From contig JAFGLN010000014.1 in NCBI GenBank assembly GCA_016928025.1, positions 65,391 to 129,390 on the forward strand: DNA of 64,000 nt. Reading direction: 5' to 3'. The notes under the pieces were generated by a model. That model did not search any database. It was given only the letters and a program-made list of their open reading frames with translations, and was not told the DNA's origin. The position numbers and the translations under genes are program-made. Source of the stretch: Deltaproteobacteria bacterium. Lineage in GTDB: Bacteria; Desulfobacterota; Syntrophia; Syntrophales; JAFGHS01. Shown piece after piece: positions 1 through 64,000 of this stretch (position 1 is its first letter; the number at the start of each line of letters is the position of its first letter).

Positions 1-104
1 CGGTGTGGTAAACGGTTCGCAATCGTAATCCGGATAACTATGGCAACCTCCCGCAATCGTTCGGAAATATATTTAAAACCGAACGGGGGCGGGAAAACCA
101 GGAT

Positions 105-1094
105 ATGGGGGGTCGGCATTTGCTTGCCTATGTCATTAAAAGATTACTCTTTATGATCCCGGTCCTCATCGGCATCACCATCATCTGCTTTATTGTGATC
201 CGCCTGGCCCCCGGTTCCCCGACAGATCTTGAAACGCAGATGAATCCAAGGGCATCGGCGGAGCTCAAAGAGCGCCTTCGCTCCCTGTACGATCTCGACA
301 AGCCCCTCCATCAGCAGTATCTGCTCTGGGCGGGCAAGCTGATCACCTTTGATCTGGGCAAGTCTTTTTCGCCGGACCGCCGCCCCGTGGCGGACAAAAT
401 CAAAGAGCGAATTCCCATTACCATTACCATTAACGTCCTGTCCATGATTCTGATCATCATGGTTGCCATTCCCATCGGCGTCCTGTCCGCCGTGTATCAG
501 GATTCCTTCTTCGACAAGATAACCGGCGTCATTGTTTTTATCGGCTTTGCCATCCCGACCTTCTGGCTGGCCCTGCTTTTAATGATTCTCTTCGGTGTGA
601 ATTTAGGCTGGCTTCCCATTTCCGGCATCCGCTCCCTGAATTATGAGTATATGTCAACGTGGGGGACCATGATCGATCTGGTCAAGCACCTGATTCTACC
701 GGTTTTGCTGTCGGCGTTCGGCGGCCTGGCCGGTCTGTCGCGGTATGTCAGGGCCAATATGCTGGAGGTTGTCAGGCAGGACTTCATCACAACGGCGCGG
801 GCCAAGGGACTGACGGAAAAGATGGTCATTTACCGGCACGCCCTGCGGAATGCATTGTTACCCGTTATCACCATCCTGGGTCTTTCCGTCCCCGGATTGA
901 TCGGGGGCAGCGTCATATTCGAAACGATTTTTGCCATTCCGGGCATGGGACAGCTCTTCTACATGTCCGTCATGGCCCGGGACTACCCCGTGGTGATGGG
1001 CATATTATTTCTGGGTGCCCTCCTGACGCTGATCGGCAATCTCCTGGCCGACGTTTCGTACGCCATGGCCGATCCCAGAATCAGGCTGTCCTGA
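105..1094 (+). CDS. peptide/nickel-type ABC transporter permease (DppB/OppB-like)
   Basis: The ORF is 329 aa with several hydrophobic TM segments. The N-terminus '[21 protein letters not shown]' and the loop motif '[24 protein letters not shown]' are typical of binding-protein-dependent peptide permeases. The partner permease follows directly. TTG at 120 is an alternative start. Confidence 0.9.
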
Positions 1095-1212
1095 AAAAAC
1101 TATTCAAACAGGGATTATGGAGAGTGGGTCATGATCAGTGATGCGGAAAAAGATTTGGATCATTAAAAACCGTTCCTCATCACCATTTATCATTTACAAG
1201 ATCGGTTTAACG

Positions 1213-2040
1213 ATGGGTTTCTGGAAAAGATTTTTAAAAAACAAGATGGCCGTGGCGGGCGCGCTGGTTGTCCTGGCACTGTTCGCTGTTTCCCTGCTGG
1301 CACCTTACCTTGCCCCCTATGATCCGAATGCCATCAATCTCGGTCAGGTTCTGGCGCCGCCTTCGGCCAAGCACATCCTGGGGACGGACCAGCTGGGGCG
1401 CGATGTCCTGAGCCGTATGATCTGGGGCGCCCGCATCTCCATGAAGGTGGGATTCGTGGCGACGGGCATCGCCATTCTCATTGGAGCCATTTTAGGCGCC
1501 CTGGCCGGATATTACGGGACATGGGTCGATGCCGTCATCATGCGGTTCGTGGACATCATGCTGTGTTTCCCCACTTTTTTTCTCATCCTGGCCGTCATCG
1601 CCATTCTGGAGCCATCCATCTGGAATATCATGATCATCATCGGCCTCACCGGTTGGATGGGGATTACCCGCCTCGTTCGTGCCGACTTTATTTCCCTGAA
1701 GGAGCGGGAGTTTATCCGGGCGGCCCGGGCCACGGGCGCCGACGATCTACGGATTATTGTCCGCCATCTATTTCCCAACGCCATGGCGTCCATCCTCGTG
1801 GCGGCCACGCTGGGCGTGGCCGGCGCCATATTGACGGAATCAGCCCTCAGTTTTCTGGGCATCGGCGTCCAGCCACCGACCCCCAGCTGGGGTAACATTT
1901 TGACGGCCGGCAAAGACAACATCGACATCGCCTGGTGGCTTTCCCTCTATCCCGGCCTGGCCATTTTGATTACGGTCCTCGGCTACAACCTCCTTGGTGA
2001 AGCCATCAGAGACTCCCTCGATCCCAGGCTCCGTCGTTAA
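1213..2040 (+). CDS. peptide/nickel-type ABC transporter permease (DppC/OppC-like)
   Basis: The ORF is open from 1138. The N-terminus 'MGFWKRFLKNKMAVAGALVVLALF' from the ATG at 1213 matches the usual OppC N-terminal domain, and the loop motif is 'AARATGADDLRIIVRHLFPNA'. The start is uncertain (1138, 1141 or 1213). Confidence 0.88.
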   Translation: MGFWKRFLKNKMAVAGALVVLALFAVSLLAPYLAPYDPNAINLGQVLAPPSAKHILGTDQLGRDVLSRMIWGARISMKVGFVATGIAILIGAILGALAGYYGTWVDAVIMRFVDIMLCFPTFFLILAVIAILEPSIWNIMIIIGLTGWMGITRLVRADFISLKEREFIRAARATGADDLRIIVRHLFPNAMASILVAATLGVAGAILTESALSFLGIGVQPPTPSWGNILTAGKDNIDIAWWLSLYPGLAILITVLGYNLLGEAIRDSLDPRLRR

Positions 2041-2162
2041 GTGTCCAACATTGAACAATTAATCATCCTATTGAAATTTTTTCATCAGCTGATCTTTAGC
2101 ATTCTAATACTCATGAAAACAGTATTTAATCCCATTCGCTATCTATTTCATCCAGAATCGAA

Positions 2163-2191
2163 TTGACTTAATCCGTCCTATTTTCTATAGT
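2163..2191 (+). promoter_or_regulatory. sigma70-type promoter candidate for the rnk-like gene
   Basis: TTGACT (2163-2168), a 17-nt spacer and TATAGT (2186-2191) lie about 45 nt upstream of the ATG at 2239. Confidence 0.5.
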
Positions 2192-2238
2192 GATGCTAAA
2201 TTCGCAAAATGACGACGGAAAGGAGTAAGGAGGCGACC

Positions 2239-2655
2239 ATGTCGGAAAGGACGATATATGTTACAAGATTTGATATGGATCGATTAATGGATTTAATTGA
2301 AGGGCTCAGCGAAAAACCCGGAAAGAAAAAGGCGAGTATCGAAATGCTGGAACGGGAATTATCAAGAGGTAAAGTCGTTGAGCCAAAAGATATACCGCCG
2401 GATGTCATCACCATGAATTCAACCGTCCATGTTACCGATCTGGATTCGGGAGAAAAGATGCTCTGTTCCCTGGTCTTTCCTTCCCGCGCCAACATTGATG
2501 AAAACAGGATTTCCATTCTTGCCCCTTTGGGGGTGGCATTGATCGGTTATAGGGTCGGCGACGTCATTGAATGGGAAATGCCCTCAGGAAAGAAAAGGCT
2601 GAACGTCGACGAAATTATTTACCAGCCGGAAGCAGCCGGCGACTATCATCTATAA
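2239..2655 (+). CDS. rnk: GreA/GreB-family regulator, Rnk-like (regulator of nucleoside diphosphate kinase)
   Basis: The product is about 138 aa from the ATG at 2239, which is preceded by AAGGAGG. The C-terminal GreA/B-like domain reads 'LGVALIGYRVGDVIEWEMPSGKKRLNVDEIIYQPEAAG'. The ORF is open from 2209. Confidence 0.75.
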   Translation: MSERTIYVTRFDMDRLMDLIEGLSEKPGKKKASIEMLERELSRGKVVEPKDIPPDVITMNSTVHVTDLDSGEKMLCSLVFPSRANIDENRISILAPLGVALIGYRVGDVIEWEMPSGKKRLNVDEIIYQPEAAGDYHL

Positions 2656-2928
2656 ATCATATGAAAAAGCAAATAAACACTGCTGCGAGTTCCGCCGAGA
2701 TGAAAAAACGGGGAGGTTTCCAAGAAGATAGAAGGGTAGTTCTCAAGGTTCGCCCGAGTATGAACAGTGTGGGGACAGATGGTCTGCCCCTCAACCGCCC
2801 ATAGGTAGCGGAGAACCCGACAAGCACCCGACTGAGTGCCTCAAGTGCGGGGTTGCGGCCTGTCGGGTGATTAAACAGCACATTTCGTTTTACTCTTTCA
2901 ATATGACCTTTTAAAATCAGGTCTATTA

Positions 2929-4587
2929 TCAGTTCCCTGCCGGGTTATCGACCCTTTCCTCTTCCTGCAGAACCCGTCGTAAAACCTTTCCCACGAAGGT
3001 TTTGGGCAATTCCTTCCGAAACTCGATATGCCGGGGGACCTTATAGCCCGTCAGCTTCCGGCGGCAGAACTGCTGGAGGTCTTCCGCCGTCACCGTCTGT
3101 CCTTCTTTCAGGACGATCCAGGCCTTCACCGCCTCCGTCTGCCGGGGATCGGGGATGCCGCCGACGCAGACCTCGGCCACCGCCGGGTGTTCCTGCAGGA
3201 TCTCTTCGACCTCCCGGGGCCAGACCTGAAAACCGCTGCATTTGATCACGTCCTTCTTGCGCGACGTGAGGAAAACGTAGCCGTCTTCATCCATGTAGCC
3301 GATATCCCCCGTATAGAGCCAGCCGTCCCGCAGGACCTCCCGCGTTTCCTCTGGCCGCTTCCAGTAACCCTGCATAAGCTGCGGCGCCTTCATGATCAGC
3401 TCACCAGGCTCATTGACGGGCATCTCGTTCCGGCCAGTTTCGATATCCACAATGCGAACGATCGTGTCCGGCAGGGGCAGCCCGATGGAGCCTTCCTTCC
3501 ATTTTCCCTTGGCGGGTGTAGTCAGCATGGCCAGGCCGCTTTCCGTCAGGCCGTAGCCTTCCGTCAACCGGCCACTGATATGCTTCTCGAAGGCCTCCTT
3601 CACCTCCCGCAGGAGAGGGGCGGCACCGGACGTCGCCATGCGCATGGTTTTGAGATCGCCCATTTTAAGATCGGGGTGCTCCATAATGGACATGAACATG
3701 GTCGGCGCGCCGCCGGTGTTGGTAATTTTCTGCTTCTTGACGGTTTCGATGATGTCCTTGACATCCCGCGGATTGGCAATGAGAACGGAAATGTTGTGCT
3801 GGACCAGGGCCATGCCGAAGCTGGCATAGATGCCGAAGACATGAAAAAGCGGCAGGGGCACCAGAAACTTTTCGTCCCACCATAGAGAAATTTCCTTAAA
3901 CCAGGCCTCCACCTGCATGCCCGTGATCACCAGGGAATGGTGGCTCTCCATGACCCCCTTGGGGACACCCGTGGTCCCGCCGGAAAACAGGATCAGCGCC
4001 GTGTCTTCTGGCTGCACCTCCACGGCCGGTCCCTTTTTCCCCGCATATCGCCGGGTAATATCCAGCCACCAGTGGTCGTCCGACTCGACGGCAACCGCCG
4101 GTTTTTCCTTGCCGGGCGTCGTGTAGTCGTCGAATTCCGTCATAATGATGTTTTTCACGTGCGTTGTCTTTTGCAGCCGTTTGACCATGTCGTACCAAAG
4201 ATTGAGGACCACCGCCGTTTCCGCTTCGATCTCGTTAAGCCGGGCCTCAATCTCGAACTCCGTATACAGGGGATTGATGGGGGCGACAATGGCCCCGATC
4301 TTCCAGGCCGCGAAAAAGATGATGTATTGCTGGGGGCAGTTCAGAAAAAGGACCGCGATGCGGTCGCCCTTTTTCACGCCCATCTCGGCCAAAGCCGCCG
4401 CCAGGGCGTCGCTTTCTTTTTCCATTTCGCGATACGTCATCTCCCGGTCCTGAAAAATGAGCATGGGATAGTCCGGACGCTCCTGTGTCGCTTCTTTGAC
4501 CACATCCAGGATCGTTTTTCTCGGATAGGGTTCCAGCGAATGGGGAACGCCGGGATCGTAACTTTTATACCAGCGGTATTCAGCCAT
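2929..4587 (-). CDS. AMP-dependent acyl-CoA synthetase (long-chain fatty acid-CoA ligase-like)
   Basis: The protein is 552 aa. It carries the AMP-binding motif 'FSGGTTGVPKGVMESHHS', plus 'GYGLTESG' and 'YTGDIGYMDEDGYVFLTSRKKDVIK'. GGAGG precedes the ATG. Confidence 0.9.
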   Translation of the reverse strand: MAEYRWYKSYDPGVPHSLEPYPRKTILDVVKEATQERPDYPMLIFQDREMTYREMEKESDALAAALAEMGVKKGDRIAVLFLNCPQQYIIFFAAWKIGAIVAPINPLYTEFEIEARLNEIEAETAVVLNLWYDMVKRLQKTTHVKNIIMTEFDDYTTPGKEKPAVAVESDDHWWLDITRRYAGKKGPAVEVQPEDTALILFSGGTTGVPKGVMESHHSLVITGMQVEAWFKEISLWWDEKFLVPLPLFHVFGIYASFGMALVQHNISVLIANPRDVKDIIETVKKQKITNTGGAPTMFMSIMEHPDLKMGDLKTMRMATSGAAPLLREVKEAFEKHISGRLTEGYGLTESGLAMLTTPAKGKWKEGSIGLPLPDTIVRIVDIETGRNEMPVNEPGELIMKAPQLMQGYWKRPEETREVLRDGWLYTGDIGYMDEDGYVFLTSRKKDVIKCSGFQVWPREVEEILQEHPAVAEVCVGGIPDPRQTEAVKAWIVLKEGQTVTAEDLQQFCRRKLTGYKVPRHIEFRKELPKTFVGKVLRRVLQEEERVDNPAGN

Positions 4588-4664
4588 TATGGTACCTCCT
4601 CTCTCGTCTTGCGGTAACGACGGTCTTCAGTATGGCCCGCCGTATTTTTGCTGCATTGCAGAAT

Positions 4665-5894
4665 TTATTTTTTGTCTTTTCGCATTAGAACGATGAAACC
4701 GGCCACGGCCGTAATGGCACAAAGGAGAATGTAAAGGGCAAACGCCAGATAGTAGCTTTTCGTCGCATCATAAATGAAGCCGGAAAGCGGCACCCCGATG
4801 GCGGTGCCGAGGGTGGTAAAGATATTCAGGAATCCGTAGATAACGGCAAAATGCTTCTGACCCAGGACCTCGGCCGTCATGAGTGGCGGCAATACCGTGC
4901 GGACGGCAATGGAAAATCCGAACAGGATGTTGAAGACCACGGCCACCCACAGCCACTGCGCCCCATAAAGCAAGACAATGGAAACCATGAGGCCGATCAT
5001 GAGAACCAGATAGCTTTTCAGCAAACCCAGTCGGTCGGCCAGACTGCCCGCCAGGACTTTGCCGACGATCAGCATAGCCATATGCAGGGACATCAACGTT
5101 GCCGCCGTCGTCGAGGAAAGCCCCATATCGGTGAGATAGGGCACGATGTGATGGAGAACGCCCATGTTGGCCACCGCAATAAGCAGGATAATGAGGGCGA
5201 GGAGCCAGAAACCGCTGGTGCGGAAAGCTTCGGTCGCAGTCAGTCCTTTCCCCTCCGTTTCGGATTGTTGGGCGATTGCCGCTTCCCCGCCCAGGGGAAG
5301 CAGACCTTTGTCGGCCGGCTTGGCCCGTACAATGAAAATGGCCGTCGGAATTGAAAAGACGCCGATGATAAGGCCGAAGACCCAATAGGCGGTCTGCCAG
5401 CTGTAATTCATGATGATCCAGTTCGCCAGGGGGTTGAAGATGAGCCCGCCGACCCCCGTAGCGGCAAAGACGATCCCCATGGCCAGCCCCCGCTTGTCGA
5501 TGAACCAGTTCGTAATCATCATGGAAACGGGAATGATATGGGAACCGGCACTTCCGACCCCCAGAAACACGGCAAGGATATAGAATTGTGTTAGTGTGCT
5601 GCATTGGGAAAAGAGGGCGAAACTCAACGCCATCATGGTCGTACAGATTGTCATGATGATGCGGATATCGTATTTCTCCAGCAGCTTGCCCATAACCGGC
5701 GCCATGACCATCATGGAAAGAGCGGCAATAGTGAAATACAGCGAGAAACCGCCCCGGGTGAACCCGAGGGATTCGACGACAGGCTTGATAAAGATGCCCA
5801 TGGTGTTCATGATGATGCCGATGCCGGCAAAGTTGAGGAAAAAGGACCCGACGACGATCCACCATCCATAGAAAATCTTCTGCTGAGATTCCAT
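4665..5894 (-). CDS. MFS transporter
   Basis: The protein is 409 aa with about 12 hydrophobic segments arranged in two halves joined by a central hydrophilic loop ('KPADKGLLPLGGEAAIAQQSETEGKG'). It lies directly upstream of the acyl-CoA ligase on the same strand. Confidence 0.85.
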   Translation of the reverse strand: MESQQKIFYGWWIVVGSFFLNFAGIGIIMNTMGIFIKPVVESLGFTRGGFSLYFTIAALSMMVMAPVMGKLLEKYDIRIIMTICTTMMALSFALFSQCSTLTQFYILAVFLGVGSAGSHIIPVSMMITNWFIDKRGLAMGIVFAATGVGGLIFNPLANWIIMNYSWQTAYWVFGLIIGVFSIPTAIFIVRAKPADKGLLPLGGEAAIAQQSETEGKGLTATEAFRTSGFWLLALIILLIAVANMGVLHHIVPYLTDMGLSSTTAATLMSLHMAMLIVGKVLAGSLADRLGLLKSYLVLMIGLMVSIVLLYGAQWLWVAVVFNILFGFSIAVRTVLPPLMTAEVLGQKHFAVIYGFLNIFTTLGTAIGVPLSGFIYDATKSYYLAFALYILLCAITAVAGFIVLMRKDKK

Positions 5895-5976
5895 TGAAAA
5901 GCCCCCCTTTCAATCGTTATGGCTGCACGTTATTAATCGATATGATCTACCCTCCTATCTTCAATAGCTACCGAAA

Positions 5977-7377
5977 TTACGGAAGATCTACTTCTACAGG
6001 CGTCCAACTGCCATCAAAAGTCCCATCGCCCAATTGACCATACTCGTTATAGCCCCATGCCTGGGCCGTTATGTCACTCTTGAGGGAAAGCGTATCGTTA
6101 TAGCCGGCCGCAATGCCGATCATTCCCGATAATCCGCTGACCTGAAGCGGCAGGGTGCTGCCGGTCGTCGTTCCATCGCCCAGTTGGCCTTGACTGTTTC
6201 CCCCCCATGCCCAGACCGTTCCGTCATCTTTTAGGACCACCGTATGGTCATTGCCCGCCGCTATCACGGCTATATCCGATAAATTCGGTTTAACGCTGGA
6301 AGAACTGTTCGTCGTCGTACCGTTGCCAAGCTGACCGGAGCTGTTTCCCCCCCACGTCCGAATCGTGCCGTCGCGCAGCGATACAATGGTGTGCTCGTAA
6401 CCGGCGGCAATGGCTGTTACCGTGGAGATGTTCAGGCATGAAGGTATAATGTAGTTCGTTGTTGTTCCATTACCCAGTTGGCCGACACTGTTATTTCCCC
6501 ACAGGCAGACCGTGTTACTGCTCATCAACGCGATGGAGTGCCCGCTGCCCGCGGCTATGGCTATGGCCGCTTCTGTTGACAGAGCGGTGATCTGCACGGG
6601 AACCGTGCTGTCCGTTGTTGTGCCAATACCGAGCTGACCGCTGCTGTTGTTGCCCCACGCCCAAACCGTGCCGTCCTCGAGCAGCGCAAGAGAATGTGCA
6701 TTTCCTGCGGCGATGGCGATTACGCCCGACAGGGTGGTGATTGGTACGGGAATCGTGCTGTCCGTTGTTGTGCCAATACCGAGCTGGCCGCTGCCGTTAT
6801 TGCCCCACGCCCAAACCGTGCCGTCCTCGAGCAGCGCGAGGGAATGTTCATCACCCACCGCTACCGCCGCTACATTTGATAGGCTATTGATCTGCAAAGG
6901 AGCTGCGCTTAACGTTGTCGTCCCATCGCCGAGCTGACCATGATTATTTCTGCCCCAGGCCCAGACCGTGCCGTCGGTTTTCCGGTAAAGGGTATGTGTC
7001 GCTGTGACCAGACTATCCTGAATAAAAGCGCTGAAGTTAAAATCGGCGGCATCAATACCATTCAAGTAAACGGGGCGGTTGGCAGGGCTGAAACTGTAAC
7101 CGGCATACGTCGGCGTCAAGGTATAGGTCCCGATCTCAACATCCTGAAAACTATAGTTGCCGTTAATATCTGTCGTTGTCACCCTTGTAGATGGACCGGT
7201 CAGCGTAACCGTCACGTCGGTCAGCGGCACGCCGCCCAAGGTCGCTTTGCCGGAGATCGAATAGGTGACGTCGCTGTCGCTGCATCCAAAACATATCACA
7301 ATGATCAGCATGCTGATGCAAAACAATCCAATCATTCCGCTGGACTCGGATTTCTTAACCTGTCCCAATTTTGTCAT
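5977..7377 (-). CDS. RCC1/BLIP-II repeat lipoprotein with an N-terminal carboxypeptidase-regulatory-like domain
   Basis: There is a signal peptide and lipobox-like 'LIIVICFGCSD'. A CarboxypepD_reg-like segment follows ('TTDINGNYSFQDVEIGTYTLTP'). About 7 repeats of 'DGTVWAWGNNxxGQLGxGTTT' complete the protein. GAGGGG precedes the ATG at 7377. Confidence 0.85.
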   Translation of the reverse strand: MTKLGQVKKSESSGMIGLFCISMLIIVICFGCSDSDVTYSISGKATLGGVPLTDVTVTLTGPSTRVTTTDINGNYSFQDVEIGTYTLTPTYAGYSFSPANRPVYLNGIDAADFNFSAFIQDSLVTATHTLYRKTDGTVWAWGRNNHGQLGDGTTTLSAAPLQINSLSNVAAVAVGDEHSLALLEDGTVWAWGNNGSGQLGIGTTTDSTIPVPITTLSGVIAIAAGNAHSLALLEDGTVWAWGNNSSGQLGIGTTTDSTVPVQITALSTEAAIAIAAGSGHSIALMSSNTVCLWGNNSVGQLGNGTTTNYIIPSCLNISTVTAIAAGYEHTIVSLRDGTIRTWGGNSSGQLGNGTTTNSSSSVKPNLSDIAVIAAGNDHTVVLKDDGTVWAWGGNSQGQLGDGTTTGSTLPLQVSGLSGMIGIAAGYNDTLSLKSDITAQAWGYNEYGQLGDGTFDGSWTPVEVDLP

Positions 7378-7576
7378 AGTCTACCCCTCATCGAATTTTA
7401 AGCTGCAGCCGCTTGATCGTCACAATCAAGATGATTGATCGTTGCTACGGATGCGTCTACCTTTAAATTTTTATATGCTTAAAGTCAAGAATTCGTTCTG
7501 AAAGTGTTCCTATATCCTTATTGTTTCAATAAAGGATGTCAATTATCGTTGACGGATCCCGCGCCCTATATTTTCT

Positions 7577-8587
7577 TTAAATTAAAATCATTGCCCCTCT
7601 TTGCAATTCCGCATTCGGGATGACATGAATTTTGTTGAGTTGAAATCTGTCTGTGAGCTTTTTGATATTACCGTTTTTCTGGCCGTGCATATAGGAAATG
7701 TCCCTCGATGAAACCGCAAGGGTCACCGTCTTGCCGGCAACATTCCGTTGAGAAAGCAGATCACAGGCCCTGTCATAGAAAATGGATTCTTCCACAAGAG
7801 CATGGAAGGCGGGATGAAAAGGACCGGCAACAATACTGCCCGCCGCTTCCATCTCGCTTGTTGTCTGAAGACCCAGCCGAATCACGGGAATGTTGGCCGA
7901 TGAGAATCTTTTCAGGGCGTATTTGCAGGCATCGACGGCCTCCGTCATGGAAAGGGGTTTATACCGCCCTTCACGACAGGCGCGGGCGAGCGCCGTATTC
8001 TCAAAGACAATCGTGGGATGAATCCTGACCGTATCCGGCTTCAGATCGACGCACCGGTTTATGGTATAGGTAAATTTATCGCGATTGTCCCCCGGTAATC
8101 CGACCATGAGATGGATGCCCGTCGCGAAGTCCCGTATTTTTAGTATTTTCAAGGCACGTTCCGTATCGGCCGCCGAATGGCCACGTCCCGACAGTTCGAG
8201 GACCTTATCGACCATGGACTGGGCGCCTAATTCCACCGTCTTGACGCCGAAGGACCGAAGGAGATCACATTGTTCTTCGTCAATATAATCAGGTCGGGTG
8301 GAAACGCGAAGGGAGTGAACGAGACCCTCATCCATGAGGCCTTTGACATATCCGAGAAGCTCGATTTCATCGTTTCGATCCAGACCCGTAAAACTGCCGC
8401 CGTAAAAGGCGACTTGAACCTCATCCGGTTCTCGCCTGGCATGACGAATATAGGACAAAACGGTTTCCCTGATCGCGGATTCCGTAAGGCTGATCCTTTG
8501 CTTCCCCGCCACTTTCTGAACATTGCAGAAAACACAGCGGTTCGGGCAGCCTTTGTTCATGATAAAAAAGGGGATAATCATGCTCAA
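7577..8587 (-). CDS. radical SAM protein (ELP3-like catalytic domain, no acetyltransferase domain)
   Basis: The protein is 336 aa. The CxxxCxxC cluster 'CPNRCVFCN' is near the N-terminus, and 'VAFYGGSFTGL' and 'VELGAQSM' are typical of the ELP3-like radical SAM family. Confidence 0.8.
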   Translation of the reverse strand: MSMIIPFFIMNKGCPNRCVFCNVQKVAGKQRISLTESAIRETVLSYIRHARREPDEVQVAFYGGSFTGLDRNDEIELLGYVKGLMDEGLVHSLRVSTRPDYIDEEQCDLLRSFGVKTVELGAQSMVDKVLELSGRGHSAADTERALKILKIRDFATGIHLMVGLPGDNRDKFTYTINRCVDLKPDTVRIHPTIVFENTALARACREGRYKPLSMTEAVDACKYALKRFSSANIPVIRLGLQTTSEMEAAGSIVAGPFHPAFHALVEESIFYDRACDLLSQRNVAGKTVTLAVSSRDISYMHGQKNGNIKKLTDRFQLNKIHVIPNAELQRGAMILI

Positions 8588-8686
8588 TGATAAGTCCTGT
8601 CAGTTTTATAATTTGTCCCGCCTCTGCCGTGGGAAGTCTGTACTAACCAATTTGCCGACGGGAATCCGGCCGTTTACGAAATCGCT

Positions 8687-10357
8687 TCAAGACTTATGAC
8701 GGATAATTGCCCCTTTATCCGCTGATTCCGCCAACCGCGAGTAAAGGGCCAGGTAGCCTTTGCCGAATTTCGGTTCGGGCCGTTGCCAGGACCTTAGGCG
8801 CCGCTGAATTTCTTCATCGGTTACCTGGAGATGCAGGTTTCGTTTTGGGATATCGATGGTAATCTCATCGCCGTCCTGCACAACGGCCAGCGGGCCGCCT
8901 TCCGCCGCCTCCGGCGAAATATGTCCCACAAAACAGCCGTTGTTTGTCCCGGAAAAACGGCCGTCCGTGATCAGGGCCGTTTTCAGCGCCAATCCCTGAC
9001 CGTAGAGCATCTTCATGGCCTGATACATCTCCCGCATTCCCGGACCGCCTTTCGGTCCCTCGTAGCGGATGACCACAACATCACCTTCCCGGATTTGACC
9101 GTCTCTGATAGCCCGGTTCGCCGCCTCTTCGGAATCGAAACAGCATGCTTTACCCGTAAAGGTGTGCATCTGAGGCTTGATCGCCGCCGGTTTCGTGATG
9201 GCCGTGTTTGGTGCCAGATTTCCCTTAAGAACCGCCAAACCGCCGCCGATAGACCAGGGATCGTCCAATGTTCTGATAATGGCGCTGTTGTTGATTTGGG
9301 CCTTTTGAACATTTTCCCCCACCGTCTTACCGGTGACCGTCATGGCATCAGCGTGCAGCAAAGGGAGGATTTCTTTCATGACCGCCGGCACGCCCCCCGC
9401 GGCGTGAAAATCCGGAACATTCGCCGCGGCGGCCGGATTCATCCGGGCAATATAGGGCGTCGTCCGGCTCAGTTCCTCAAAAGCATCCACCGTCAAATCA
9501 TCGTCCGCCTCATAGGCAATGGCCAACATATGGAGAATCGCGTTGGTCGATCCGCCGATGGCGGCGTTGAGGCGGACGGCGTTCTCTATGCTTTTGTGGC
9601 TGATGATTTGACGGGACAGGATGTCCTGATTCAACAAGGCAATGATCTGCCGGCCCGCCGCCTGCGCGGAACGAAGACGGTCGGCCCGGGTGGCCGGTAT
9701 GGTGGCACTTCCCGGCAGACACATGCCAAGGGCCTCCGCCAGACAGCACATGGTGTTGGCTGTCCCCAGAAAAGAGCAGGAACCGCAGCTGGGCCCGGCC
9801 GCATCCTCCAGGGCATCATACTGCGCCTGGGTAATCCGGCCCTTTCGCAGCATGGCCAATCCTTCGGTGATGGAGGTCATGTCCGCGGTACGTCCGTCGA
9901 ATTCACAGCCTCCTTCCATCGGACCACCAACCACGAAAATCGCCGGGACCTCCAATCGTGCCGCCGCCATGAGCATGCCGGGAACGATCTTGTCGCAGGA
10001 CCCCAATAGCACAACGCCGTCCAGACGATGCGCCTCCACCATCATTTCAATGTCGTTGGCGATCAAATCGCGGGTCGGCAGGATGTAATGCATGCCGTTA
10101 TGGCCCTGCGCAACACCGTCGCAGGCCGCAATGACGCCGAATTCCACTGGTGTAGCGCCGGCCTGTCGGATACCCTGCTTCACATAGTCGGAAATCTGGT
10201 TTAAGTTGTAATGGCCCGGTACCAGTTGATTCCACGAATTGGCAACACCGATCAGCGGCCGTTCCAGGTCATAGTCACTGTAGCCCATGGATTTGAAAAG
10301 CCCCCGCGTCCCGCTCCCCTGCGGCCTTTTGAACAGATTTTTGCTTCGCCAAAACAT
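8687..10357 (-). CDS. ilvD: dihydroxy-acid dehydratase
   Basis: The protein is 556 aa. IlvD/Edd family motifs are present: 'IGVANSWNQLVPGHYNL', 'CDKIVPGMLMAA' and 'ALITDGRFSGTNNGCFVGHISPEAAEGGPLA'. GAGGAGG precedes the ATG. Confidence 0.95.
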   Translation of the reverse strand: MFWRSKNLFKRPQGSGTRGLFKSMGYSDYDLERPLIGVANSWNQLVPGHYNLNQISDYVKQGIRQAGATPVEFGVIAACDGVAQGHNGMHYILPTRDLIANDIEMMVEAHRLDGVVLLGSCDKIVPGMLMAAARLEVPAIFVVGGPMEGGCEFDGRTADMTSITEGLAMLRKGRITQAQYDALEDAAGPSCGSCSFLGTANTMCCLAEALGMCLPGSATIPATRADRLRSAQAAGRQIIALLNQDILSRQIISHKSIENAVRLNAAIGGSTNAILHMLAIAYEADDDLTVDAFEELSRTTPYIARMNPAAAANVPDFHAAGGVPAVMKEILPLLHADAMTVTGKTVGENVQKAQINNSAIIRTLDDPWSIGGGLAVLKGNLAPNTAITKPAAIKPQMHTFTGKACCFDSEEAANRAIRDGQIREGDVVVIRYEGPKGGPGMREMYQAMKMLYGQGLALKTALITDGRFSGTNNGCFVGHISPEAAEGGPLAVVQDGDEITIDIPKRNLHLQVTDEEIQRRLRSWQRPEPKFGKGYLALYSRLAESADKGAIIRHKS

Positions 10358-10485
10358 GCCTTTTCCTCCTCATCTTTGCCCTTGCTCACAAGGGCAAGGA
10401 AATCATATCGAAAATTCTTTATCGTTATGACTTTTCGGACTCACAGAAAATGAACAGATCACAATGATCAGGTTTTTCATGCCTG

Positions 10486-11199
10486 TTACCCTGAACCGTC
10501 ATCCATTTCCCGTTTTTCCAAAATTTCCAACGCCTGCTTCGCCGCCCGCTGTTCCGCTTCCTTTTTGCTTTTTCCCGTTCCGGCGGTTTTGATGACATCG
10601 GCAACGGACAGAAGAATTTCAAATGTCTTATCGTGATCCGGCCCGTATTCGGCAATCAGGCTGTACTGGGGAATTTCTTTATAACGGGCCTGGGTAACTT
10701 CCTGGAGGGCCGTTTTGTAATCTTTATAGAGAATGTCTTTATCTTCCGCCTCGATCAGGGGCAGAAAAAGATTTTTTATGAATAGAAGAGTCTTTTCAAA
10801 ACCGCCGTCCAGATAGATGGCGGCGATAACGGCTTCAAAGGTATCAGCAAGAAGCGAAGGCTTCTTCCTTCCCCCCGACAATTCTTCCCCTCGACCCAAA
10901 AGCAGATAGTCTCCTATCTTGAGCGCACAGGCCAGATCCGCCAGGGATTGTTCATTGACAATGGACGATCTCAGCTTTGAAAGCCGGCCTTCCGTAAAAT
11001 CAGGAAACGATTTCATCATCAAATCGCTGACGCATAACCCCAGAACGGCATCGCCGAGAAATTCGAGTCTTTCATTATCCGTAATAGCTTCCGATGGATT
11101 TTCATTGGCGAAGGACCGATGGGTCAGGGCGTCATTGAGCCATTCAAGACGGTTAAAACGGTAATGGATATGTTGCTCAAGATCTTTAAGCGATTCCAT
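10486..11199 (-). CDS. rnc: ribonuclease III
   Basis: The RNase III signature 'NERLEFLGDAVLG' is present, together with a C-terminal dsRBD ('GPDHDKTFEILLSVADVIKTAGTGKSKKEAEQRAAKQAL'). The ATG at 11199 lies 4 nt after the upstream gene's TGA. The longer ORF reaching 11274 would overlap that gene. Confidence 0.93.
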   Translation of the reverse strand: MESLKDLEQHIHYRFNRLEWLNDALTHRSFANENPSEAITDNERLEFLGDAVLGLCVSDLMMKSFPDFTEGRLSKLRSSIVNEQSLADLACALKIGDYLLLGRGEELSGGRKKPSLLADTFEAVIAAIYLDGGFEKTLLFIKNLFLPLIEAEDKDILYKDYKTALQEVTQARYKEIPQYSLIAEYGPDHDKTFEILLSVADVIKTAGTGKSKKEAEQRAAKQALEILEKREMDDGSG

Positions 11200-11203
11200 T
11201 CTT

Positions 11204-12274
11204 TCACTGTTCACGGATGATATGCCTCGTATATAATTTGCCTTCCCGGACAAATTCGGGAACAACCCGGACAATCGTATTGGCCGCCGGTACCCGGCTG
11301 CGTTCTATCATAACCGGGATGTAATTGCTGGAAAATCCTTTATTCCAGTCTTGATCATTTTTCTTTTCGCCCTCCACGAGAACGGACAATTCTTTCCCGA
11401 TAAAGAGTTGCGCAAACGCTTGCCGCTTTTTCTTTCCGATCGTTCTTAAAATTTCCGCCCGCCTTTTCTTATCCCGGTCTTCGACTTTACCGGGCAGATC
11501 AACCGCCCGGGTCCCCGGCCGTTCGGAATAGGGAAAGACATGTAGATAGGAAACAGGCAGCTCCTCAATCAGCTGGCGCGTATTTTCAAAGGCCACTTCA
11601 TCCTCCCCCGGAAACCCCACCATAACGTCCATGCCGATCCCAATATCGGGAGCAGTCTTGTGAAGTTTATATAGTAGGCTTTTTACAAAGGGGGCATCAT
11701 AGTTTCGTCTCATGAGGGCCAGTATCCGGCTGTCTCCGCTTTGCAGGGGAATATGAAGATGCCGGCAGAGCGTTTTCGATTCCGCCATGAAGGTGATCAA
11801 ATCGTCCGATATTTCTGTTACCTCGATCGAACTGAGCCGCAGCCGCTCGACGTTTTTTTGCCGTTCAACCGCTTCCAGGACACGGAGAAGATTCGTCTGC
11901 GGCGTCAAATCGTGGCCGTAATTTCCCAGGTGGATTCCGGTCAGCACCACCTCGTGGTGTCCGGCCTGATTCAACTTTACGATATTTTTGATGACCTCCG
12001 CTTCAGGGAGGCTCCGGCTGGGACCTCTGGCATAGGGTATGATGCAGTAACTGCAAAACGAATCGCAGCCGTCCTGAATCTTCAGAAACGCCCGGGTATG
12101 GCCCGGGAAACGTGTCACAGACATCAGCGAGATCTCTTTTGCCTGCATGATGTCGCCGGCGAAGACGGACATCTCAATCCCCTCCTTTTCCAAAGAGGAA
12201 CAAGGCGTTTCTGCCCCTTTTTTTAAGGGGGGGAAAGATATTCCGCCCCTCTTTGTTAAAGGGAAACAGGGCAT
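11204..12274 (-). CDS. mtaB: MtaB-like tRNA methylthiotransferase, radical-SAM + TRAM fragment (C-terminal part of a split gene)
   Basis: The motifs 'RAFLKIQDGCDSFCSYCIIPYARG' (radical SAM cluster) and a C-terminal TRAM-like region are present. The first 34 codons are encoded by repeat DNA. A strong internal start exists at ATG 12172, with AAGGAGG at 12187-12181 and an 8-nt spacer. Confidence 0.85.
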   Translation of the reverse strand: MPCFPLTKRGGISFPPLKKGAETPCSSLEKEGIEMSVFAGDIMQAKEISLMSVTRFPGHTRAFLKIQDGCDSFCSYCIIPYARGPSRSLPEAEVIKNIVKLNQAGHHEVVLTGIHLGNYGHDLTPQTNLLRVLEAVERQKNVERLRLSSIEVTEISDDLITFMAESKTLCRHLHIPLQSGDSRILALMRRNYDAPFVKSLLYKLHKTAPDIGIGMDVMVGFPGEDEVAFENTRQLIEELPVSYLHVFPYSERPGTRAVDLPGKVEDRDKKRRAEILRTIGKKKRQAFAQLFIGKELSVLVEGEKKNDQDWNKGFSSNYIPVMIERSRVPAANTIVRVVPEFVREGKLYTRHIIREQ

Positions 12275-12345
12275 TTCTCCGCCCTCTTTTAAAGAGGGAG
12301 AAGCTACTTTACCCCCCTTTTTAAAGGGGGGTAAGGGGGGATTTT
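12176..12345. repeat. tandem array of 5 palindromic repeat units (core CCCYCTTT-n-AAAGRGGG, period about 31-35 bp), family A
   Basis: Unit cores lie near 12181, 12214, 12247, 12282 (perfect ccctcttt-t-aaagaggg) and 12312 (ccccccttt-tt-aaagggggg, followed by taaggggggatttt). The array sits between the two mtaB fragments. In translation it gives PPLKKGG-like peptides in several frames. Confidence 0.85.
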
Positions 12346-12726
12346 AAGATCTGCACAACCCCTTTCTTCTGCCAGCCTCTCAATCACATCCGGCAGCTTT
12401 TCCTTCTCCGTATTTCCCACGACAAGGGTGACGCCTGGAATAGCAGCTAAGGCATTCGGATCAATCTGGGCATAGCAACCGGTCGCAATGACAATAGCAC
12501 TGGGATTTGTCTTACTTGCCCTTCTGATCAGCTGACGGGATTGATAATTCGTTGCGGCCGTAACGGTACAGGTATTAACAATATAGCAATCCGCTTGTGT
12601 ATTGAACGGGACGACGGAAAATCCTCTGTGTTCCAGTTCTTCGGAGATCGCTGCCGACTCGTATTGATTGACTTTACAGCCCAGGGTGGAAAAGGCTACC
12701 CTGAAGGCCTCTGTTTTTTTCTGCAA
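12304..12726 (-). CDS. mtaB: MtaB-like tRNA methylthiotransferase, N-terminal MTTase (UPF0004) domain fragment
   Basis: The 140-aa fragment contains 'FSTLGCKVNQYESAAI...CYIVNTCTVTAAT...IVIATGCYAQ', with the three conserved Cys of the MTTase N-domain. It ends at a TAG inside the repeat array. The downstream fragment is in a different frame. Confidence 0.85.
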   Translation of the reverse strand: MQKKTEAFRVAFSTLGCKVNQYESAAISEELEHRGFSVVPFNTQADCYIVNTCTVTAATNYQSRQLIRRASKTNPSAIVIATGCYAQIDPNALAAIPGVTLVVGNTEKEKLPDVIERLAEERGCADLKIPPYPPLKRGVK

Positions 12727-12924
12727 TCTGTCCTCCGCCCGTCAGGCCCATGTCGAGGTAATATTTCATTGCCTGAATACGGGTCGTTATCAAATTTTCT
12801 TCCATATTTTTTTCGTATAGAATCTAAACGCCGGGGGCATATTTTGTCAAGATCAAAGGATTATTGGCATTTATCGGGAATGTAGGGTATGATAGCGCGT
12901 CACATTGAGGGAGGTGCAACCGCT

Positions 12925-13296
12925 ATGGACAATCTGATCGAATCTTTGACCCACAATCCGCTGGTTTTCATGACAGCGGTTTTGCTTGTTTTCCTGATCT
13001 CCTACTTTATTTTTAAGCAGCTTTTTAAACTCTTCCTGCTGTTTCTGATTATTCTCCTGGCCGTTGGCGGCTATTATTACTTCAAAGACCCGAAAGCGGC
13101 GTCGGAAAACATCCGGCATGTTCTGACCGTCGTCAAGGACAAAACCGCCCACACCGTAGATAAAGGGAAGGAAGCCTATGAAACGGGGAAGGATTTGGTC
13201 GGAAAGGCCCAGGATTTTAATAAAAGCGTCGATAAACTGCTGGGTGCGGATAAAGAAAAGAAACCCGATGAAAAATCCTCCCCAAAGGAGAACTGA
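12925..13296 (+). CDS. hypothetical small membrane protein (2 TM, charged C-terminal tail)
   Basis: The ATG at 12925 follows GGGAGG. Two hydrophobic helices are seen ('LVFMTAVLLVFLISYFIF', 'LFLLFLIILLAVGGYYYF'), followed by a K/D/E-rich tail. The ORF is open from 12889. Confidence 0.6.
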   Translation: MDNLIESLTHNPLVFMTAVLLVFLISYFIFKQLFKLFLLFLIILLAVGGYYYFKDPKAASENIRHVLTVVKDKTAHTVDKGKEAYETGKDLVGKAQDFNKSVDKLLGADKEKKPDEKSSPKEN

Positions 13297-13707
13297 TCAG
13301 AGAAGATTGACCTCCATGGCCCTCGCGGGGCAGCAGGATACACAAAGTTCACAACCGTTGCATTTTTCCGCATCGAAATAAACCTGCATTGTTGACCGGT
13401 CGAAACTGAGGGCGCCGGTCGGACAAAAAGCCGTGCAGGCACCGCAGGACACACATCGATCCCTATTTTGCCTGACACTTTTGGAAAGGGGCTCGACTTT
13501 CAACCCCATTTCTTTCAAATAAATGATCGCCGCATCGAAGTGTTCTTTGGTGCCGCTTAAATCCAGGACAATCATCCCTTCTCGGCGCGGAAAAATTCTG
13601 GCCTTCAGAATATTGAAGACCAGATCAAACCGTTTGACCAGTTCATAGATGACCGGCTGTTCCACCGTCTCCGCCGTATAGCGAACGACTACTTTTCTCG
13701 AATACAT
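13297..13707 (-). CDS. NIL-domain / 2x[4Fe-4S] ferredoxin fusion protein
   Basis: The protein is 136 aa. The N-terminal NIL-like domain reads 'VEQPVIYELVKRFDLVFNILKARI...GMIVLDLSG'. Two ferredoxin motifs follow: 'CVSCGACTAFCP' and 'CNGCELCVSCCP'. Confidence 0.8.
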   Translation of the reverse strand: MYSRKVVVRYTAETVEQPVIYELVKRFDLVFNILKARIFPRREGMIVLDLSGTKEHFDAAIIYLKEMGLKVEPLSKSVRQNRDRCVSCGACTAFCPTGALSFDRSTMQVYFDAEKCNGCELCVSCCPARAMEVNLL

Positions 13708-13777
13708 GTTTTTTGATAAACTCCAAAAATTTTCCTGATGTTACGGAAAGCCCATGGGGATGTCAAGGAAATTAAAA

Positions 13778-14258
13778 TCAGATTTCTTTCAAAAGATTAT
13801 CCCAGTCCAGCGTTTTGAACGATCGGCTTAAAGGATGATCGTCCTCGAGCAGATGATATTCGAGATCCGTAAAAAGCTTTTCGGCAATATTTCTGACCGG
13901 CTCCCGTGGCACCACATCGTCATTAAGGCCGTGATAGAGGATCGCCGGTATGGCCCAGTTGATTTTTCAGATAAGGCCTAAAAGGCGTAAGATCCAGGGC
14001 CGGCGCCAACAAAATGAGTTTCTTAACTTTTTCCGGATGGTCGCACGCATAGATGGCGGCCATCAATCCGCCATAGCTGGAGCCGACGAGGATCAAATCG
14101 GTTTTATCGGCCAGAAGCCCGTTCAATCGCACCATTCGGTTTTCAAGGGGCCCCGTGTAATCCTCAACAATCATATCGGGATACTTGCTTCGGAAATAGA
14201 CCCCTTTCGTTCCCTGGCTGGAACTTTCCAGCCCATGGATGAATACCCTTGTCGTCAT
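13778..14258 (-). pseudogene. alpha/beta hydrolase (YqiA-like esterase), frameshifted at a homopolymer
   Basis: The upstream frame (14258-13923) carries the nucleophile elbow 'GSSYGG'. A second frame (13951-13778) encodes 'IPAILYHGLNDDVVP...LEDDHPL', which supplies the catalytic Asp and His. The frames join if the T5 run at 13963-13967 (A5 on the coding strand) is shortened by 1 nt. Confidence 0.75.
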
Positions 14259-14273
14259 TTCTATCTATCCCTT

Positions 14274-14294
14274 CACCTTGAACCTTGAACCCTG
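14274..14294. repeat. short CCTTGAACC/GGTTCAAGG tandem motif (family D)
   Basis: The sequence is caccttgaaccttgaaccctg. Related copies lie at 14428-14441, 57102-57137 (opposite orientation) and 62120-62144. All copies are at gene boundaries. Confidence 0.6.
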
Positions 14295-14330
14295 TTCCTG
14301 GGAACTTTCCTTTTTTGTTTCATACAACAT

Positions 14331-14359
14331 TTGACAATCCCGGCGCAAGATTGTAAATT
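14331..14359 (+). promoter_or_regulatory. sigma70-type promoter candidate
   Basis: TTGACA (14331-14336), a 17-nt spacer and TAAATT (14354-14359) lie about 100 nt upstream of the ATG at 14457. Confidence 0.4.
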
Positions 14360-14456
14360 TCTTTCAAAAAATAGTGGCAATAGAATAACCATTTATCATT
14401 ATAATCGTTTTTTGAGAGTATCTTATTTTGAACTTTGAACCGGAAAGGATAGACCA

Positions 14457-15521
14457 ATGGACGAAAAAAAAGAGATGAAAAAATTGTCAATGAGCAATAC
14501 GAAACAAGAAATGCTTGATGCCTATGGTGTTCTTTTGAAGCAGCTTCAGGAAAAGCGTGAAGGGGAACTGAAACCGGAAAAGAAGGTGGAAGAAAAGAAA
14601 GACAAAGAAGCCATCAAGAGTTCTGAGGCTCTCACCGCGGAAGGTGTAGTCACAGAAATCGGCGCTCTAAAGCTTGACATCGGCAAAACCCTAAGCCGAA
14701 TTTCCGATCAATTGGAAGACCAAGTAAACAAACTGGCCACCATTCAACATGCCATTACCGCTAAAGAAAAAGAAATTCAGGAATTATACGAGATTGAAAA
14801 ATCCGCTATGACTCTTGCAGCCCTCATTGAAGCGCAAAATCAGAAACGTCAGGAATTCAATATCGAAATGGAAGAGAAAAAAGAAGCCCTCAATCAGGAA
14901 ATAGATGAAATCCGGAGCGCTTGGCTAAAGGAAAGGGAAGAATACAATGCCGATATAAAGGAACGGGATGAAACAGAAAAGAAGAGTCGGGCGAGGGCAA
15001 AAGAAGAATTCGAATATACCTTCAAACGCGAACAGCAGCTTGCAACGGAGAAGTTCAGCTACGAAAAGGCAAAGCTTGAAACGGAATTAAAGGACAAGAA
15101 AGAGAAAGTGGAAAATGAACTTGCCACCAGAGAGGACGCCATTGCAGAAAAAGAGGAAGAACTGAACGAGCTTCGCAAACGGGCTGCCGGATTCGCAAAA
15201 GAATTGGAAGCCGCGGTAGCGATTGCTGTCAAAGAAATAACCGATCGTTTAACGTTCGAATCCAAATCTAAGGAAGACCTCCTCAGAAAGGAATATGAAG
15301 GTGAAAAGAATGTTTTCAAGACTCGCATTGATTCACTGGATAGAACCGTTAAGGAGCAGCAGGAACGGATGGCTTTGCTTTCCCAGCAGTTGGAAGCAGC
15401 TTATCAGAAGGTTCAGGATATTGCCGTGAAAACCGTTGAAGGCGCCTCAAATGCAAAAGCCATAGCGGGCATTCAACATCTCTTGGGTGAGCAGGTACGA
15501 AAATCATCGCAGGATAAATGA
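14457..15521 (+). CDS. hypothetical coiled-coil protein (K/E-rich)
   Basis: The protein is 354 aa and almost entirely heptad-like charged sequence ('EKEIQELYEIEKSAMTLAALIEAQNQKRQEF...'). GGAAAGGA precedes the ATG. Its stop overlaps the upstream end of the gcvPB ORF. Confidence 0.7.
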   Translation: MDEKKEMKKLSMSNTKQEMLDAYGVLLKQLQEKREGELKPEKKVEEKKDKEAIKSSEALTAEGVVTEIGALKLDIGKTLSRISDQLEDQVNKLATIQHAITAKEKEIQELYEIEKSAMTLAALIEAQNQKRQEFNIEMEEKKEALNQEIDEIRSAWLKEREEYNADIKERDETEKKSRARAKEEFEYTFKREQQLATEKFSYEKAKLETELKDKKEKVENELATREDAIAEKEEELNELRKRAAGFAKELEAAVAIAVKEITDRLTFESKSKEDLLRKEYEGEKNVFKTRIDSLDRTVKEQQERMALLSQQLEAAYQKVQDIAVKTVEGASNAKAIAGIQHLLGEQVRKSSQDK

Positions 15522-15541
15522 TAACCGGAAAGGAGGGACCG

Positions 15542-16984
15542 ATGATGGAGTTGATATTCGAAAAGAGCCGCCCCGGCCGCACGGCCTTCACGCTGCCTCA
15601 TTGTGATGTTCCTGAAATTGATGTGGCGGACGTCATCGATAAGGGCCTCCTTCGGGAGGACATTGATTTGCCGGAAGTTTCGGAGATCGATCTGATACGC
15701 CATTATACCAGACTTTCACAGCGCAACTTCGGCGTCGATCTGGGCTTTTACCCCCTCGGTTCCTGCACGATGAAATATAACCCCAAAATCAACGAAGAGG
15801 TAGCCGCCCTTCCGGCGTTTACGGAGCTTCATCCCTATGCCCCCATCGAATTTTCACAGGGATCCCTGCGGTTGATGTATGAATTGAACCGGTATCTTTG
15901 TGAAATTTGCGGTATGGCGGCCTTTACGCTGCAGCCGGCCGCCGGCGCCCATGGCGAAATGACGGGCGTCATGATCATCAAAAAATATTTTGAAAAGAAG
16001 GGCGAGGCAAGGCAAACCGTTTTAATCCCTGATACGGCCCACGGGACGAACCCCGCCTCTTCGGCTTTATGCGGATTCCAAATTGCGACGGTCCGCTCCG
16101 ATCAGGACGGCGGCATCGACATCAACCACCTTAACGAACGGATGACCGCCGATGTGGCCGGTTTGATGCTGACCAATCCGAACACCCTGGGCCTTTTCGA
16201 ACGCCGCATCGAGGCCGTTGCGGAAATTGTTCATGCCAAAGGCGGGCTTTTTTACTGCGACGGTGCGAATATGAATGCCCTGATGGGTATCACAAGACCG
16301 GGCGATCTGGGTTTTGACATCATCCAGTTAAATCTCCATAAGACCTTTTCGACGCCCCACGGCTGCGGCGGGCCGGGCAGTGGACCACTGGGCGTAGCGG
16401 CGAAACTGGCTGATTTCCTTCCTGTCCCCCGTATCGTTAAAACAGCCGACGGGTACGGCCTGTCGGATGACTGTTCGGACAGCATCGGTCGGATGCGCTC
16501 ATTTTACGGCAATTTCAACGTCATGGTCAAGGCCTACGCCTATATCCGCTCTTTGGGCGCGGAAGGCCTGACGCGTGCGGCCCAAAACGCCGTCTTGAAT
16601 GCCAACTACGTCAAAGAAAGACTTAAACCTTATTTCGATCTCCCTTATGACCGGCCCTGCATGCATGAATGTGTTTTTTCGGGACAGCGTCAAGTCAAGG
16701 AAAGCGGTGTCCATACGACGGATATGGCGAAACGGCTTCTTGACTTCGGCTATCATCCGCCGACCATTTACTTTCCCCTCATCGTGCCGGAGGCCATCAT
16801 GATCGAGCCGACGGAAACGGAAAGCAAAGAAACCCTGGACGCCTTCTGCGACACCATGATCCGCATCGCCGAAGAGGCCCGGGAAAATCCCGAACAGGTC
16901 AAATCCGCCCCCCTGACCACGCCCGTCCGGCGTCTGGACGAGGTGCTGGCGGCCCGGAGGCCGGACGTCCTTTGGAAAGGCTAA
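15542..16984 (+). CDS. gcvPB: glycine dehydrogenase (aminomethyl-transferring) subunit 2
   Basis: 'MMELIFEKSRPGR', 'YPLGSCTMKYNPK' and the PLP-lysine region 'IQLNLHKTFSTPHGGGGPG'-like ('LNLHKTFSTPHGCGGPGSGP') are typical of GcvPB. AAGGAGGG precedes the ATG at 15542. The ORF is open from 15518. Confidence 0.93.
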   Translation: MMELIFEKSRPGRTAFTLPHCDVPEIDVADVIDKGLLREDIDLPEVSEIDLIRHYTRLSQRNFGVDLGFYPLGSCTMKYNPKINEEVAALPAFTELHPYAPIEFSQGSLRLMYELNRYLCEICGMAAFTLQPAAGAHGEMTGVMIIKKYFEKKGEARQTVLIPDTAHGTNPASSALCGFQIATVRSDQDGGIDINHLNERMTADVAGLMLTNPNTLGLFERRIEAVAEIVHAKGGLFYCDGANMNALMGITRPGDLGFDIIQLNLHKTFSTPHGCGGPGSGPLGVAAKLADFLPVPRIVKTADGYGLSDDCSDSIGRMRSFYGNFNVMVKAYAYIRSLGAEGLTRAAQNAVLNANYVKERLKPYFDLPYDRPCMHECVFSGQRQVKESGVHTTDMAKRLLDFGYHPPTIYFPLIVPEAIMIEPTETESKETLDAFCDTMIRIAEEARENPEQVKSAPLTTPVRRLDEVLAARRPDVLWKG

Positions 16985-17252
16985 GAAAACGAATATTCCT
17001 TCACCGCAGCCATGTTCCACCTCCGGGAAGAGGCAATCATTGAATTTCCGAATATCCTCGCGCTGGTGGTGAAAAACACCCATCATCTCCCACTTCTTGC
17101 AGAAAAAGCCCAAACACAGCAACGGAGTCGACTAATAGATTACCTTATAATCCCTCTGTTAAGGCAAGAGGCAGAGTAAGATTGCCCGGATTTTCATGCT
17201 CTGCGTCCGTCTCATAGGATCTCGGGAAATACCGTGGGATGACATTCTTTTT

Positions 17253-17268
17253 TGGCATAAAATTGGCA
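17253..17268 (+). promoter_or_regulatory. sigma54-like -24/-12 element candidate
   Basis: TGGCATaaaatTGGCA has GG and GC at the canonical 10-nt offset (consensus TGGCAC-N5-TTGCW, with one mismatch in the -12 box). It lies about 110 nt upstream of gtrA. Confidence 0.3.
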
Positions 17269-17376
17269 TAAATTCCGAGTACAACGCGATTGACAAGCGC
17301 TGTAATGTTGGTGATTCTTCAGATAAGAGCCTTCGTATTTTAGTGAATAATAATAAAATAGAGAGGACCGAGTCAG

Positions 17377-17811
17377 ATGTCAAACGGCGTTCAAACGGTA
17401 GTGATCAGACAATTATTGGTCAGCAGGACAGATCGTGTTTCCATTCAGTTATTGAGATATACCCTCGTCGGCGGTCTTGCCTTTATTGTTGATTTTTTGA
17501 GCCTTTTTGTATTAACAGATTTTGCCGGGGTTCATTATCTTTTTTCCGCCGCCATCGCTTTTGTTCTGGGCGTGTTAACGAATTACCTTTTGAGCATCTT
17601 GTGGGTTTTTCAAACAAGAACCGTCAAAAATCTGTGGATGGAAGTCGTAATATTTACCTTGATCGGGATTATCGGATTGGGATTTAACGAACTTCTCATC
17701 TGGGGCTTTACGGAAAAGGCACATTTTCATTATCTTGCCTCAAAAGCTGTGGCAACGGTTTTCGTATTTTCCTGGAACTTCATCGCGCGAAAACTGGCGC
17801 TTTTCCGTTAA
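17377..17811 (+). CDS. GtrA-family membrane protein
   Basis: The protein is 144 aa with 4 TM segments. 'LLRYTLVGGLAFIVDFLSLFVLT' and 'FVFSWNFIARKLALF' match the GtrA-like family. GAGAGGA precedes the ATG. Confidence 0.85.
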   Translation: MSNGVQTVVIRQLLVSRTDRVSIQLLRYTLVGGLAFIVDFLSLFVLTDFAGVHYLFSAAIAFVLGVLTNYLLSILWVFQTRTVKNLWMEVVIFTLIGIIGLGFNELLIWGFTEKAHFHYLASKAVATVFVFSWNFIARKLALFR

Positions 17812-17820
17812 GGAGCGACC

Positions 17821-19395
17821 ATGAAGCAGAAAAAAGCGATTATTATCGGTGCCGGCCCGGCCGGGTTGACGGCCGCTCTGGAATTATTGCAAAAAAGCGA
17901 TATCCGGCCCATCATTCTTGAAGCGACAAACGATTTGGGCGGCATATCCAAAACAGTCAATTATCGGGGAAACAGAATCGATATCGGTGGCCACCGGTTC
18001 TTCTCGAAATCGAAAAGGGTTACGGATTGGTGGACGAGCTTATTTCCGATCCAGGGTTCCCCGTCTTTGGACGAGGTTCTTTTGAACATCGACACGACGG
18101 ACAAGTATAAATCAACGCCGGGCGGCCCTGATCCTCAGCAAAACGATCGGGTAATGCTCCTCAGAAACCGGTTGTCCCGCATCTATTCCTTTGGTAAATT
18201 CTTTGACTATCCGGTCTCCTTAAGCCTGAAAACAATTATAAATCTGGGTCCGGTAAAGCTCGTAAAAGTCGCGTTCAGCTATTTGTGTGCGCGCATTTTT
18301 ACCATCAAGCATGAACGGTCCCTGGAAGACTTTTTCATTAACCGGTTCGGCCGGGAGTTATACCAAACGTTTTTTCAAGACTACACAGAGAAAGTATGGG
18401 GGGTCCCCTGTCATGAAATAAAACCGGAATGGGGCGCTCAAAGGGTCAAAGGGCTTTCCATCACGGCGGTGCTTCTGCATGCGCTCAAAAAAATCATTCC
18501 CAAGACCTCTTCTGCAAAAAATGGCGAACACGTCGAAACAAGCCTGATCGAACAGTTTATGTACCCGAAATACGGCCCCGGCCAACTCTGGGAGGAAGCC
18601 GGCAAAAAGATCGAACAGATGGGGGGTATTATCCACAAAAATCAGCGCGTTTGCTCGATCAGTGTTGTTGGAAACCGAATTGCCGCCGTCGAAACGGATT
18701 CGCCCGAAGGGAAAAAACGATTTGAAGGGGATTATTTTATTTCAAGCATGCCGGTTAAAGACTTGCTGGCCGGGATGGACGGCGCCGTTCCTGAAGAGGT
18801 CCGCTCGATCTCGGATGGTTTGATTTATCGGGATTTTATAACCGTCGGTCTTCTTTTGTCGGACCTGAAAATTAAAAATCCCGATCCTGCAAAATCCGTA
18901 AGCGGAATTATGCCGGACAACTGGGTCTACATTCAGGAAAATTCGGTAAAGCTCGGCAGACTCCAGATTTTCAATAACTGGAGTCCCTATATGGTCAGCG
19001 ATATCAACCGGATCTGGGTCGGGCTCGAATATTTCTGTAATGAGGGAGATGCTCTATGGTCCATGGAAGACAGCAAACTGATCGATTTCGCGGCATCTGA
19101 ACTTGCCGGTATTCATCTGATTGATAGAGAGAGCGTTCTGGACGGTGTGGCCATCCGGATCCCCAAGGCTTATCCGGCTTACTTCGGGACCTATGACCGT
19201 TTTGATGTTTTGCGTGATTATCTGGATCCATACCGCAATCTCTATCTCATTGGAAGAAACGGCATGCACCGATACAACAACATGGATCATTCCATGATGA
19301 CGGCTATGGTGGCCGTCGATAATATCCTCAGCGGTGTCGAATCGAAAGATAATATCTGGGACGTCAATACGGAAGAAGATTATCACGAGGCATAG
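17821..19395 (+). CDS. FAD/NAD(P)-binding oxidoreductase (amine-oxidase / UDP-galactopyranose-mutase-like fold)
   Basis: The protein is 524 aa with the N-terminal dinucleotide-binding motif '[17 protein letters not shown]...[10 protein letters not shown]'. It starts 9 nt after the gtrA stop. Confidence 0.75.
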
Positions 19396-19424
19396 GATAT
19401 TTAATTCATTTTAACAGTGTGAGA

Positions 19425-19452
19425 ATTACTTTATCAAAAAAGTAATATTTTT
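19425..19452 (+). terminator. weak AT-rich hairpin + T-run after the oxidoreductase gene
   Basis: The structure is attacttt / atcaaa / aaagtaat, followed by attttt. Confidence 0.3.
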
Positions 19453-19462
19453 CAACAATGGA

Positions 19463-21460
19463 TTGTATATGTCCGTCAACTTGCTCCATAAAAAGGCCAT
19501 TGAAAATATCGTATCAAAATCCATCGTCATCGGATTATTATATTCTACGGTGGAATTTCTTTTCGTTTCCATGCTCGCCGCTGATTTCAGAACAAATCTA
19601 AATATATCTGAAATAAGCACTGTCTTTATAATACAATGGGTGACTTGGACGTTTATAATTTTTTTGATTTCTGCTTGTGTCGAATTATTCAACCGGAAAT
19701 CGAGACCCATAAAGATAATTTTCTATTCGATTCTTTGCATAGCCGTTTCCTGGATTTTTTCTATTGTTTTGATTAATTTTGTCTTTCTCGTTCATAAAAA
19801 TGTTTTTATTACCTATGACCAATTCTTTTTTATTATGAAGTATTTTTTTCAATCGGGATTGCATCTATTGCAGACATCGCCGATTTACCTGCTACAAATA
19901 TTTTCCTTATCCTTACTTCTTAGTCTGTTATTGATTTTATTTGTTGTTAAACTCGAAAATAACGTCCTTTTAAAAAAAAAGATTCTCTATTTTTTTTTAA
20001 TTTTTATACTATTATTTGCCGCCGGATTTGATCAGGTCAAATTTACCCAGAAAAAGGATTTTCTCAGACATTCGGCTGTCCTGTCCATCTTTAGCAATCC
20101 GAGCTATGATTTTGGGGGTTTAATAAATCAGGATTTTAAAACAACCGAATTTATTCATAAACCAATAAAACGCCCTTGGGTCGGAGATGCGACACCGCAA
20201 ACACCGGTTATCGTTTTAATGGTGGAATCGTTGAGATGGGACTTGTTAACGGAAGAACCGACGCCTTTGCCTTTTTTAAAGAGGCTGGCAGAGGAGAGTA
20301 TTCGTTTTGAAAAGGCTTATGTCAGTTCGTCACATTCGAATTATGCGGATTTGAGTGTCTGGTATTCCCAATATCCATTAAAAAGCCAAACCGGTGCACC
20401 TTATCCGGCAAACTCTCCCTGGAAAAATACATCCATTTTTAAAGTATTCAAGGATATGGGTTACCGGACAGCTTATATTTCTTCACAAAACGAGAAATGG
20501 GGCGGGATGATCCACTGGTTAAAAGTGCCCGAAATTGATTTTTTTTACCACTCTGAGGATTTCGATGGTGACACTTGGTTTAATAAAGATGACAAGAACG
20601 GCATCAGCAAACTGATCAATAAAAACATAGCAACCGCAGGCAAGATCGAGGATTCTCAACTCATACAGGTTATCCGGCGATGGATCGATCATCATGACGA
20701 CAAGCCTTTTTTTCTAGGTGCTAATCTCCAGAATACCCACTTTAACTATGTCATTCCTCCGGGTGGCGCAGAACCGTTTCAACCTGCGTATATTGATTTT
20801 CCCACAGTATATTTTTCATGGCCCCGGGAAAAAGCTGATGTCGTTAGAAACAGGTATCGGAACGCCGTCTATAATGTCGATAACATTATCAGGGGTTTTG
20901 TTGATTACTTAAGAAATAAGGGGATATGGGACCATTGCTATTTTATTGTTGTCGGAGACAGCGGGGAAGCTTTCTACGAACATGGTTTTGGCAATCATAG
21001 CGGTCCAGTTTATGATGAGGTGGCAAGGACTTTTTTAATCATTCATACACCTAAAGAAGGTAAAATAATCAAAAAAATACTTTGCCCGGTAAGTCATATA
21101 GACATATTTCCAACACTTTTGGATCTGATGAATATTGAAAAGCCCTGTTCTTTCCAGGGAATTTCTGTTTTTCGAGAGGATCAAAAGAGAGAAAATGTTT
21201 TTATGTATGTCAATGCGATTTATACGCAGCTTGCCGTTTTGAACTGGCCATACAAATATATGCTCACCATTCATCCCCAGAAAAATGTTGAGCTTTATGA
21301 TCTCGATCAAGACCCACAGGAAAAAAATAATATAATTGAAAAAAATCAAGTTATTGCCGATATTCTTAATAAAAAACTGAAGGAATTTGTTTCTGCACAG
21401 ATTCGTTACTATGGGTATCCTTTATATTCTCAGAAATATTGCCCCCCCTGCTTACAATGA
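19463..21460 (+). CDS. sulfatase-like (alkaline-phosphatase superfamily) membrane transferase, LtaS/EptA-type architecture
   Basis: The protein is 665 aa. An N-terminal polytopic membrane region of about 230 aa is followed by an extracytoplasmic sulfatase-like domain ('PVIVLMVESLRWDLL', 'YFIVVGDSGEAFYEHG'). The gene is very AT-rich. ATG at 19469 is an alternative start. Confidence 0.75.
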   Translation: MYMSVNLLHKKAIENIVSKSIVIGLLYSTVEFLFVSMLAADFRTNLNISEISTVFIIQWVTWTFIIFLISACVELFNRKSRPIKIIFYSILCIAVSWIFSIVLINFVFLVHKNVFITYDQFFFIMKYFFQSGLHLLQTSPIYLLQIFSLSLLLSLLLILFVVKLENNVLLKKKILYFFLIFILLFAAGFDQVKFTQKKDFLRHSAVLSIFSNPSYDFGGLINQDFKTTEFIHKPIKRPWVGDATPQTPVIVLMVESLRWDLLTEEPTPLPFLKRLAEESIRFEKAYVSSSHSNYADLSVWYSQYPLKSQTGAPYPANSPWKNTSIFKVFKDMGYRTAYISSQNEKWGGMIHWLKVPEIDFFYHSEDFDGDTWFNKDDKNGISKLINKNIATAGKIEDSQLIQVIRRWIDHHDDKPFFLGANLQNTHFNYVIPPGGAEPFQPAYIDFPTVYFSWPREKADVVRNRYRNAVYNVDNIIRGFVDYLRNKGIWDHCYFIVVGDSGEAFYEHGFGNHSGPVYDEVARTFLIIHTPKEGKIIKKILCPVSHIDIFPTLLDLMNIEKPCSFQGISVFREDQKRENVFMYVNAIYTQLAVLNWPYKYMLTIHPQKNVELYDLDQDPQEKNNIIEKNQVIADILNKKLKEFVSAQIRYYGYPLYSQKYCPPCLQ

Positions 21461-21496
21461 AATAGTATAAATGAAACGGTCTGGAATCATTATAAA

Positions 21497-23476
21497 TTAA
21501 TATAAAGTCTTGATTTTTTGACACCTATATAAATACCAGTCAAAATCTTTGTACATCAGATTGATCAGGTGGGTGTAATTGACCCGGATGTTTTTCAGGG
21601 ACAAAATCTTCAGAGGGTCATATTCCGGAACATGGCAGGATGCGACAATAAACTCCAAATCCTTTGCGTTTTGACAGCATTTTTTTAATTCGTCCCTATA
21701 GATTGTTCTGATTTCGGCTGGTTGGTGCTCCCGATAGAATTTCAAAGGATCATCTAAATCTCCCAGGACCCCGAGGTTTTTTGTCCGCTGATTGTATAAT
21801 GCGGCTGTGTCTTGCGAAAAGATAACACCGGCTCCCTGCATTTTTGATACATAGTTTGATCGATTTAATGCAAACCAGGATAAGGTGGGCCTTTCGAGCC
21901 AAAGAATCTGAGATTCAGGGGGGATATCTTTAAGTAAATGTAGTTGATCACTTTTTAGGGTTCCCCCAAGCAATTTTTCAAATTCCAGCCTCCGGTCCCA
22001 TAAATTGACCGCGATAAGGAAGAATATCATTGACAGGACAATCATGCGTTTATCTTTTTTCCATAGTTGAAAATATAAAAGGAGGGCGCCAACGATAAGA
22101 AGCAAAAGAGCATAAATCGAATGTAGCGGGGGTGACAGACTGATTAATGACGTGCTGTCGTTCAGATCGTTGAAGATATAATAAAAGCTGGCGACGTCAA
22201 GAGACAACAACATAACGGATAACAATACCAGAACGATATTTATCTTTTTCCTAAAGTCTCGGGGAATCTTGTTTTTTAAAATGTCTCCATACTTTACCCC
22301 AAGTTGACCATTTTCGTTTAAATTTCCCCAAATCAATATAAAAGAGAGGATGGCCAGAAGAACATAAGCAAGGGACATCGCGCTGTATTTGGGGGACAAC
22401 CAGGCGGCACCATATACCGTTAAGAACGATACATGAAAATCAGTTTCTTTTTTAATTTTGATATAAAGTGTTGGCAAAAAGAGATAAGAGAAGAATAACA
22501 GAAGCCATGTTATCCTCCAAACTTGAAGCTGCAAGACCAATACATTATCAATAATATCCCCCCCAAACATGGAAAAAGGCAGAGAGATCCCCGTGGCCGT
22601 GAAAAGAGCAACGGCTATGGTTTGTTTTTTCCCTTGATGCGTCGCTGCGTAAAGCATGATTACCAAAGCGGATGCAATGGTTGGTAAGAAGTCTCGTAGA
22701 TTCCAGTTCATAATGAAAAGAAGAGGCACCCGTAAATTTATAATACTAGCCCAATCGTAATCCATAAATTTGAAAATACGATCACAGGGCGCCACATTAA
22801 ATATTGCCAGCAAAATAAAAGCTGCTGCCAAGATGCCGCCGCTGATCATTACAGGCGTTGTCTGCTTTATGATAAAATAGAAGAAAAAGAAGGTAATACC
22901 GGTTAAAGCCATGATTGGATGCATCAGAATACTTACGAGAAGTGAAACGGCACTCAACGCAAATCGGTTTTTAAGGGCAAAAAAGATGGAGAAGAGAACA
23001 AACGATTCAGCATAGATTCTTGGTGTTAGAAAAGGCTCTCCGTAAGAAAATACAAACTTTGCCCCATAAAAAGAAGGCATGGCAACGACTAAGGCCATGG
23101 CAATGAATTTCAGGGGTCCTCTGTTCAACAGTCCCGCCAGGAGATAAGCGGAAAAAAACCATAAAATATGACCTATGATCAAAAGAATCATGTTGGCATT
23201 GGAGAAATTCGTTAAGTTGATGACATGGACATATAAATCGGAAAATATCGTATAGTTATCCTGGGAACCGTCACTAAGAAAAAGTTCATTGTAAAAATGA
23301 CTCGGTTCTATATGGCTGAGGGCTTGCACGGCATAGAGCCTCGCATCATGGACCAGTCCCTTATAAGGATGATTCAGTATCCAGAGGGAGATTAAGATAA
23401 GGATGATTGAAAGAAAAATAGTGAAGCGGTCAATTTTAAATGTATTCATAGAGTTCAAACTTATTCTTCTATTCAT
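21497..23476 (-). CDS. large polytopic membrane protein, paralog A (possible GT-C-type glycosyltransferase)
   Basis: The protein is 659 aa with many TM helices and a soluble C-terminal part of about 170 aa. The conserved first-loop motif 'ILNHPYKGLVHDARLYAVQALSH' is shared with the neighbouring paralog. ATG at 23449 is an alternative start. Confidence 0.7.
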   Translation of the reverse strand: MNRRISLNSMNTFKIDRFTIFLSIILILISLWILNHPYKGLVHDARLYAVQALSHIEPSHFYNELFLSDGSQDNYTIFSDLYVHVINLTNFSNANMILLIIGHILWFFSAYLLAGLLNRGPLKFIAMALVVAMPSFYGAKFVFSYGEPFLTPRIYAESFVLFSIFFALKNRFALSAVSLLVSILMHPIMALTGITFFFFYFIIKQTTPVMISGGILAAAFILLAIFNVAPCDRIFKFMDYDWASIINLRVPLLFIMNWNLRDFLPTIASALVIMLYAATHQGKKQTIAVALFTATGISLPFSMFGGDIIDNVLVLQLQVWRITWLLLFFSYLFLPTLYIKIKKETDFHVSFLTVYGAAWLSPKYSAMSLAYVLLAILSFILIWGNLNENGQLGVKYGDILKNKIPRDFRKKINIVLVLLSVMLLSLDVASFYYIFNDLNDSTSLISLSPPLHSIYALLLLIVGALLLYFQLWKKDKRMIVLSMIFFLIAVNLWDRRLEFEKLLGGTLKSDQLHLLKDIPPESQILWLERPTLSWFALNRSNYVSKMQGAGVIFSQDTAALYNQRTKNLGVLGDLDDPLKFYREHQPAEIRTIYRDELKKCCQNAKDLEFIVASCHVPEYDPLKILSLKNIRVNYTHLINLMYKDFDWYLYRCQKIKTLY

Positions 23477-23716
23477 GCAGACTTAATGGTGACATAAATT
23501 AAGTAACCAAAGTGTCAGGTAATTACGTTTGTAAATACGAGACAATTTGTAATTAACAAAAGCAAGCCGACGTCCGTTTCCTAAAATCGTTTTGAAAAGT
23601 ATTTGTATATCGTTAGTATATCTGGATATTTCATGCTAAATTTATGCCAGATGCCGATTATTTTTTCAATATGACAACGTTCCATGATCGCGGGAAAGTT
23701 CATTGAAAAGGAGGAC

Positions 23717-25723
23717 CTATTTTCCCTGATATATAATTGAACGTGAAGCGGTTGGGGAGCGCAGGGACTTTTCGTACAGATTTACCGCCTGGCAATTATA
23801 TAAGTACCAGTCAAAATTTTTGTAAGCAAAATTCACCCGATTGGAATAGTTCACCCGAATATCCTTGAGGGCAATAATCTCCAATGGTTTGTATTTCGGA
23901 ATATTGTATGAAATAACGACATAATTCAACTCCTGTGTTTTCCGGCAACATGTCGTCAGCAGGTTCTCATAAAACATTTTCATCTTGGCGGGTTGGTGTC
24001 GCCAGTAAAATTCAGTAGGGTAATCCAGCCAGGGGCTGAACATCCCCATGCTCTTCATCCGTTGATCATACAATACAGCCGATTCCCTTGAAAAGAGGGC
24101 GCTTACACCCTGAAAATGCGATATAAAATTTGCCCGATTCGCCACAAACCACGCCAATGTAGGATATTCGAACCAAAGCAGCTCGGATTTGATCGGCAGG
24201 TTTTTCACGATGGATACTTGCTCAATGCCATGGTTTCCGGCAATGATTTTCTCGTATTCGAGTCTCCGATCCCACAGAGAGGCCGCAAGAAGGAAAAAAA
24301 CCAATGAGAACAAAATAACGCGCTTGTCTCTTTTTATGAGTTGATAACAGAGACCGAACGCGCCGAGCATCAGGAGCGGTAAGGTATACGTCAAGTAAAC
24401 GGGTGGAAACTCTCTGATTGACACGATGTTTGTATTTCGCACATAAAAGTCATGAAAATAATCGGCGAGGTCATAAGATAAAAAAGCCAAGGGAAACAGG
24501 GTCATAACAAGGTTAACCTTTTTCCAGAATTCTTTGCTCCATCGATCTTTCAAAAAGCCTGTATATCGCGATGGAGCCTGTCCTTCACCGCGGCAGTTAC
24601 CCAGCACGATCAGGAATGAGAAAACCGCCGTTAGGGCATAGGCCGCTGTTAAGACGCTGTTGTAAGGGGCCAGCCATGCGGCGCCGAATACGATAAGAAA
24701 TGATGTTCCCAAATCGGTTTGTTCTCGGACCTTGATGTAAACCCAGGGAAAAGCCAGGTAAGAAAAGAATAACAATAGCCAGGAAATTCTCCAGACTTGA
24801 AGTTGCATGATCAAGACATTCCAAAGAAAATCTCCCAGCACCACGGATACAAGCAGGAAGACGGCCGTGGCTGTCAGAAGCGACAGGGCAACGGCCTGCT
24901 TCATTCCCTGATTTGTCAGGGCATACAGCATGATGACCAGGAAAGAAGTGATAATGGTTAGAAAATCCCGAAACAGCCAGTCATACAGGAAGAGGTAAGG
25001 CGACCGTTGGTTGACAATACCGGTCCAGTAAGGATCCATGAACTGGAGGATGCGGTCAAAGGGCGCAACACCCGCCAGGGCGGCTATGAGGATCAATATG
25101 CCAAGAACCGACCCGATAACCAGGACGGATTTGGGGTATTTGAGGAGGAAATAGAAGGCAAAGAAGATGACACCCGTCAAGGCCATGATCGGATGAAACA
25201 GGAAACCCAGGAGCAGCATCAGGCCACATAAAACAAATCTGTTCTTCAACGCAAAATAAATAGAGAACAGGACCAGGGCTTCGGCATATATTCTCGGCGT
25301 GAGAAAAGGTTCCCCGTAAGAAAAAATGAATCGGCCTCCGTAATAGGCGGGCATGGCTGCGACCAGAGCCACGGCAAAGTACTTTAAGGCGCCGCTGTTC
25401 AGCAGACTCGCCAGAAGCCAGGCTGAAACAAACCATAAAATGTGGCCTATTATGAAAAGAATGAGGTTTGCATCGGCCAGGTTTGTTAACTTGATGACAG
25501 AAACGTATATATTCGAAAAAATTGTATAATTGTCCTGAGAATCATAGCGAAGGAAAATATCATTTTTAAAGACGTCCGGTTCCAAATGGCTCAGAGCTTG
25601 GATGGCATATAGCCTCGCGTCATGCACCAGACCTTTATAGGGATGGTTCAGTATCCACATGGCCATCAAGATCAGAAAAATGGAAAGAATAATCAGGTTG
25701 TTTTCAAATTTGATTTTGTTCAT
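23717..25723 (-). CDS. large polytopic membrane protein, paralog B (possible GT-C-type glycosyltransferase)
   Basis: It is colinear with paralog A ('ILNHPYKGLVHDARLYAIQALSH', 'FSYGEPFLTPRIYAE', 'LQLQVWRI(T/S)WLLLFFSYL'). The start at 25723 ('MNKIKFENN') was chosen by alignment to paralog A. The ORF is open to 25780, which would overlap galE by 10 nt. Confidence 0.7.
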   Translation of the reverse strand: MNKIKFENNLIILSIFLILMAMWILNHPYKGLVHDARLYAIQALSHLEPDVFKNDIFLRYDSQDNYTIFSNIYVSVIKLTNLADANLILFIIGHILWFVSAWLLASLLNSGALKYFAVALVAAMPAYYGGRFIFSYGEPFLTPRIYAEALVLFSIYFALKNRFVLCGLMLLLGFLFHPIMALTGVIFFAFYFLLKYPKSVLVIGSVLGILILIAALAGVAPFDRILQFMDPYWTGIVNQRSPYLFLYDWLFRDFLTIITSFLVIMLYALTNQGMKQAVALSLLTATAVFLLVSVVLGDFLWNVLIMQLQVWRISWLLLFFSYLAFPWVYIKVREQTDLGTSFLIVFGAAWLAPYNSVLTAAYALTAVFSFLIVLGNCRGEGQAPSRYTGFLKDRWSKEFWKKVNLVMTLFPLAFLSYDLADYFHDFYVRNTNIVSIREFPPVYLTYTLPLLMLGAFGLCYQLIKRDKRVILFSLVFFLLAASLWDRRLEYEKIIAGNHGIEQVSIVKNLPIKSELLWFEYPTLAWFVANRANFISHFQGVSALFSRESAVLYDQRMKSMGMFSPWLDYPTEFYWRHQPAKMKMFYENLLTTCCRKTQELNYVVISYNIPKYKPLEIIALKDIRVNYSNRVNFAYKNFDWYLYNCQAVNLYEKSLRSPTASRSIIYQGK

Positions 25724-25770
25724 CGGTTGAATGAGGAAACAGTAACGAGTCGGGGAATTAAGTTTTCTTG

Positions 25771-26754
25771 TTACTTCCATAATTTTCTATGCCAATTCCA
25801 TGCCGTTTTTACGATTGTATCGATATCCGCATAGTGAGGCTTCCAGCCCAGGACCTCGCGTGCCTTATCGGCACTGCCAACCAGAACGTGCGGATCGCCG
25901 GCCCTCCGTGCCTCGTAAGTCACGGGAATATCACGGCCCGTGACGCTATGGACGCATTCGATGATTTCTTTGACGGAGTGGCCGTGGCCGTTGCCGAGGT
26001 TGAAGGCGCCTGAGGTGCCGCCTGACTGTAGGTATTCGAGGGCCAGGTAATGGGCCTGGGCCAAGTCTGTCACATGGATGTAATCCCGAATGCATGTCCT
26101 ATCCGGTGTCGAATAGTCCGTACCGAAGACACTGATAGCAGGACGCTTTCCGATGGCCGCGTCAAGAACAAGGGGGATGAGGTGCGTTTCCGGATCGTGC
26201 CATTCGCCGATTTCTCCCTCCGGATCGGCACCGGCGGCATTGAAATAACGAAGGGCGCACCAGGATAATCCGTAGGCCCTTTCGTAGTCCGCAAGCATCC
26301 GTTCAATGATTAATTTAGTCATTCCATAGGGGTTGATCGGTTCCTGGGGATGGGATTCGGAAATGGGAATTTCTTGCGGCATGCCATAGGTGGCGCAGGT
26401 TGATGAGAATACAAGCATCTTGACGCCGGCAGACCGCATGGCATCCAGGAGATTCAGCGCACCGATCACGTTATTTCGGTAGTACCTGGCTGGATCGGTT
26501 ACTGACTCCCCAACGTAAGTATAGGCGGCAAAGTGCATGACCGCCTGAATGTTGTAATCGGTAAACACACGCTCCAATGTTGTCCGGTCGGCCAAATCCG
26601 CCGGGATGAAATCGTCCGACCAGTTAATAAATTCCCGATGGCCGTATGTAAGATTATCAAAAACAATAGTCGGCTTGCCCTGTGATGCCAGGTATTTAAC
26701 GGTGTGGCTGCCGATATAGCCGGCCCCGCCGGTCACTAGTATATATTCCTTCAT
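25771..26754 (-). CDS. galE: UDP-glucose 4-epimerase
   Basis: The protein is 327 aa. 'ILVTGGAGYIGSH', 'YGMTKLIIERML' (YxxxK) and 'LRYFNAAGADP' are diagnostic of GalE. Confidence 0.93.
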   Translation of the reverse strand: MKEYILVTGGAGYIGSHTVKYLASQGKPTIVFDNLTYGHREFINWSDDFIPADLADRTTLERVFTDYNIQAVMHFAAYTYVGESVTDPARYYRNNVIGALNLLDAMRSAGVKMLVFSSTCATYGMPQEIPISESHPQEPINPYGMTKLIIERMLADYERAYGLSWCALRYFNAAGADPEGEIGEWHDPETHLIPLVLDAAIGKRPAISVFGTDYSTPDRTCIRDYIHVTDLAQAHYLALEYLQSGGTSGAFNLGNGHGHSVKEIIECVHSVTGRDIPVTYEARRAGDPHVLVGSADKAREVLGWKPHYADIDTIVKTAWNWHRKLWK

Positions 26755-27013
26755 CTTTCCTGTTTCTCAACACCCTCTAAGTGTTCGATTCATCGGGCCG
26801 TGTCATGGTACGTCCTATTAATTGTTTTAAATGCTTCGGATATTTAAACGTATCCCCTATACCCTCTTTTCAGGTAATATTCAATCATGAAAATTGCTGA
26901 AATAACTACGAAATAGCTAATCGCTTGCCGTGCCGCTAATTAAGGTTGATTTACTTTAACAGCTTGCTATACTTAAAAACAATGTTCATGCGTAATAAGA
27001 AATCATCCAGGAC

Positions 27014-27036
27014 GCCATCAATCAATGATTGATGGC
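27014..27036. promoter_or_regulatory. perfect 10-bp-arm palindrome (candidate operator)
   Basis: The sequence is gccatcaatc-aat-gattgatggc. An extra half-site, ggattgat, follows at 27039-27046. The palindrome lies about 40 nt upstream of the DUF3300 gene start, in the divergent galE/DUF3300 region. Confidence 0.45.
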
Positions 27037-27072
27037 ATGGATTGATTAAAACATCCGCATGGAGGTGTCGTT

Positions 27073-28344
27073 ATGAACAATCGATATATAAAAAGATTTC
27101 TTGTATTTGCGGCTATGGTTGTTTTTTTATGGCCCTGGTTCGTAAATGCAAAAAAGGAGTCATATTCAACGTTCAGCCACAAAGAACTGGTCCAGATGAT
27201 CGCACCGGTTGCCCTCTATCCCGATCCACTGCTCTCACAGCTGTTGATTGCCGCTTCTTATCCTTATGAAGTGGTGGAAGCGGAGCGGTGGCTCTCTGAC
27301 AATCCGTACCTGACCGGCCAAGCCCTGGACGAGGCCCTGAGGCAAAAAAACTGGGATATCAGCATCGCTTCTCTGTGCCATTATCCCAAAATCCTGACCA
27401 TGATGGCGGGCCACCTGACATGGACCGCAAAGCTCGGCGACGCCTTCGTCTATCAGGAGCAGGAAGTCATGGAGACGGTCCAGGAACTGCGCGCCAAAGC
27501 CCTGGCGCAAGGCAATCTGGCAACGACGTCCGAACAGCAGGTTATTATTGAGGGGAATATTATCCGCATCGAACCGGCCCATGAAGATTATGTCTATGTT
27601 CCCGTGTATGATCCTTACACAATATACGGTTCCTGGCATTATCCGACCCATCCGCCGTTTGTGATCTATTATCCCGGTTATACGCTGATCGGATCACGTA
27701 TCGTCTTTTCTCCGGGCCTCTATATCGGTTTCGGCTTTTTCGGCTGGAGCAGTTTCAACTGGATAAACCGTACCGTCGTGGTTGTCGATATCGACAGGAG
27801 GAAGCATTACGACCGGCATGCCCATGCGCATAGGAGCGCTCCGCGGATTCCCTGGCGGCCCGACCGGCAAAAAAGGATTGAACACCGGTATCGGGCGCCT
27901 TTGCCGTCTCCCGCTCGTCCTCCCAGTATGCCACCACCAAAGGTCCACGAGAGGAAGGTCATTAAGGGGAGACCTGCGGCGCCGTCCGTTGTTAAACCGG
28001 CTCCGGTCCCGCCACGGTCAAAAGAACGACAGCCTGATATCAGGCGACACACACCGGTCAAGCCTGTACCGCCGCAGAGCAAACCGCCTGTTATTCAACG
28101 GGACAAATCCACCCCAGCGCCTGGTAGAAGCGCTGCACCACCACCGACCCCCAAAACGGGTGGATTCATGGACAAGTTAAGAAGGGACGTCATTAAAAGG
28201 GATGCCGAACGACGGGAGAATAGGACTTTCCAACCTCCTTCCCGTGGTACCGACCGTAAGGAAAAATCATGGCGCGACGAGAAACGTGATGAAGAAAAGG
28301 AGCTGGTTCCTCAAGCGGGAGAACGACGCGGGAAGAAACAATAA
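27073..28344 (+). CDS. DUF3300-family secreted protein with a Pro/Lys/Arg-rich C-terminal half
   Basis: A signal peptide 'MNNRYIKRFLVFAAMVVFLWPWFVNA' is followed by the DUF3300-type segment 'LVQMIAPVALYPDPLLSQLLIAASYPYEVVEAERWL'. The C-terminus is low complexity. GGAGG precedes the ATG. Confidence 0.8.
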   Translation: MNNRYIKRFLVFAAMVVFLWPWFVNAKKESYSTFSHKELVQMIAPVALYPDPLLSQLLIAASYPYEVVEAERWLSDNPYLTGQALDEALRQKNWDISIASLCHYPKILTMMAGHLTWTAKLGDAFVYQEQEVMETVQELRAKALAQGNLATTSEQQVIIEGNIIRIEPAHEDYVYVPVYDPYTIYGSWHYPTHPPFVIYYPGYTLIGSRIVFSPGLYIGFGFFGWSSFNWINRTVVVVDIDRRKHYDRHAHAHRSAPRIPWRPDRQKRIEHRYRAPLPSPARPPSMPPPKVHERKVIKGRPAAPSVVKPAPVPPRSKERQPDIRRHTPVKPVPPQSKPPVIQRDKSTPAPGRSAAPPPTPKTGGFMDKLRRDVIKRDAERRENRTFQPPSRGTDRKEKSWRDEKRDEEKELVPQAGERRGKKQ

Positions 28345-28426
28345 TTTTCGTAAAGGTTCTGATGTGCCCGGGGGATGAAACCATTCGGCCAGTGGATGCC
28401 ATTGTCAAGAAAGCGGCGACTGTATA

Positions 28427-29821
28427 GTGAAAGAGTTAATCATAACCCTGTCATCCGATGCCCTTTTAACAAGCGACTGCCCGGAGCTTCTCAAGGCCGT
28501 TACCGAGACATTGACGTTCATCAATCCCCTATGGATCGAAAACAAAAAGATGAAGCGCTGGCAGGGCAATACGCGCCGTCTGATCCAGTGTTACAGGCGG
28601 ACCAGGCAAGGGCTGTCCGTCCCCCGGGGTTTCATGGGTCAACTGATCTCCATGGCGAAGAGCTTCAGTGTCCCCTACCGCATCATCGACCAACGCCGGT
28701 CCCTTCCGGATACCTTTTATCGATTTGATGGATTCTTGAAGCCTTTTCAGCGCCATGCCGTTGATGTCATGTTGAAAAAAGATTTCGGCATCCTGGCGGC
28801 GCCGACGGGATCGGGCAAAACGGTGATGGCCCTGGCCATGATCGCGGAGCGGAAACAGCCGGTCCTGATCATCGTCCACTCCAAGGAGTTGTTGAACCAA
28901 TGGATCGACCGCATATCAGCTTTTCTGGCCATACCGGAAAAAGATATCGGGATCATGGGCGCCGGAAAAAAGACGATCGGGAATCAAATTACCGTCGGGA
29001 TCGTTAACACCATCTATCAGGTGGCCGATGAGATAAAGGATCGCATCGGATTTCTCGTTGTCGACGAATGCCACCGGACCCCGGCGCGGACATTTACCGA
29101 GGCCGTGTCCGCCTTCGACTGCAAATACATGCTCGGGCTGTCGGCCACACCCTGGCGGCGGGACAATCTGACAAATCTCATTTACTGGTATATGGGCGAT
29201 TTACACCACAAGATCGATCAGGCCGGTCTTATCGAATCAGGCGATATCCTCCAGGTGGAAGTCATCACACGGGAAACGGCGTTCATTCCCACGTACGATC
29301 CCATAGAAGAATACACCACCATGCTGTCCGAATTGACGGAAGATAAAGTTCGAAACGCTTTGATCGCGGGGGATATCGTTAATGAGGCAAAAAAAGGCGA
29401 CGGCGTCTGCCTGATTCTCACGGATCGAAAAGAGCACTGCCGCGCTTTGGCCCAAATGATCGGCGCTCAGGGCATAGAGGCCGACATCCTGACCGGTGAT
29501 CTGGCGGACAGTGAACGGCAGGACATCATCGAAAGGCTGAATAAAGGCAGGATCAGCGTGCTGATCGCCACGGGTCAATTGATCGGCGAGGGCTTCGACT
29601 GCAGCGCCCTGTCCACCCTTTTTCTCACAACACCCGTCAAATTCGACGGGCGGCTCCTTCAATATCTGGGCCGCGTCTTAAGACCGGGACCGGGGCGCGA
29701 CAAGGCCAGGGTCTACGATTATGTCGATGTGAACGTCGGTCCCCTGAAAGCCCAGGCCCGTTCAAGGGCACGGGTGTACACGCAAATGTCAAACCCGCCT
29801 ATGCTACCTCACAAGATTTGA
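28427..29821 (+). CDS. superfamily-2 DEAD/DEAH-box helicase (XPB/Rad25/type III res-like)
   Basis: The gene has a GTG start and encodes 464 aa. Motifs are Walker A 'AAPTGSGKT', motif II 'VVDECH', motif III 'GLSATP' and motif VI-like 'QYLGRVLR'. The N-terminal domain of about 95 aa is unassigned. Confidence 0.85.
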   Translation: MKELIITLSSDALLTSDCPELLKAVTETLTFINPLWIENKKMKRWQGNTRRLIQCYRRTRQGLSVPRGFMGQLISMAKSFSVPYRIIDQRRSLPDTFYRFDGFLKPFQRHAVDVMLKKDFGILAAPTGSGKTVMALAMIAERKQPVLIIVHSKELLNQWIDRISAFLAIPEKDIGIMGAGKKTIGNQITVGIVNTIYQVADEIKDRIGFLVVDECHRTPARTFTEAVSAFDCKYMLGLSATPWRRDNLTNLIYWYMGDLHHKIDQAGLIESGDILQVEVITRETAFIPTYDPIEEYTTMLSELTEDKVRNALIAGDIVNEAKKGDGVCLILTDRKEHCRALAQMIGAQGIEADILTGDLADSERQDIIERLNKGRISVLIATGQLIGEGFDCSALSTLFLTTPVKFDGRLLQYLGRVLRPGPGRDKARVYDYVDVNVGPLKAQARSRARVYTQMSNPPMLPHKI

Positions 29822-31111
29822 AAGCACCAGCACCGTCCAGTAGGGAAACAGCATGAGCAACACAATCGCGATGATATAAGACGGAATATAGTAGAAACTC
29901 CCCCGGAAGACGGTTCCCAGGGGAATGTCCTTCGCCATACCCGCCACCACATAACAGCAGATGCCGATGGGCGGCATGATAGACCCCATGGTCGTCACGA
30001 TGGTAATCACCTGTCCGAACCAGATGGGATCGTAGCCCATGGCCATGACGATGGGATAGAAAATCGGCAGGGAAACGAGCAGAAACGCCAGGGCGTCCAT
30101 GATGCAGCCGCCGATGACATAACACAAAAGAATGGCACACAGAAGCATCCAGTTAGACAGCCCCAGTGAACTGATCCAGGTGGCCGCCTCGAAGGGCAGG
30201 CGGGTCAGGGTCAGAAAACGGCCGAAGATGATGGCGCCGGCGATGATCATGAAGACCATGCAGGAAATCCTCAGTGTATCCTTGATCGACGCGATGAATC
30301 CTTCCCAGGTCAGTTTCCTTCTCAACAGACAAATAATGAGTCCCAACGTGCAGCTTACGGCGGCGGCCTCTGTCGCCGTCACGACGCCTGTAAACAGGGC
30401 GTACATGATGATGCCGAACAGCAAAAGAATGTCCAGCGCCTCCGGTAGGGCTTGAAACCGCTCCCGCCAAGTGCTTTTATCGCCTTTGGGACCCCAGCTC
30501 GGGTTCCGGTAGCAGATGAAAAAGACCGTTGCCGCAATGAGCACCGTAAGGATAACACTGGGGATGACATTGCCGAAGAAAAGCTTGCCGATGGACTGGC
30601 CGGTATACAGGCCGTAGACGACCAGAACGATGCTTGGCGGAATGAGGACACCGAGCGTCGCGCCCGCTGCCACGGACCCGGCGTTGAGCATGGGATGGTA
30701 GCCGTATTTTTTCATGGAGGGAATGGCCACCGTGCTCATGGTGGCGGCGGTGGCCGTGTTGGAGCCGCTGATGGCGGAAAAAGCCGCCGAGGCCATGATG
30801 GTCGTAATGGCCAGGCCGCCCCGGTAATGGCCGAACCACCGATGGGTGGCGAAATAGAGACTGTCGTTGTAGCCCGCATAATGGATGAATTCGCCCACCA
30901 GGATGAACATGGGGATGACCGTCAGGCCATAGCTGGAAAAGATATTCCAGAGTTCCGCGCCGATCATCCCGCAGGCCGCCGGAATGGACGTGACATAGGC
31001 GATGCCGCAGAAGCCCACAATGGCCATCGTAAAGCCCGCCGGAATTCTGAGAAGAAACAGAACGGCGAACATGATCCCGATGCCGTAGACCCCGATCATG
31101 GCCTCGTTCAT
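29804..31111 (-). CDS. dctM: TRAP transporter large permease
   Basis: The protein is 435 aa, polytopic and DctM-like. Its ATG overlaps the dctQ stop (ATGA at 31111-31108). Confidence 0.92.
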   Translation of the reverse strand: MNEAMIGVYGIGIMFAVLFLLRIPAGFTMAIVGFCGIAYVTSIPAACGMIGAELWNIFSSYGLTVIPMFILVGEFIHYAGYNDSLYFATHRWFGHYRGGLAITTIMASAAFSAISGSNTATAATMSTVAIPSMKKYGYHPMLNAGSVAAGATLGVLIPPSIVLVVYGLYTGQSIGKLFFGNVIPSVILTVLIAATVFFICYRNPSWGPKGDKSTWRERFQALPEALDILLLFGIIMYALFTGVVTATEAAAVSCTLGLIICLLRRKLTWEGFIASIKDTLRISCMVFMIIAGAIIFGRFLTLTRLPFEAATWISSLGLSNWMLLCAILLCYVIGGCIMDALAFLLVSLPIFYPIVMAMGYDPIWFGQVITIVTTMGSIMPPIGICCYVVAGMAKDIPLGTVFRGSFYYIPSYIIAIVLLMLFPYWTVLVLSNLVR

Positions 31112-31620
31112 ATGGCAGCCTTCCTTTCCCCGTTTCCGCCGTTGTGCAAGGACTTCAGGAAATCAATGGCACCGGCAAGGGCGAGAATGGCAAATCCCAG
31201 AGCGACGCCGTAAACGAAGGGATGATAGATAATTTTCAAGGTTTCCGAAAGCTCCCCCGATTCGCTGATTTTCATGCCCCACAGGAAGGTCTGCCGGGAA
31301 ACAATTACAAAAAAGACACAGATGACGAAATAGGAAATGGTGTTCAAGATCCGCTTGATACCCGGCGGAAACTTTGCCGAAAGGATATCGACGACGATAT
31401 GATCCCGGTTTCTCTGGGTGTAGCCGAGGGCCGACGCCGTGACGACGGCCCCCAGAAATGAAATGATTTCATAGGACCCGCTGAAAGGGAGGTGGAAAAT
31501 TCGCATGGCGACATTCGCCGTGGCCAGGATCATGAGGACCAGCATGGAGACGCCGCCCGCGATCATCATCGCTTTATTAAGCAGTAAATCGAATCGGTCT
31601 AAATATTTCATGCTAAACAC
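31108..31620 (-). CDS. dctQ: TRAP transporter small permease
   Basis: The protein is 170 aa with 4 TM segments. It lies between the dctP-like and dctM-like genes and starts immediately after the dctP stop. Confidence 0.88.
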   Translation of the reverse strand: MFSMKYLDRFDLLLNKAMMIAGGVSMLVLMILATANVAMRIFHLPFSGSYEIISFLGAVVTASALGYTQRNRDHIVVDILSAKFPPGIKRILNTISYFVICVFFVIVSRQTFLWGMKISESGELSETLKIIYHPFVYGVALGFAILALAGAIDFLKSLHNGGNGERKAAI

Positions 31621-32649
31621 TTATTGATATTTCTTCTCATACTTTGCCTTCAAACTGTATACGTCTTTCATGATCTGTTCGCCCGGAAGGCCCTGCGTCG
31701 TCACCTTCTTGACATAATCCTGAATCATGGGATTCAGGAGCTTCGCGATCTTCGCTTTTTCTTTTTTCGGCAGCGTAATGAGTTCGTGGTTGTACTTTTC
31801 TTTTGACCAGACCAGGGCTTCCTTGACATGGTCTTCAACATAGGTTCCCGTCCAGAGGGCCTGCTCGACCCGCAGTTCGTCGATGACCTTTCTGACATCC
31901 GCCGGCAGGGCGTTATATTTATCCTTGTTCATGACGACGGCAAACGAGACGACAAACAGGTTGGCGTCCGTGGCGTAAGGACAATAAGCGGCAAAGTTGA
32001 AGTCCTTCAGAATCTCCATGGAAGAGACCATCCCCTTCACGACACCCTTCTGAATGGCCTCCGGCGTCTCCGACTGGGGCATGGCGACCGGGACGCCGCC
32101 CAGCATTTTGATCATCTGCGCGCCCGTTCCCGAAACACGCAGCTCCATGCCTTTAAGATCTTTGAGCGACCGGATGGGACGGCTGGTCATGAAATCCGTG
32201 GGAGGACAGGTAAAGACCGTGAGAACCTTGACTTTCTCGAACTCCTTCGGCTGGTATTTTTCAATGAGATCGAAAAGGACGAGGCTGGCCACCTTCGCGT
32301 TTTTGAAACCCACGGGCAAATCGACGGCCTCGGAAATGGGGAAGCGGCCCGGCTGGTAGCTCATGGCAAAGTTGCCGATATCGGCCGTCCCGGAGATGAC
32401 GCCGTCAAAAATGTTTTTGGCCGCGAGCAGCGTTGAACCGGGAAACGTTTGAACAACGACGGCCCCATTGGTTCTCTTCTCCACTTCCTTGGCCCAGCGT
32501 TCCATCTGGACACAGGGGAACGTCGAGGCCGGGGGAAAGTTGGCGTACGTTAATTTGATGGGGGCCGCATTCACGGATAAGGGTAACGCCGCGACGGCAA
32601 CCAGAAGCGCCAGGAGCACGACAACGGTTCTACAAAAATACTTTTTCAT
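31621..32649 (-). CDS. dctP: TRAP transporter substrate-binding protein (DctP family)
   Basis: The protein is 342 aa with a signal peptide ('LLALLVAVAALPLSVNA') and a DctP-type fold. AAGGGAGG precedes the ATG. Confidence 0.9.
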   Translation of the reverse strand: MKKYFCRTVVVLLALLVAVAALPLSVNAAPIKLTYANFPPASTFPCVQMERWAKEVEKRTNGAVVVQTFPGSTLLAAKNIFDGVISGTADIGNFAMSYQPGRFPISEAVDLPVGFKNAKVASLVLFDLIEKYQPKEFEKVKVLTVFTCPPTDFMTSRPIRSLKDLKGMELRVSGTGAQMIKMLGGVPVAMPQSETPEAIQKGVVKGMVSSMEILKDFNFAAYCPYATDANLFVVSFAVVMNKDKYNALPADVRKVIDELRVEQALWTGTYVEDHVKEALVWSKEKYNHELITLPKKEKAKIAKLLNPMIQDYVKKVTTQGLPGEQIMKDVYSLKAKYEKKYQ

Positions 32650-32711
32650 AAATAAAACCTCCCTTTAATAATATTCAACCTCATGATTTCTTGAGGATTT
32701 TGCAAGGCATT

Positions 32712-32780
32712 AACATCCCCCTTTAGAAAAGGGGAAGCTATAATTCGATCCCCTCTTTATAAAGGGGGGTTGGGGGGATT
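32712..32780. repeat. family A palindromic repeat, 2 units, in the iorB-dctP intercistronic gap
   Basis: The two cores are ccccctttagaaaagggg (32717-32734) and cccctctttataaagggggg (32750-32769), followed by ttggggggatta. The terminal signature is the same as the mtaB array (aaaggggggtaaggggggatt). The repeat abuts the iorB stop at 32779-32781. Confidence 0.8.
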
Positions 32781-33309
32781 ATTTTTGTGTGGTACCGTTA
32801 ACCCCCAACCCCAACCTGAAAGCCTTGAGATTAAGTTCCAATTGCTTCGGTTGAGAAATCCGCCGGATGACATTTTTCATCAATTCCGCTGTACAGAAGA
32901 GGCTGTCCGTCTGAACGGCGTATCCGATAAGGACCAGATTGGCCACCACGACCGCCCCGGCGTCTTTCGCCAGGGTTGTGGCATCGCAATGCTCATAATC
33001 ACCGGATGAAGCCGTGTTGACAAAAATCCGCCCCTCTTTCGTCATCAGATCCCGGTGGACACCCAGATTCGCCGGAGTGAGAAACAGGCCGACATCCGCC
33101 TGGCCTCGCCGAATCAGAGGGCTCTTGAACGCGCCGATTTTGATGTGGGATACGACGGTCCCCCCTCGCATGGCCATGCCGTGACTCTCAGAAGTCAAAA
33201 CATTAAGCCCCGCCTCCATAGACGCTTCGGCAATGACCCGGGTCGCAAAGACAACCCCCTGACCGCCGACGCCGCTTACGATAATCTGTTGTTTTATGTT
33301 TTTCATCAT
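32779..33309 (-). CDS. iorB: indolepyruvate:ferredoxin oxidoreductase subunit beta
   Basis: The protein is 176 aa. 'IIVSGVGGQGVVFATRVIAEA' and 'SESHGMAMRGGTVVSHIKIG' are typical of the IorB / 2-oxoacid:Fd oxidoreductase gamma family. It lies downstream of iorA. Confidence 0.9.
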   Translation of the reverse strand: MMKNIKQQIIVSGVGGQGVVFATRVIAEASMEAGLNVLTSESHGMAMRGGTVVSHIKIGAFKSPLIRRGQADVGLFLTPANLGVHRDLMTKEGRIFVNTASSGDYEHCDATTLAKDAGAVVVANLVLIGYAVQTDSLFCTAELMKNVIRRISQPKQLELNLKAFRLGLGVNGTTQK

Positions 33310-33384
33310 CTATTTTATTTCTCTTTCGCTATATTCCGATACCCTCGTGATAACTCAACAAGGTATGAAAAGCACATTCAATGT

Positions 33385-33456
33385 GTAACGAGTGATAACG
33401 ATTGAACATAAATTAAATACAAGTCACTCGTTACTTGTTACTCGTCACCTGTCACT
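33385..33456. repeat. family B hairpin repeat (GTAACGAGTGA ... TCACTCGTTAC + TTGTTACTCGTCACCTGTCACT tail)
   Basis: It has perfect 11-bp arms (33385-33395 and 33424-33434) and a loop containing aattaaatac. The tail overlaps the iorA stop. A second copy lies at 46699-46781. Confidence 0.75.
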
Positions 33457-35266
33457 ATTTTCTTGTAATGGCGCCCATGGGACAAACAGACACACAGACG
33501 CCGCAGCCGACGCAGGTATTCTCATCAATCACGACCCGCCCCTCTGCTTTGTCCAGCAGCAGGGCGGGGCATTCAAACTCATTCAGGCATTCTTCACAGC
33601 CCGTACAATCCTCCGTAACCTCCACTTCAAAGACCGGCTGCTTGTCCCTGATGCTTCTGTCCAGAAGACAGGGATGTTTCGAAATCACGACGGCGATGCC
33701 CCCTTCCACCGAGCGGCAATAGCGGTCGGCATCTCTCAAATGGGCGCTGAAGTCGTCCATGTCATAGGGATCGCATTCCCGGATAAACTCGACACCGCAT
33801 CCCTTTAATATGTCCGGAATCAAGACGGGCTTTCCCGGAGTGCCGTCTGCCGTGATTCCGACCTGTGGCGTCGGCTGGTTGCCTGTCATGGCCGTCGTGG
33901 CATTGTCCAGAATGACGAGAATAAATTTCGCTTTCTGAAAAACCGCGTTAATGAGGCCCGGAATTCCCGCATGGAAAAAGGTCGAATCGCCGATGCTGAC
34001 GACAATGGCCGGCGGGTCTTCCTGTCCCGCATAGGCAAAATAAAAGCCCGTCCCCTGACTGATGCAGGCACCCATGCAGTGGCAGGTGTCGATGGCTCCA
34101 AAATTCATCCCCAGGGTATAACAGCCGATATCGCTGGGGAAAATCCCCCGCGGGAAAGTCGTTTTAATGGCATAATAGGCGGCCCGATGGGGACATCCGG
34201 CACAAAGGGCGGGCCGCTTCCCTTTTGCCGCCGCAGGAGGCGCCTCGCCGGCAGGCAGATCCAGGAATTTTTCCAAGGCCCCCTGGATGACATCCGGCGT
34301 CAGTTCGCCGCGGTTGGGAATCCGGCCGGATTGCCGCCCCTGAACACGGGGATCGAGGAGCTGTGCCTCAATGACCGGATAGGTTTCCTCGACGATCAGG
34401 ATATGGTCGTAGCCGGAGCGGATCTGTTCGATAAAATTCCGCTGCAGCGGATAAGGCAGGGTAACCTGGAAGAGGTCGATCTGTCCGAGCAGTCCCATGT
34501 CTTCCAGCAGATCATAGGTACAGGCAAAGGCAACGCCGGAGGCGATAATGCAGGTAGCCTTTCGGGAGCCATCTCCTTTAAAGCAGCGGGGCCGGAAATC
34601 ATCCAGTTTCGAAATGTCGTCGATCTTTTCGTTGAGCTTGCGATGCAGCTCCGGAATGAATTGAGGCGTGGCGATCCAGCGGCCGGGATCCTTTTCAAAG
34701 CGGGGTGTTCTTTCCATGAATACCGGCTCATCGCAGGAAACATTCTGGCGGGCATGACAAACCCGCGTCGTCGGCCGGAGCATGACGGGGATCTCGTATT
34801 TTTCCGACAGGTCAAAGGCTGTTTGCACCATGGCCTTCGATTCCGCCGGGCTGGACGGATCCAGAACGGGAATTTTGGCAAACTGGGCGAAAAAGCGGCT
34901 GTCCTGCTCCGTCTGCGAACTGTGGGGGCCCGGATCGTCGGCCACCACGAGAACGAATCCGCCCTTCACCCCCAGGTAGGCGGAGCGCATGAACGGATCG
35001 GCGGCCACATTCAGCCCGACCTGTTTCATGGCGACAGCGGAGCGCTTCCCCGTATAGCTGCTTGCCAGGGCCCCCTCATAGGCGACCTTTTCGTTGACGG
35101 ACCATTCAAGGTGCATCTTCGCGTTCGTCTCTTTCGCGAATCCCACTGACGCCGCCAGGATTTCCGAAGACGGCGTTCCGGGATAGGCGGAAAAGAATTC
35201 GCATCCGCACTCCACAAGCCCCCTGCCCATGGCCTCGTTGCCCATTAAAATTCTTTCATCTTTCAA
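33455..35266 (-). CDS. iorA: indolepyruvate:ferredoxin oxidoreductase subunit alpha
   Basis: The motifs are 'LMGNEAMGRGLVECG', TPP-binding 'GDSTFFHAGIPGLINAV' and two C-terminal ferredoxin motifs ('CTGCEECLNEFECP', 'CVGCGVCVSVCP'). The start is taken as TTG 35266 (AAGGAGA lies 11 nt upstream); ATG 35245 is the alternative. The longest-ORF ATG at 35320 lies in the loop of a terminator hairpin and is rejected. Confidence 0.92.
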   Translation of the reverse strand: MKDERILMGNEAMGRGLVECGCEFFSAYPGTPSSEILAASVGFAKETNAKMHLEWSVNEKVAYEGALASSYTGKRSAVAMKQVGLNVAADPFMRSAYLGVKGGFVLVVADDPGPHSSQTEQDSRFFAQFAKIPVLDPSSPAESKAMVQTAFDLSEKYEIPVMLRPTTRVCHARQNVSCDEPVFMERTPRFEKDPGRWIATPQFIPELHRKLNEKIDDISKLDDFRPRCFKGDGSRKATCIIASGVAFACTYDLLEDMGLLGQIDLFQVTLPYPLQRNFIEQIRSGYDHILIVEETYPVIEAQLLDPRVQGRQSGRIPNRGELTPDVIQGALEKFLDLPAGEAPPAAAKGKRPALCAGCPHRAAYYAIKTTFPRGIFPSDIGCYTLGMNFGAIDTCHCMGACISQGTGFYFAYAGQEDPPAIVVSIGDSTFFHAGIPGLINAVFQKAKFILVILDNATTAMTGNQPTPQVGITADGTPGKPVLIPDILKGCGVEFIRECDPYDMDDFSAHLRDADRYCRSVEGGIAVVISKHPCLLDRSIRDKQPVFEVEVTEDCTGCEECLNEFECPALLLDKAEGRVVIDENTCVGCGVCVSVCPMGAITRK

Positions 35267-35293
35267 GGGTAATCGGTTCTCCTTTTTATAAAT

Positions 35294-35330
35294 AAAAAAA
35301 GGCCGTGGATTTTGGCCCATCCACGGCCTT
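35294..35330 (-). terminator. intrinsic terminator between the leader ORF and iorA (attenuator candidate)
   Basis: On the minus-strand RNA the structure is AAGGCCGUGGAU-GGGCCAAA-AUCCACGGCCUU, a perfect 12-bp stem, followed by a U-run (plus-strand A7 at 35294-35300). The iorA Shine-Dalgarno sequence follows directly. Confidence 0.8.
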
Positions 35331-35356
35331 GTAAATCAAACTTCAAACTGGTGCCT

Positions 35357-35434
35357 TTAGAGGACAAGCCTTTCCCGCTTATTTAACCTCCGCCACCACC
35401 AGCAATTTAAAATGTATTTTTCGGTAAGCTTCAT
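35357..35434 (-). CDS. putative Trp-rich leader peptide (25 aa, MKLTEKYILNCWWWRRLNKRERLVL)
   Basis: The ORF runs from ATG 35434 (AGGA at 35446-35443, 8-nt spacer) to TAA 35359-35357. Three consecutive TGG codons lie at 35401-35393. It is too short for the supplied ORF track and was translated by hand. Confidence 0.55.
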   Translation of the reverse strand: MKLTEKYILNCWWWRRLNKRERLVL

Positions 35435-35457
35435 TGTTTACGTCCTGATTGATCAGA

Positions 35458-35484
35458 TTTATATCAACAAAAACAAAAAATCAA
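35458..35484 (-). promoter_or_regulatory. possible sigma70 promoter for the leader / ior operon
   Basis: On the minus strand, TTGATT (35484-35479), a 15-nt spacer and TATAAA (35463-35458) are present. The spacer is short, so this is tentative. Confidence 0.3.
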
Positions 35485-35723
35485 GAAGAATTTAAGGTAC
35501 GATGGTACAAAAAAACAGGGCGTTGCTATATGGTACACGTCCATCAGAGCAGGGTTTTTATTTCTTGTAATTTTCCTTATACTTTGTTTAGCTTATGCCA
35601 ATCATCAACCTTAAGCTACCATGTGAACAGATCCGCATAATAAACCATATTACTGAGTGTGCTTCGGGTGTGACTGCCCATTTCTTGTAACCTTTAAAAT
35701 CTCTATTACTTGAGGTAATATAA

Positions 35724-36302
35724 ATGTCACAAATTGAACAAAACCTGCGGTCAAAGCAGAATATTCCTGAAATCAGGTGCTATCGGTCTCCAAAAATTGA
35801 AATCCGCGCCAGCGGTCCAAAGGGTCGTGGGCTTTTCGCGACGGAGAAGATCAAACGGGGTGAGGTCGTCGCCATCAAGGCGGGGCATATTGTGACGGCG
35901 GATCGACTTCCTGAGATTACCACTGCCACCGGAGATTACGCCCTTCAGATCGATGATTATTTTTACCTGAGTCCGATCTCATCGGAAGAAGTTGAGAGAC
36001 TCACTATCTTCATCAACCATTCCTGCGACCCCAATGTCGGCTTCGACGGTCAAATCACCTATGTCGCCATGCGCGACATCGAACCGGAAGAGGAATTGTG
36101 CCACGACTACGCCATGATGCGTACCGACGGCTATTCCCTGGATTGCCTTTGCGGATCGGAACTCTGCCGGGGCAAAGTTACCGGCGAAGACTGGAAAGAT
36201 CCTCAGCTCCAGCAAAGATACGGCAACTATTTCTCTTCTTACATTTTGCGTAAGATCAGGCAGCTCAGGGAGACTGAAGGAAAACAGTTTTTATCGCAAT
36301 AG
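35724..36302 (+). CDS. SET-domain protein (putative lysine methyltransferase)
   Basis: The protein is 192 aa. 'GRGLFATEKIKRGEVV', 'FINHSCDPN' and 'ELCHDY' are the SET signature, and a post-SET-like Cys cluster 'CLCGSELCRG' follows. GAGG precedes the ATG. Confidence 0.85.
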   Translation: MSQIEQNLRSKQNIPEIRCYRSPKIEIRASGPKGRGLFATEKIKRGEVVAIKAGHIVTADRLPEITTATGDYALQIDDYFYLSPISSEEVERLTIFINHSCDPNVGFDGQITYVAMRDIEPEEELCHDYAMMRTDGYSLDCLCGSELCRGKVTGEDWKDPQLQQRYGNYFSSYILRKIRQLRETEGKQFLSQ

Positions 36303-36424
36303 AATTGACTTGGAGATGGGGAACATCCAATGTCCCGCGGGAAACAAACTATAGATTACTCTAAAACATCAGGGACAAAAGGGCCTCGTGTTTCAACAGC
36401 CCGGCAACGAAGACGGACGAGATA

Positions 36425-37219
36425 TTGAGGCAAAACTTACGAACCTATGGCAAAGCGCCTTTTAGCATAGCCGTCATCCACGGAGGTCCCGGCGGCGGTG
36501 GAGAAATGGCACCGATTGCCCGCCGGCTGGCCGGCGATTATGGCGTCTTGGAGCCGATCCAGACAGCCGGCACCCTTGAAGGGCAAGTTCGGGAACTGAA
36601 ACAGGTCTTGGAGGAACATAGCTCTTTCCCGGTTGTTCTGATCGGCTTTTCCTGGGGGGCCTGGCTCAGTTTCATCGTTGCGGCCCGCTGCCCTGCTCTT
36701 GTTAAAAAACTGATACTGGTGGGATGCGGTCCGTTTGAAGAAAAGTACGTCTTACTGCTTCACGAAACGAGGCTAAGCCGCCTCAATGCAGAGGAGAAAA
36801 TCGAGTTTGCGTCCCTCCTCCAGGCGCTCAGCGGCCCGCAGGCAAATGATCAAGACCGCGTCTTGGCCCGGTTAGGACTTTTGGCATCAAAAGCGGACAC
36901 CTATGACGCGCTCACGGACGGGATCAATGACGCAGACAAGATTGATCTGTCCGGCGGTATCTACCAAAGCGTATGGGATGCCGCAGCCAACATGCGAAGG
37001 ACCGGGGAGTTGTTGAAATTGGCCGAACAGATCCAATGCCCCGTGTTTGCGATACACGGCGATTACGATCCCCATCCGGCGATAGGCGTTGAAAAGCCTC
37101 TATCGGGTGTTCTCAAGGACTTTCGCATGGTGATACTTGAAAAGTGCGGACATACGCCATGGATGGAGCGGCAGGCACAGGAGCGTTTTTATCACGTTCT
37201 CCATGAGGCGCTACTTTAA
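36425..37219 (+). CDS. alpha/beta hydrolase
   Basis: The gene has a TTG start and encodes 264 aa. The oxyanion region is 'VIHGGPGGGGEM', the nucleophile elbow is 'GFSWGAW', and the C-terminal 'GHTPWMER' supplies the His. Confidence 0.8.
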   Translation: MRQNLRTYGKAPFSIAVIHGGPGGGGEMAPIARRLAGDYGVLEPIQTAGTLEGQVRELKQVLEEHSSFPVVLIGFSWGAWLSFIVAARCPALVKKLILVGCGPFEEKYVLLLHETRLSRLNAEEKIEFASLLQALSGPQANDQDRVLARLGLLASKADTYDALTDGINDADKIDLSGGIYQSVWDAAANMRRTGELLKLAEQIQCPVFAIHGDYDPHPAIGVEKPLSGVLKDFRMVILEKCGHTPWMERQAQERFYHVLHEALL

Positions 37220-37270
37220 GATTTGTGCAACTATCAGAGATTGACAGTATCGGCCAACAAGGGGAAAAAC

Positions 37271-37846
37271 ATGCCGATGAATATCGAAATAAAGGCCCGC
37301 ATCGAGAGCGTTGATTCTCTCTTTCCAAAAGCCGCCGAGATTGCCGATAAAGGACCCATCGAAATCGCTCAGGACGACACCTTCTTTACGTGCCCGAACG
37401 GCCGGTTGAAGCTCCGCGTTCTGTCCCCCACGGAAGGACAGCTTATCTTCTACCGCCGCTCCGACAAGAAAGGACCCAAGGAATCGTTCTACCTCGTTTC
37501 CCCCACAACGACTCCTGACACTCTGCGGGAGTCTTTGTCGCTGGCCTATGGCCAGTACGGGCATGTGCGCAAGATGCGGACACTGTTTCTTGCCGGAAAT
37601 ACCCGCATCCATCTTGACCGGGTTGAAGGCCTGGGGGATTTCCTCGAGTTGGAAGTCGTCCTGTCGGAGGGCGAGGCGATTGAAGCGGGCCAAGCCGTTG
37701 CCCGGGAAATTATGGACAAGCTCGGTATTCTGCCGGATCAACTCATCGAGGGAGCCTACATCGACTTGCTAAATTCACCAGATGCTGAAAGAAGCGTGGG
37801 TACGGATGGTCAACGATTCCCGAAAAATTTGTACCGGGCAGAATAA
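37271..37846 (+). CDS. CYTH-domain protein (class IV adenylate cyclase / triphosphate tunnel metalloenzyme)
   Basis: 'MPMNIEIKARI' contains the ExExK motif, and 'RIHLDRVEGLGDFLELEVV' is also present. GGGG precedes the ATG at 37271. The ORF is open from 37223. Confidence 0.8.
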   Translation: MPMNIEIKARIESVDSLFPKAAEIADKGPIEIAQDDTFFTCPNGRLKLRVLSPTEGQLIFYRRSDKKGPKESFYLVSPTTTPDTLRESLSLAYGQYGHVRKMRTLFLAGNTRIHLDRVEGLGDFLELEVVLSEGEAIEAGQAVAREIMDKLGILPDQLIEGAYIDLLNSPDAERSVGTDGQRFPKNLYRAE

Positions 37847-37925
37847 CGATATTATATGAGCCTGCGCCGGCAAAGGACGGCGCTCTGGGTCTGTGGGACT
37901 GGAAAATGAACCGAACAGGAAGGAC

Positions 37926-38507
37926 ATGATGAGCCATTTTTTTGCCTATCTGTCGAGAATGAAATTCATTCAGCGTTGGGGCATGATGCACAACACGTAT
38001 CCCGAAAACGTCCAGGAGCACAGTTTGCAGGTCGCTATGATTGCCCATGCCCTGGCCGTCATCCGGAACCGCCTGTTCGGAGGCAACGTCAACCCGGAGC
38101 GCACCGCCGTCCTGGCCCTTTATCACGATGCCGGCGAAGTGCTCACAGGTGACCTGCCGGCGCCCATCAAATACTTCAATCCGGAGATCAAAACGGCTTA
38201 TAAAGCCATCGAGGCAGCTTCCGCCCGGAAGCTTTTCTCCATGGTGCCCGACAGTCTCAAAGCGGACTACGAGGCGCTGTTTCTCACGAAGGATCAAGAC
38301 CGCATCCATCGCGACCTGGTCGCGGCCGCCGACAAGCTTTGCGCCTACCTCAAGTGTCTGGAAGAAATAGGGGCCGGCAATCAGGAATTCTCAAAGGCCG
38401 AAAAAGCGCTCATCGCAATGGTCGAGGAACTTGATCTTCCGGAAGTGCGCTATTTCGTGGAAACGTTTGTGCCGAGCTTCAAGCTGACGCTGGATGAGCT
38501 GGATTGA
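37926..38507 (+). CDS. yfbR: HD-domain 5'-deoxynucleotidase (YfbR-like)
   Basis: 'FIQRWGMMHNTYPENVQEHSLQVAMIAHAL' and 'ALYHDAGEVLTGDLPAPIKY' carry the HD metal ligands. AGGAAGG precedes the ATG at 37926. Confidence 0.85.
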   Translation: MMSHFFAYLSRMKFIQRWGMMHNTYPENVQEHSLQVAMIAHALAVIRNRLFGGNVNPERTAVLALYHDAGEVLTGDLPAPIKYFNPEIKTAYKAIEAASARKLFSMVPDSLKADYEALFLTKDQDRIHRDLVAAADKLCAYLKCLEEIGAGNQEFSKAEKALIAMVEELDLPEVRYFVETFVPSFKLTLDELD

Positions 38508-38587
38508 ATGGGAGGCATTTCATTGCACAATGAATTGATCGTAAAGAAAAGAGACGGATAACCCAAAAGAAGGGAAGGAAATTGTCC

Positions 38588-39109
38588 ATGGAGGAAGAAA
38601 AAAATCATTCTGAAAAGCAGGACAAGAAATTAGCGGCGGTATGTGGCCTTTACTGTGAGGCCTGCTCGTGGTTTATCGCAACGACCGAAGATCCGGAAAG
38701 GCTCAAAAAACTTGCGGCACAATTGCATATGTCCGAAGAAGAAAGCAAATGTTATGGATGCCGATCGGATAAGCGGATACCCTATTGCGAGCAGTGCAGA
38801 ATGTTCGCATGCGCCGCTGAGCAGGGCATCGACTTTTGCGGCGAATGCAATCAGTATCCCTGCGACGAGATCAAACAGTTTCAATCCGCCATGCCTCATC
38901 GAATCGATCTTTGGACCAATCTTGAACGCATCAAGTCTGTTGGTTACAAAAAATGGCTTGCAGAAACAAGGGAGGACTATACCTGCCCGCAATGCGGGAC
39001 CATCAATTCCACCTATGACATCAAATGTCGAAAGTGCGGCGAAGAGCCGAGCTGCAATTATGTAGCCCAACACAAGCAGGAGATCATTCGGTTTTTGAAA
39101 AACAGGTGA
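38588..39109 (+). CDS. DUF3795-family Cys-rich protein
   Basis: The Cys pattern 'AAVCGLYCEACSWF...CYGCRS...CEQCRMFACA...FCGECNQYPC' is typical of DUF3795. A C-terminal zinc-ribbon-like 'CPQCG...CRKCG' follows. GGAAGGA precedes the ATG at 38588. Confidence 0.75.
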   Translation: MEEEKNHSEKQDKKLAAVCGLYCEACSWFIATTEDPERLKKLAAQLHMSEEESKCYGCRSDKRIPYCEQCRMFACAAEQGIDFCGECNQYPCDEIKQFQSAMPHRIDLWTNLERIKSVGYKKWLAETREDYTCPQCGTINSTYDIKCRKCGEEPSCNYVAQHKQEIIRFLKNR

Positions 39110-39188
39110 TTCCAACCCATTTGATCCGATGCGGGTCGGAAACAGCCGTCAAAGAAAAGTGGCTGGTAGGGACATAAAGGAGTTGCGA

Positions 39189-39599
39189 ATGATTGATTAC
39201 AGGACCGGCATAAACAGCATCTACTGGGAGGCTCTCGCCAATTTGTATCTTCAGGTCGGGTTGGGCATCGGGAAAAAAGATGTCGCTACGCTTCGCCAAG
39301 CATTTGAAGGCAGCGGCAAGGTCGTAACGGCCTGGCATAATGGAGAACTGGTCGGTGCCGGACGCATGATCACCGACGGCATACGCTACGGCAGCATATT
39401 CGACGTCGGCGTTCTTCCCGCATTCCAGAAGCAGGGAATAGGAAAGGATATTATGAATGAGTTAATAAAAGGAAATGAGCACCTGTATATTCATCTTACG
39501 TCCACATTCGGCAATGAGCTGTTTTACAGTAAGCTCGGTTTCCGGCGCCATAAGACGGCAATGGCCAAATATCCGCATGATTCGGACTATCTGGAGTAA
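39189..39599 (+). CDS. GNAT-family N-acetyltransferase
   Basis: 'VGAGRMITDGIRYGSIFDVGVLPAFQKQGIGKDIM' is the acetyl-CoA-binding motif A (Q/RxxGxG). AAGGAG precedes the ATG at 39189. Confidence 0.85.
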   Translation: MIDYRTGINSIYWEALANLYLQVGLGIGKKDVATLRQAFEGSGKVVTAWHNGELVGAGRMITDGIRYGSIFDVGVLPAFQKQGIGKDIMNELIKGNEHLYIHLTSTFGNELFYSKLGFRRHKTAMAKYPHDSDYLE

Positions 39600-39618
39600 T
39601 GCATCGGATCGTCAATGA

Positions 39619-40908
39619 TCAATTCCGGTTGTCGAAAACCCGCTTTGACTTGCGCTCCGTTCGGGGGAGGGACTGATAATCCACAATTTCCACCTGGCCG
39701 CTGACAAGGGCTTCTTTGCGGACGGTCCTTTCGATGCCGGTCGCCAGGTTGCGGTCGCTCGCCGGATCGCCGCCCTCTTCCCGCTCTACCTTGATTGTCA
39801 TGTAATCCTTGCCGTCGTCCAGGCGGTCGAGATGGATCTGGAATTCGCTGCCGATGCCCTGCTGCCGGGAAAGGATCTCATCGATGTGGCTGGGGTAGAT
39901 ATTGACGCCCCGGACGATGAACATGTCGTCGGAGCGGCCGACGATTTTGTCGTGCCGGGGGAACGGCGAGCCGCAGGGGCAGTCGCCGGGGATGAGTCGC
40001 GTCAGGTCTCGGGAGCGATAGCGGATCATGGGCGCCCCTTCCTTTTTCAGGGTTGTATACACCATCTCGCCTACTTCCCCCTCTTTGACCGGCTCCAGCG
40101 TTTCCGGATCGAGGATCTCCAGGATATAATAATCGGACCAGTAGTGAATCCCCGTGTGGTGAACGCAGTCAAGGCCCGTGCCGGGGCCGTAAATCTCCGT
40201 CAGACCGGGGATGTCGAAGATATGCTCCGCTCCCAGAAGGGTTTTGACTTTTTGCCTCAGGGCGTCACTCGACCGCTCGGCGCCGAAAATGACCTTTTTG
40301 ACATTGATCTGGTCCCGCAATCCCCGGCTTTGGACTTCTTCCGCCAGAAGCAGGGCCATGGATGCCGTGCTGCAGATCACCGTGGTTTGGAAATCAACGA
40401 GAAACTGCAGCTGCATGTCGATATTGCCGGGCCCTGCGGGAATGGCGAAGGCGCCGAACCGTTCACAGCCCAGCTGAAAGCCCACACCAGCTGTCCAGAC
40501 ACCGTAACCGACACAGATCTGCACCCGGTCTTCTCTGGACAATCCCGCCGTCTCGTAACAGCGGGCAAACATGTCGGCCCAGTCATCGATGTCCTTGGCC
40601 GTATAGACCATGACCTTTCTCTTACCCGTCGTGCCGGATGAGGCATGAAGCCGCACGACATCTTCAAAGGGGACCGAGATCAGGGGATAGGGATAGTTTC
40701 CCTGAAGGTCCTGTGAGGTGGTAAACGGCAGCCGCTTTAAGTCTTCGAGACTCTTGATATCCTCCGGCTTGACCCCTGCTTCATCGAATTGTTTTCGATA
40801 AAAGTCCGATCCCGTGTAAGCGTGATGGACCGTCCATTTCAGGCCCGCAAGCTGCAGAGCGGCCAGTTCATCCGTTGTTATCGATGCCTGTGTGAATCTT
40901 TTTTGCAT
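39619..40908 (-). CDS. paaK: phenylacetate-CoA ligase family (aryl-acetate-CoA ligase)
   Basis: The protein is 429 aa. 'LHASSGTTGKRKVMVYTAKDIDDW', 'GLTEIYGPG' and 'YRSRDLTRL' are typical of PaaK. GAGG precedes the ATG. Confidence 0.9.
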   Translation of the reverse strand: MQKRFTQASITTDELAALQLAGLKWTVHHAYTGSDFYRKQFDEAGVKPEDIKSLEDLKRLPFTTSQDLQGNYPYPLISVPFEDVVRLHASSGTTGKRKVMVYTAKDIDDWADMFARCYETAGLSREDRVQICVGYGVWTAGVGFQLGCERFGAFAIPAGPGNIDMQLQFLVDFQTTVICSTASMALLLAEEVQSRGLRDQINVKKVIFGAERSSDALRQKVKTLLGAEHIFDIPGLTEIYGPGTGLDCVHHTGIHYWSDYYILEILDPETLEPVKEGEVGEMVYTTLKKEGAPMIRYRSRDLTRLIPGDCPCGSPFPRHDKIVGRSDDMFIVRGVNIYPSHIDEILSRQQGIGSEFQIHLDRLDDGKDYMTIKVEREEGGDPASDRNLATGIERTVRKEALVSGQVEIVDYQSLPRTERKSKRVFDNRN

Positions 40909-40978
40909 GGCGTGTTACCTCGTTATTGATATGTGATCCCGTTTTTTGCGCGTACTATTTATAGCGTGAACAGTCGCT

Positions 40979-41051
40979 CCTGTCATTCCCGCGCAGGCGG
41001 GAATCCAGATATTTTAGTTACTGGACCCCCGATCAGGTCGGAGATGACAGG
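40979..41051. repeat. family C repeat (CCTGTCATTCCCGCGCAGGCGGGAATCCAG ... ATGACAGG)
   Basis: The terminal inverted repeat is cctgtcat / atgacagg. The inner hairpin is ttcccgc-gcag-gcgggaa. It lies in the putative paaK 5' UTR. Confidence 0.75.
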
Positions 41052-41072
41052 AAGGATTACTAAGTGCACTGA

Positions 41073-41102
41073 AATATAGGGGAAGGTATTCTTTGATGTC
41101 AA
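41073..41102 (-). promoter_or_regulatory. sigma70-type promoter candidate for paaK
   Basis: On the minus strand, TTGACA (41102-41097), an 18-nt spacer and TATATT (41078-41073) are present. This implies a 5' UTR of about 155 nt that contains the family C repeat. Confidence 0.4.
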
Positions 41103-41428
41103 GATTTTTGATCGGCACAGGGGTCTATATTTGACAAATCATCAAATCCACGTTAGACAAGCAAAGATCACGTTTCGGAACTGATGGTCCAGGTCATACC
41201 ATTGAATATGAATAAGCATGGGTCGCAGGAATACCGCGAGGCAAAAAAAACAAAAATTATTCAGGTCAAGAGACTCGATCACAAATCTTTTTTATCATTT
41301 TGACTGCAGGGAGAAATCACGAAAACAAATCATATTAACACTGTAAAATTTCTCGCAGATGTTCGAATAGCAAAATTGTCCATTGAGACATCGCTTCAAA
41401 AGTCGGATTAAAGCCGTTTTTAAGGACT

Positions 41429-41458
41429 GAATCCCGGATCGATATCCGGGATGACAGG
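41429..41458. repeat. partial family C-like repeat with a 9-bp-arm palindrome
   Basis: The palindrome atcccggat-cgat-atccgggat (41431-41452) is followed by gacagg. It contains the ATG at 41451 that opens the longest ORF of the next gene. Confidence 0.55.
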
Positions 41459-41495
41459 AAAGTCTATGGTTGCATTGATTACAAGGAGGATGTCT

Positions 41496-42914
41496 ATGAA
41501 AACCGTTTTGGAACCGCAAAAGGACGTACCCGTTTTTCTGGAAGCCGATGTGATTGTGGTAGGCGGCGGTCCGGCCGGGATCGGCGCGGCGCTGGCCTCG
41601 GCCAGAAACGGCGTCCAGACCGTTGTTGTCGAGAAGTTTGGCGCTTTAGGGGGAATGCAGACCCACAGCATGAGCAGTACCTTTTCGCTTATCGACCCGG
41701 CCATCCAGGGCGGTATCATCACCGATGTTATCAGCCGGCTCCGGGAAGAGGGAGGCATTCAGAGAGACGCGGCAGCCAAGACACGGCACGCCGCTTTTAC
41801 GTCCACCAATTTCGACTGCGAAGTCTATAAAGCCATGCTGGACGACATGATGGCCGAAGCGAACGTGAGGCTTTTATATCATACGACCGGTGTCGGGGCG
41901 ATTAAGGAAAACAATGTCCTCCGAGGGATCTTCATCGAATGCATAGAGGGACGCTTTGCGATTTTGGGAAAAGTCATCGTCGATTCAACGGGAAACGCAG
42001 ACATAGCCTGGAAATCCCGCACACCCTGTATGGATGACGGACACGGGCGGGGACCCAAAAAAGGCCGGCACATGGGATTCGGCTGCCGTTTCTATATCAG
42101 CGGCGTCGATGAAGATAAGTTTGCAAAATTCAAGAAAGAAAATCCCGAAGAATGGACGGGCCTTTACGGGGGCAGGAGCCTCGTTACGCAGGCCAAAGCC
42201 GATGGCCGTTACCACGGCTACCGGGAGTCTCTGATCATTCATACAGGCAGAAAACCCGGCATCGCCATGATCGAGGGCTTCAACTATCCTCTGGCAGACG
42301 GGCATCACGGCTGGAAGATCGAAGACGTCACAGCCGGCGAAATCGATCTGCGAAAACAGGTCTGGTCCACCTTTAAGCTGATCAAGGGCAATATCCCGGG
42401 GTTCGAGAATTCATCGGTGGAAAAGACGTGGACCATCCCCATCTTCCGCGACACCCACCGGATCCTGGGAGAATATATCCTGGCGGAAGAAGACATCTAC
42501 ACGGGCAGGGCGTTTGACGACTCCATCGCCGTGAGCAATATGGGCCCCGATATCTATGGACCCGACGGCGAACATGTCTATGAAGTCGTGCGGCCCCACG
42601 ATATCCCCTATCGCTGTCTCGTCTCCAAGGAAACGGATAACCTCCTGGCAGCCGGCGCCACCATCTCAGCCGATTTTTACGCCTTCGCGGCTGACCGGTA
42701 CTGCGCCCCCAGTATGTGTACGGGCCAGGCCGCCGGAACGGCAGCGGCCCTTGCCGCCCGCCTGAATGTCACACCGCGGAAACTGGACATCAAATTGCTG
42801 CAGGATACTCTCCGGGGGCAGGGGGCAAGGGTCACCGTCAAGGACATGCCTGAAAGCGTTTTGGGAGAATACGAAACCCGGTTTGAAAAAAACAAAAACA
42901 TCGCTGATGTGTAA
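41496..42914 (+). CDS. FAD-dependent oxidoreductase (FAD_oxidored-type)
   Basis: The motifs are 'DVIVVGGGPAGIGAALASARNG' and C-terminal 'CTGQAAGTAAALAA'. AAGGAGG precedes the ATG at 41496. Confidence 0.8.
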   Translation: MKTVLEPQKDVPVFLEADVIVVGGGPAGIGAALASARNGVQTVVVEKFGALGGMQTHSMSSTFSLIDPAIQGGIITDVISRLREEGGIQRDAAAKTRHAAFTSTNFDCEVYKAMLDDMMAEANVRLLYHTTGVGAIKENNVLRGIFIECIEGRFAILGKVIVDSTGNADIAWKSRTPCMDDGHGRGPKKGRHMGFGCRFYISGVDEDKFAKFKKENPEEWTGLYGGRSLVTQAKADGRYHGYRESLIIHTGRKPGIAMIEGFNYPLADGHHGWKIEDVTAGEIDLRKQVWSTFKLIKGNIPGFENSSVEKTWTIPIFRDTHRILGEYILAEEDIYTGRAFDDSIAVSNMGPDIYGPDGEHVYEVVRPHDIPYRCLVSKETDNLLAAGATISADFYAFAADRYCAPSMCTGQAAGTAAALAARLNVTPRKLDIKLLQDTLRGQGARVTVKDMPESVLGEYETRFEKNKNIADV

Positions 42915-42956
42915 TGATTGATTAATCCGCTGCACTTTCCGGATAGCGAATAATTT

Positions 42957-43004
42957 TGGGACATAACGCTGATGAACCATTCATCGAATGTTATGTCCTT
43001 TTTT
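42957..43004 (+). terminator. rho-independent terminator
   Basis: The stem is gggacataac ... gttatgtcc, with an inner gatgaa/ttcatc pairing, followed by T7. It lies about 40 nt after the stop at 42914. Confidence 0.75.
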
Positions 43005-43101
43005 TATTTATCTGACGGATTATGTGTAAGATGCCGGTTCTGTCGCTCCAGGTGGGGTGAGAGGCAATTGCCCGGTCGCCCCATCACTCACGAATAAACG
43101 T

Positions 43102-43791
43102 TTACGCGCTTTTGACGATATCGACCAATTGCCGAAGCTCACTGATTTCGTAAGAAACAGGCAGATCGTTCTCATTATTTGCCTGATGGGGATTATACCA
43201 GCAGGTATCGATGCCGAAAACAACCCCACCGGCCATATCGGCCGAAAGGCTGTCTCCGATGATCAAAACATCTTTTTTATCCGGATTACCGATCATTTGA
43301 AAGGCAATATCAAAAAAACCTTTTGCCGGTTTAGAAACGCCGATTTCATCGGAAATGATAATGTCGATAAAAAAAGCTCTGATGTCGGAACGTCCAAAAC
43401 GCGGCCTTTGGACACGGCTGAGGCCGTTGGTCACCATATACATCTTGAATTTCGGGTATAAGGAGCGGACGGTGTCCAACGCGCCGGGAAGCAGCATGGC
43501 GTATTGTGATAAATTGGCGAGGTACCTCTCCGAAAAGGGGTTCACATCCAGACTGATACCGATTTCGGCAAACAGCATTTCAAACCTTCTGGTTTTCAAT
43601 TCCGATGCCTTGATCGTCCCTTGTTCCAGCTCTTTAAACAATTTTTTATTGATCTGATTGTAGTAAAGATGGCAGGACCGGGAACAGGCAATTCCCGAAT
43701 CTTCCAATGTTTTTGACAATGCCAAGCGCTCCGCCTGCTCATAGTCAAACAGGGTGCCGTCGGCATCGAACAGCAGGTATGGGTATTTCAT
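43102..43791 (-). CDS. HAD-family hydrolase (YjjG-like nucleotidase subfamily)
   Basis: The motifs are 'LLFDADGTLFDY' (DxDxT), 'MVTNG' and 'IGDSLSADMAGG'. The start is ATG 43791. The ORF is open to 43827. Confidence 0.85.
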   Translation of the reverse strand: MKYPYLLFDADGTLFDYEQAERLALSKTLEDSGIACSRSCHLYYNQINKKLFKELEQGTIKASELKTRRFEMLFAEIGISLDVNPFSERYLANLSQYAMLLPGALDTVRSLYPKFKMYMVTNGLSRVQRPRFGRSDIRAFFIDIIISDEIGVSKPAKGFFDIAFQMIGNPDKKDVLIIGDSLSADMAGGVVFGIDTCWYNPHQANNENDLPVSYEISELRQLVDIVKSA

Positions 43792-43974
43792 TGTATGCTT
43801 TGACTTCAATTGACGTATCGGGCGCAACCTCCTGTGGTTTTTTTACAAACCAGGGTATAATTTTTTTCCTGTTATCTCTATTGTTCAAATAAGTAAAGAA
43901 TGAAATGCCGACAGAAATCTTGCGGCAGAGATATTGAATAGAAGCCTGTTTTTTATTTTTCAGTATCGATTACC

Positions 43975-44538
43975 TCACCCGCTTAACACCTTGATGCAAG
44001 CCTCACGGAGGGACCAAATCGCTTCAAATCGATCTTCTGTCATCCATTGCTTCATAAAATCTTGGTGAACAGTTTTCTTATAATCGCCGATTTGAGAAAC
44101 ATCAATAGTCTCTTCGTGGATAAACTCAATGATCGGTTCTCGATCGGCAACAGTAAGGCGCGTAAGATCAATCCGTTGGTCACGATATTTCAGATAGCAG
44201 TGCGCTTCGGGCAAGGCGACGCATCCGGAATTCGCCAGAACTTTCTCGACACCGGGCGTGTTGGCTTCACACATCATGTAAATCCCCAACATCAACTGAA
44301 CATCAATTGCAAGTTCCGCGGCCAGGGAGGCAATGAGGGCGTGCTTCGTGCTGCAGGAGCCTCGCCCCTCCGGTAGCACCTGCATAAAGTTTGTTTTGTC
44401 CGATGTCCGGCCATAGGGTAATCGCGTAACATACTCACAGGCGTTGTGAAGGTCCTTAATGCCAAGCTTCAGAAAGGCTTTTTCGACTTCGCTGTTCCCG
44501 ATGATTTCCTTATTGGGTAATATTTCATAAGGCTTCAT
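43975..44538 (-). CDS. hypothetical protein with a transglutaminase-like Cys-His-Asp core pattern
   Basis: The protein is 187 aa. 'GRGSCSTKHALIASLAAELAIDVQLMLGIY' resembles the TGase-core 'GxCxxFAxLxxALxRxxGIPARxVxGY', and a downstream 'EAHCYLKYRDQRIDLT' supplies His and Asp. The assignment rests on pattern recognition only. Confidence 0.45.
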   Translation of the reverse strand: MKPYEILPNKEIIGNSEVEKAFLKLGIKDLHNACEYVTRLPYGRTSDKTNFMQVLPEGRGSCSTKHALIASLAAELAIDVQLMLGIYMMCEANTPGVEKVLANSGCVALPEAHCYLKYRDQRIDLTRLTVADREPIIEFIHEETIDVSQIGDYKKTVHQDFMKQWMTEDRFEAIWSLREACIKVLSG

Positions 44539-44565
44539 ATTGAGTCCCCTTCGGTGGTATTATCT

Positions 44566-45222
44566 TCAGATGAATAGATCGGACACAAAAGACCACTGGA
44601 CGTCGGGATCGAAAGATATATGTTTAATCAGGCTTTCCAATCGCTCCCACATGAATTCGTCGGTCAACTGATAGCTATGCCCCCAGAAAAAGAATACCCC
44701 GGTGCCCCTTTGTTTTGCCCGGTCGTATTTCCCCATGATGTCGTCGTCATCAAAGCGGCAAAGGGGTGAAAAAGCCAAAGGATCGGGAGGCGGGGAAATG
44801 GGATCTTGGTAATCGCTTCCCCGGGCCCAGGTATAGCCGGCTGACCGAACGGCGTTTTTGACAACATCATTAAAATCATTGAAGGGATAGCAGAAGCCCA
44901 AAACCGGCTTCTGAAAAATATTTTCCAATATCTTTCGGCTTTTGGTTACTTCCCACTGCAACTGATCCGGTGAAACATCGGTCAGGCGGGGATGGGTCAT
45001 GGAATGGCTGCAAATTTCAAAGCCTTCATAGACGTGCCGCAACTCCTGGACGCTGAGCCGCCGGACTTCCCGTCCTTCATACATCCAGCCGAAGGATCTC
45101 TCGTTTTGATACAGCCCGGGATTCAGGCAGAAGGTCGCCTTGGCCTCATGGCGGCGCAGGATGTCGATCAGGCGTAAATCGTCGCAGACACCGTCGTCCC
45201 AGGTTTGAATGATTTTTATCAT
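44566..45222 (-). CDS. polysaccharide deacetylase (NodB-homology) family protein
   Basis: 'TWDDGVCDDLRLIDILRRHEAKATFCL' (the DD motif) and 'ICSHSMTHPRL' (the HxxxH-type motif) are present. Confidence 0.8.
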   Translation of the reverse strand: MIKIIQTWDDGVCDDLRLIDILRRHEAKATFCLNPGLYQNERSFGWMYEGREVRRLSVQELRHVYEGFEICSHSMTHPRLTDVSPDQLQWEVTKSRKILENIFQKPVLGFCYPFNDFNDVVKNAVRSAGYTWARGSDYQDPISPPPDPLAFSPLCRFDDDDIMGKYDRAKQRGTGVFFFWGHSYQLTDEFMWERLESLIKHISFDPDVQWSFVSDLFI

Positions 45223-45408
45223 GTTTTTTTACCTACACTCCTTCCATCAGCAAGAAGGATATCCGTTCATCTTTCAGTTTTGAGTATAAAAAATAATCAA
45301 TTTCTCAATCACATCCCCGCATCTCAACATCATTTTATTCTTTACTATCGATCTTGAATAATAGTAAAGGGAAACATTATTTCAAGTTTGAAACTTTATG
45401 GGGGGACT

Positions 45409-46524
45409 ATGAATTTGGATGCGAAGTATAGAGAAGTCGCAGAGATCATCAGCAGCCGCGGCATATCCGATACGCTGGTCGACATCATCAAAGAGCTGGT
45501 CACAGAAGATCAGCTTGACCTGCTGCTGACATTTAAGGCACACAGATCTCAGAGTATCGATCAATTGAAGGAATCGAGCGGCCTGCCAGAGGATGAAATT
45601 TTGGAAAAGACCAGCGCCTTGGCCGGAAAAGGCATTATTTTCAATCAGCCGAACTCGGCCGGCGTTCTTGTCTTTCGTTTACTGCCCCTGGCCAATGTCG
45701 GTGTGTTCGAATATACCTTCATGAAAAAATTGACTTACACGGAAAAGGAAAAACGCCTTGCCGCTTTATTTACAAAGCTATTTTCCGAAACGCGGAATAT
45801 GCGGAAAATCAAACCGGAACAATGGGCGGAAATCATTAAGGTCGTGCCGCCTCCCGATCGCACGGTACCCATCAGAACGAACCGGGCGACCAACAAACCC
45901 ACAATCATCGAGATCAATGAAGAGGTGGCCCCGGACGCGGCCGACCGGATACTGCTGACCGGAGATGTAAAGGACCTCATTGAAAAATTTGATGAAATCG
46001 CAGTAGGTTACTGCTTTTGCCGCCAGCATAAAGATACGGAGGGCAAACATTGCAAACAGACGGACCTGCGGGAAAACTGTTTCACTTTCGGCAAATCCGC
46101 CCGTTTCACAACGGAAAACGGTTTCATGCGCATGATCGACAAGAAAGAAGCCCTTGAGATATTGATGAAATCAGAGGAAGACGGCTTGGTCCATAAGGCC
46201 TACCACCCCAATTTCGACGTCACGAAGGATGAAACGAGCATATGCAATTGCTGTAAGGATTGCTGTGGTAATTCATCCCGGATTGTCGTCAATGTGTCCA
46301 CTTATCTCTCCCACGTGGATCCGGAACTGTGCAAGGGCTGTCAGACCTGCGCGATCCGTTGCCATACGGACGCCATCAAACTCGGTGATGACGACGTTTC
46401 CCATGTCGACCCGGATCGCTGCATCGGCTGCGGCGTCTGTGCCCATTTTTGTCCGGCCAATGCGATTACCTTAACCAGGACACCACCCCGAACAGTAAGG
46501 GTGGTCATAACACGTCCCGAATGA
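45409..46524 (+). CDS. Fe-S protein with C-terminal 2x[4Fe-4S] ferredoxin motifs
   Basis: Cys clusters are 'CFCRQHKD...HC' and 'CNCCKDCC', followed by 'CKGCQTCAIRC' and 'CIGCGVCAHFCP'. The N-terminal region is winged-helix-like. The start is uncertain (45388 TTG or 45409 ATG). Confidence 0.7.
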   Translation: MNLDAKYREVAEIISSRGISDTLVDIIKELVTEDQLDLLLTFKAHRSQSIDQLKESSGLPEDEILEKTSALAGKGIIFNQPNSAGVLVFRLLPLANVGVFEYTFMKKLTYTEKEKRLAALFTKLFSETRNMRKIKPEQWAEIIKVVPPPDRTVPIRTNRATNKPTIIEINEEVAPDAADRILLTGDVKDLIEKFDEIAVGYCFCRQHKDTEGKHCKQTDLRENCFTFGKSARFTTENGFMRMIDKKEALEILMKSEEDGLVHKAYHPNFDVTKDETSICNCCKDCCGNSSRIVVNVSTYLSHVDPELCKGCQTCAIRCHTDAIKLGDDDVSHVDPDRCIGCGVCAHFCPANAITLTRTPPRTVRVVITRPE

Positions 46525-46698
46525 CAGCCGCGACTTCGTATACTGGACGGTGCAGTATGATGAGTCGCTATGATCCATGCAAAAGTACTCATCCATTCCT
46601 GTGACCTGCACATCTCGCCTGCGGAACTTTTTACCAAGCAGAAACAGCTCTATGGGAAAAGATTAGGATTTTGAGGACAGAAAGAACATGAAAAAATT

Positions 46699-46781
46699 GT
46701 GACGAGTAAAAGGTGGCAAGTATCGAGAAAAAGATTCGACACAATTAAATACTTGCCGCTCGTCACTTGTTGTCTGTCACT
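46699..46781. repeat. family B hairpin repeat, second copy
   Basis: The arms are gtgacgag...ggcaagtat / atacttgcc.ctcgtcac, the loop contains acaattaaatac, and the tail is ttgttgtctgtcact. It lies about 50 nt upstream of the carboxylase start. Confidence 0.7.
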
Positions 46782-46832
46782 AAATATAGGTTTCAGAACT
46801 ATATTTACATATTGAAGGAGAACACCAGGATC

Positions 46833-49800
46833 ATGAAGGAAATGCGTCTGTTGGTGGCTAATCGCGGTGAAATTGCCATTCGTATCCTGCGGGCGGCGGC
46901 GGAAATGAACATCCCCACGGTGGGCATCTACGCGGAAGACGATGCCCGGTCGCTCCATATCAAGAAAGCCGACGAAGCCAGCCCCTTGAACGGACAGGGG
47001 GCCGCCGCCTATCTGGATATGGAACAGATCATTGGAATCGCCAAAGCATCGGGCTGCAAGGCCGTACACCCGGGTTATGGATTTTTGAGCGAAAATGCCG
47101 CATTTGCAAAGCGCTGCGGGGAAGAAGGCATCACCTTTGTGGGGCCGAGACCTGAACTGCTCGAACTCTTCGGTCATAAACTCAATTCCAAAGCGGTGGC
47201 GCAGCAAAATAACATACCCGTTCTGCCCGGTACCTATGGTTCCTCAACAGTGAACATCGCTCAGGAATTCAGGTCTTTTCTACCCGAAGGCAGCGCTCTC
47301 ATGATCAAAGCCGTGGCGGGCGGCGGCGGCCGCTGCATCCGGGAAGTCTGGAATTTCGATGACATTGAAGAGGCCGTTAAACGCTGCCGTTATGAAGCCG
47401 AGCAGGCCTTCGGCAACGGCGATGTTTATATCGAACGGCTCATCCCCAGAGCCCGGCATATTGAAGTTCAGATTATCGGCGACGGCACCGGCGCCGTCAC
47501 GCACCTTTGGGAACGGGAATGCAGCATACAGCGGCGTCATCAGAAGCTGATCGAGTGCGCTCCCAGCCCCAACCTACCCGAAAGGCTGAGGGAGAATATT
47601 ATCGATGCCGCCTGCCGCATGGCGGCCGCCACCCGATACAACAATCTGGGCACTTTTGAATTTCTTGTGGATCTGGATAACCTGAACAATGACTTCGCCT
47701 TTGCCTTCATTGAGGTCAATCCCCGCCTGCAGGTTGAACATACGGTAACGGAAGAGGCAACGGGTTTGGATCTCGTCCAGATCCAACTCCAACTGGCCCA
47801 GGGCAGAACCCTTGCCGAACTGGGTTTACAGCAGGACAATATCGCAAAACCTCAGGGTTTTGCCATCCAGGTCCGGGTCAATATGGAAACGATGGACAAA
47901 GACGGCGTCCCCCAGCCGGCGGGCGGCATCCTCACAACCTTCGAACCGCCGTCCGGCGCGGGCATCCGGACCGACACGTTCGGCTATCGCGATTATCAAA
48001 CCAGCACCCGTTACGATTCGCTCTTGGCCAAGGTGATCTGCCGCACCAACTCAGGACGGTTCGTCGATGCCGTGAATAAGGTTTACCGGGCTTTGAGTGA
48101 ATTCCGGATCGAAGGCATCCCGACGAACATACCGTTTTTGCAGAATATTTTAGCTCACGACACCGTCAAGGCCGGTCATTTTTATACCCGGTTCATGGTA
48201 GATCATGCCGAGGAACTGCTCTTGGGAAATGACGGGACGCATCGCCGTCTTTACTTTGAAAATGAAATGGAGGCGCGGTTTGCCGGTGCCGCCGTCGATG
48301 AAACGGACCCCCTGGCGGTTCTCCATCACGGCAAGGCCGCCCGTCAGTTAACCGTCGACGATGTCGCCTCAACCTACGTGACGGACGAAACGGCGACGAA
48401 ATCACCGGACGGCCTTACCATTGTTCGTTCCAAAATTCAGGGAACCATCTGGAAGATCGAAAAACGGACCGGCGACGAAGTCCAGGCCGATCAGATCATT
48501 CTGATCATGGAAGCCATGAAAATGGAACATGAGGTCCCGGCGCCCTTCAGCGGCGTTATCCGTCGCATGAACGTGGCTGTCGGGGATTCCGTTTATGCCG
48601 GCCATCCCCTTGTCTATATCGAAGAGGCTAAGACCGATGCGGCAAGACAGGAGGACCTTAAAAAATACGATCTCGACAGGATCCGTCCGGACCTGCAAGA
48701 GGTTTTGGGGCGCCATGCCGCAACCCAGGACAGTTCAAGGGCTGAAGCTGTTGAGCGCCGCAGGGCGACGGGACAGCGCACGGCCAGAGAAAATCTTGAT
48801 GACCTCTGCGATCCCGGATCGTTTGTGGAATACGGTTCCCTAGTGCTGCCTCTGGGTGTACGACGCCCCCTGGATGAACTGATCGCGCGGTATCCCGGCG
48901 ACGGTCTTTATGTGGGGCTCGCTTCCGTCAATGGCAATTTGTTTGATGAGGCGGCTACCCGTTGCGCCGTCCTGTCCTACGACTATACGGTTCTGGCCGG
49001 CACCCAGGGCGGTCTGAACCACCGCAAGACCGACCGTATCCTGGAAGTGGCCGAACAACTGCGGGTTCCGGTCATCTTTTTCACCGAAGGCGGAGGCGGA
49101 CGGGCCGGCGGGGGCGGCGCCCCCACACCGCCGGCGACACCCGGCGGGCCGGTCCCGGGCGGCGGGACCGGGGGCCTTGACATTCCCTCCTGGCGGACCC
49201 TCTCCAAACTGAGCGGACTGGTTCCGGTTATCGGCGTCAATTCCGGCTACTGTTTTGCGGGAAACGCCCTGATGCTGGGTTGCTGCGATGTCATTATCGC
49301 GACAGCCAATTCCCGGATCGGCGTGGGCGGACCCGCTATGATCGAAGGAGGCGGCCTGGGGGTCTTTCATCCCGACGAGGTGGGCCCCATGTCCGTCCAG
49401 GTGCCCAATGGGATGGTCGATGTTCCCGTGAAAGACGAGGCGGAAGCGGTTCGGGTCGCTAAAAAATATCTCGCCTTCTTTCAGGGAAGCCTAAAGGATT
49501 GGGAATGCGCCGATCAGCGGCTGCTGAGACATATTATTCCGGAAAACCGCTTAAGGATATACGACTCCCGGGCCATCATTGAAATCATGGCCGATATGGG
49601 GTCGGTTCTGGAACTGAGAAAGCATTTCGGTCTGGGAATGATCACCGCCCTCATCCGCATTGAAGGGAAACCCATGGGATTAATTGCCAATAACCCGACG
49701 TATTTGTCCGGGGCCATCGATGCCAACGGTGCCGATAAAGCCGTCCGTTTTATGCAGCTCTGCGACGCCTTCGATCTGCCGATTGTCACGCTTTGCGACA

Positions 49801-50273
49801 CACCGGGCATTATGGTGGGACCGGAGATTGAAAAAACAGCCCTGGTACGGCATGCCTGCCGCATGTTTGTCACCGGCGCCAGCCTGACGATTCCCGTTGT
49901 GATGGTGATCTTACGAAAAGGTTACGGCCTGGGGGCTATGACCATGGGCGGCGGTCATTTCAAGGCACCCGTCGCCACGGTGGCCTGGCCAACGGGCGAG
50001 TTCGGGGGCATGGGCCTCGAAGGGCAGGTCAAACTGGGCTTCCGGAAACTACTCGCCGATATTAAAGATTCCGATGAGCGAAACAAAAAATACGCCGAAC
50101 TTGTCGAAATGGCCTACCAGCGCGGCAAGGCCATGAGCGCTGCCGTCTCTTTCGGCATCGACGATGCCATCGATCCGGCCGACACCCGCAAAGTCATCAG
50201 CGGCGTCCTGAAATCCTACCAGCCTCCCGGCCGCCGGGAGGGCAAAAAACGGCCTCTGGTGGATACGTGGTAG
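46833..50273 (+). CDS. single-chain biotin-dependent acyl-CoA carboxylase (BC-BCCP-CT fusion)
   Basis: The biotin carboxylase domain reads 'LLVANRGEIAIRILRAA...', the biotinyl motif is 'IMEAMKMEHEV', and a C-terminal carboxyltransferase domain follows ('SYDYTVLAGTQGG', 'PIVTLCDTPGIMVGPE'). GAAGGAGA precedes the ATG at 46833. The ORF is open from 46767. Confidence 0.9.
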   Translation: MKEMRLLVANRGEIAIRILRAAAEMNIPTVGIYAEDDARSLHIKKADEASPLNGQGAAAYLDMEQIIGIAKASGCKAVHPGYGFLSENAAFAKRCGEEGITFVGPRPELLELFGHKLNSKAVAQQNNIPVLPGTYGSSTVNIAQEFRSFLPEGSALMIKAVAGGGGRCIREVWNFDDIEEAVKRCRYEAEQAFGNGDVYIERLIPRARHIEVQIIGDGTGAVTHLWERECSIQRRHQKLIECAPSPNLPERLRENIIDAACRMAAATRYNNLGTFEFLVDLDNLNNDFAFAFIEVNPRLQVEHTVTEEATGLDLVQIQLQLAQGRTLAELGLQQDNIAKPQGFAIQVRVNMETMDKDGVPQPAGGILTTFEPPSGAGIRTDTFGYRDYQTSTRYDSLLAKVICRTNSGRFVDAVNKVYRALSEFRIEGIPTNIPFLQNILAHDTVKAGHFYTRFMVDHAEELLLGNDGTHRRLYFENEMEARFAGAAVDETDPLAVLHHGKAARQLTVDDVASTYVTDETATKSPDGLTIVRSKIQGTIWKIEKRTGDEVQADQIILIMEAMKMEHEVPAPFSGVIRRMNVAVGDSVYAGHPLVYIEEAKTDAARQEDLKKYDLDRIRPDLQEVLGRHAATQDSSRAEAVERRRATGQRTARENLDDLCDPGSFVEYGSLVLPLGVRRPLDELIARYPGDGLYVGLASVNGNLFDEAATRCAVLSYDYTVLAGTQGGLNHRKTDRILEVAEQLRVPVIFFTEGGGGRAGGGGAPTPPATPGGPVPGGGTGGLDIPSWRTLSKLSGLVPVIGVNSGYCFAGNALMLGCCDVIIATANSRIGVGGPAMIEGGGLGVFHPDEVGPMSVQVPNGMVDVPVKDEAEAVRVAKKYLAFFQGSLKDWECADQRLLRHIIPENRLRIYDSRAIIEIMADMGSVLELRKHFGLGMITALIRIEGKPMGLIANNPTYLSGAIDANGADKAVRFMQLCDAFDLPIVTLCDTPGIMVGPEIEKTALVRHACRMFVTGASLTIPVVMVILRKGYGLGAMTMGGGHFKAPVATVAWPTGEFGGMGLEGQVKLGFRKLLADIKDSDERNKKYAELVEMAYQRGKAMSAAVSFGIDDAIDPADTRKVISGVLKSYQPPGRREGKKRPLVDTW

Positions 50274-50344
50274 GTCTTGAAGTATTTGACAATATCGAAA
50301 CCGTATCCGTTTCGGTGCAAATTCAATCTGTGTTTCTGAACAAC

Positions 50345-50379
50345 AAAAAAGGCAGGACCATTTAAATGATCCTGCCTTT
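50345..50379 (-). terminator. bidirectional hairpin terminator (best on the minus strand)
   Basis: The structure is aaaggcagga-ccatttaaatga-tcctgccttt, with perfect 10-bp arms. On the minus strand it is followed by a U6 run. It lies downstream of the PEP-CTERM gene that ends at 50402. Confidence 0.7.
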
Positions 50380-50401
50380 CTATCGTGGATGGAGATTGGG
50401 T

Positions 50402-51133
50402 CTATGATTGTATTTTTCTTCTCATTCCGGCCAATCCCACTAAACCAAGACCGAGCAGAAACATGGCGGTGGGCTCAGGTACGCGCTGGTTAACGGTAAG
50501 TTTCCAGTCTTCAATTTCACCCTGATAGTAGCTACCCGTAGGGTTAAGATTCGCTATCGAACTGTTGACATCGGCATTACAAACCACGCGTGCTCTTAGC
50601 CAGTAATCACCGGTGCTGATATTATCGAAAGTCTGTTCATAATAATATGTTGCTACTATCTTGGGGGTACGATCAGTGTTAAGAAACTGCGATGGGCTAC
50701 CATCGGGGTCGGTGTTTGGTGTAAAAGAATAAGCTTCCGCTAAAATCACTTCACTATCAGCAAAAGCCAGATCTTCGTTCCAGTCTATCCATACTTTAAG
50801 ATAATCCGCAACATGGCGTCCCCATTCCACTTTGGACAGGATAAATTGGAATTTAACCGTATCTCCCACGAAAATAAGACCATTACCCCAGGTGCTACCA
50901 CCGTCGGTAGACCACAAAACGCCGTCATCAAGATCGTTGTTATTAGCCACTGCAGCTGCGCTGGGTTCTCCAGTCCAACTGGTTCCCAGTCTATTCCAAG
51001 TTGCGTCTTGAGCATAAACGCCGCCGTTATCATACCCGGTAGCATCAGCATAATCGAAGGAAGTGTCGGCGAAGGCCGTACCGGTAAAGGCACTAACAAC
51101 CAGTATCGTTAAAATTGCAAATATTTTCTTCAT
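50402..51133 (-). CDS. PEP-CTERM sorting-domain protein with a GEVED-like domain
   Basis: A signal peptide is present. 'YYQGEIEDWKLTV' is GEVED-like, and the C-terminal 'VPEPTAMFLLGLGLVGLAGMRRK' is a PEP-CTERM anchor. Confidence 0.85.
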   Translation of the reverse strand: MKKIFAILTILVVSAFTGTAFADTSFDYADATGYDNGGVYAQDATWNRLGTSWTGEPSAAAVANNNDLDDGVLWSTDGGSTWGNGLIFVGDTVKFQFILSKVEWGRHVADYLKVWIDWNEDLAFADSEVILAEAYSFTPNTDPDGSPSQFLNTDRTPKIVATYYYEQTFDNISTGDYWLRARVVCNADVNSSIANLNPTGSYYQGEIEDWKLTVNQRVPEPTAMFLLGLGLVGLAGMRRKIQS

Positions 51134-51203
51134 TTCCTTGCCCCAATGCTTTTTATTTTTTGATTCTTTTAGCTATTAATAGATGTCCTGTGAGGCGTGT
51201 ATT

Positions 51204-51242
51204 CAATAGACGTGTAAAGAAAGAATCTTTACACGTCTATTG
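51204..51242. promoter_or_regulatory. perfect 16-bp-arm inverted repeat in the 5' region of the PEP-CTERM gene
   Basis: The sequence is caatagacgtgtaaag-aaagaat-ctttacacgtctattg. It lies 70-110 nt upstream of the ATG at 51133, and no U-run follows on either strand. Confidence 0.5.
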
Positions 51243-51298
51243 CCAGGGCCTTTTAATGGGCGATTCCTTTGTCTCCTCTGTCGTTGTTTTCACATAAG

Positions 51299-51326
51299 AA
51301 GGGCAGGGCATTAATGCCCTGCCCTT
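51299..51326. terminator. GC-rich palindromic hairpin downstream of the second PEP-CTERM gene
   Basis: The palindrome is aagggcagggcat-ta-atgccctgccctt. A partial T-run follows on the plus strand only. Confidence 0.5.
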
Positions 51327-51363
51327 GATTTTTATCTAGTTGAACTTGGATTTACTTAACCAG

Positions 51364-51909
51364 CTATTTTTTTCTCATCCCAGCGATGCCGATTAATCCC
51401 AACCCGAGGAGGATCAAAATGGCAGGCTCGGGAACCATCGTAGTAGGTCCATAGAGGGCGACATGGGAAATGGCACCTTTACCTACCCAGAAATCCGTTA
51501 ATTCAATATCATCCGTGCCGTTCCATGAAAGCGCCACTAAATCAAAGATATACCAAATAGGATCATGCTTACCATCTTTGACCAGAAGATAGAGGGGAGA
51601 ATAGCCGCTCAGGGAGGAACCACTTATATACGTGATGGTGGCATCTTCGGGATCAGTGGGTGTGTTAAAAAACTCAGTTTCATATGACGATGCAAAAGAT
51701 CCGGTTTCCGGTCCAGCTAAATCTTGCTTATAATATTCGACAAAGGTGCCGCTGTAGCCCACAATCGTTGCAACATCCCCTGCATCCGGATTATTCGGAA
51801 CACTTCCTGACCATTGGGGCGTCGTTGCCGGTGTTATACTTAGAGACCATGATACGCCGGGAAACACGAGTATCACGGCTAATAGACTTAAAAACCATAT
51901 TTTTTTCAT
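51364..51909 (-). CDS. PEP-CTERM sorting-domain protein
   Basis: The ATG at 51909 follows AAGGGGG. The signal peptide is 'MKKIWFLSLLAVILVFPGVSWS' and the C-terminal anchor is 'VPEPAILILLGLGLIGIAGMRKK'. Confidence 0.85.
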   Translation of the reverse strand: MKKIWFLSLLAVILVFPGVSWSLSITPATTPQWSGSVPNNPDAGDVATIVGYSGTFVEYYKQDLAGPETGSFASSYETEFFNTPTDPEDATITYISGSSLSGYSPLYLLVKDGKHDPIWYIFDLVALSWNGTDDIELTDFWVGKGAISHVALYGPTTMVPEPAILILLGLGLIGIAGMRKK

Positions 51910-52248
51910 TTTTATTGCCCCCTTTCCCGGATGCAAGTTATTTTATTATACTTCTTACTATAATAATATTGAGCAATTAATATGCCTGTTTATATTCAGC
52001 CTTGGATAATCATATCTATCTATTTGTAATCACTGTATAAATAAAAATTATTATCCCTGCCTGGACAAAAACAATCTGTCAAAAATAAACATAAATTGTA
52101 AAAAAATCCGACACATTTTTCATCATACAGGCGTCCAATGTCCCTATTGTATTGTCTTGATTCATGATTCTAATCACGCCGACTTTGTAAAGATGTCCGA
52201 CAGGAAAAATACCTAATTATTTCAGCATAATAAACTTAAGCTTGATGT

Positions 52249-53115
52249 TTACTTGTGCAATTCATCGTAGAGCATCATGATGGTATTGACGTAAACGGAA
52301 CTGCGGTTATAGTGCCACACGGCCCGGCGTTTTTGCTCCGAAGAGGCCTTTTCGGACCAGCCGGACTTTTGGAGGTAATGCGCCATGCTTAATTTGGCGT
52401 CCGTCATATCGAAGGGGTTGCACCGGCCGTCCTCATCACCGTCGATCCCATAGGCGCGAAACGTCGAGGGGATGAACTGGGCCGGTCCCAAGGCCCCGGA
52501 AAAGGAGCCCTTGATATCCAGAGGATCGATTTCCAGTTCCTGGGCGATCTGGGCCAGATGATACAATTCACCCAGCGCCCATTCGGCCCGCCTCCGGGCC
52601 CGGTCGACGGTTTCCGCTTCGTAGAGCTCCGGGTACTGGTCAGCGTATAATTTCTGAATGTCTTTCAGATAATCGGGATCAAGCATAAAAGCCATATTTA
52701 TAAAGGATGAGACGACATTATATGGCATCGGGTATGTTCCGAGCTTGGATTCCACGATCAGGATGGCCGTTATAATCGGAGGCGATGTCCCGAAGCGCTT
52801 CTCCATCGCGGCCAATTTTATGGCGTGCTCTTTCATAAAATCTCTGCCTTCCTCGATCATCCTGGGATCGATCTTCATCACGGAAGGCTCTTCTTCCGTC
52901 CCTCGGGGGCTGGAATAGAAAAGATTCTTAATAATAATGTCAGGATCAACGGCGATTCTCGGATCTTGGCTCAGACTCCGGGCCAGATTTTCGTCCAAAC
53001 CTCTTTCAACAAGTTGTTTTTCAATCTTTTTTCGGGCGGCCTTTTCCCCGGCCCAGACATCCCCGACAAAGGAAAACAAAGTGATGATGGTTATGAAGAC
53101 GATTGTTCTTCTCAT
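52249..53115 (-). CDS. lytic murein transglycosylase (MltB/SLT_2-like)
   Basis: 'SGALGPAQFIPSTFRAYGIDGDEDGRCNPFD' and 'VESKLG' are present. The signal peptide starts from ATG 53115, which follows GGGAGA. Confidence 0.85.
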   Translation of the reverse strand: MRRTIVFITIITLFSFVGDVWAGEKAARKKIEKQLVERGLDENLARSLSQDPRIAVDPDIIIKNLFYSSPRGTEEEPSVMKIDPRMIEEGRDFMKEHAIKLAAMEKRFGTSPPIITAILIVESKLGTYPMPYNVVSSFINMAFMLDPDYLKDIQKLYADQYPELYEAETVDRARRRAEWALGELYHLAQIAQELEIDPLDIKGSFSGALGPAQFIPSTFRAYGIDGDEDGRCNPFDMTDAKLSMAHYLQKSGWSEKASSEQKRRAVWHYNRSSVYVNTIMMLYDELHK

Positions 53116-53297
53116 GTTGCTTCTCCCTGACGGTGATGTTGATGAATCCATTATCAGGCGAAAATTCCCGGTTATTTTAAATGAATCTTATTTGCTTCAG
53201 AAATCTCTCCCGATTGTCTGATTGACCCAAAAAGAATGGCCCCAGCGCCTTACGATCATCATGACCACAAGACGGCATTTTCAAAGCTATTCTGCAG

Positions 53298-54191
53298 CTA
53301 AATGCCGTCCGCTTCACCTCTGATAAAAATCGGCTCCATCTCCTGAGCTGCGGCATCCGCCTTTAGTGAATCTTCAATCTCTCCGCGGATAATATTGTCG
53401 GCAAACGAGCGGGCCGCTTCCAGAATCATGGGAAGAAGCGTCGCATCACTTGATGTATTGAGAAAGATATGGGGTTGAGACAGTACCCAGTGGACCACTC
53501 GGCGAAGCACATCCGGTTCTTTGACCGGTTCATACCAGCTGAAGTGTTTCTGTTGGTCCCCTTCCCGCCAGCGGCGCCGGGCAATTGACTTGATCGTTTG
53601 CACGGCGATGCCCCGATGCACACAGAGGTCTATGAGATGTTTGACGTCCGCGGCGTACTCAGGATTCCGCATCATCATATAGTTATAAGGAAACAGGACC
53701 GAGTCGAAGGGAAACCGGTCCAGGCTTCGGAGATGCATTTCCGGTGCCCGCGTGCCGTGACCGGTGACGCCGATAAATCGGACCAGCCCTTGTTTCCTGG
53801 CTTCCACGGCCCCCTCCAGGGCGCCGCCGGCGCCGAAAACCTTTTTCCAGCCCGGTTCATCCGTCAGGTTGTGGAACTGGATCAAATCGACATGATCCAC
53901 CTGCAGGCGCTCCAGAGAACGCTCAATGCCGGCCCGGGCCCCTTTTGCGGTTCGTTCCCCCGTTTTGGTTGCCAGAAAAAATTTATCGCGATGGAGTTTC
54001 ATCCATGAACCGATGCGCAACTCCGCATCGCCGTAACTGGCCGCCACGTCGATATGGTTAACGCCATACTCCAGGAGCAATTCAAGAATATGGTCGGCCC
54101 GTTCCTGTTTCATAGCGCCCAAAGCGGCGGCACCGAAAATAGTGCGGGTACTTAGATGTCCTGTACTGCCGAACGGCATCCTGGCAATCAT
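53298..54191 (-). CDS. aldo/keto reductase
   Basis: The protein is 297 aa. 'NHIDVAASYGDAE', 'KFFLATKTGER' and 'VDLIQFHN' are typical of the AKR family. GAGGAGG precedes the ATG. Confidence 0.85.
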   Translation of the reverse strand: MIARMPFGSTGHLSTRTIFGAAALGAMKQERADHILELLLEYGVNHIDVAASYGDAELRIGSWMKLHRDKFFLATKTGERTAKGARAGIERSLERLQVDHVDLIQFHNLTDEPGWKKVFGAGGALEGAVEARKQGLVRFIGVTGHGTRAPEMHLRSLDRFPFDSVLFPYNYMMMRNPEYAADVKHLIDLCVHRGIAVQTIKSIARRRWREGDQQKHFSWYEPVKEPDVLRRVVHWVLSQPHIFLNTSSDATLLPMILEAARSFADNIIRGEIEDSLKADAAAQEMEPIFIRGEADGI

Positions 54192-54350
54192 AATATCACC
54201 TCCTCAGGAAAAACAAAGACAATCGATTTCAGAATTTATTCAATACTAACAAGTTTAAGACATTTTCGCAAAAAAAAGACGGTGCGGAACAAGCGTGGTT
54301 ACGACCTGCTTGAATCGAAGGCGAGTTTTGTGCGTGTCTGAGTTACGTCA

Positions 54351-54386
54351 GGCGCGGGGACAGATTTCAAAATCCGTCCCCGCGCC
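54351..54386. other. GC-rich hairpin downstream of the acyl-CoA synthetase gene (possible terminator or REP-like)
   Basis: The structure is ggcgcggggac-(14 nt)-gtccccgcgcc, with perfect 11-bp arms and no U-run. Confidence 0.4.
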
Positions 54387-54437
54387 CAACAAAGATTTCA
54401 GCTGATAAAGTGAGATTCCGCCAAAAAGATCTCAGTC

Positions 54438-56150
54438 TTATACATTGCGTACTTTTTTCGCCTTGGCCATGAATGCGTCGAGTTGTTTGCGGATCGCAAT
54501 TTTGTCATATTTGCCGACACTGGTCTTCGGCACATCGTCGATAAAGGCGACATAAACCGGAAGCATCCATTTTGTGATCTTGCCCGTATCGACACCGACA
54601 GCCTGAAGATGGGCCAGAATATCGTCCTCCGTTTTCCGGACGCCCGGAGCCAGCCGAACCAGGGCCATAGGGATTTCGCCCCATTTTTCATCGGGGATGC
54701 CCACATAGGTCGCCTCCAGAACGAAGTCGGCGTTGCTCGTCAGATTTTCCAGCAGAACCGTCGGTACCATTTCGGCGCCGCTCCGGATGACGTCGGTGAT
54801 CCGGTCCACAATAATGATATACCCCTCCGAATCAACCTTGGCGGCGTCACCCGTGTGAAACCAGCCGCCCCGCCAGGCTTCCGCTGATTTTTCCGGTTCA
54901 TTGAAGTACTGTTCCGTAATCCAGTGTCCCCGCAGGACGATCTGGCCGATGGTCTCGTTGTCCCGGGGCACGTCGTTTCCCTCTTCATCAATGACGCGTA
55001 CCTCCAGCCCCGGATAAGGGATCCCGGTCTTGACACGGACCTCGGCGATCTGTTCCTCCGACCAGTCTTCCATATAACGCATCAGTCTGGGCGTCAGGGC
55101 CAGGGCCAGCGTCTCCGTCATGCCGTAGCCGCCGCCGGCCTGCAGGGAGGGAAAAACTTTCTCCGCCTTGAGTTTGAGCCCCAAGGGCAGAGCCCCGCCG
55201 CCGATGGTCATGTGCGTCAGGCTGGACAGATCATATTTGTCCACATCGGGGTAGCCGATAACCATGGCCAGCATTGTCGGTACCATGGTGCATCTTGTCA
55301 CTTTCTCCGTCTGCACCAGTTCGCAGAAATTTTCGGGCGTGAATTTACCGGCAAAAATCAGTTTAGCCGCGGAAAAAACATTGTGGAAGGGTGCCTGCCA
55401 GGCATGAATATGGAAGAGCGGCACATTGGCCAGGACCACGGGGAAATTGTCCTTCGGCGGATCGTTAGACCGTTGCACATCCAGGTTGGCCAGGGCCACG
55501 AGATGAAGGTTGGCAAGAAAAACCTGACGATTGGTAAACATGGCCCCTTTGGGCAGGCCCGTCGTGCCCGTGGTGTAATAGAGAACGGCGTAAGTATCTT
55601 CATCCAGATCAGGCCAATCGTATGTCTTCGGATACGGTTTGATCAATTCTTCATAGGCGTAAAGCGGCTTGATGTTGGTTTCGGGCAGTCCCGATTTTTC
55701 CGACATATAGACAAACGCCTTGACCTTGTCCTTGATCCGGTCATAGAGGGCCTCCACTACAGACCTGACATCCTCGTCGAAAAAGACAATTTTGTCCTCG
55801 GAATGGGTGATGGTGTAAGCCATATGATCCATGGACAGTCTGATATTGATCGGATGCGATATGGCGCCGGAACAGATGGCGGCATAGATGTTTTCCATAT
55901 GCCAGTGGTGATTGAGGGCCATCGTCGCCACCCGGTCACCCTCTTCAATACCCAGCGCCTTGAGAGCATGGGCCAGCTGGCAGGTCCGTTCGTGCCATTG
56001 CCGCCAGGTGAACCGGAAATACGTGCCCTCATCATTCCTGTAAACCAGGGCAATGTCGTCGGGATATAAATCCAGCGGCCGCTTCATCAGGTTCTTGACC
56101 AGGAGCGGGTAGTGTTTGCTGTATTCCGGATACAAAGACTTTTCCATCAT
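54438..56150 (-). CDS. AMP-dependent acyl-CoA synthetase (fatty-acid-CoA ligase family)
   Basis: The protein is 570 aa. The motifs are 'YTTGTTGLPKGAMFTNRQ', 'GYGMTET' and 'FHTGDAAKVDSEGYIIIVDRITDVI'. Confidence 0.9.
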   Translation of the reverse strand: MMEKSLYPEYSKHYPLLVKNLMKRPLDLYPDDIALVYRNDEGTYFRFTWRQWHERTCQLAHALKALGIEEGDRVATMALNHHWHMENIYAAICSGAISHPINIRLSMDHMAYTITHSEDKIVFFDEDVRSVVEALYDRIKDKVKAFVYMSEKSGLPETNIKPLYAYEELIKPYPKTYDWPDLDEDTYAVLYYTTGTTGLPKGAMFTNRQVFLANLHLVALANLDVQRSNDPPKDNFPVVLANVPLFHIHAWQAPFHNVFSAAKLIFAGKFTPENFCELVQTEKVTRCTMVPTMLAMVIGYPDVDKYDLSSLTHMTIGGGALPLGLKLKAEKVFPSLQAGGGYGMTETLALALTPRLMRYMEDWSEEQIAEVRVKTGIPYPGLEVRVIDEEGNDVPRDNETIGQIVLRGHWITEQYFNEPEKSAEAWRGGWFHTGDAAKVDSEGYIIIVDRITDVIRSGAEMVPTVLLENLTSNADFVLEATYVGIPDEKWGEIPMALVRLAPGVRKTEDDILAHLQAVGVDTGKITKWMLPVYVAFIDDVPKTSVGKYDKIAIRKQLDAFMAKAKKVRNV

Positions 56151-56623
56151 TTTTTCCCCTTTCCAATATACAAATTTTTATCGCCAGCACAATCCGTCGC
56201 GCAAACTGCCCCTCTTTTTCTTCATTCATCAGAAGAATCGGAAGGTTTGATTGATCGGTCTTTGCCTAACGAGGTGCCTGGGGATGTCTGGTGAACTTTT
56301 TAAGCAGGCCGATTATCGTTGAATGCTTTCTTGGATGTCAAGCAATTTTCACCGCCGCGATGGCCCATTCGAATACATCCGGACGTCGATGCCTGCTCCT
56401 GTGAAGACCTTTTCCGTCATTGTAAATCGTTCCGCCCTGTGTTAGGAAAAATTTATGAACGGCAAAAATGAAATTGAAAACCCCGGATCGGCATCCACTC
56501 CTGCCTGCTCGGCCGGCCTGTTTGGAACGGCGGCGGACATGTGCGATTATTCTCGGCGCAATGCATCCGGTCGCCCCATGATATATTTCCGGATTAAAAC
56601 GTATGGCCCTTGATCGGAGAGTC

Positions 56624-57088
56624 ATGAAGATCAAAAAATCGGTGCTTGTCATTGTTGTCTTAGGAATCATTCTGATGGGCCCGGGAATCGGCCAACCCGA
56701 TCCCCAAATCGGCCTTGTCGAGGGAAAACTTTTACCCTGTCCCGATTCACCCAATTGCGTTTCCTCCCAGTCCCCCATACCTTCACGGGTTGTTTTGCCG
56801 CTGCCGTTCGGGGGGTTATCGTGGCCGGAAGCCAGGGAGCGCTTGATCAAGACACTCATGTCGATAGAAGATTGCCGAAAAGTGACAGTAAAAGAGGACT
56901 ATATCCATGCGGAGTTTGCCAGTGCTGTTTTTCACTTCACGGCCGATGTGGAATTTCTGGCGGATCACGCCAGTCAAGTCATCCAAGTCCGTTCCGCGTC
57001 CCGGACGGGTCTTTGGGATTTCGGCACCAATCGGCGGCGGGCGGAAGCCATCCGCGAGGCGTATATGAAACCGCGCGCGAGACGGTGA
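56624..57088 (+). CDS. DUF1499-family exported protein
   Basis: The signal peptide is 'MKIKKSVLVIVVLGIILMG', and 'LPCPDSPNCVSSQ' and 'FTADVEFL...IQVRSASRTGLWDFGTNRRR' are typical of DUF1499. The ORF is open from 56603. Confidence 0.75.
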   Translation: MKIKKSVLVIVVLGIILMGPGIGQPDPQIGLVEGKLLPCPDSPNCVSSQSPIPSRVVLPLPFGGLSWPEARERLIKTLMSIEDCRKVTVKEDYIHAEFASAVFHFTADVEFLADHASQVIQVRSASRTGLWDFGTNRRRAEAIREAYMKPRARR

Positions 57089-57101
57089 CGGTCAGGGGCG
57101 A

Positions 57102-57137
57102 GGTGAAAGGTTCAAGGGGCAAGGTACAAGGTGAAAC
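57102..57137. repeat. family D GGTTCAAGG-type short repeat
   Basis: The sequence ggtgaaaggttcaaggggcaaggtacaaggtgaaac lies just after the DUF1499 stop. Confidence 0.6.
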
Positions 57138-57191
57138 AGATTTTTAAATTAATTGTTTTTCAAAATGATACGGCATTTATTGGGAACATTC

Positions 57192-58532
57192 ATGGAATAT
57201 AATTGGGACATAGCCATCAGAGGCGGGACTCTGCTCACGCTGTCGGAACGCATGGAGATCGTTGAAGATGGTCTCATCGGCATTAAGGACGGTCTGATTG
57301 ACTTTGTGGGCCGCCGGGGCGATCTGACCGGGAATGACATTCAGGCCCAAGAGATCCTCGACGCAACAGGGTGTATCGCCATGCCCGGTCTGATAAACAC
57401 CCATACCCATTTGCCCATGGTCTGCTTCCGGGGTATGGCCGACGATTTGCCCCTCATGGACTGGCTCAACCATCACATTTTTCCGGCGGAAGGGCGTTTC
57501 GTCAACCGGCAGATGGTATACGACGGCGCGATGCTGGCGATGGCCGAAATGATCCTGTCCGGCACGACGACGTTTTGCGACGGCTATTTTTTCGAGGACA
57601 GCATCGCCGAAGCGGCGGTCGCGTCGGGCATGCGGGCCGTGGTTTCCCAGGGGTTTGCCGATTTTCCCCTGCCGGACAATCCCGCCGGCGAAAGCATCAA
57701 GACCTTGGCGGAACGTTTTTTCCGGCGCTGGCATTCCCGGATGCCCATGATCATCCCCGCCTTTTTTTGCCATGCCCCCTATACCTGTTCTCCGGAAACA
57801 TTGGTCAATGTAAAAAAAATCGCCCGGGAGGCGGGGATTCTCTATCTGACCCATCTTCTGGAAACAAAAGATGAAACCGCCATGATTGAAGAACGCTACG
57901 GCAAGGAACCGGTGCCGCATCTTCATGATTTGGGGGTATTGGACGAGCGAACCGTCTGCGTTCACTGCAACTGGCTGTCGGCGGAAGATCTGCGAATATT
58001 CGCCGATCTGGGCGTCAAGGTGTCCCATAATCCCCAGAGCTCCATGAAACTGGCCGCAGGAGTCGCGCCCATCCCGGACATGCTGGAGTTGGGCATCGTT
58101 GTCGGGTTGGGAACGGACGGCTGCGCCAGTAACAACGATCTGGACCTGTTCAAGGAGATGGATACGGCCGCGAAAATTCACAAGGCCGTTTCTTTAAATC
58201 CCACGGTCATGGATGCCCAAACGGTTCTCCGAATGGCGACCATTGAAGGCGCCAGAGTACTGGGGCTGGAAAAGAGCACCGGTTCCATCGAAGTCGGCAA
58301 ACAGGCCGACATCATCGTGGTGGATATGAAAAAGCCGCATCTGACACCGCTTTATAATTGTTATTCCCACCTTGTCTATGCCGTCTCGGGCGCCGATGTA
58401 AAGACCAGCATCATCGGCGGAAAAATTGTTATGCGGGACCGGAAACTTCTCACGATGGATGTTGACGTTGTAATGGATAAGGTCTGCCGTATTGCTGGAG
58501 AGATTAAGGAGGCGAAAAGGGACATTGATTAA
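57192..58532 (+). CDS. mtaD: amidohydrolase, 5-methylthioadenosine/S-adenosylhomocysteine deaminase-like
   Basis: 'PGLINTHTHLPM' (HxH), 'HLLET', 'CVHCNWL' and 'GLGTDGCASNNDLD' are typical of the MtaD/ATZ-TRZ amidohydrolase family. The start is ATG 57192 ('MEYNWDIAIRGG'). Confidence 0.85.
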   Translation: MEYNWDIAIRGGTLLTLSERMEIVEDGLIGIKDGLIDFVGRRGDLTGNDIQAQEILDATGCIAMPGLINTHTHLPMVCFRGMADDLPLMDWLNHHIFPAEGRFVNRQMVYDGAMLAMAEMILSGTTTFCDGYFFEDSIAEAAVASGMRAVVSQGFADFPLPDNPAGESIKTLAERFFRRWHSRMPMIIPAFFCHAPYTCSPETLVNVKKIAREAGILYLTHLLETKDETAMIEERYGKEPVPHLHDLGVLDERTVCVHCNWLSAEDLRIFADLGVKVSHNPQSSMKLAAGVAPIPDMLELGIVVGLGTDGCASNNDLDLFKEMDTAAKIHKAVSLNPTVMDAQTVLRMATIEGARVLGLEKSTGSIEVGKQADIIVVDMKKPHLTPLYNCYSHLVYAVSGADVKTSIIGGKIVMRDRKLLTMDVDVVMDKVCRIAGEIKEAKRDID

Positions 58533-58628
58533 TCGGCGTACGTTGATTAATACGAATCGTTCCGCCATCAGCCCATACCGCCCTCCGATCGTCCCGCCGG
58601 TGATAGCAGTGCCAAGGCGCCAAGGCGG

Positions 58629-59726
58629 CTAATCTTCGGAAAACAACTTCACATATCGGCCGTAGCCTTCTTTTTCCAGATCCTCTTGGGGGATGAAACG
58701 CAGGGCCGCTGAATTGATGCAGTAACGCAACCCTGTCGGCTTCGGTCCGTCGTCAAAGACATGACCCAGATGAGAGTCCGCGTGTTTGCTCCGCACCTCC
58801 GTTCGCATCATAAATAGGCTATAGTCTGTTTTCTCTACAATATTGTCTTTTTCCAGGGGTTTGGTGAAGCTCGGCCAACCGGTTCCGGAATCGAATTTAT
58901 CCTGTGAGCTGAAAAGCGGTTCACCGGAAACGATATCGACGTATATCCCTTCTTTTTTGTTCGTAAAATATTCGTTTTTAAAGGGCGGCTCCGTAGCGTT
59001 TTCTTGCGTGACGTCATACTGCAGTTCGGTCAATCTTTTTCTCAACGTTTCGTCATCGGGTTTTCGATAACGCCCGTTGTTCGTCGAAGGTTTCTCCCGG
59101 TCGGCTTCCCAGACATTCCGTAGAAAGGTATCCCGTCCCGATCCGCTGCGATAAGACCGGTAACGCCGAGGATTTTTCTTAAAATAATCCTGATGATAGT
59201 CCTCTGCTGGATAAAAGCCCGTAAATTTAATGATGTCCGTCACGATGGGCTTGGGAAATTTTTTTGAGTCGGCCAGGGCCTTCAAGGTTTTTTCGGCCAT
59301 TTTCTTTTCGTCATCATTTTGATAGAAAATGGCGCTTCTGTAACCCGGCCCGCGATCTGCAAATTGCCCCCCTCCATCGGTGGGATCGATGTGGGCAAAG
59401 AAATATTTTAAAATCCGCTCATAGGACAATCGTTTCGGATCATAATAAACCTGCACGGCCTCCACATGTCCTAATTGCTCATACGTTTTGTAGGTCGGGT
59501 TTTCCCCCGATCCGCCGGCATAGCCGGAGATGACCTCGACAACCCCCGGCAACTTTTCAAAGTCGGCTTCCAGGCACCAGAAGCACCCGCCGGCCAGTGT
59601 TGCGACGCTCGCTTTTTTCATTTCATCATTTTTCAAGGTCATTTTGCTATCCTGGGTATCTCCGTTCTGACCGCTCAACATCAAACCTCCTATCATCAAA
59701 AACATGATTATTTTTTTCATGTTCAT
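58629..59726 (-). CDS. msrAB: exported bifunctional methionine sulfoxide reductase MsrA-MsrB
   Basis: A signal peptide is followed by the MsrA motif '[11 protein letters not shown]' and the MsrB region 'GTGWPSF...[21 protein letters not shown]'. Confidence 0.9.
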
Positions 59727-59867
59727 TCCCTCTGATTTGTTATAAACTTGGTAATATCAAGTTAAGGATGATTCTATGATTGTCAAATTCGTCATTGACT
59801 CAGGGAAGGGATGTACAAGATCTTTGCGCAGCGGAGGCCCGGTTGGGAACGATGAAGGAGAGAAATC

Positions 59868-60131
59868 ATGGCGAGGCAAAAAAAAATAATCCTTGAGCTG
59901 GAGTACCCCTGCTCATGGGTCTATAAAATCATCGGGACCGACATAGGGCAAATGCGTCAGGCCGTTGCGGAAATCATGGGGGACTGCCGGTACACCATAA
60001 CACACTCCCGGAGCAGCAAAACGGACAAATATCATTGCTTGAATGTCGATCTTAGGGTGGAAAGTGCTGCTCAACGCCTGGGCCTTTATCGAACCCTGCA
60101 GTCCCATCAAGCCGTGAAGCTGGTTCTGTAA
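59868..60131 (+). CDS. DUF493 (YbeD-like) protein
   Basis: The protein is 87 aa, and 'LEYPCSWVYKIIG' is typical of the family. GGAGAG precedes the ATG. Confidence 0.75.
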   Translation: MARQKKIILELEYPCSWVYKIIGTDIGQMRQAVAEIMGDCRYTITHSRSSKTDKYHCLNVDLRVESAAQRLGLYRTLQSHQAVKLVL

Positions 60132-60148
60132 CCGCTTTGTATTGCATC

Positions 60149-61144
60149 TTATTCTTCATATCCGCGGGTCAGGTAAAAAACGGCCATATCGAAAAAAATG
60201 GTCATGCGCCGTTGCAGTTCATAGGTCATGTAAAATTCTACATTTCTTCCTTTGGCATCCGGAGCGAGCGACGATTCCCAGATATGCTTGCGGATAAGGC
60301 TTAAAGCACTCAAGGTCTGGCTGATCCTGAAACCTTCCCGTTTCCTCTCCCGGCCGAGTTTCGTGAAAAAATTCCTGATCCGGTCAACGTCATAAAGGCC
60401 GCTCAGCCAGAGAGAGATCTGGGAAAGAATCTTGTCGCAGATATTGTAGAGAACCGTCTGCTCAACTTTACGGTATTCCAGGGTGGAGGCGGCGACCGCC
60501 ACATCCGCGAGCCACCGGTCGATAATCTTGTCCTTGTTTCTCATGATGAAATCGATCAGGCGGCGCGTGAGAACATTCGGTTTTGCGCCGCCGGCCGGTG
60601 GTTGTTTATCTTCCCGTTCGATGGCGTCGAATATGGCCCAGTGGTCTCTTTTACTTTTGATATAGGTCTCGACGGCATGGGCATTCGGACGAAAAGCCAG
60701 GGCCGGCAGTTTATGGATGGGCCAGAACCGGGCCAAATCGCTGTCATCTCCTGCCATCAGCTTTCCGCTGACCTGTTCCACGACAAAAGTCAAAAACAGC
60801 AGATCGCCGTAAAAACGACTCTTGTAGGAATCCACATCCAGCAGTTTGACGATGCGCCCCTTGATGCCCGTTTCTTCTCTCAGTTCACGCAAAGCCGCTT
60901 CTTCAATGCCTTCTCCCGTTTCGGCAAAACCCGTCGGCAAACACCAATAGCCCTTGTAAGGGTGCCGGTTGCGCTTGACCAAGAGGATTTCCCGGGAAAT
61001 TTCCAGAATCGAGGCCACGACGGGGAGAGGGTTTTCATAGAAAAAAGACCGGCAGGCGGGACAATAATCCCGTGGCACCCCGTCTTCCTCTTTTTTGATG
61101 ATGATCTCTCCGCAGTAATGGCAATGTCGGCGCTCTTTTTTCAT
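60149..61144 (-). CDS. zinc-ribbon + NUDIX hydrolase fused to a C-terminal helical domain of about 150 aa with unknown function
   Basis: The zinc ribbon is 'CHYCGE...CPACRS' and the Nudix box is 'GFAETGEGIEEAALRELREETGI'. The C-terminal half is unassigned. Its ATG overlaps the stop of the upstream methyltransferase (ATGA at 61144-61141). Confidence 0.8.
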   Translation of the reverse strand: MKKERRHCHYCGEIIIKKEEDGVPRDYCPACRSFFYENPLPVVASILEISREILLVKRNRHPYKGYWCLPTGFAETGEGIEEAALRELREETGIKGRIVKLLDVDSYKSRFYGDLLFLTFVVEQVSGKLMAGDDSDLARFWPIHKLPALAFRPNAHAVETYIKSKRDHWAIFDAIEREDKQPPAGGAKPNVLTRRLIDFIMRNKDKIIDRWLADVAVAASTLEYRKVEQTVLYNICDKILSQISLWLSGLYDVDRIRNFFTKLGRERKREGFRISQTLSALSLIRKHIWESSLAPDAKGRNVEFYMTYELQRRMTIFFDMAVFYLTRGYEE

Positions 61145-62019
61145 GATTGTCCTCCGACCGCAGACGGCTTCACCGGTTGGGAACAGATAAAAATACGATC
61201 GTTTTTGCTCATGATGATCTTTTTGTCCTTTGCCGCCTCATCGGCCAGGGCTTCAGAAAGCTGCGAAACGATGTCCTTCCTCTCTGCCTCCGTCCCCACA
61301 AGAAAGAAAGATTTCTTGAAGTGGAAATATTGCATAAAATAATCGATTTCCTGTGGTTCAAAGATCAATTGATTCTTAAAATCCGTGCTCTTGATGCTGT
61401 GAAAATAAGGCCGCAGCTGTTTTTTGCCGTTTTCCGCAGAAAATCGGCCGACAACAATTTCTATAGGCAAAACCTGTTGATCATCCAGCAAAGCGTTTTG
61501 TTTGAGGATTTTTTTTGTCAGGGTAATCAATTCCTGCATATCATGGCGGGAATGGGTGATGGTGATAAAAATACCGTCCTCGCGCAGGATCCGCGGGATC
61601 TCGGCAATAACATGGGGGAAAAAATACAGGGCATAGCTGCATAAAACCAGGTCGAAGGTATCCGATTCGTATTTTTTAATCTCCTCCACACCGCCCGCGG
61701 AAAATGTCCCTTCATAATCCGCACGCCGGCAGGCCTCCAGGAAATATTTTTTATATTCGTGAATAATATCAATACCCCTGATGTGGGCCGACTGGTGAAG
61801 CCGGCCTTTCAACGCCTCCGTGAAAGCACCGAATGCACAGCCCAGCTCCAGGATGTCCCGGCAGTTCGAAAAGTCATGCTTCCGAAAGGTCATGTGCCTG
61901 ATGTCGTCTTTATTGGTGGAGAATCGCCGAATTAATTGTTCGATCAATCGGTGTTTTTGGACATCCCGAAAAACCCGGCGAACATTTTCTCGATTGAAAA
62001 CATCCACGACATTCACCAT
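61141..62019 (-). CDS. class I SAM-dependent methyltransferase
   Basis: The protein is 292 aa. Motif I is 'ILELGCAFGAFTEAL', and 'DLVLCSYALYFF' and 'LREDGIFI' follow. Confidence 0.8.
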   Translation of the reverse strand: MVNVVDVFNRENVRRVFRDVQKHRLIEQLIRRFSTNKDDIRHMTFRKHDFSNCRDILELGCAFGAFTEALKGRLHQSAHIRGIDIIHEYKKYFLEACRRADYEGTFSAGGVEEIKKYESDTFDLVLCSYALYFFPHVIAEIPRILREDGIFITITHSRHDMQELITLTKKILKQNALLDDQQVLPIEIVVGRFSAENGKKQLRPYFHSIKSTDFKNQLIFEPQEIDYFMQYFHFKKSFFLVGTEAERKDIVSQLSEALADEAAKDKKIIMSKNDRIFICSQPVKPSAVGGQS

Positions 62020-62119
62020 GGCCTGACATAAAGAGTTTAAGAGCCGTCAATCGTAACAACAAATAGAGAATTAAGGTTTTGCCCCCCTGCCTTTGACAAT
62101 CACCATTCATGACTTCTTA

Positions 62120-62144
62120 GACCTTGAACCTTGGACCTTGGTCC
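62120..62144. repeat. family D CCTTGAACC-type short repeat
   Basis: The sequence gaccttgaaccttggaccttggtcc lies just downstream of the corA stop. Confidence 0.55.
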
Positions 62145-62159
62145 TTTCTCCTCTTTTCA

Positions 62160-63227
62160 TTACCACTTTTTCTTGTAAAAAAAGATCACCATAAGAAAGG
62201 CAACAACCAGCATGATGCCCCAAACGCCAAAATAGCCCCAGGGCCATTCCAGCTCCGGCATATACTTAAAGTTCATCCCGTAGACCCCGGCGATGAACGT
62301 CAGGGGAATGAAGATGGTGGCAATAATGGTCAGGGTTTTCATGACCGTGTTCATTTTGTTGCTGACGCTGGACAGATAAATGTCCAGCAGACCGGAGAGC
62401 ATATCCCGCAGCGTTTCGATGTTGTCGATTACCTGGATGGTATGGTCGTAAACATCCTTAAAATAGGCGATCGTCCCGTCCTGAATGAGGGGCGATTCGG
62501 ACCTTGCCAGGCTGCTGATGGTTTCCCGCAAAGGCCAAACCGACCGGCGCAGGAAGATCATTTCCCGCTTGAAATCCTGAATGGCCTGCAGAGTGTCCGG
62601 TCCGGGATTTTTCAGCGATGCCTCCTCCATACGTTCCGCCTTTTCTCCAAACGCTTCGAGGACGATAAAATAATGATCCACGACGGCATCGATGATGGCA
62701 TAGGCCAAGTAATCCGGTCCGGCCTTTCTGATTCTGCCGATTCCCGCTTCCAGTCTGGTTCTGATCGGTTTCAGAACGGTGTTTTCCTTTTCCAGAATGG
62801 AAAAAACATAGTTGCCGCCGATGATAATGCTGATCTGTTCGGAAACGACCTTTAAGCTTTCTCCCTTCTGTTCGTTGAAGATTTTCAGGACGGTATAGAT
62901 ATACTCGCCCAGGTCCTCCATCTTCGGACGCTGATCGGAATTCAGGATATCCTCCAGGATCAGGGGGTGAGTGCCGAATATCATTCCGATTTCTTCAATT
63001 TTTTTAACATCATGAATACCCTCGATATTAATCCACGTCACTGTGTCCGGCCGTTCCAGGAAGGGGCGGCACTCCTCAATCGATTTGATTTCCTTTTTTT
63101 CCAGGCGTTCTTCCGAGTAATTAATCACCTCCATCCGGACTTCTTTGGCCAACCGATCACCGATATGGACAAAAGTACCGGGGGGGAGCCCCGCTTTTTG
63201 GGACCTCTTCTTAAATTGCTGAACCAT
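62160..63227 (-). CDS. corA: magnesium/cobalt transporter CorA
   Basis: The protein is 355 aa, with the C-terminal signature 'YGMNFKYMPELEW' between two TM helices. Confidence 0.92.
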   Translation of the reverse strand: MVQQFKKRSQKAGLPPGTFVHIGDRLAKEVRMEVINYSEERLEKKEIKSIEECRPFLERPDTVTWINIEGIHDVKKIEEIGMIFGTHPLILEDILNSDQRPKMEDLGEYIYTVLKIFNEQKGESLKVVSEQISIIIGGNYVFSILEKENTVLKPIRTRLEAGIGRIRKAGPDYLAYAIIDAVVDHYFIVLEAFGEKAERMEEASLKNPGPDTLQAIQDFKREMIFLRRSVWPLRETISSLARSESPLIQDGTIAYFKDVYDHTIQVIDNIETLRDMLSGLLDIYLSSVSNKMNTVMKTLTIIATIFIPLTFIAGVYGMNFKYMPELEWPWGYFGVWGIMLVVAFLMVIFFYKKKW

Positions 63228-63282
63228 ATGCTTTTATCCCTGCCTTCGTTTCTGGAGGAAAGTGATTCATTGCGACCTTCAT

Positions 63283-64000
63283 TCAACCCATTATCCCTGT
63301 GCCGCCGAGCTCTTCCCATAACAGGCGGAACTCCCGCCGATAGTCGTTCCGGATGCCCATATCGACATCAAAAACCATGGTGGCCCTCTTTTCTAAATCG
63401 TAGGCCGGCCAATGGGGCGTAAGGGCGGAGTCGGGTATGCCGGTCTTGGCAAAGCCCGTCCACACGGCCGCAAACCGGTCTACCATTAATTTCCCCTCAC
63501 TGTTGCCGATGTCGTTAATAGGCCCCCGATAGTCGTGGACGGCCGCGCCGACATCCACGCCGTGAACGGCGCCGAATTTGCCGTCGTACGCTTTGACCGG
63601 CCATTCCCACAAATAATAATAAACGGGTGCCCCGCCCTGAACGGCTTTCAATTCCGTTTGTTTGATGGCATTGTAACGGAAGCCGCGGTCCGTGGCGATG
63701 CGCGCCTGAATTAAAAACGGTGAGACCTTCGGATAGGTGTCCCGGTAGAGCTGATAAACCCGGTCGGCATTACCGGCAAACTGGCTGTCGCAATACTGTT
63801 TGAGTTCTCCTTCGGTTAGATTGAAATTTATCAGGGCGATGGCCGCATCGTCAAGGGTCGTTCCGATGATAACGGGCACGTCCGCCGATTCCGGCGGCGC
63901 CACCGGATCAAAGGGGTGATGCGGCAGGATCTCATTGCCGATCACAGGCGCGAATCGCATGGCCATGAGGCCCAAAGCGGTTTGGCCGGCTAAGATTTGT
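63283..64000 (-). CDS. carboxylesterase (type B)-like protein, C-terminal part (gene continues beyond the window)
   Basis: The reading frame is open to the window edge. The C-terminal region 'PVIIGTTLDDAA...YYYLWEWP...GAVHGVDV' resembles the para-nitrobenzyl-esterase family. Confidence 0.65.
   Translation of the reverse strand, partial: QILAGQTALGLMAMRFAPVIGNEILPHHPFDPVAPPESADVPVIIGTTLDDAAIALINFNLTEGELKQYCDSQFAGNADRVYQLYRDTYPKVSPFLIQARIATDRGFRYNAIKQTELKAVQGGAPVYYYLWEWPVKAYDGKFGAVHGVDVGAAVHDYRGPINDIGNSEGKLMVDRFAAVWTGFAKTGIPDSALTPHWPAYDLEKRATMVFDVDMGIRNDYRREFRLLWEELGGTGIMG

What the first reader, a model, noticed from the sequence alone, without database searches (positions are those of the whole stretch)
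12172..12345. mtaB is split in its inter-domain linker by a tandem array of palindromic repeats, with homopolymers, a slippery heptamer and a restart Shine-Dalgarno sequence
Seen in the sequence: the MTTase N-domain ORF (12726-12304) and the radical-SAM/TRAM ORF (12274-11204) are in different frames. They are separated by five units of about 33 bp, each with a CCCYCTTT..AAAGRGGG palindrome. The two frames overlap in an open stretch containing C6, C6, A5 and G6 runs (12312-12340). A single-nt gain would fuse them into one protein with an insertion of about 60 aa (…IPPYPPLKKGGKVASPSLKEGGEMPCFPLTKRGG…). In the upstream frame, the sequence U_UUA_AAA (12325-12319) is a canonical X_XXY_YYZ -1 slippery heptamer, and a -1 shift there enters the downstream frame exactly. 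Independently, the most 3' repeat unit provides a perfect AAGGAGG (12187-12181) 8 nt before ATG 12172 (MSVFAGDIMQ…). That start would express the catalytic part as a separate polypeptide. Inference: there are four possible outcomes. These are a pseudogene or sequencing indel in a homopolymer, slipped-strand phase variation, programmed -1 frameshifting, or a genuinely two-piece MtaB created by the repeat insertion. Repeat invasion of a conserved tRNA-modification gene at a domain boundary is unusual in any of these cases.
Basis: partly seen in the sequence, partly recalled or inferred. Interest (0 to 1): 0.65.

Follow-up and report, generated by a model that had tools for sequence, protein, structure and literature searches.

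The report
Palindromic repeat insert splits mtaB
A tRNA-modification gene (mtaB) of an uncultured Syntrophales-like bacterium carries a tandem array of a small, widespread palindromic "selfish" DNA element in the loop between two protein domains. Relatives read a comparable insert in frame, but here it is one base short, so the gene is split and probably recently disabled.

Summary
mtaB on the minus strand is broken into a UPF0004 ORF (12726-12304) and a radical-SAM/TRAM ORF (12274-11204) in the -1 frame. Between them lie five ~33-bp palindromic units.

The repeats are not gene-specific. They belong to a widespread nested palindrome, AAATCCCCCC-n3-CCCCCCTTTAGAAAAGGGGGG-nAA-GGGGGGATTT. It also occurs intergenically in this window (32716-32769) and in at least 120 metagenome contigs. 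There it sometimes sits in frame inside real genes (MnmE, CysRS, RtcA), reading NPPxPP[FL]xKGGxGGF.

The closest relatives (62% and 59% identical) carry the same element at the same linker site in a single frame. Other Syntrophales carry different REP/MITE-like inserts nearby, while 97 of 106 relatives keep a fixed 62-aa spacing. An AlphaFold model of the intact relative shows the insert as a disordered loop.

The window copy is 188 nt where 189 would be in frame. The missing base maps to the A5/G6 tract of the first unit.

The slippery heptamer and the SD-ATG are by-products of the element's sequence and are absent in relatives. So programmed frameshifting and phase variation are not supported.

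The frameshift recurs in two assemblies of apparently the same Illumina data, and a neighbouring gene is also frameshifted. Most likely this is a recent real mutation. An intact gene (sequencing error) or a two-piece enzyme cannot be excluded.

The parts
12304..12726 (-). mtaB 5' part: UPF0004/MTTase N-terminal domain ORF (140 aa). It ends at TAG 12306-12304, 13 codons into the repeat array.
   Evidence: ORF. NCBIfam TIGR01579 (MtaB) profile positions 1-108, 131.5 bits. Cys17/53/84 are present, matching the invariant Cys columns of alignment A3.
11204..12274 (-). mtaB 3' part: radical-SAM + TRAM ORF. It is open in the -1 frame from 12343. The longest ATG-started ORF begins at 12274 (356 aa). 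The NCBI record starts it at ATG 12172 (322 aa).
   Evidence: TIGR01579 positions 122-414, 310.1 bits. CDSFCSYC motif. P0001 is the 322-aa NCBI protein, 100% identical.
12171..12350 (-). Inserted palindromic-element array. The outer inverted arms are ATCTTAAAATCCCCCC (12350-12335) and AGGAGGGGATTGAGAT (12186-12171). They enclose five inner palindromic cores. The insert is 188 nt of extra sequence relative to the canonical linker; 189 nt would be in frame.
   Evidence: The outer arms pair in the minimum-free-energy fold. The fused linker would be 125 aa against 62 aa in 97 of 106 relatives.
12309..12334 (-). Unit A: TTACCCCCCTTT-AA-AAAGGGGGGTAA, a perfect 12-bp-arm palindrome. Together with the preceding AAAATCCCCCC it matches the left half and core of the canonical element.
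   Evidence: I7. Consensus of 126 metagenome copies.
12277..12303 (-). Unit B palindrome (CTTCTCCCTCTTT A AAAGAGGGCGGAG).
   Evidence: (I9).
12246..12263 (-). Unit C palindrome (CCCTTTAACAAAGAGGGG, imperfect).
   Evidence: I4, I8.
12215..12232 (-). Unit D palindrome (CCCCCCTTAAAAAAAGGG).
   Evidence: I4, I11.
12184..12198 (-). Unit E palindrome (CCTCTTTGGAAAAGG, degenerate). Its 3' arm supplies AAGGAGG.
   Evidence: I3, I6.
12304..12343 (-). Zone where both frames are open; the indel must lie here. The most likely site is the loop/A5-G6 tract at 12322-12312.
   Evidence: Units B-E have an exact 33-nt (11-codon) period in the downstream frame, but Leu(A) to Leu(B) is 32 nt (read). The orthologous first unit in L040 and the family consensus have TTTAGAAAAGG where the window has TTTAAAAAGG.
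12319..12325 (-). T_TTA_AAA heptamer in the upstream frame. It is the loop of palindrome A.
   Evidence: Read. Absent at the homologous place in L040 (CCT TTA GAA AAG) and L042 (CCT TCA AAA CAG).
12170..12187 (-). AAGGAGG (12187-12181), an 8-nt spacer, then ATG (12172-12170). This lies in the right terminal arm of the element.
   Evidence: Read. It is predicted to pair with 12350-12335 in the mRNA.
32716..32769 (.). Two further units of the same palindrome family, 34 nt apart. They are intergenic, lying between the POR gamma-subunit stop codon (32779) and the dctP start (32649).
   Evidence: Gene identities.

Best explanation
The five repeats are an internally amplified copy of a small, widespread, non-autonomous palindromic element. 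Its consensus is AAATCCCCCC-n3-CCCCCCTTTAGAAAAGGGGGG-nAA-GGGGGGATTT.

The element landed in the surface-exposed linker between the UPF0004 and radical-SAM domains of MtaB. Its C- and G-runs read as Pro-Pro and Gly-Gly, and two of its three frames are open on each strand. It can therefore be carried in frame as a disordered loop (PPxPP[LF]xKGG...). That is how the closest relatives carry it, and presumably how an ancestor of this lineage did.

In this genome the array later lost one base, most likely in the loop/A5-G6 tract of the first unit. That leaves 188 nt where 189 would be in frame. The N-domain ORF now stops 13 codons into the array, and the catalytic part lies in the -1 frame.

The change is most likely a real and recent mutation that disables or cripples a dispensable tRNA-Lys modification enzyme. 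The slippery heptamer and the SD-ATG are side-products of the element's own sequence. They could allow a trickle of full-length or two-piece protein, but they are not evolved signals.

Shown: the element's identity, the in-frame orthologues, the location of the break, and the absence of conservation of the recoding signals. Inferred: the order of events, the exact base lost, and the loss of function.
For: - Gene identity and break. The two ORFs cover MtaB profile TIGR01579 positions 1-108 and 122-414. They score 131.5 + 310.1 bits against a cut-off of 357; the intact relative scores 442.8.
- In-frame orthologues. P0002 (498 aa, 62% identical, conserved gene order) has four units with a 30-nt period at the same place, starting with the same KIPP junction. 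P0003 (529 aa) has one unit plus another REP.
- Linker hot spot. 97 of 106 relatives have exactly 62 aa between GCYA and RAFLK. The exceptions carry other repeat-derived inserts. One of these has a 91%-identical copy 2.7 kb away. Another shares a 29-bp palindrome found at window 40981-41009.
- Element family.
  - An intergenic doublet lies at 32716-32769.
  - At least 120 metagenome contigs carry the 17-mer core, often as doublets or arrays spaced 30-35 or ~60 nt.
  - The conserved outer arms are AATCCCCCC / GGGGGGATTT.
  - 19 of 130 copies lie in open frames of at least 180 codons. These include MnmE, CysRS (between the catalytic and DALR domains), RtcA and a CDF transporter.
- Structure. The AlphaFold2 model of P0002 has pLDDT below 50 and coil for residues 123-176 (the insert), and is confident elsewhere.
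- Frameshift is probably real.
  - The window sequence is identical to an independent Logan assembly of run SRR13394437.
  - That run also holds P0002, whose NCBI record falls in the accession range of an Illumina HiSeq / MEGAHIT project.
  - The units are too diverged to be collapsed by an assembler.
- Frameshift is recent. There are no other defects in either half, and no rate acceleration relative to sister lineages. The array is still open in the downstream frame for 57 codons.
- Loss is tolerable. Deleting B. subtilis mtaB gives no growth phenotype (PMC5389704).
- A second frameshift. An alpha/beta-hydrolase gene 1.7 kb away carries a +1 G, so frame-breaking changes are not unique to mtaB in this genome.
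Against: - No reads were inspected, so a consensus error in a hairpin-forming, homopolymer-rich stretch cannot be ruled out.
- The two assemblies probably derive from the same reads.
- Two frameshifts within 2 kb, while about 50 other ORFs in the window look intact, could point to a local data problem rather than biology.
- Both halves are perfectly preserved. A strong SD-ATG precedes the catalytic part, and a heptamer sits exactly where a -1 slip would restore the frame. These facts fit continued function as well as they fit a very recent lesion.
- The window lineage branches outside P0002/P0003/P0004, and P0004 lacks the insert. So 'ancestral insertion' needs either a precise loss or two independent insertions at one site.
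Confidence: 0.55

Rival explanations
1. Sequencing or assembly indel. The real gene is continuous and encodes a ~507-aa MtaB with a 63-aa element-derived loop, like its relatives. One base was lost from the A5/G6 (or C6) tract in the consensus.
For: The break lies in a homopolymer-rich perfect hairpin. Restoring one base gives a product colinear with P0002 and with the canonical element reading PPYPPLEKGGK. Everything else in the gene is intact. A second frameshift lies 1.7 kb away while the rest of the window looks clean.
Against: Two assemblers with different k-mer strategies give identical sequence. The data appear to be Illumina HiSeq, where 5-6-nt homopolymer indels in a consensus are rare. 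The second frameshift is GG->GGG in non-repetitive sequence, which is not a typical artefact context.
Confidence: 0.17
2. Genuine two-piece MtaB. The 140-aa Fe-S N-domain and a 322-aa catalytic polypeptide are made separately and assemble non-covalently. The catalytic part would start at ATG 12172 behind AAGGAGG, possibly coupled to upstream translation that unmasks the SD.
For: There is a perfect SD with 8-nt spacing. The SD/ATG is predicted to pair with 12350-12335 inside the upstream ORF, so upstream translation could expose it. The break lies in a disordered inter-domain loop. Both halves are intact with no rate acceleration. The NCBI annotation calls the 322-aa product.
Against: No relative among the best 120 hits shows a conserved split. 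The SD-ATG is inherent to the element's G-rich arm and recurs inside in-frame arrays. The array upstream of ATG 12172 is still open in that frame, which is unexpected if it had long been untranslated. No split methylthiotransferase precedent turned up in the one literature search made.
Confidence: 0.13
3. Recoding rescues the gene. Ribosomes slip -1 on U_UUA_AAA and make full-length MtaB. The A-site AAA codon is read by tRNA-Lys, MtaB's own substrate, so slippage could rise when the tRNA is under-modified and create feedback.
For: The heptamer is in the correct frame and position. MtaB modifies tRNA-Lys, and ms2 is needed for efficient AAA/AAG decoding (PMC5389704). 'Saviour' correction of indels by frameshifting is a recognised category (PMC5009743).
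Against: Neither the heptamer nor the two-frame layout is conserved in orthologues with the same element. The heptamer is the palindrome's loop, so it is expected by construction. The nearest downstream hairpin starts 15 nt away, and the downstream fold is not better than shuffles (z = -1.48). U_UU.A_AA.A is not listed among the efficient E. coli motifs. Without a stimulator, efficiencies in that study ranged from 0.018% upward, and motif/no-motif ratios did not exceed 10.
Confidence: 0.06
4. Slipped-strand phase variation. The C6/A5/G6 tracts switch mtaB ON and OFF within the population.
For: Several homopolymers lie inside the zone where both frames are open.
Against: The tracts are only 5-6 nt. 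Two assemblies spanned the site without a break, so no length variant was detected. No in-frame allele of this species exists in the 5.8-billion-sequence protein collection.
Confidence: 0.03

Closest known systems
Rickettsia palindromic elements (RPEs; Ogata et al. 2000, as summarised in PMC10969869)
   Same: A dispersed palindromic non-coding element found both between genes and in frame inside conserved housekeeping genes. It adds a peptide at a surface or linker position without destroying the protein.
   Different: It is much shorter (a ~45-bp nested palindrome versus ~100-150 bp) and unrelated in sequence. It occurs in free-living anaerobes (Syntrophales-like and many metagenome lineages) rather than Rickettsia. 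Here it is amplified into a 5-unit tandem array and is secondarily frameshifted.
REP / BIME / REPIN elements of Proteobacteria
   Same: Short (~20-40 bp) GC-rich imperfect palindromes that occur as singlets, doublets and clusters with regular spacing.
   Different: REPs are classically extragenic and are tied to a RAYT transposase. No RAYT-like gene was seen among the window ORFs that were scanned, and the rest of the genome could not be examined.
Bacterial MITEs that create in-frame fusions (ERIC, Correia, BOX and others; Delihas 2007, cited in PMC10969869)
   Same: Terminal inverted arms, hairpin-forming, frames open through the element, and occasional intragenic copies.
   Different: No target-site duplication or parent IS element was identified. 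The element is far smaller than typical MITEs.
[quoted passage not shown]
   Same: Tandem intragenic repeats whose DNA has dyad symmetry.
   Different: PARCELs encode a 25-residue amphipathic structured domain in proteins of unknown function. Here the unit is 10-11 residues, Pro/Gly-rich and predicted disordered, and it also occurs in non-coding DNA.
Programmed -1 frameshift sites (dnaX, IS3/IS911)
   Same: An X_XXY_YYZ heptamer at an overlap of two frames.
   Different: There is no conserved stimulator and no conservation of the arrangement in orthologues. The heptamer is of the less efficient class.

Membership tests
MtaB (tRNA t6A37 methylthiotransferase, NCBIfam TIGR01579) | The full-length match to the equivalog HMM scores above the 357-bit cut-off. 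| tested here: inconclusive
   Each ORF alone is below the cut-off: 131.5 bits (positions 1-108) and 310.1 bits (positions 122-414). Together they cover the model and sum to 441.6 bits; orthologue P0002 scores 442.8. This is a disrupted mtaB rather than a different gene.
MtaB (tRNA t6A37 methylthiotransferase, NCBIfam TIGR01579) | Three N-domain Cys for the auxiliary [4Fe-4S] cluster, and a CxxxCxxC radical-SAM motif. | tested here: met
   Cys17/53/84 in the N ORF correspond to invariant columns of alignment A3. CDSFCSYC is present.
MtaB (tRNA t6A37 methylthiotransferase, NCBIfam TIGR01579) | A single polypeptide with N-domain, radical-SAM and TRAM domains. | tested here: not met
   There are two ORFs in different frames.
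RPE-like / MITE-like in-frame palindromic elements | A hairpin-forming palindromic sequence with terminal inverted arms. | tested here: met
RPE-like / MITE-like in-frame palindromic elements | Multiple dispersed copies, including non-coding sites. | tested here: met
   An intergenic doublet lies at 32716-32769. At least 120 metagenome contigs carry the core. Only 64 kb of this genome could be examined.
RPE-like / MITE-like in-frame palindromic elements | Copies inserted in frame in conserved protein-coding genes. | tested here: met
   MtaB of P0002 and P0003. MnmE, CysRS, RtcA and a CDF transporter in metagenome loci.
RPE-like / MITE-like in-frame palindromic elements | Target-site duplication and/or an identifiable mobilising transposase (RAYT or parent IS). 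| not tested
   No transposase family appeared among the Pfam hits of ~50 window ORFs, but this was not a dedicated search. The rest of the genome was unavailable.
Programmed -1 ribosomal frameshift site | An X_XXY_YYZ heptamer in the zero frame at the frame overlap. | tested here: met
   T_TTA_AAA at 12325-12319.
Programmed -1 ribosomal frameshift site | A stimulatory structure 5-9 nt downstream (or an upstream SD). | tested here: not met
   The next hairpin (unit B) starts 15 nt downstream. The fold of 12318-12240 has z = -1.48, and 23 of 200 shuffles fold as well.
Programmed -1 ribosomal frameshift site | Conservation of the heptamer and the two-frame architecture in orthologues. | tested here: not met
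   L040 and L042 are single-frame and lack the heptamer. All other listed relatives with both domains are single ORFs.
Phase-variable homopolymer (contingency) locus | A long tract (typically at least 7-8 nt) with length heterogeneity between reads or strains. | tested here: not met
   The tracts are 5-6 nt. Two assemblies of apparently the same data are identical. Read-level heterogeneity cannot be tested with these tools.

The most novel reading that the evidence does not exclude
The split is functional, not a lesion. Full-length MtaB would be produced only when ribosomes slip -1 on U_UUA_AAA. The A-site Lys codon there is decoded by tRNA-Lys(UUU), the very tRNA that MtaB methylthiolates, so under-modified tRNA would raise slippage and restore enzyme synthesis. 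This would be an accidental autoregulatory recoding loop created by a selfish palindromic element. Alternatively, the element's own SD-ATG arm could turn MtaB into a working two-subunit enzyme.
Probability: 0.08. Interest if true: 0.8.

Novelty: new member of a known kind. Interest (0 to 1): 0.4.

Why it matters
On its own the split mtaB is most likely an ordinary recent lesion in a dispensable gene.

The wider pattern is more useful. A very small nested palindrome (~45 bp) behaves like the Rickettsia RPEs but in free-living anaerobes and many metagenome lineages. I found no name or description for it in Rfam or in the searchable literature. It sits in frame at domain boundaries of housekeeping enzymes: MtaB, CysRS, MnmE and RtcA.

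The MtaB inter-domain linker has been hit by at least four different repeat families in Syntrophales, although its length is otherwise fixed. That gives a natural map of where a radical-SAM methylthiotransferase tolerates insertions. It also gives an annotation warning. Peptides such as PPxPPFxKGGxGGF in predicted proteins are repeat-derived, and such elements bring homopolymers, slippery heptamers and SD-ATG look-alikes that can be mistaken for recoding signals.

Tried and rejected
- **Rfam.** The whole window at gathering thresholds gave no hit, so the hairpins are not a described RNA family.
- **Conspecific genomes.**
  - The genome-contig scan gave a best hit of only 60% identity.
  - The 5.8-billion-sequence protein collection holds no in-frame allele of this species.
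  - Population variation could therefore not be assessed.
- **Tandem Repeats Finder.** It missed the array because the units are too diverged. The repeat finder recovered it.
- **Genome-wide gene decay.** Pfam scans of ~50 other ORFs showed full-length domain matches. Only the hydrolase next door is also broken. A suspected truncated carboxylesterase at the window end simply runs off the window.
- **Second mtaB copy.** None exists in the window; there is only a weak hit to another radical-SAM gene.
- **Literature.** Searches for the element's peptide and DNA strings gave nothing relevant.
- **Terminator scan.** Terminator-like sites inside the array were not above the number seen in shuffles.
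- **PARCEL membership.** Considered and rejected, because unit length, composition and predicted structure differ.
- **MAFFT alignment of the three linkers.** It did not place a gap at the indel. The position was inferred from codon periodicity and the family consensus instead.
Full report
**Observation**

- On the minus strand, an ORF of 140 aa (12726-12304) is followed by an ORF of 356 aa (12274-11204) in the -1 frame.
- Both frames are open between 12343 and 12304. That stretch contains C6, C6, A5 and G6 runs.
- The repeat finder reports a direct-repeat family with spacings of 32, 34 and 33 nt (62-71% identity). It also reports a palindrome in each unit, the first with perfect 12-bp arms at 12309-12320 / 12323-12334.
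- Pattern and hairpin scans are far above shuffle expectation.
- The 191-nt region folds at -81.2 kcal/mol, z = -5.35.
- T_TTA_AAA (12325-12319) is in the upstream frame. AAGGAGG (12187-12181) lies 8 nt before ATG 12172.

**The gene**

The two ORFs are the two parts of one MtaB.
- They match NCBIfam TIGR01579 at profile positions 1-108 (131.5 bits) and 122-414 (310.1 bits).
- The sum exceeds the 357-bit cut-off and equals the score of an intact relative, 442.8 bits.
- The three N-domain cysteines and the CDSFCSYC radical-SAM motif are intact.
- The organism is an uncultured Syntrophales-like deltaproteobacterium. The best species-representative genomes reach only 60% identity.
- Gene order is conserved with relatives: hydrolase, NIL-ferredoxin, a 123-aa gene, mtaB, rnc, ilvD.

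**What the repeats are**

They are not peculiar to mtaB.
- Two more units, 34 nt apart, lie in the intergenic space between a POR gamma-subunit gene and dctP, at 32716-32769.
Many carry doublets or arrays spaced 30-35 or ~60 nt.
- Aligning 126 copies shows conserved flanks that were not part of the query. The result is a nested palindrome: AAATCCCCCC-n3-CCCCCCTTTAGAAAAGGGGGG-nAA-GGGGGGATTT.
- The mtaB array begins with exactly this left half (AAAATCCCCCC TTA CCCCCCTTT...). It ends with a degenerate right arm (GGAGGGGATTGAGAT), and the two ends pair in the predicted fold.
- The array therefore looks like one element whose inner core was amplified five-fold. Units B-E have an exact 33-nt, 11-codon period (read).
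- Nineteen of 130 metagenome copies lie inside open frames of at least 180 codons and read NPPxPP[FL]xKGGxGGF.
- Pfam confirms that several of these are genuine genes: MnmE, cysteinyl-tRNA synthetase (between the catalytic and DALR domains), RNA 3'-phosphate cyclase, and a cation-efflux protein.
- Rfam has no family for the element. Full-text searches for its peptide or DNA strings found nothing relevant.

**Relatives**

- The protein search returned the NCBI-annotated 322-aa C-terminal product of this very locus (P0001). It returned no in-frame allele of this species.
- The next-best hits are intact MtaBs that are unusually long.
- P0002 (498 aa, 62% identical) occurs in the same sequencing run and in a Zodletone-spring MAG. 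At the same linker position it reads ...KIPPRHPLEKGEMEFSPLEKKEMDGLPFERGGMGCPPFERGGW.... Its DNA shows four units of the same palindrome with a 30-nt period, all in frame.
- P0003 (529 aa) starts the same way (EIPPASPSKQGEM) and continues with a different palindrome, ATTCCCGCGCAGGCGGGAAT. An identical 29-bp copy of that palindrome sits at window 40981-41009.
- P0009/P0014 carry two CCCCGCC..GGCGGGG palindromes at the same place. P0037 carries a 192-bp insert with a 91%-identical copy 2.7 kb downstream in its contig.
- In 97 of 106 relatives the distance between the GCYA and RAFLK motifs is exactly 62 aa.
- The linker is thus normally fixed in length but has repeatedly accepted repeat-element insertions in this order.
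- An AlphaFold2 model of P0002 (mean pLDDT 79.8) is confident in all three domains. It gives pLDDT 22-39 and no secondary structure for residues 123-176, which is the insert.

**The frame break**

- With one added base the window linker would be 125 aa, which is 63 aa or 189 nt more than the canonical linker. The genome holds 188 nt.
- Upstream, the window is colinear with L040 and L042 in the N-frame through CCT TTA. Downstream, units B-E are phased in the C-frame with a 33-nt period. The Leu codon of unit A is only 32 nt from that of unit B.
- The orthologous first unit, the intergenic copy and the family consensus all have TTTAGAAAAGG where the window has TTTAAAAAGG.
- The simplest reading is loss of one base in the loop/A5-G6 tract (12322-12312). 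This is an inference, and the MAFFT alignment itself did not place a gap there.
- If so, the same deletion created the T_TTA_AAA heptamer.

**Real or artefact?**

- The window is 100% identical over 6.4 kb to an independent Logan assembly of run SRR13394437.
- That run also contains P0002. The NCBI record of P0002 falls in the accession range of the Zodletone project, which used Illumina HiSeq 2500 reads and MEGAHIT.
- The units are too divergent to be collapsed by an assembler.
- These points favour a real change, but the two assemblies probably share reads and I could not inspect them.
- The alpha/beta-hydrolase gene 1.7 kb away is also frameshifted. Orthologues align at 83% and 65-74% identity in two frames, with a GG->GGG insertion at about 13950 in non-repetitive sequence.
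- About 50 other ORFs in the window have full-length domain matches.
- Two broken genes among about 55 is an ordinary pseudogene load. Their proximity could also hint at a local data problem.

- *Recency.* Relative-rate comparison shows that neither half of the window's MtaB has evolved faster than its sister lineages. The array remains open in the downstream frame. The lesion is therefore recent, or the gene is still useful.
- *Programmed -1 frameshifting.*
  - The heptamer and the two-frame layout are absent in the orthologues that carry the element.
  - The nearest downstream hairpin is 15 nt away, and the downstream fold is not significant.
  - U_UU.A_AA.A is not among the efficient bacterial motifs (PMC4066793).
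- *SD-ATG restart.* The SD-ATG is the element's right arm. G-rich arm plus ATG recurs within in-frame arrays, so it is not evidence of selection. It could still drive a separate 322-aa product. Its predicted pairing with 12350-12335 would make that dependent on upstream translation.
- *Phase variation.* It lacks long tracts and any sign of heterogeneity.
- *Pseudogene.* MtaB loss is tolerated in B. subtilis (PMC5389704), which makes a simple recent pseudogene the most economical reading.
- *Speculation not excluded.* The heptamer's A-site AAA is read by tRNA-Lys, MtaB's own substrate. A slippage-based feedback loop is therefore conceivable.

**Comparison with what is known**

- Functionally this is the phenomenon described for Rickettsia palindromic elements and for intragenic MITEs: a selfish palindrome carried in frame within conserved genes (PMC10969869).
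- It also shares the short-palindrome, doublet and cluster organisation of REP/BIME elements.
- It differs in sequence, in size (~45 bp), in host range, and here in tandem amplification and a secondary frameshift.
- It is not a PARCEL.
- I file it as a new member of a known kind. The element family itself appears unnamed in the sources I could search.

Noticed in passing
window 13785-14258 (minus strand): The alpha/beta-hydrolase gene next to the NIL-ferredoxin gene is frameshifted. Orthologues of 158-161 aa align residues 2-100 in one frame and 101-157 in another. The cause is a one-base insertion (GG->GGG) in CAACTGGGCCATACC at about 13950-13957. The site is not in a repeat or a long homopolymer. 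The same sequence appears in the Logan contig.
   Followed up: yes
window 40981-41009: An intergenic REP-like palindrome (TTGTCATTCCCGCGCAGGCGGGAATCCAG). It is 100% identical to part of the in-frame MtaB linker insert of relative P0003 (L042 4957-4985, reading VIPAQAGIQ) and 93% identical to a site in L003. This is a second dispersed palindrome family shared across these lineages.
   Followed up: partly
L043 10385-10576 and 13285-13409: The 192-bp in-frame insert in the MtaB linker of P0037 has a 91%-identical 126-bp copy 2.7 kb downstream, at the end of another radical-SAM gene. This is a MITE-like dispersed repeat of a third family.
   Followed up: partly
L045 1855-1962: The 108-bp in-frame insert of P0009/P0014 MtaB contains two direct copies of a CCCCGCC(n5)GGCGGGG palindrome about 57 nt apart, forming a REP-doublet-like structure (a fourth family).
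   Followed up: no
L111 ~686, L123 ~1238, L100 ~1432, L048 ~1653: The same palindromic element sits in frame inside cysteinyl-tRNA synthetase (between the catalytic and DALR domains), MnmE, RNA 3'-phosphate cyclase and a cation-efflux protein in unrelated metagenome contigs. RtcA also holds a second insert reading PPPSPPYQGGDGG.
   Followed up: partly
L152 1877-2534; L087 53-123: L152 is a metagenome contig with eight units of the palindrome family, spaced 29-34 nt within clusters (up to 78 nt between them) plus a further doublet. L087 has a perfectly regular 27-nt tandem version lying in an open frame that reads GVCPFSKGA three times.
   Followed up: no
window 46767-50273 (+): A single 1168-aa ORF fuses biotin carboxylase, a biotinyl carrier domain and a carboxyltransferase. 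This is an all-in-one acyl-CoA carboxylase architecture.
   Followed up: no
window 5977-7377 (-) and 35724-36302 (+): A 466-aa protein with six RCC1 repeats behind a CarboxypepD_reg-like domain, and a 192-aa SET-domain protein. I know both domain types mainly from eukaryotic proteins.
   Followed up: no
window 12821-12850 (minus strand): A sigma-70-like promoter match (TTGACA-18-TAGATT, 10 of 12) about 95 nt upstream of the mtaB start. The number of such matches in the region is not above chance.
   Followed up: no

What the first reader, a model, noticed from the sequence alone, without database searches (positions are those of the whole stretch)
35291..35446. Leader peptide with three consecutive Trp codons plus an intrinsic terminator directly upstream of the indolepyruvate oxidoreductase-TRAP operon (putative Trp-sensing attenuator)
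Seen in the sequence: the minus strand carries a 25-codon ORF from ATG 35434 to TAA 35357. AGGA lies 8 nt upstream. The product is MKLTEKYILNCWWWRRLNKRERLVL, and codons 12-14 are UGG UGG UGG (35401-35393). Twenty-six nt after its stop there is a perfect 12-bp GC-rich hairpin (AAGGCCGUGGAU/AUCCACGGCCUU, 35330-35299) followed by a U-run. Only after that come the Shine-Dalgarno sequence (AAGGAGA, 35284-35278) and the start of iorA. The longest-ORF ATG of iorA (35320) sits in the hairpin loop, so automatic annotation would probably hide this structure. Alternative pairings exist. CUGGUG within the Cys-Trp-Trp codons (35402-35397) is complementary to CACCAG (35353-35348). UGGUGGUGG is 7/8 complementary to the CCACGGCC 3' arm of the terminator. 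Established knowledge: short leader ORFs rich in one amino acid's codons, followed by a terminator, are the hallmark of ribosome-mediated attenuation (trpL has WW). TnaC, a 24-aa peptide with an essential W12, controls tryptophan catabolism. IOR acts on indolepyruvate, the transamination product of Trp. Inference: expression of iorAB-dctPQM is coupled to Trp or Trp-tRNA availability. I do not know of a described leader-peptide attenuator for ior operons. The direction of control, induction by starvation versus by excess, cannot be deduced from sequence alone.
Basis: partly seen in the sequence, partly recalled or inferred. Interest (0 to 1): 0.85.

Follow-up and report, generated by a model that had tools for sequence, protein, structure and literature searches.

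The report
Tryptophan leader-peptide attenuator on ior–TRAP operon
A short upstream gene with three tryptophan codons in a row, followed by RNA structures that can switch between stopping and allowing transcription, sits in front of an indolepyruvate oxidoreductase and transporter operon in this and 13 related anaerobic bacteria, which suggests the operon is switched on when tryptophan runs short in order to make tryptophan from scavenged indole acids.

Summary
The structure is conserved well beyond what chance would give.

**Conservation.** Fourteen distinct loci from Syntrophales-type genomes and metagenomes carry the same unit. It consists of a promoter-like motif, a Shine-Dalgarno (SD) sequence, an ATG-started small ORF (sORF) of 14-29 codons with WWW or WWWW, and a terminator.
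- The Trp frame is open from an ATG in 14 of 14 loci. The other two frames are open in 0 of 14.
- The terminator stem stays paired in 98% of cells, and 6 of its 13 pairs show compensatory changes.

**Antiterminator.** The conserved GGCUUGUCC pairs with the distal part of the terminator's 5' arm plus the terminator loop, at -11 to -21 kcal/mol in all 14 leaders. This gives a classical 1:2 / 2:3 / 3:4 design, so read-through is expected under Trp-tRNA shortage.

**Link to the transporter.** Among loci found through IorA, the leader is present in 12 of 12 whose IOR genes are linked to dctPQM. Where the gene order is dctPQM-paaK-iorAB, it lies before dctP. It is absent from 4 of 4 loci without TRAP genes.

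**Link to tryptophan supply.** In two operons a TrpB-like gene follows dctM. The closest solved relatives of DctP include the 4pgn/4pgp protein. From my memory this is Dde_0634, which a paper reports to bind indole-3-acetate.

**Verdict.** This is a new member of the trpL-type attenuators on an unexpected target. The target is probably a tryptophan-salvage route. No expression data exist.

The parts
35458..35484 (-). Promoter-like motif: -35 TTGATT (35484-35479), 15-nt spacer, extended -10 TGaTATAAA (35466-35458)
   Evidence: TTGATTTTT and TATA are invariant in the four-genome alignment. The same motif sits at the same distance in the other leaders. The strict sigma-70 scan did not report it, because it requires a T at -10 position 6. 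No transcript data exist.
35443..35446 (-). Shine-Dalgarno AGGA of the leader ORF, 8 nt before the ATG
   Evidence: An SD-like motif lies 3-16 nt before the in-frame ATG in 11 of 14 leaders.
35357..35434 (-). Leader ORF, 25 codons plus stop: MKLTEKYILNCWWWRRLNKRERLVL*
   Evidence: An ATG-started ORF reaches the W-run in the Trp frame in 14 of 14 leaders and in 0 of 14 for each other frame. Shuffled upstream sequence gives one in 9.5% of trials.
35393..35401 (-). Three consecutive Trp codons UGG UGG UGG (codons 12-14), the presumed sensing site
   Evidence: Invariant in all 14 leaders. L003 and L030 have four.
35387..35402 (-). Region 1: CUGGUGGUGGCGGAGG, the 5' strand of the 1:2 (anti-antiterminator) hairpin
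   Evidence: Minimum-free-energy fold. RNAalifold consensus pairs columns 18-29 with 53-64. The helix is 82.5% paired with 5 double-change pairs.
35348..35370 (-). Region 2: GGCUUGUCCUCUAAAGGCACCAG. It pairs with region 1, or through GGCUUGUCC (35370-35362) with region 3. The sORF stop codon (35359-35357) lies inside it.
   Evidence: AAGGCUYGUCCUC is nearly invariant.
35314..35322 (-). Antiterminator partner GGAUGGGCC: the last 4 nt of the terminator's 5' arm plus 5 nt of its loop
   Evidence: Folds truncated before the 3' arm, with region 1 masked, give this 9-bp helix. The fold of the stretch downstream of the stalled ribosome is -16.0 kcal/mol in the window and -11.4 to -21.4 across the 14 leaders. 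The real loop beats at least 95% of shuffled loops in 11 of 14 leaders.
35294..35330 (-). Intrinsic terminator: 12-bp stem (35330-35319 with 35310-35299), loop GGGCCAAA, U-run to 35294
   Evidence: It is 98.4% paired across 14 leaders, and 6 of 13 pairs show compensatory changes.
33455..35284 (-). SD AAGGAGA (35284-35278) and iorA (TTG 35266 to 33455), IOR alpha-like, 603 aa
   Evidence: Pfam POR_N, TPP_enzyme_C and 4Fe-4S. TIGR03336 scores 646.7 bits against a cut-off of 650.9. Matches P0001.
32779..33309 (-). iorB (IOR beta/gamma-type subunit)
   Evidence: Pfam POR. NCBIfam IOR beta models match below their cut-offs.
29804..32649 (-). dctP (31621-32649), dctQ (31108-31620) and dctM (29804-31111): TRAP transporter
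   Evidence: Pfam. The closest solved relatives of DctP are 4n6d, 4pgn/4pgp and 4nap, with E-values from 7e-112 to 2e-95.
39619..40908 (-). PaaK-family arylacetate-CoA ligase gene. In most relatives it lies directly upstream of the leader. Here five plus-strand genes separate them, and it is not under the attenuator.
   Evidence: Pfam AMP-binding and AMP-binding_C_2. TIGR02155 scores 409 bits against a cut-off of 646. Synteny.

Best explanation
This is a classical ribosome-mediated (trpL-type) transcription attenuator.

**Layout.** Transcription starts at a conserved promoter about 20 nt upstream of a small ORF. The three UGG codons of that ORF lie in the 5' strand (region 1) of a long hairpin. 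The 3' strand of that hairpin (region 2) contains GGCUUGUCCUCU.

**When Trp is plentiful.** If charged tRNA-Trp is abundant, or if the leader is not translated, one of two things happens. Either 1:2 forms, or the ribosome runs on to the stop codon. In most family members the stop lies on region 2. Either way region 2 is unavailable, the 12-bp terminator (3:4) forms, and transcription stops before iorA.

**When Trp is scarce.** The ribosome stalls on the UGG run and covers region 1. Region 2 is then free to pair with the distal 5' arm and loop of the terminator (2:3) before the 3' arm has been made. The polymerase reads through into iorAB-dctPQM.

**Likely role of the operon.** It most likely supplies tryptophan from scavenged indole acids. 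The proposed route is TRAP uptake of indole-3-acetate or indole-3-pyruvate, CoA ligation by the neighbouring PaaK-like enzyme, ferredoxin-dependent reductive carboxylation by IOR to indolepyruvate, and then transamination.

**Shown versus inferred.** Shown by sequence and comparison: the parts, their conservation, the three mutually exclusive helices, and the linkage to TRAP genes. Inferred: translation of the sORF, the direction of control, and the anabolic role of the operon.
For: **Parts present in the window.**

**Conservation.** Thirteen further distinct loci carry the unit. Two of them, L012 and L013, were found by a DNA pattern that required the W-run. The rest were found through IorA similarity alone.

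**Evidence that the sORF is a real reading frame.**
- The Trp frame is open from an ATG in 14 of 14 leaders, against 0 of 14 in each other frame.
- The N-terminal length varies only in whole codons, from 8 to 11 codons before the W-run.
- The N- and C-terminal residues and the stop position vary, while WWW is invariant.

**Terminator and 1:2 helix.**
- The terminator is 98.4% paired, with 6 of 13 pairs compensatory.
- The 1:2 helix and terminator together are 87.7% paired, against 30-49% when the partners are slid.
- RNAalifold recovers both helices independently.

**Antiterminator.**
- It is found in all 14 leaders when the RNA is cut before the 3' arm.
- It uses the terminator loop, whose sequence differs between clades yet stays complementary to the element. 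Examples: GGCUUGUCC x GGAUGGGCC; CGAAGGCUcGUCC x GGACAGUCUUCG; GGAGGUUUGUUC x GGACAACCUUC; AAAAcUGUCC x GGACAaUUUU.
- The real loop beats at least 95% of shuffled loops in 11 of 14 leaders.
- It is 86% paired, against 24-46% when slid.
- GUCC (columns 51-54) and GGAY (columns 102-105) are each used by two helices, so the three helices exclude each other.

**Direction of control.** The stop codon lies immediately after GUCCUC in 9 of 14 leaders.

**Link to the target genes.**
- The leader is present in 12 of 12 TRAP-linked loci and in 0 of 4 TRAP-less paaK-iorAB loci.
- In L030 it has moved to the front of dctPQM-paaK-iorAB.

**Link to tryptophan supply.**
- A TrpB-like gene (NF009057, 741 bits against a cut-off of 366) directly follows dctM in L024/L025 and in L013.
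- The closest solved relatives of DctP include 4pgn/4pgp. From my memory these are Dde_0634, which is reported to bind IAA (PMC9973260).
- IOR is reported to support aromatic amino acid synthesis from aryl acids in Methanococcus maripaludis (Porat et al., as cited in PMC4162585).

**Known precedents.** trpL attenuators carry 2-3 consecutive Trp codons in a 14-codon uORF and conserve little else (10.1101/606483).
Against: - There are no transcript, ribosome-profiling or reporter data for any family member.
- The terminator is thermodynamically dominant in every full-length fold, even with region 1 masked. Antitermination therefore has to be kinetic. I believe this is also true of E. coli trpL, from established knowledge.
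- Formal covariation support for the antiterminator is weak. Only 2 pairs have double changes, and the shuffle control is not significant at 56/500.
- The loop-shuffle test is weak for L020 (0.38), L027 (0.088) and L026 (0.062).
- In L001, L003, L004 and L030 the stop codon comes 2-6 codons after the W-run. A terminating ribosome there would not fully cover region 2, so the model needs rapid ribosome release in those leaders.
- L020, L027 and L028 lack a clear SD by my motif test.
- The -35 to -10 spacer is only 15 nt.
- The sequences are phylogenetically related, so counts such as 14 of 14 are not independent events.
- The anabolic role is indirect. IOR is best known as a catabolic enzyme, and no aminotransferase gene lies in the window's operon.
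- The ligand assignment for the PDB relatives rests partly on my memory.
Confidence: 0.75

Rival explanations
1. A sensor of excess tryptophan that induces a catabolic operon, in the manner of TnaC. The nascent W-rich peptide together with free Trp stalls the ribosome. The stalled ribosome blocks termination, so Trp degradation through indolepyruvate is switched on when Trp is abundant.
For: IOR is classically catabolic, for example in aromatic amino acid fermentation (PMC5817080). A ribosome stalled on the W-run would free the same antiterminator whatever caused the stall.
Against: - Apart from WWW and one or two flanking residues, nothing in the peptide is conserved. The length is 14-29 aa and the stop position varies. 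This argues against a nascent-chain sensor.
- The terminator is intrinsic, with a U-run, and not Rho-dependent.
- Runs of 3-4 identical codons are the signature of sensing through tRNA charging.
- A TrpB-like gene lies inside the operon in L013 and L024.
- An import system and an AMP-forming ligase neighbour fit assimilation of an external acid better than degradation of Trp.
Confidence: 0.1
2. An RNA-only element, such as a riboswitch or a protein- or tRNA-binding leader. On this view the UGG run is conserved for base pairing and the sORF is incidental.
For: The UGG run lies inside the conserved 1:2 helix. AAGGCUYGUCCUC is conserved as RNA and not as peptide, since the stop falls before it in 4 leaders.
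Against: - The Trp frame alone is kept open from an ATG in 14 of 14 leaders, and 11 of these have an SD. The upstream sequence is otherwise poorly conserved and differs by whole-codon indels.
- No Rfam family matches, including T-box and known riboswitches. The best hit is the trpB motif at 21.6 bits against a gathering score of 59, and it is essentially the terminator.
- The element, about 120 nt with a simple hairpin, has no obvious ligand pocket.
Confidence: 0.06
3. An unregulated terminator or insulator between paaK and iorA, with a chance sORF. The hairpin simply ends an upstream transcript or lowers basal expression.
For: In most relatives the unit lies just downstream of a paaK-like gene. 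The terminator forms in every thermodynamic fold.
Against: - In the window and in L001 there is no co-oriented gene directly upstream.
- A conserved promoter-like motif lies between paaK and the sORF.
- The sORF, the W-run and the alternative helices are conserved.
- The unit moves with the TRAP genes in L030.
Confidence: 0.04

Closest known systems
trpL leader-peptide attenuators of trp biosynthesis operons (E. coli trpL; Sinorhizobium meliloti trpL/peTrpL)
   Same: Both have a short uORF of about 14 codons, or longer, with 2-3 consecutive UGG codons and little other peptide conservation. Both are followed by an intrinsic terminator. [quoted passage not shown] Here I find the same part list and three mutually exclusive helices. 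The short forms MIINNKLNYWWWWR and MKTANKYNNFWWWWR resemble a 14-aa trpL peptide in size and layout.
   Different: - The target is not a trp biosynthesis gene. It is an IOR plus TRAP-transporter operon, with PaaK or TrpB-like genes in some relatives.
- The hosts are Syntrophales-type Desulfobacterota.
- The antiterminator uses the terminator loop.
- There is no match to any Rfam leader model.
- Nothing has been tested experimentally.
TnaC / tnaCAB control of tryptophanase (E. coli)
   Same: Both have a short leader peptide containing Trp in front of a Trp-related, non-biosynthetic operon, and both are thought to control transcription read-through by ribosome stalling (established knowledge).
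   Different: TnaC senses free Trp through a conserved nascent chain stalled at its stop codon, and it blocks Rho. Here the peptide outside the W-run and the stop position are not conserved. The terminator is intrinsic. The logic appears to be starvation-induced.
IOR-dependent aryl-acid route to aromatic amino acids (Methanococcus maripaludis, Porat et al., as cited in PMC4162585)
   Same: Both have IorAB-type enzymes next to an arylacetate-activating ligase, which is consistent with reductive carboxylation of arylacetyl-CoA to arylpyruvate. A starvation-induced attenuator would fit such an anabolic use.
   Different: That pathway is archaeal, and no leader-peptide control or TRAP uptake system is described for it in what I could read. 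Enzyme direction here is inferred and not measured.
TRAP solute-binding proteins of Desulfovibrio (PDB 4n6d, 4pgn/4pgp, 4nap)
   Same: These are the closest solved relatives of the window's DctP, with E-values from 7e-112 to 2e-95 over the full length. Dde_0634 is reported to bind indole-3-acetate (PMC9973260).
   Different: The mapping of 4pgn/4pgp/4nap to Dde_0634, and their indole-pyruvate, IAA and D-Trp ligands, come from my memory of the PDB titles. The tool shows only molecule names. Ligand specificity of the window's protein is untested.

Membership tests
Ribosome-mediated (leader-peptide) transcription attenuator, trpL type | Short ORF with its own start codon and ribosome-binding site in the 5' leader | tested here: met
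   ATG 35434 with AGGA 8 nt upstream. An in-frame ATG is present in 14 of 14 leaders, 11 of them with an SD-like motif, against 0 of 14 in the other frames. Translation itself has not been shown.
Ribosome-mediated (leader-peptide) transcription attenuator, trpL type | Tandem codons for the regulating amino acid | tested here: met
   UGG x3 at 35401-35393. All 14 leaders have three or four.
Ribosome-mediated (leader-peptide) transcription attenuator, trpL type | Intrinsic terminator between the leader ORF and the first structural gene | tested here: met
   A 12-bp stem plus U-run at 35330-35294. It is 98.4% paired with 6 compensatory pairs across 14 leaders.
Ribosome-mediated (leader-peptide) transcription attenuator, trpL type | Mutually exclusive 1:2, 2:3 (antiterminator) and 3:4 structures, with the regulatory codons in or next to region 1 | tested here: met
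   1:2 and 3:4. 2:3. The helices share GUCC and GGAY. Covariation support for 2:3 is only moderate.
Ribosome-mediated (leader-peptide) transcription attenuator, trpL type | Read-through responds to the supply of the amino acid or of charged tRNA | not testable with these tools
   This needs Term-seq, reporter fusions or in vitro coupled transcription-translation.
Rfam leader and Trp-related RNA families (Trp leader model, trpB motif RF04312, T-box) | Covariance-model score at or above the family's gathering threshold | tested here: not met
   cmscan over 34800-36200 at E up to 10 reported only the trpB motif, at 21.6 bits against a gathering score of 59. It reported no Trp leader model and no T-box.
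TnaC-type nascent-peptide Trp sensor | Conserved peptide residues beyond Trp with a fixed spacing to the stop codon, and Rho-dependent termination | tested here: not met
   The peptide C-termini and the stop position vary, with lengths of 14-29 aa. The terminator is intrinsic. Rho dependence itself cannot be tested here.
Indolepyruvate:ferredoxin oxidoreductase (IorAB) | Match to the curated IOR alpha and beta models at their cut-offs | tested here: inconclusive
   IorA scores 646.7 bits against a cut-off of 650.9 for TIGR03336. IorB scores 195 bits against 227 for NF004916. The domain architecture fits. Substrate range is untested.

The most novel reading that the evidence does not exclude
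The attenuator marks a dedicated pathway, induced by Trp starvation, in syntrophic Desulfobacterota. On this reading the pathway builds tryptophan from environmental indole-3-acetate or indole-3-pyruvate. The steps would be TRAP uptake, CoA ligation, ferredoxin-driven reductive carboxylation by IOR, and transamination. In some lineages TrpB-like indole salvage is added. IOR clusters of this type would then be anabolic, and indole acids would be a cross-fed tryptophan currency in anaerobic consortia.
Probability: 0.45. Interest if true: 0.7.

Novelty: new member of a known kind. Interest (0 to 1): 0.55.

Why it matters
Leader-peptide attenuators report which amino acid a cell is trying to obtain when it switches an operon on. 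A conserved Trp attenuator in front of an IOR and TRAP-transporter operon is therefore regulatory evidence about function. It suggests that these widespread clusters, usually annotated as fermentative or catabolic, serve tryptophan supply in uncultured syntrophs.

It also gives a concrete hypothesis that can be tested in a heterologous host. It extends classical attenuation to Syntrophales-type Desulfobacterota and to a non-biosynthetic target. I found no description of such a leader in three full-text searches. That library lacks most subscription journals.

Finally, it flags a gene-start error: in some relatives the iorA gene call runs over the terminator.

Tried and rejected
- **Rfam scan of the leader.** It gave only sub-threshold hits driven by the terminator.
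- **Strict sigma-70 scan.** It found no promoter. The conserved motif has TATAAA and a 15-nt spacer.
- **Full-length folds with a masked ribosome footprint.** They never lost the terminator, so thermodynamic folding cannot reveal the antiterminator. Truncated, co-transcriptional folds did reveal it.
My guesses were GGCUUGU with ACAAG(G)CC at the stem base, and AAAGGC with GCCUUU. None appeared in any fold, so I dropped them.
- **One structure string for the antiterminator across all clades.** It fits imperfectly, because two clades differ by a one-column register. The formal covariation test is therefore weak. I added a duplex test with shuffled loops.
- **Metagenome pattern scan.** Five of the 8 hits were chance matches inside coding regions.
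- **Look-ups that gave nothing usable.** P0005 had no DNA. L018 starts at the contig end.
- **Covariance model R1.** It found no further copies in the window or in 21 loci.
- **The region upstream of the window's paaK-like gene.** It has no leader ORF or terminator.
- **Single-sequence AlphaFold model of DctP.** Mean pLDDT was 37, so it was unusable and I ran no fold search.
- **Ligand assignments for the PDB relatives.** I could not open the paper I recalled as their source, Vetting et al. 2015, under the PMC id I had. Two further literature attempts gave nothing.
Full report
**1. Observation**

- AGGA lies at 35446-35443.
- The sORF runs from ATG 35434 to TAA 35359-35357 and encodes MKLTEKYILNCWWWRRLNKRERLVL. 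UGG UGG UGG lies at 35401-35393.
- After 26 nt comes a perfect 12-bp hairpin (35330-35319 paired with 35310-35299, loop GGGCCAAA) and a U-run ending at 35294.
- AAGGAGA lies at 35284-35278, and the in-frame TTG start of iorA is at 35266.

The terminator scan reports the hairpin. The 191-nt leader folds at -55.4 kcal/mol (z = -2.95). In that fold a long hairpin joins the Trp codons to CACCAG and CCUCU, and the terminator follows it.

Pfam confirms IorA-like, IorB-like, DctP, DctQ and DctM downstream. The upstream neighbour is a divergent SET-domain gene, so the hairpin cannot be the terminator of an upstream co-oriented gene. Rfam gives nothing above threshold. The best hit is the trpB motif at 21.6 bits against a gathering score of 59, and it is essentially the terminator.

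**2. Conservation**

A scan of one genome per species with IorA found eight close relatives, all Syntrophales, Smithellaceae or "Deltaproteobacteria" MAGs.
- Three of them (L001, L003, L004) have the same unit upstream of iorA. Their peptides are MIDIRNNYLTCWWWRRYKIR, MIINNKLNYWWWWR and MSTVIFNSNYWWWRG.
- A metagenome pattern scan added L011 (nearly identical to L003), L012 and L013, along with five chance hits in coding DNA.
- Look-ups of IorA homologues, chosen without reference to the leader, added L020, L022/L023, L024/L025, L026, L027, L028, L029 and L030/L031.

This gives 14 distinct leaders in all.

What is conserved:
- a promoter-like TTGATT, a 15-nt spacer and TGnTATAAA;
- the UGG run, three codons in most leaders and four in L003 and L030;
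- AAGGCUYGUCCUC;
- the terminator.

What is not conserved: the N-terminal residues, the residues after the W-run, the peptide length (14-29 aa) and the stop position.

An ATG-started ORF reaches the W-run in the Trp frame in 14 of 14 leaders. The other two frames have one in 0 of 14. Shuffled upstream sequence gives one in 9.5% of trials. The distance from ATG to W-run varies only by whole codons. This is the pattern described for trpL peptides, in which nothing is conserved except the consecutive Trp codons (10.1101/606483).

**3. RNA structures**

On the 14-sequence alignment A2:
- The terminator is 98.4% paired, and 6 of its 13 pairs change on both sides.
- The 1:2 hairpin is 82.5% paired, with 5 such pairs.
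- Sliding the partners by 1-3 columns drops pairing to 30-49%.
- RNAalifold independently recovers the core of 1:2 and the terminator.

Full-length folds keep the terminator even when a 30-nt ribosome footprint is masked. That is expected if the decision is kinetic.

I then cut the RNA before the terminator's 3' arm and masked region 1. In all 14 leaders the conserved element now pairs with the last bases of the 5' arm plus the terminator loop.
- In the window the helix is GGCUUGUCC (35370-35362) with GGAUGGGCC (35322-35314).
- Fold energies of the stretch downstream of the stalled ribosome range from -11.4 to -21.4 kcal/mol.
- The loop differs between clades but remains complementary to the element. 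L012-type leaders have CGAAGGCUcGUCC with GGACAGUCUUCG. L028 has GGAGGUUUGUUC with GGACAACCUUC. L027 has AAAAcUGUCC with GGACAaUUUU.

Controls for the antiterminator:
- The real loop gives a better duplex than at least 95% of shuffled loops in 11 of 14 leaders. It is weak in L020, L026 and L027.
- Pairing is 86% against 24-46% when slid. Formal double-change support is thin, at 2 pairs, and the column-shuffle control is not significant.

GUCC is shared by 1:2 and 2:3, and GGAY is shared by 2:3 and 3:4. The three helices therefore exclude each other as in a classical attenuator.

**4. Direction of control (inferred)**

A ribosome stalled with UGG in the A site would cover GGAGG and the lower stem of 1:2. 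That frees region 2 to form 2:3 before the 3' arm exists, so stalling gives read-through.

A ribosome that is not delayed reaches the stop codon. In 9 of 14 leaders, including the window, the stop lies immediately after GUCCUC, so the ribosome sits on the antiterminator element and the terminator forms. In L001, L003, L004 and L030 the stop follows the W-run by 2-6 codons. There the model needs quick release of the ribosome and re-formation of 1:2.

This is the trpL logic. It is not TnaC logic, which relies on a conserved nascent chain and on Rho (established knowledge).

**5. What is being regulated**

The leader tracks the TRAP genes.
- All 12 IorA-found loci in which iorAB is linked to dctPQM, with the relevant upstream region visible, carry the leader.
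- The four paaK-iorAB loci without TRAP genes (L005, L008, L019, L021) have a short paaK-iorA gap and no leader anywhere in the locus.
- In L030/L031 the gene order is dctPQM-paaK-iorAB and the leader (MKTANKYNNFWWWWR) sits in front of dctP.
- In L024/L025 and L013 a TrpB-like PLP enzyme follows dctM on the same strand. It scores 741 bits for NF009057 against a cut-off of 366. The gap is 68 nt in L024, and I saw no terminator-like hairpin in it.

The closest solved relatives of the window's DctP are 4n6d, 4pgn/4pgp and 4nap, with E-values from 7e-112 to 2e-95. From memory these are Desulfovibrio TRAP binding proteins. I recall 4pgn, 4pgp and 4nap as Dde_0634 with indole-3-pyruvate, indole-3-acetate and D-tryptophan bound. 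A paper I could read states that Dde_0634 binds IAA (PMC9973260).

IOR is reported to support a second, aryl-acid route to aromatic amino acids in M. maripaludis (Porat et al., as cited in PMC4162585).

Taken together, the most coherent reading is a Trp-starvation-induced salvage route from indole acids. The enzyme direction and the substrate are inferences.

In the window the PaaK-family ligase gene (39619-40908) is separated from the leader by five plus-strand genes. It has its own promoter-like site and no leader.

**6. Comparison with known systems, and novelty**

By its part list this is a trpL-type attenuator, and every sequence-level defining feature is met. It does not match any Rfam leader model. 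It fails the TnaC criteria.

Three full-text searches found no description of a leader-peptide attenuator for ior operons. That library lacks most subscription journals, so absence there is not proof.

I rate it a new member of a known kind: a known mechanism with a new target and a new host group. The antiterminator's use of the terminator loop is a minor structural peculiarity.

**7. Caveats**

- No expression data exist.
- The sequences are related, so the counts are not independent.
- Covariation support for the antiterminator is moderate.
- Three leaders lack a clear SD.
- The promoter spacer is short.
- The anabolic interpretation rests on gene linkage, the logic of the regulator, and partly remembered ligand data.

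Noticed in passing
L030:3855-4100 (also L031): There may be a second, different leader-peptide attenuator just upstream of the W-leader unit. It has a promoter-like TTGACA..TATGAT and then a possibly leaderless sORF, MKAITMTAAAATAAGAQRPMASDAFV, which is rich in Ala and Thr. Two terminator-like hairpins with U-runs follow, in front of an alanine-transaminase-like gene (PRK08175, 540 bits against a cut-off of 647). The region folds at z = -6.2. The W-leader covariance model hits it weakly, at 27 bits.
   Followed up: partly
L024:10289-11650; L013:11736-12269; L025:7978-8085: A stand-alone TrpB-like gene (NF009057, 741 bits) is the last gene of the leader-controlled iorAB-dctPQM unit in one clade. 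The window's operon lacks it: there dctM ends next to a convergent helicase gene.
   Followed up: yes
window 40982-41006 (-) and L002:1124-1148: An identical 25-nt palindromic element, GGATTCCCGCCTGCGCGGGAATGAC, lies upstream of the window's paaK-like gene. It also lies upstream of the leaderless iorA of a different MAG. It looks like a small dispersed repeat (REP- or MITE-like). A related-looking hairpin lies near 41425-41455.
   Followed up: partly
window 35724-39599 (+): Five plus-strand genes lie between the paaK-like gene and the leader: SET domain, alpha/beta hydrolase, CYTH, DUF3795 with a zinc ribbon, and GNAT. In most relatives paaK abuts the leader, so this block looks like an insertion or rearrangement (with synteny).
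   Followed up: partly
L022:5001 and L023:2432: The JGI gene call for IorA (629 aa) starts inside the attenuator's terminator region, so the annotated start is probably too far upstream. NCBI's call for the window's gene (603 aa) uses the TTG at 35266.
   Followed up: yes
window 27931-27939 (-): This is the only other TGGTGGTGG in the window. It lies antisense within the 27073-28344 plus-strand ORF and has no associated sORF or terminator context that I examined. It is probably chance.
   Followed up: no
L019, L021, L005, L008: A second type of paaK-iorAB locus has no TRAP genes and no leader. In L021 it neighbours HpaB-like, thiolase and CoA-transferase genes. This type may be a catabolic or differently regulated paralogue.
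   Followed up: partly
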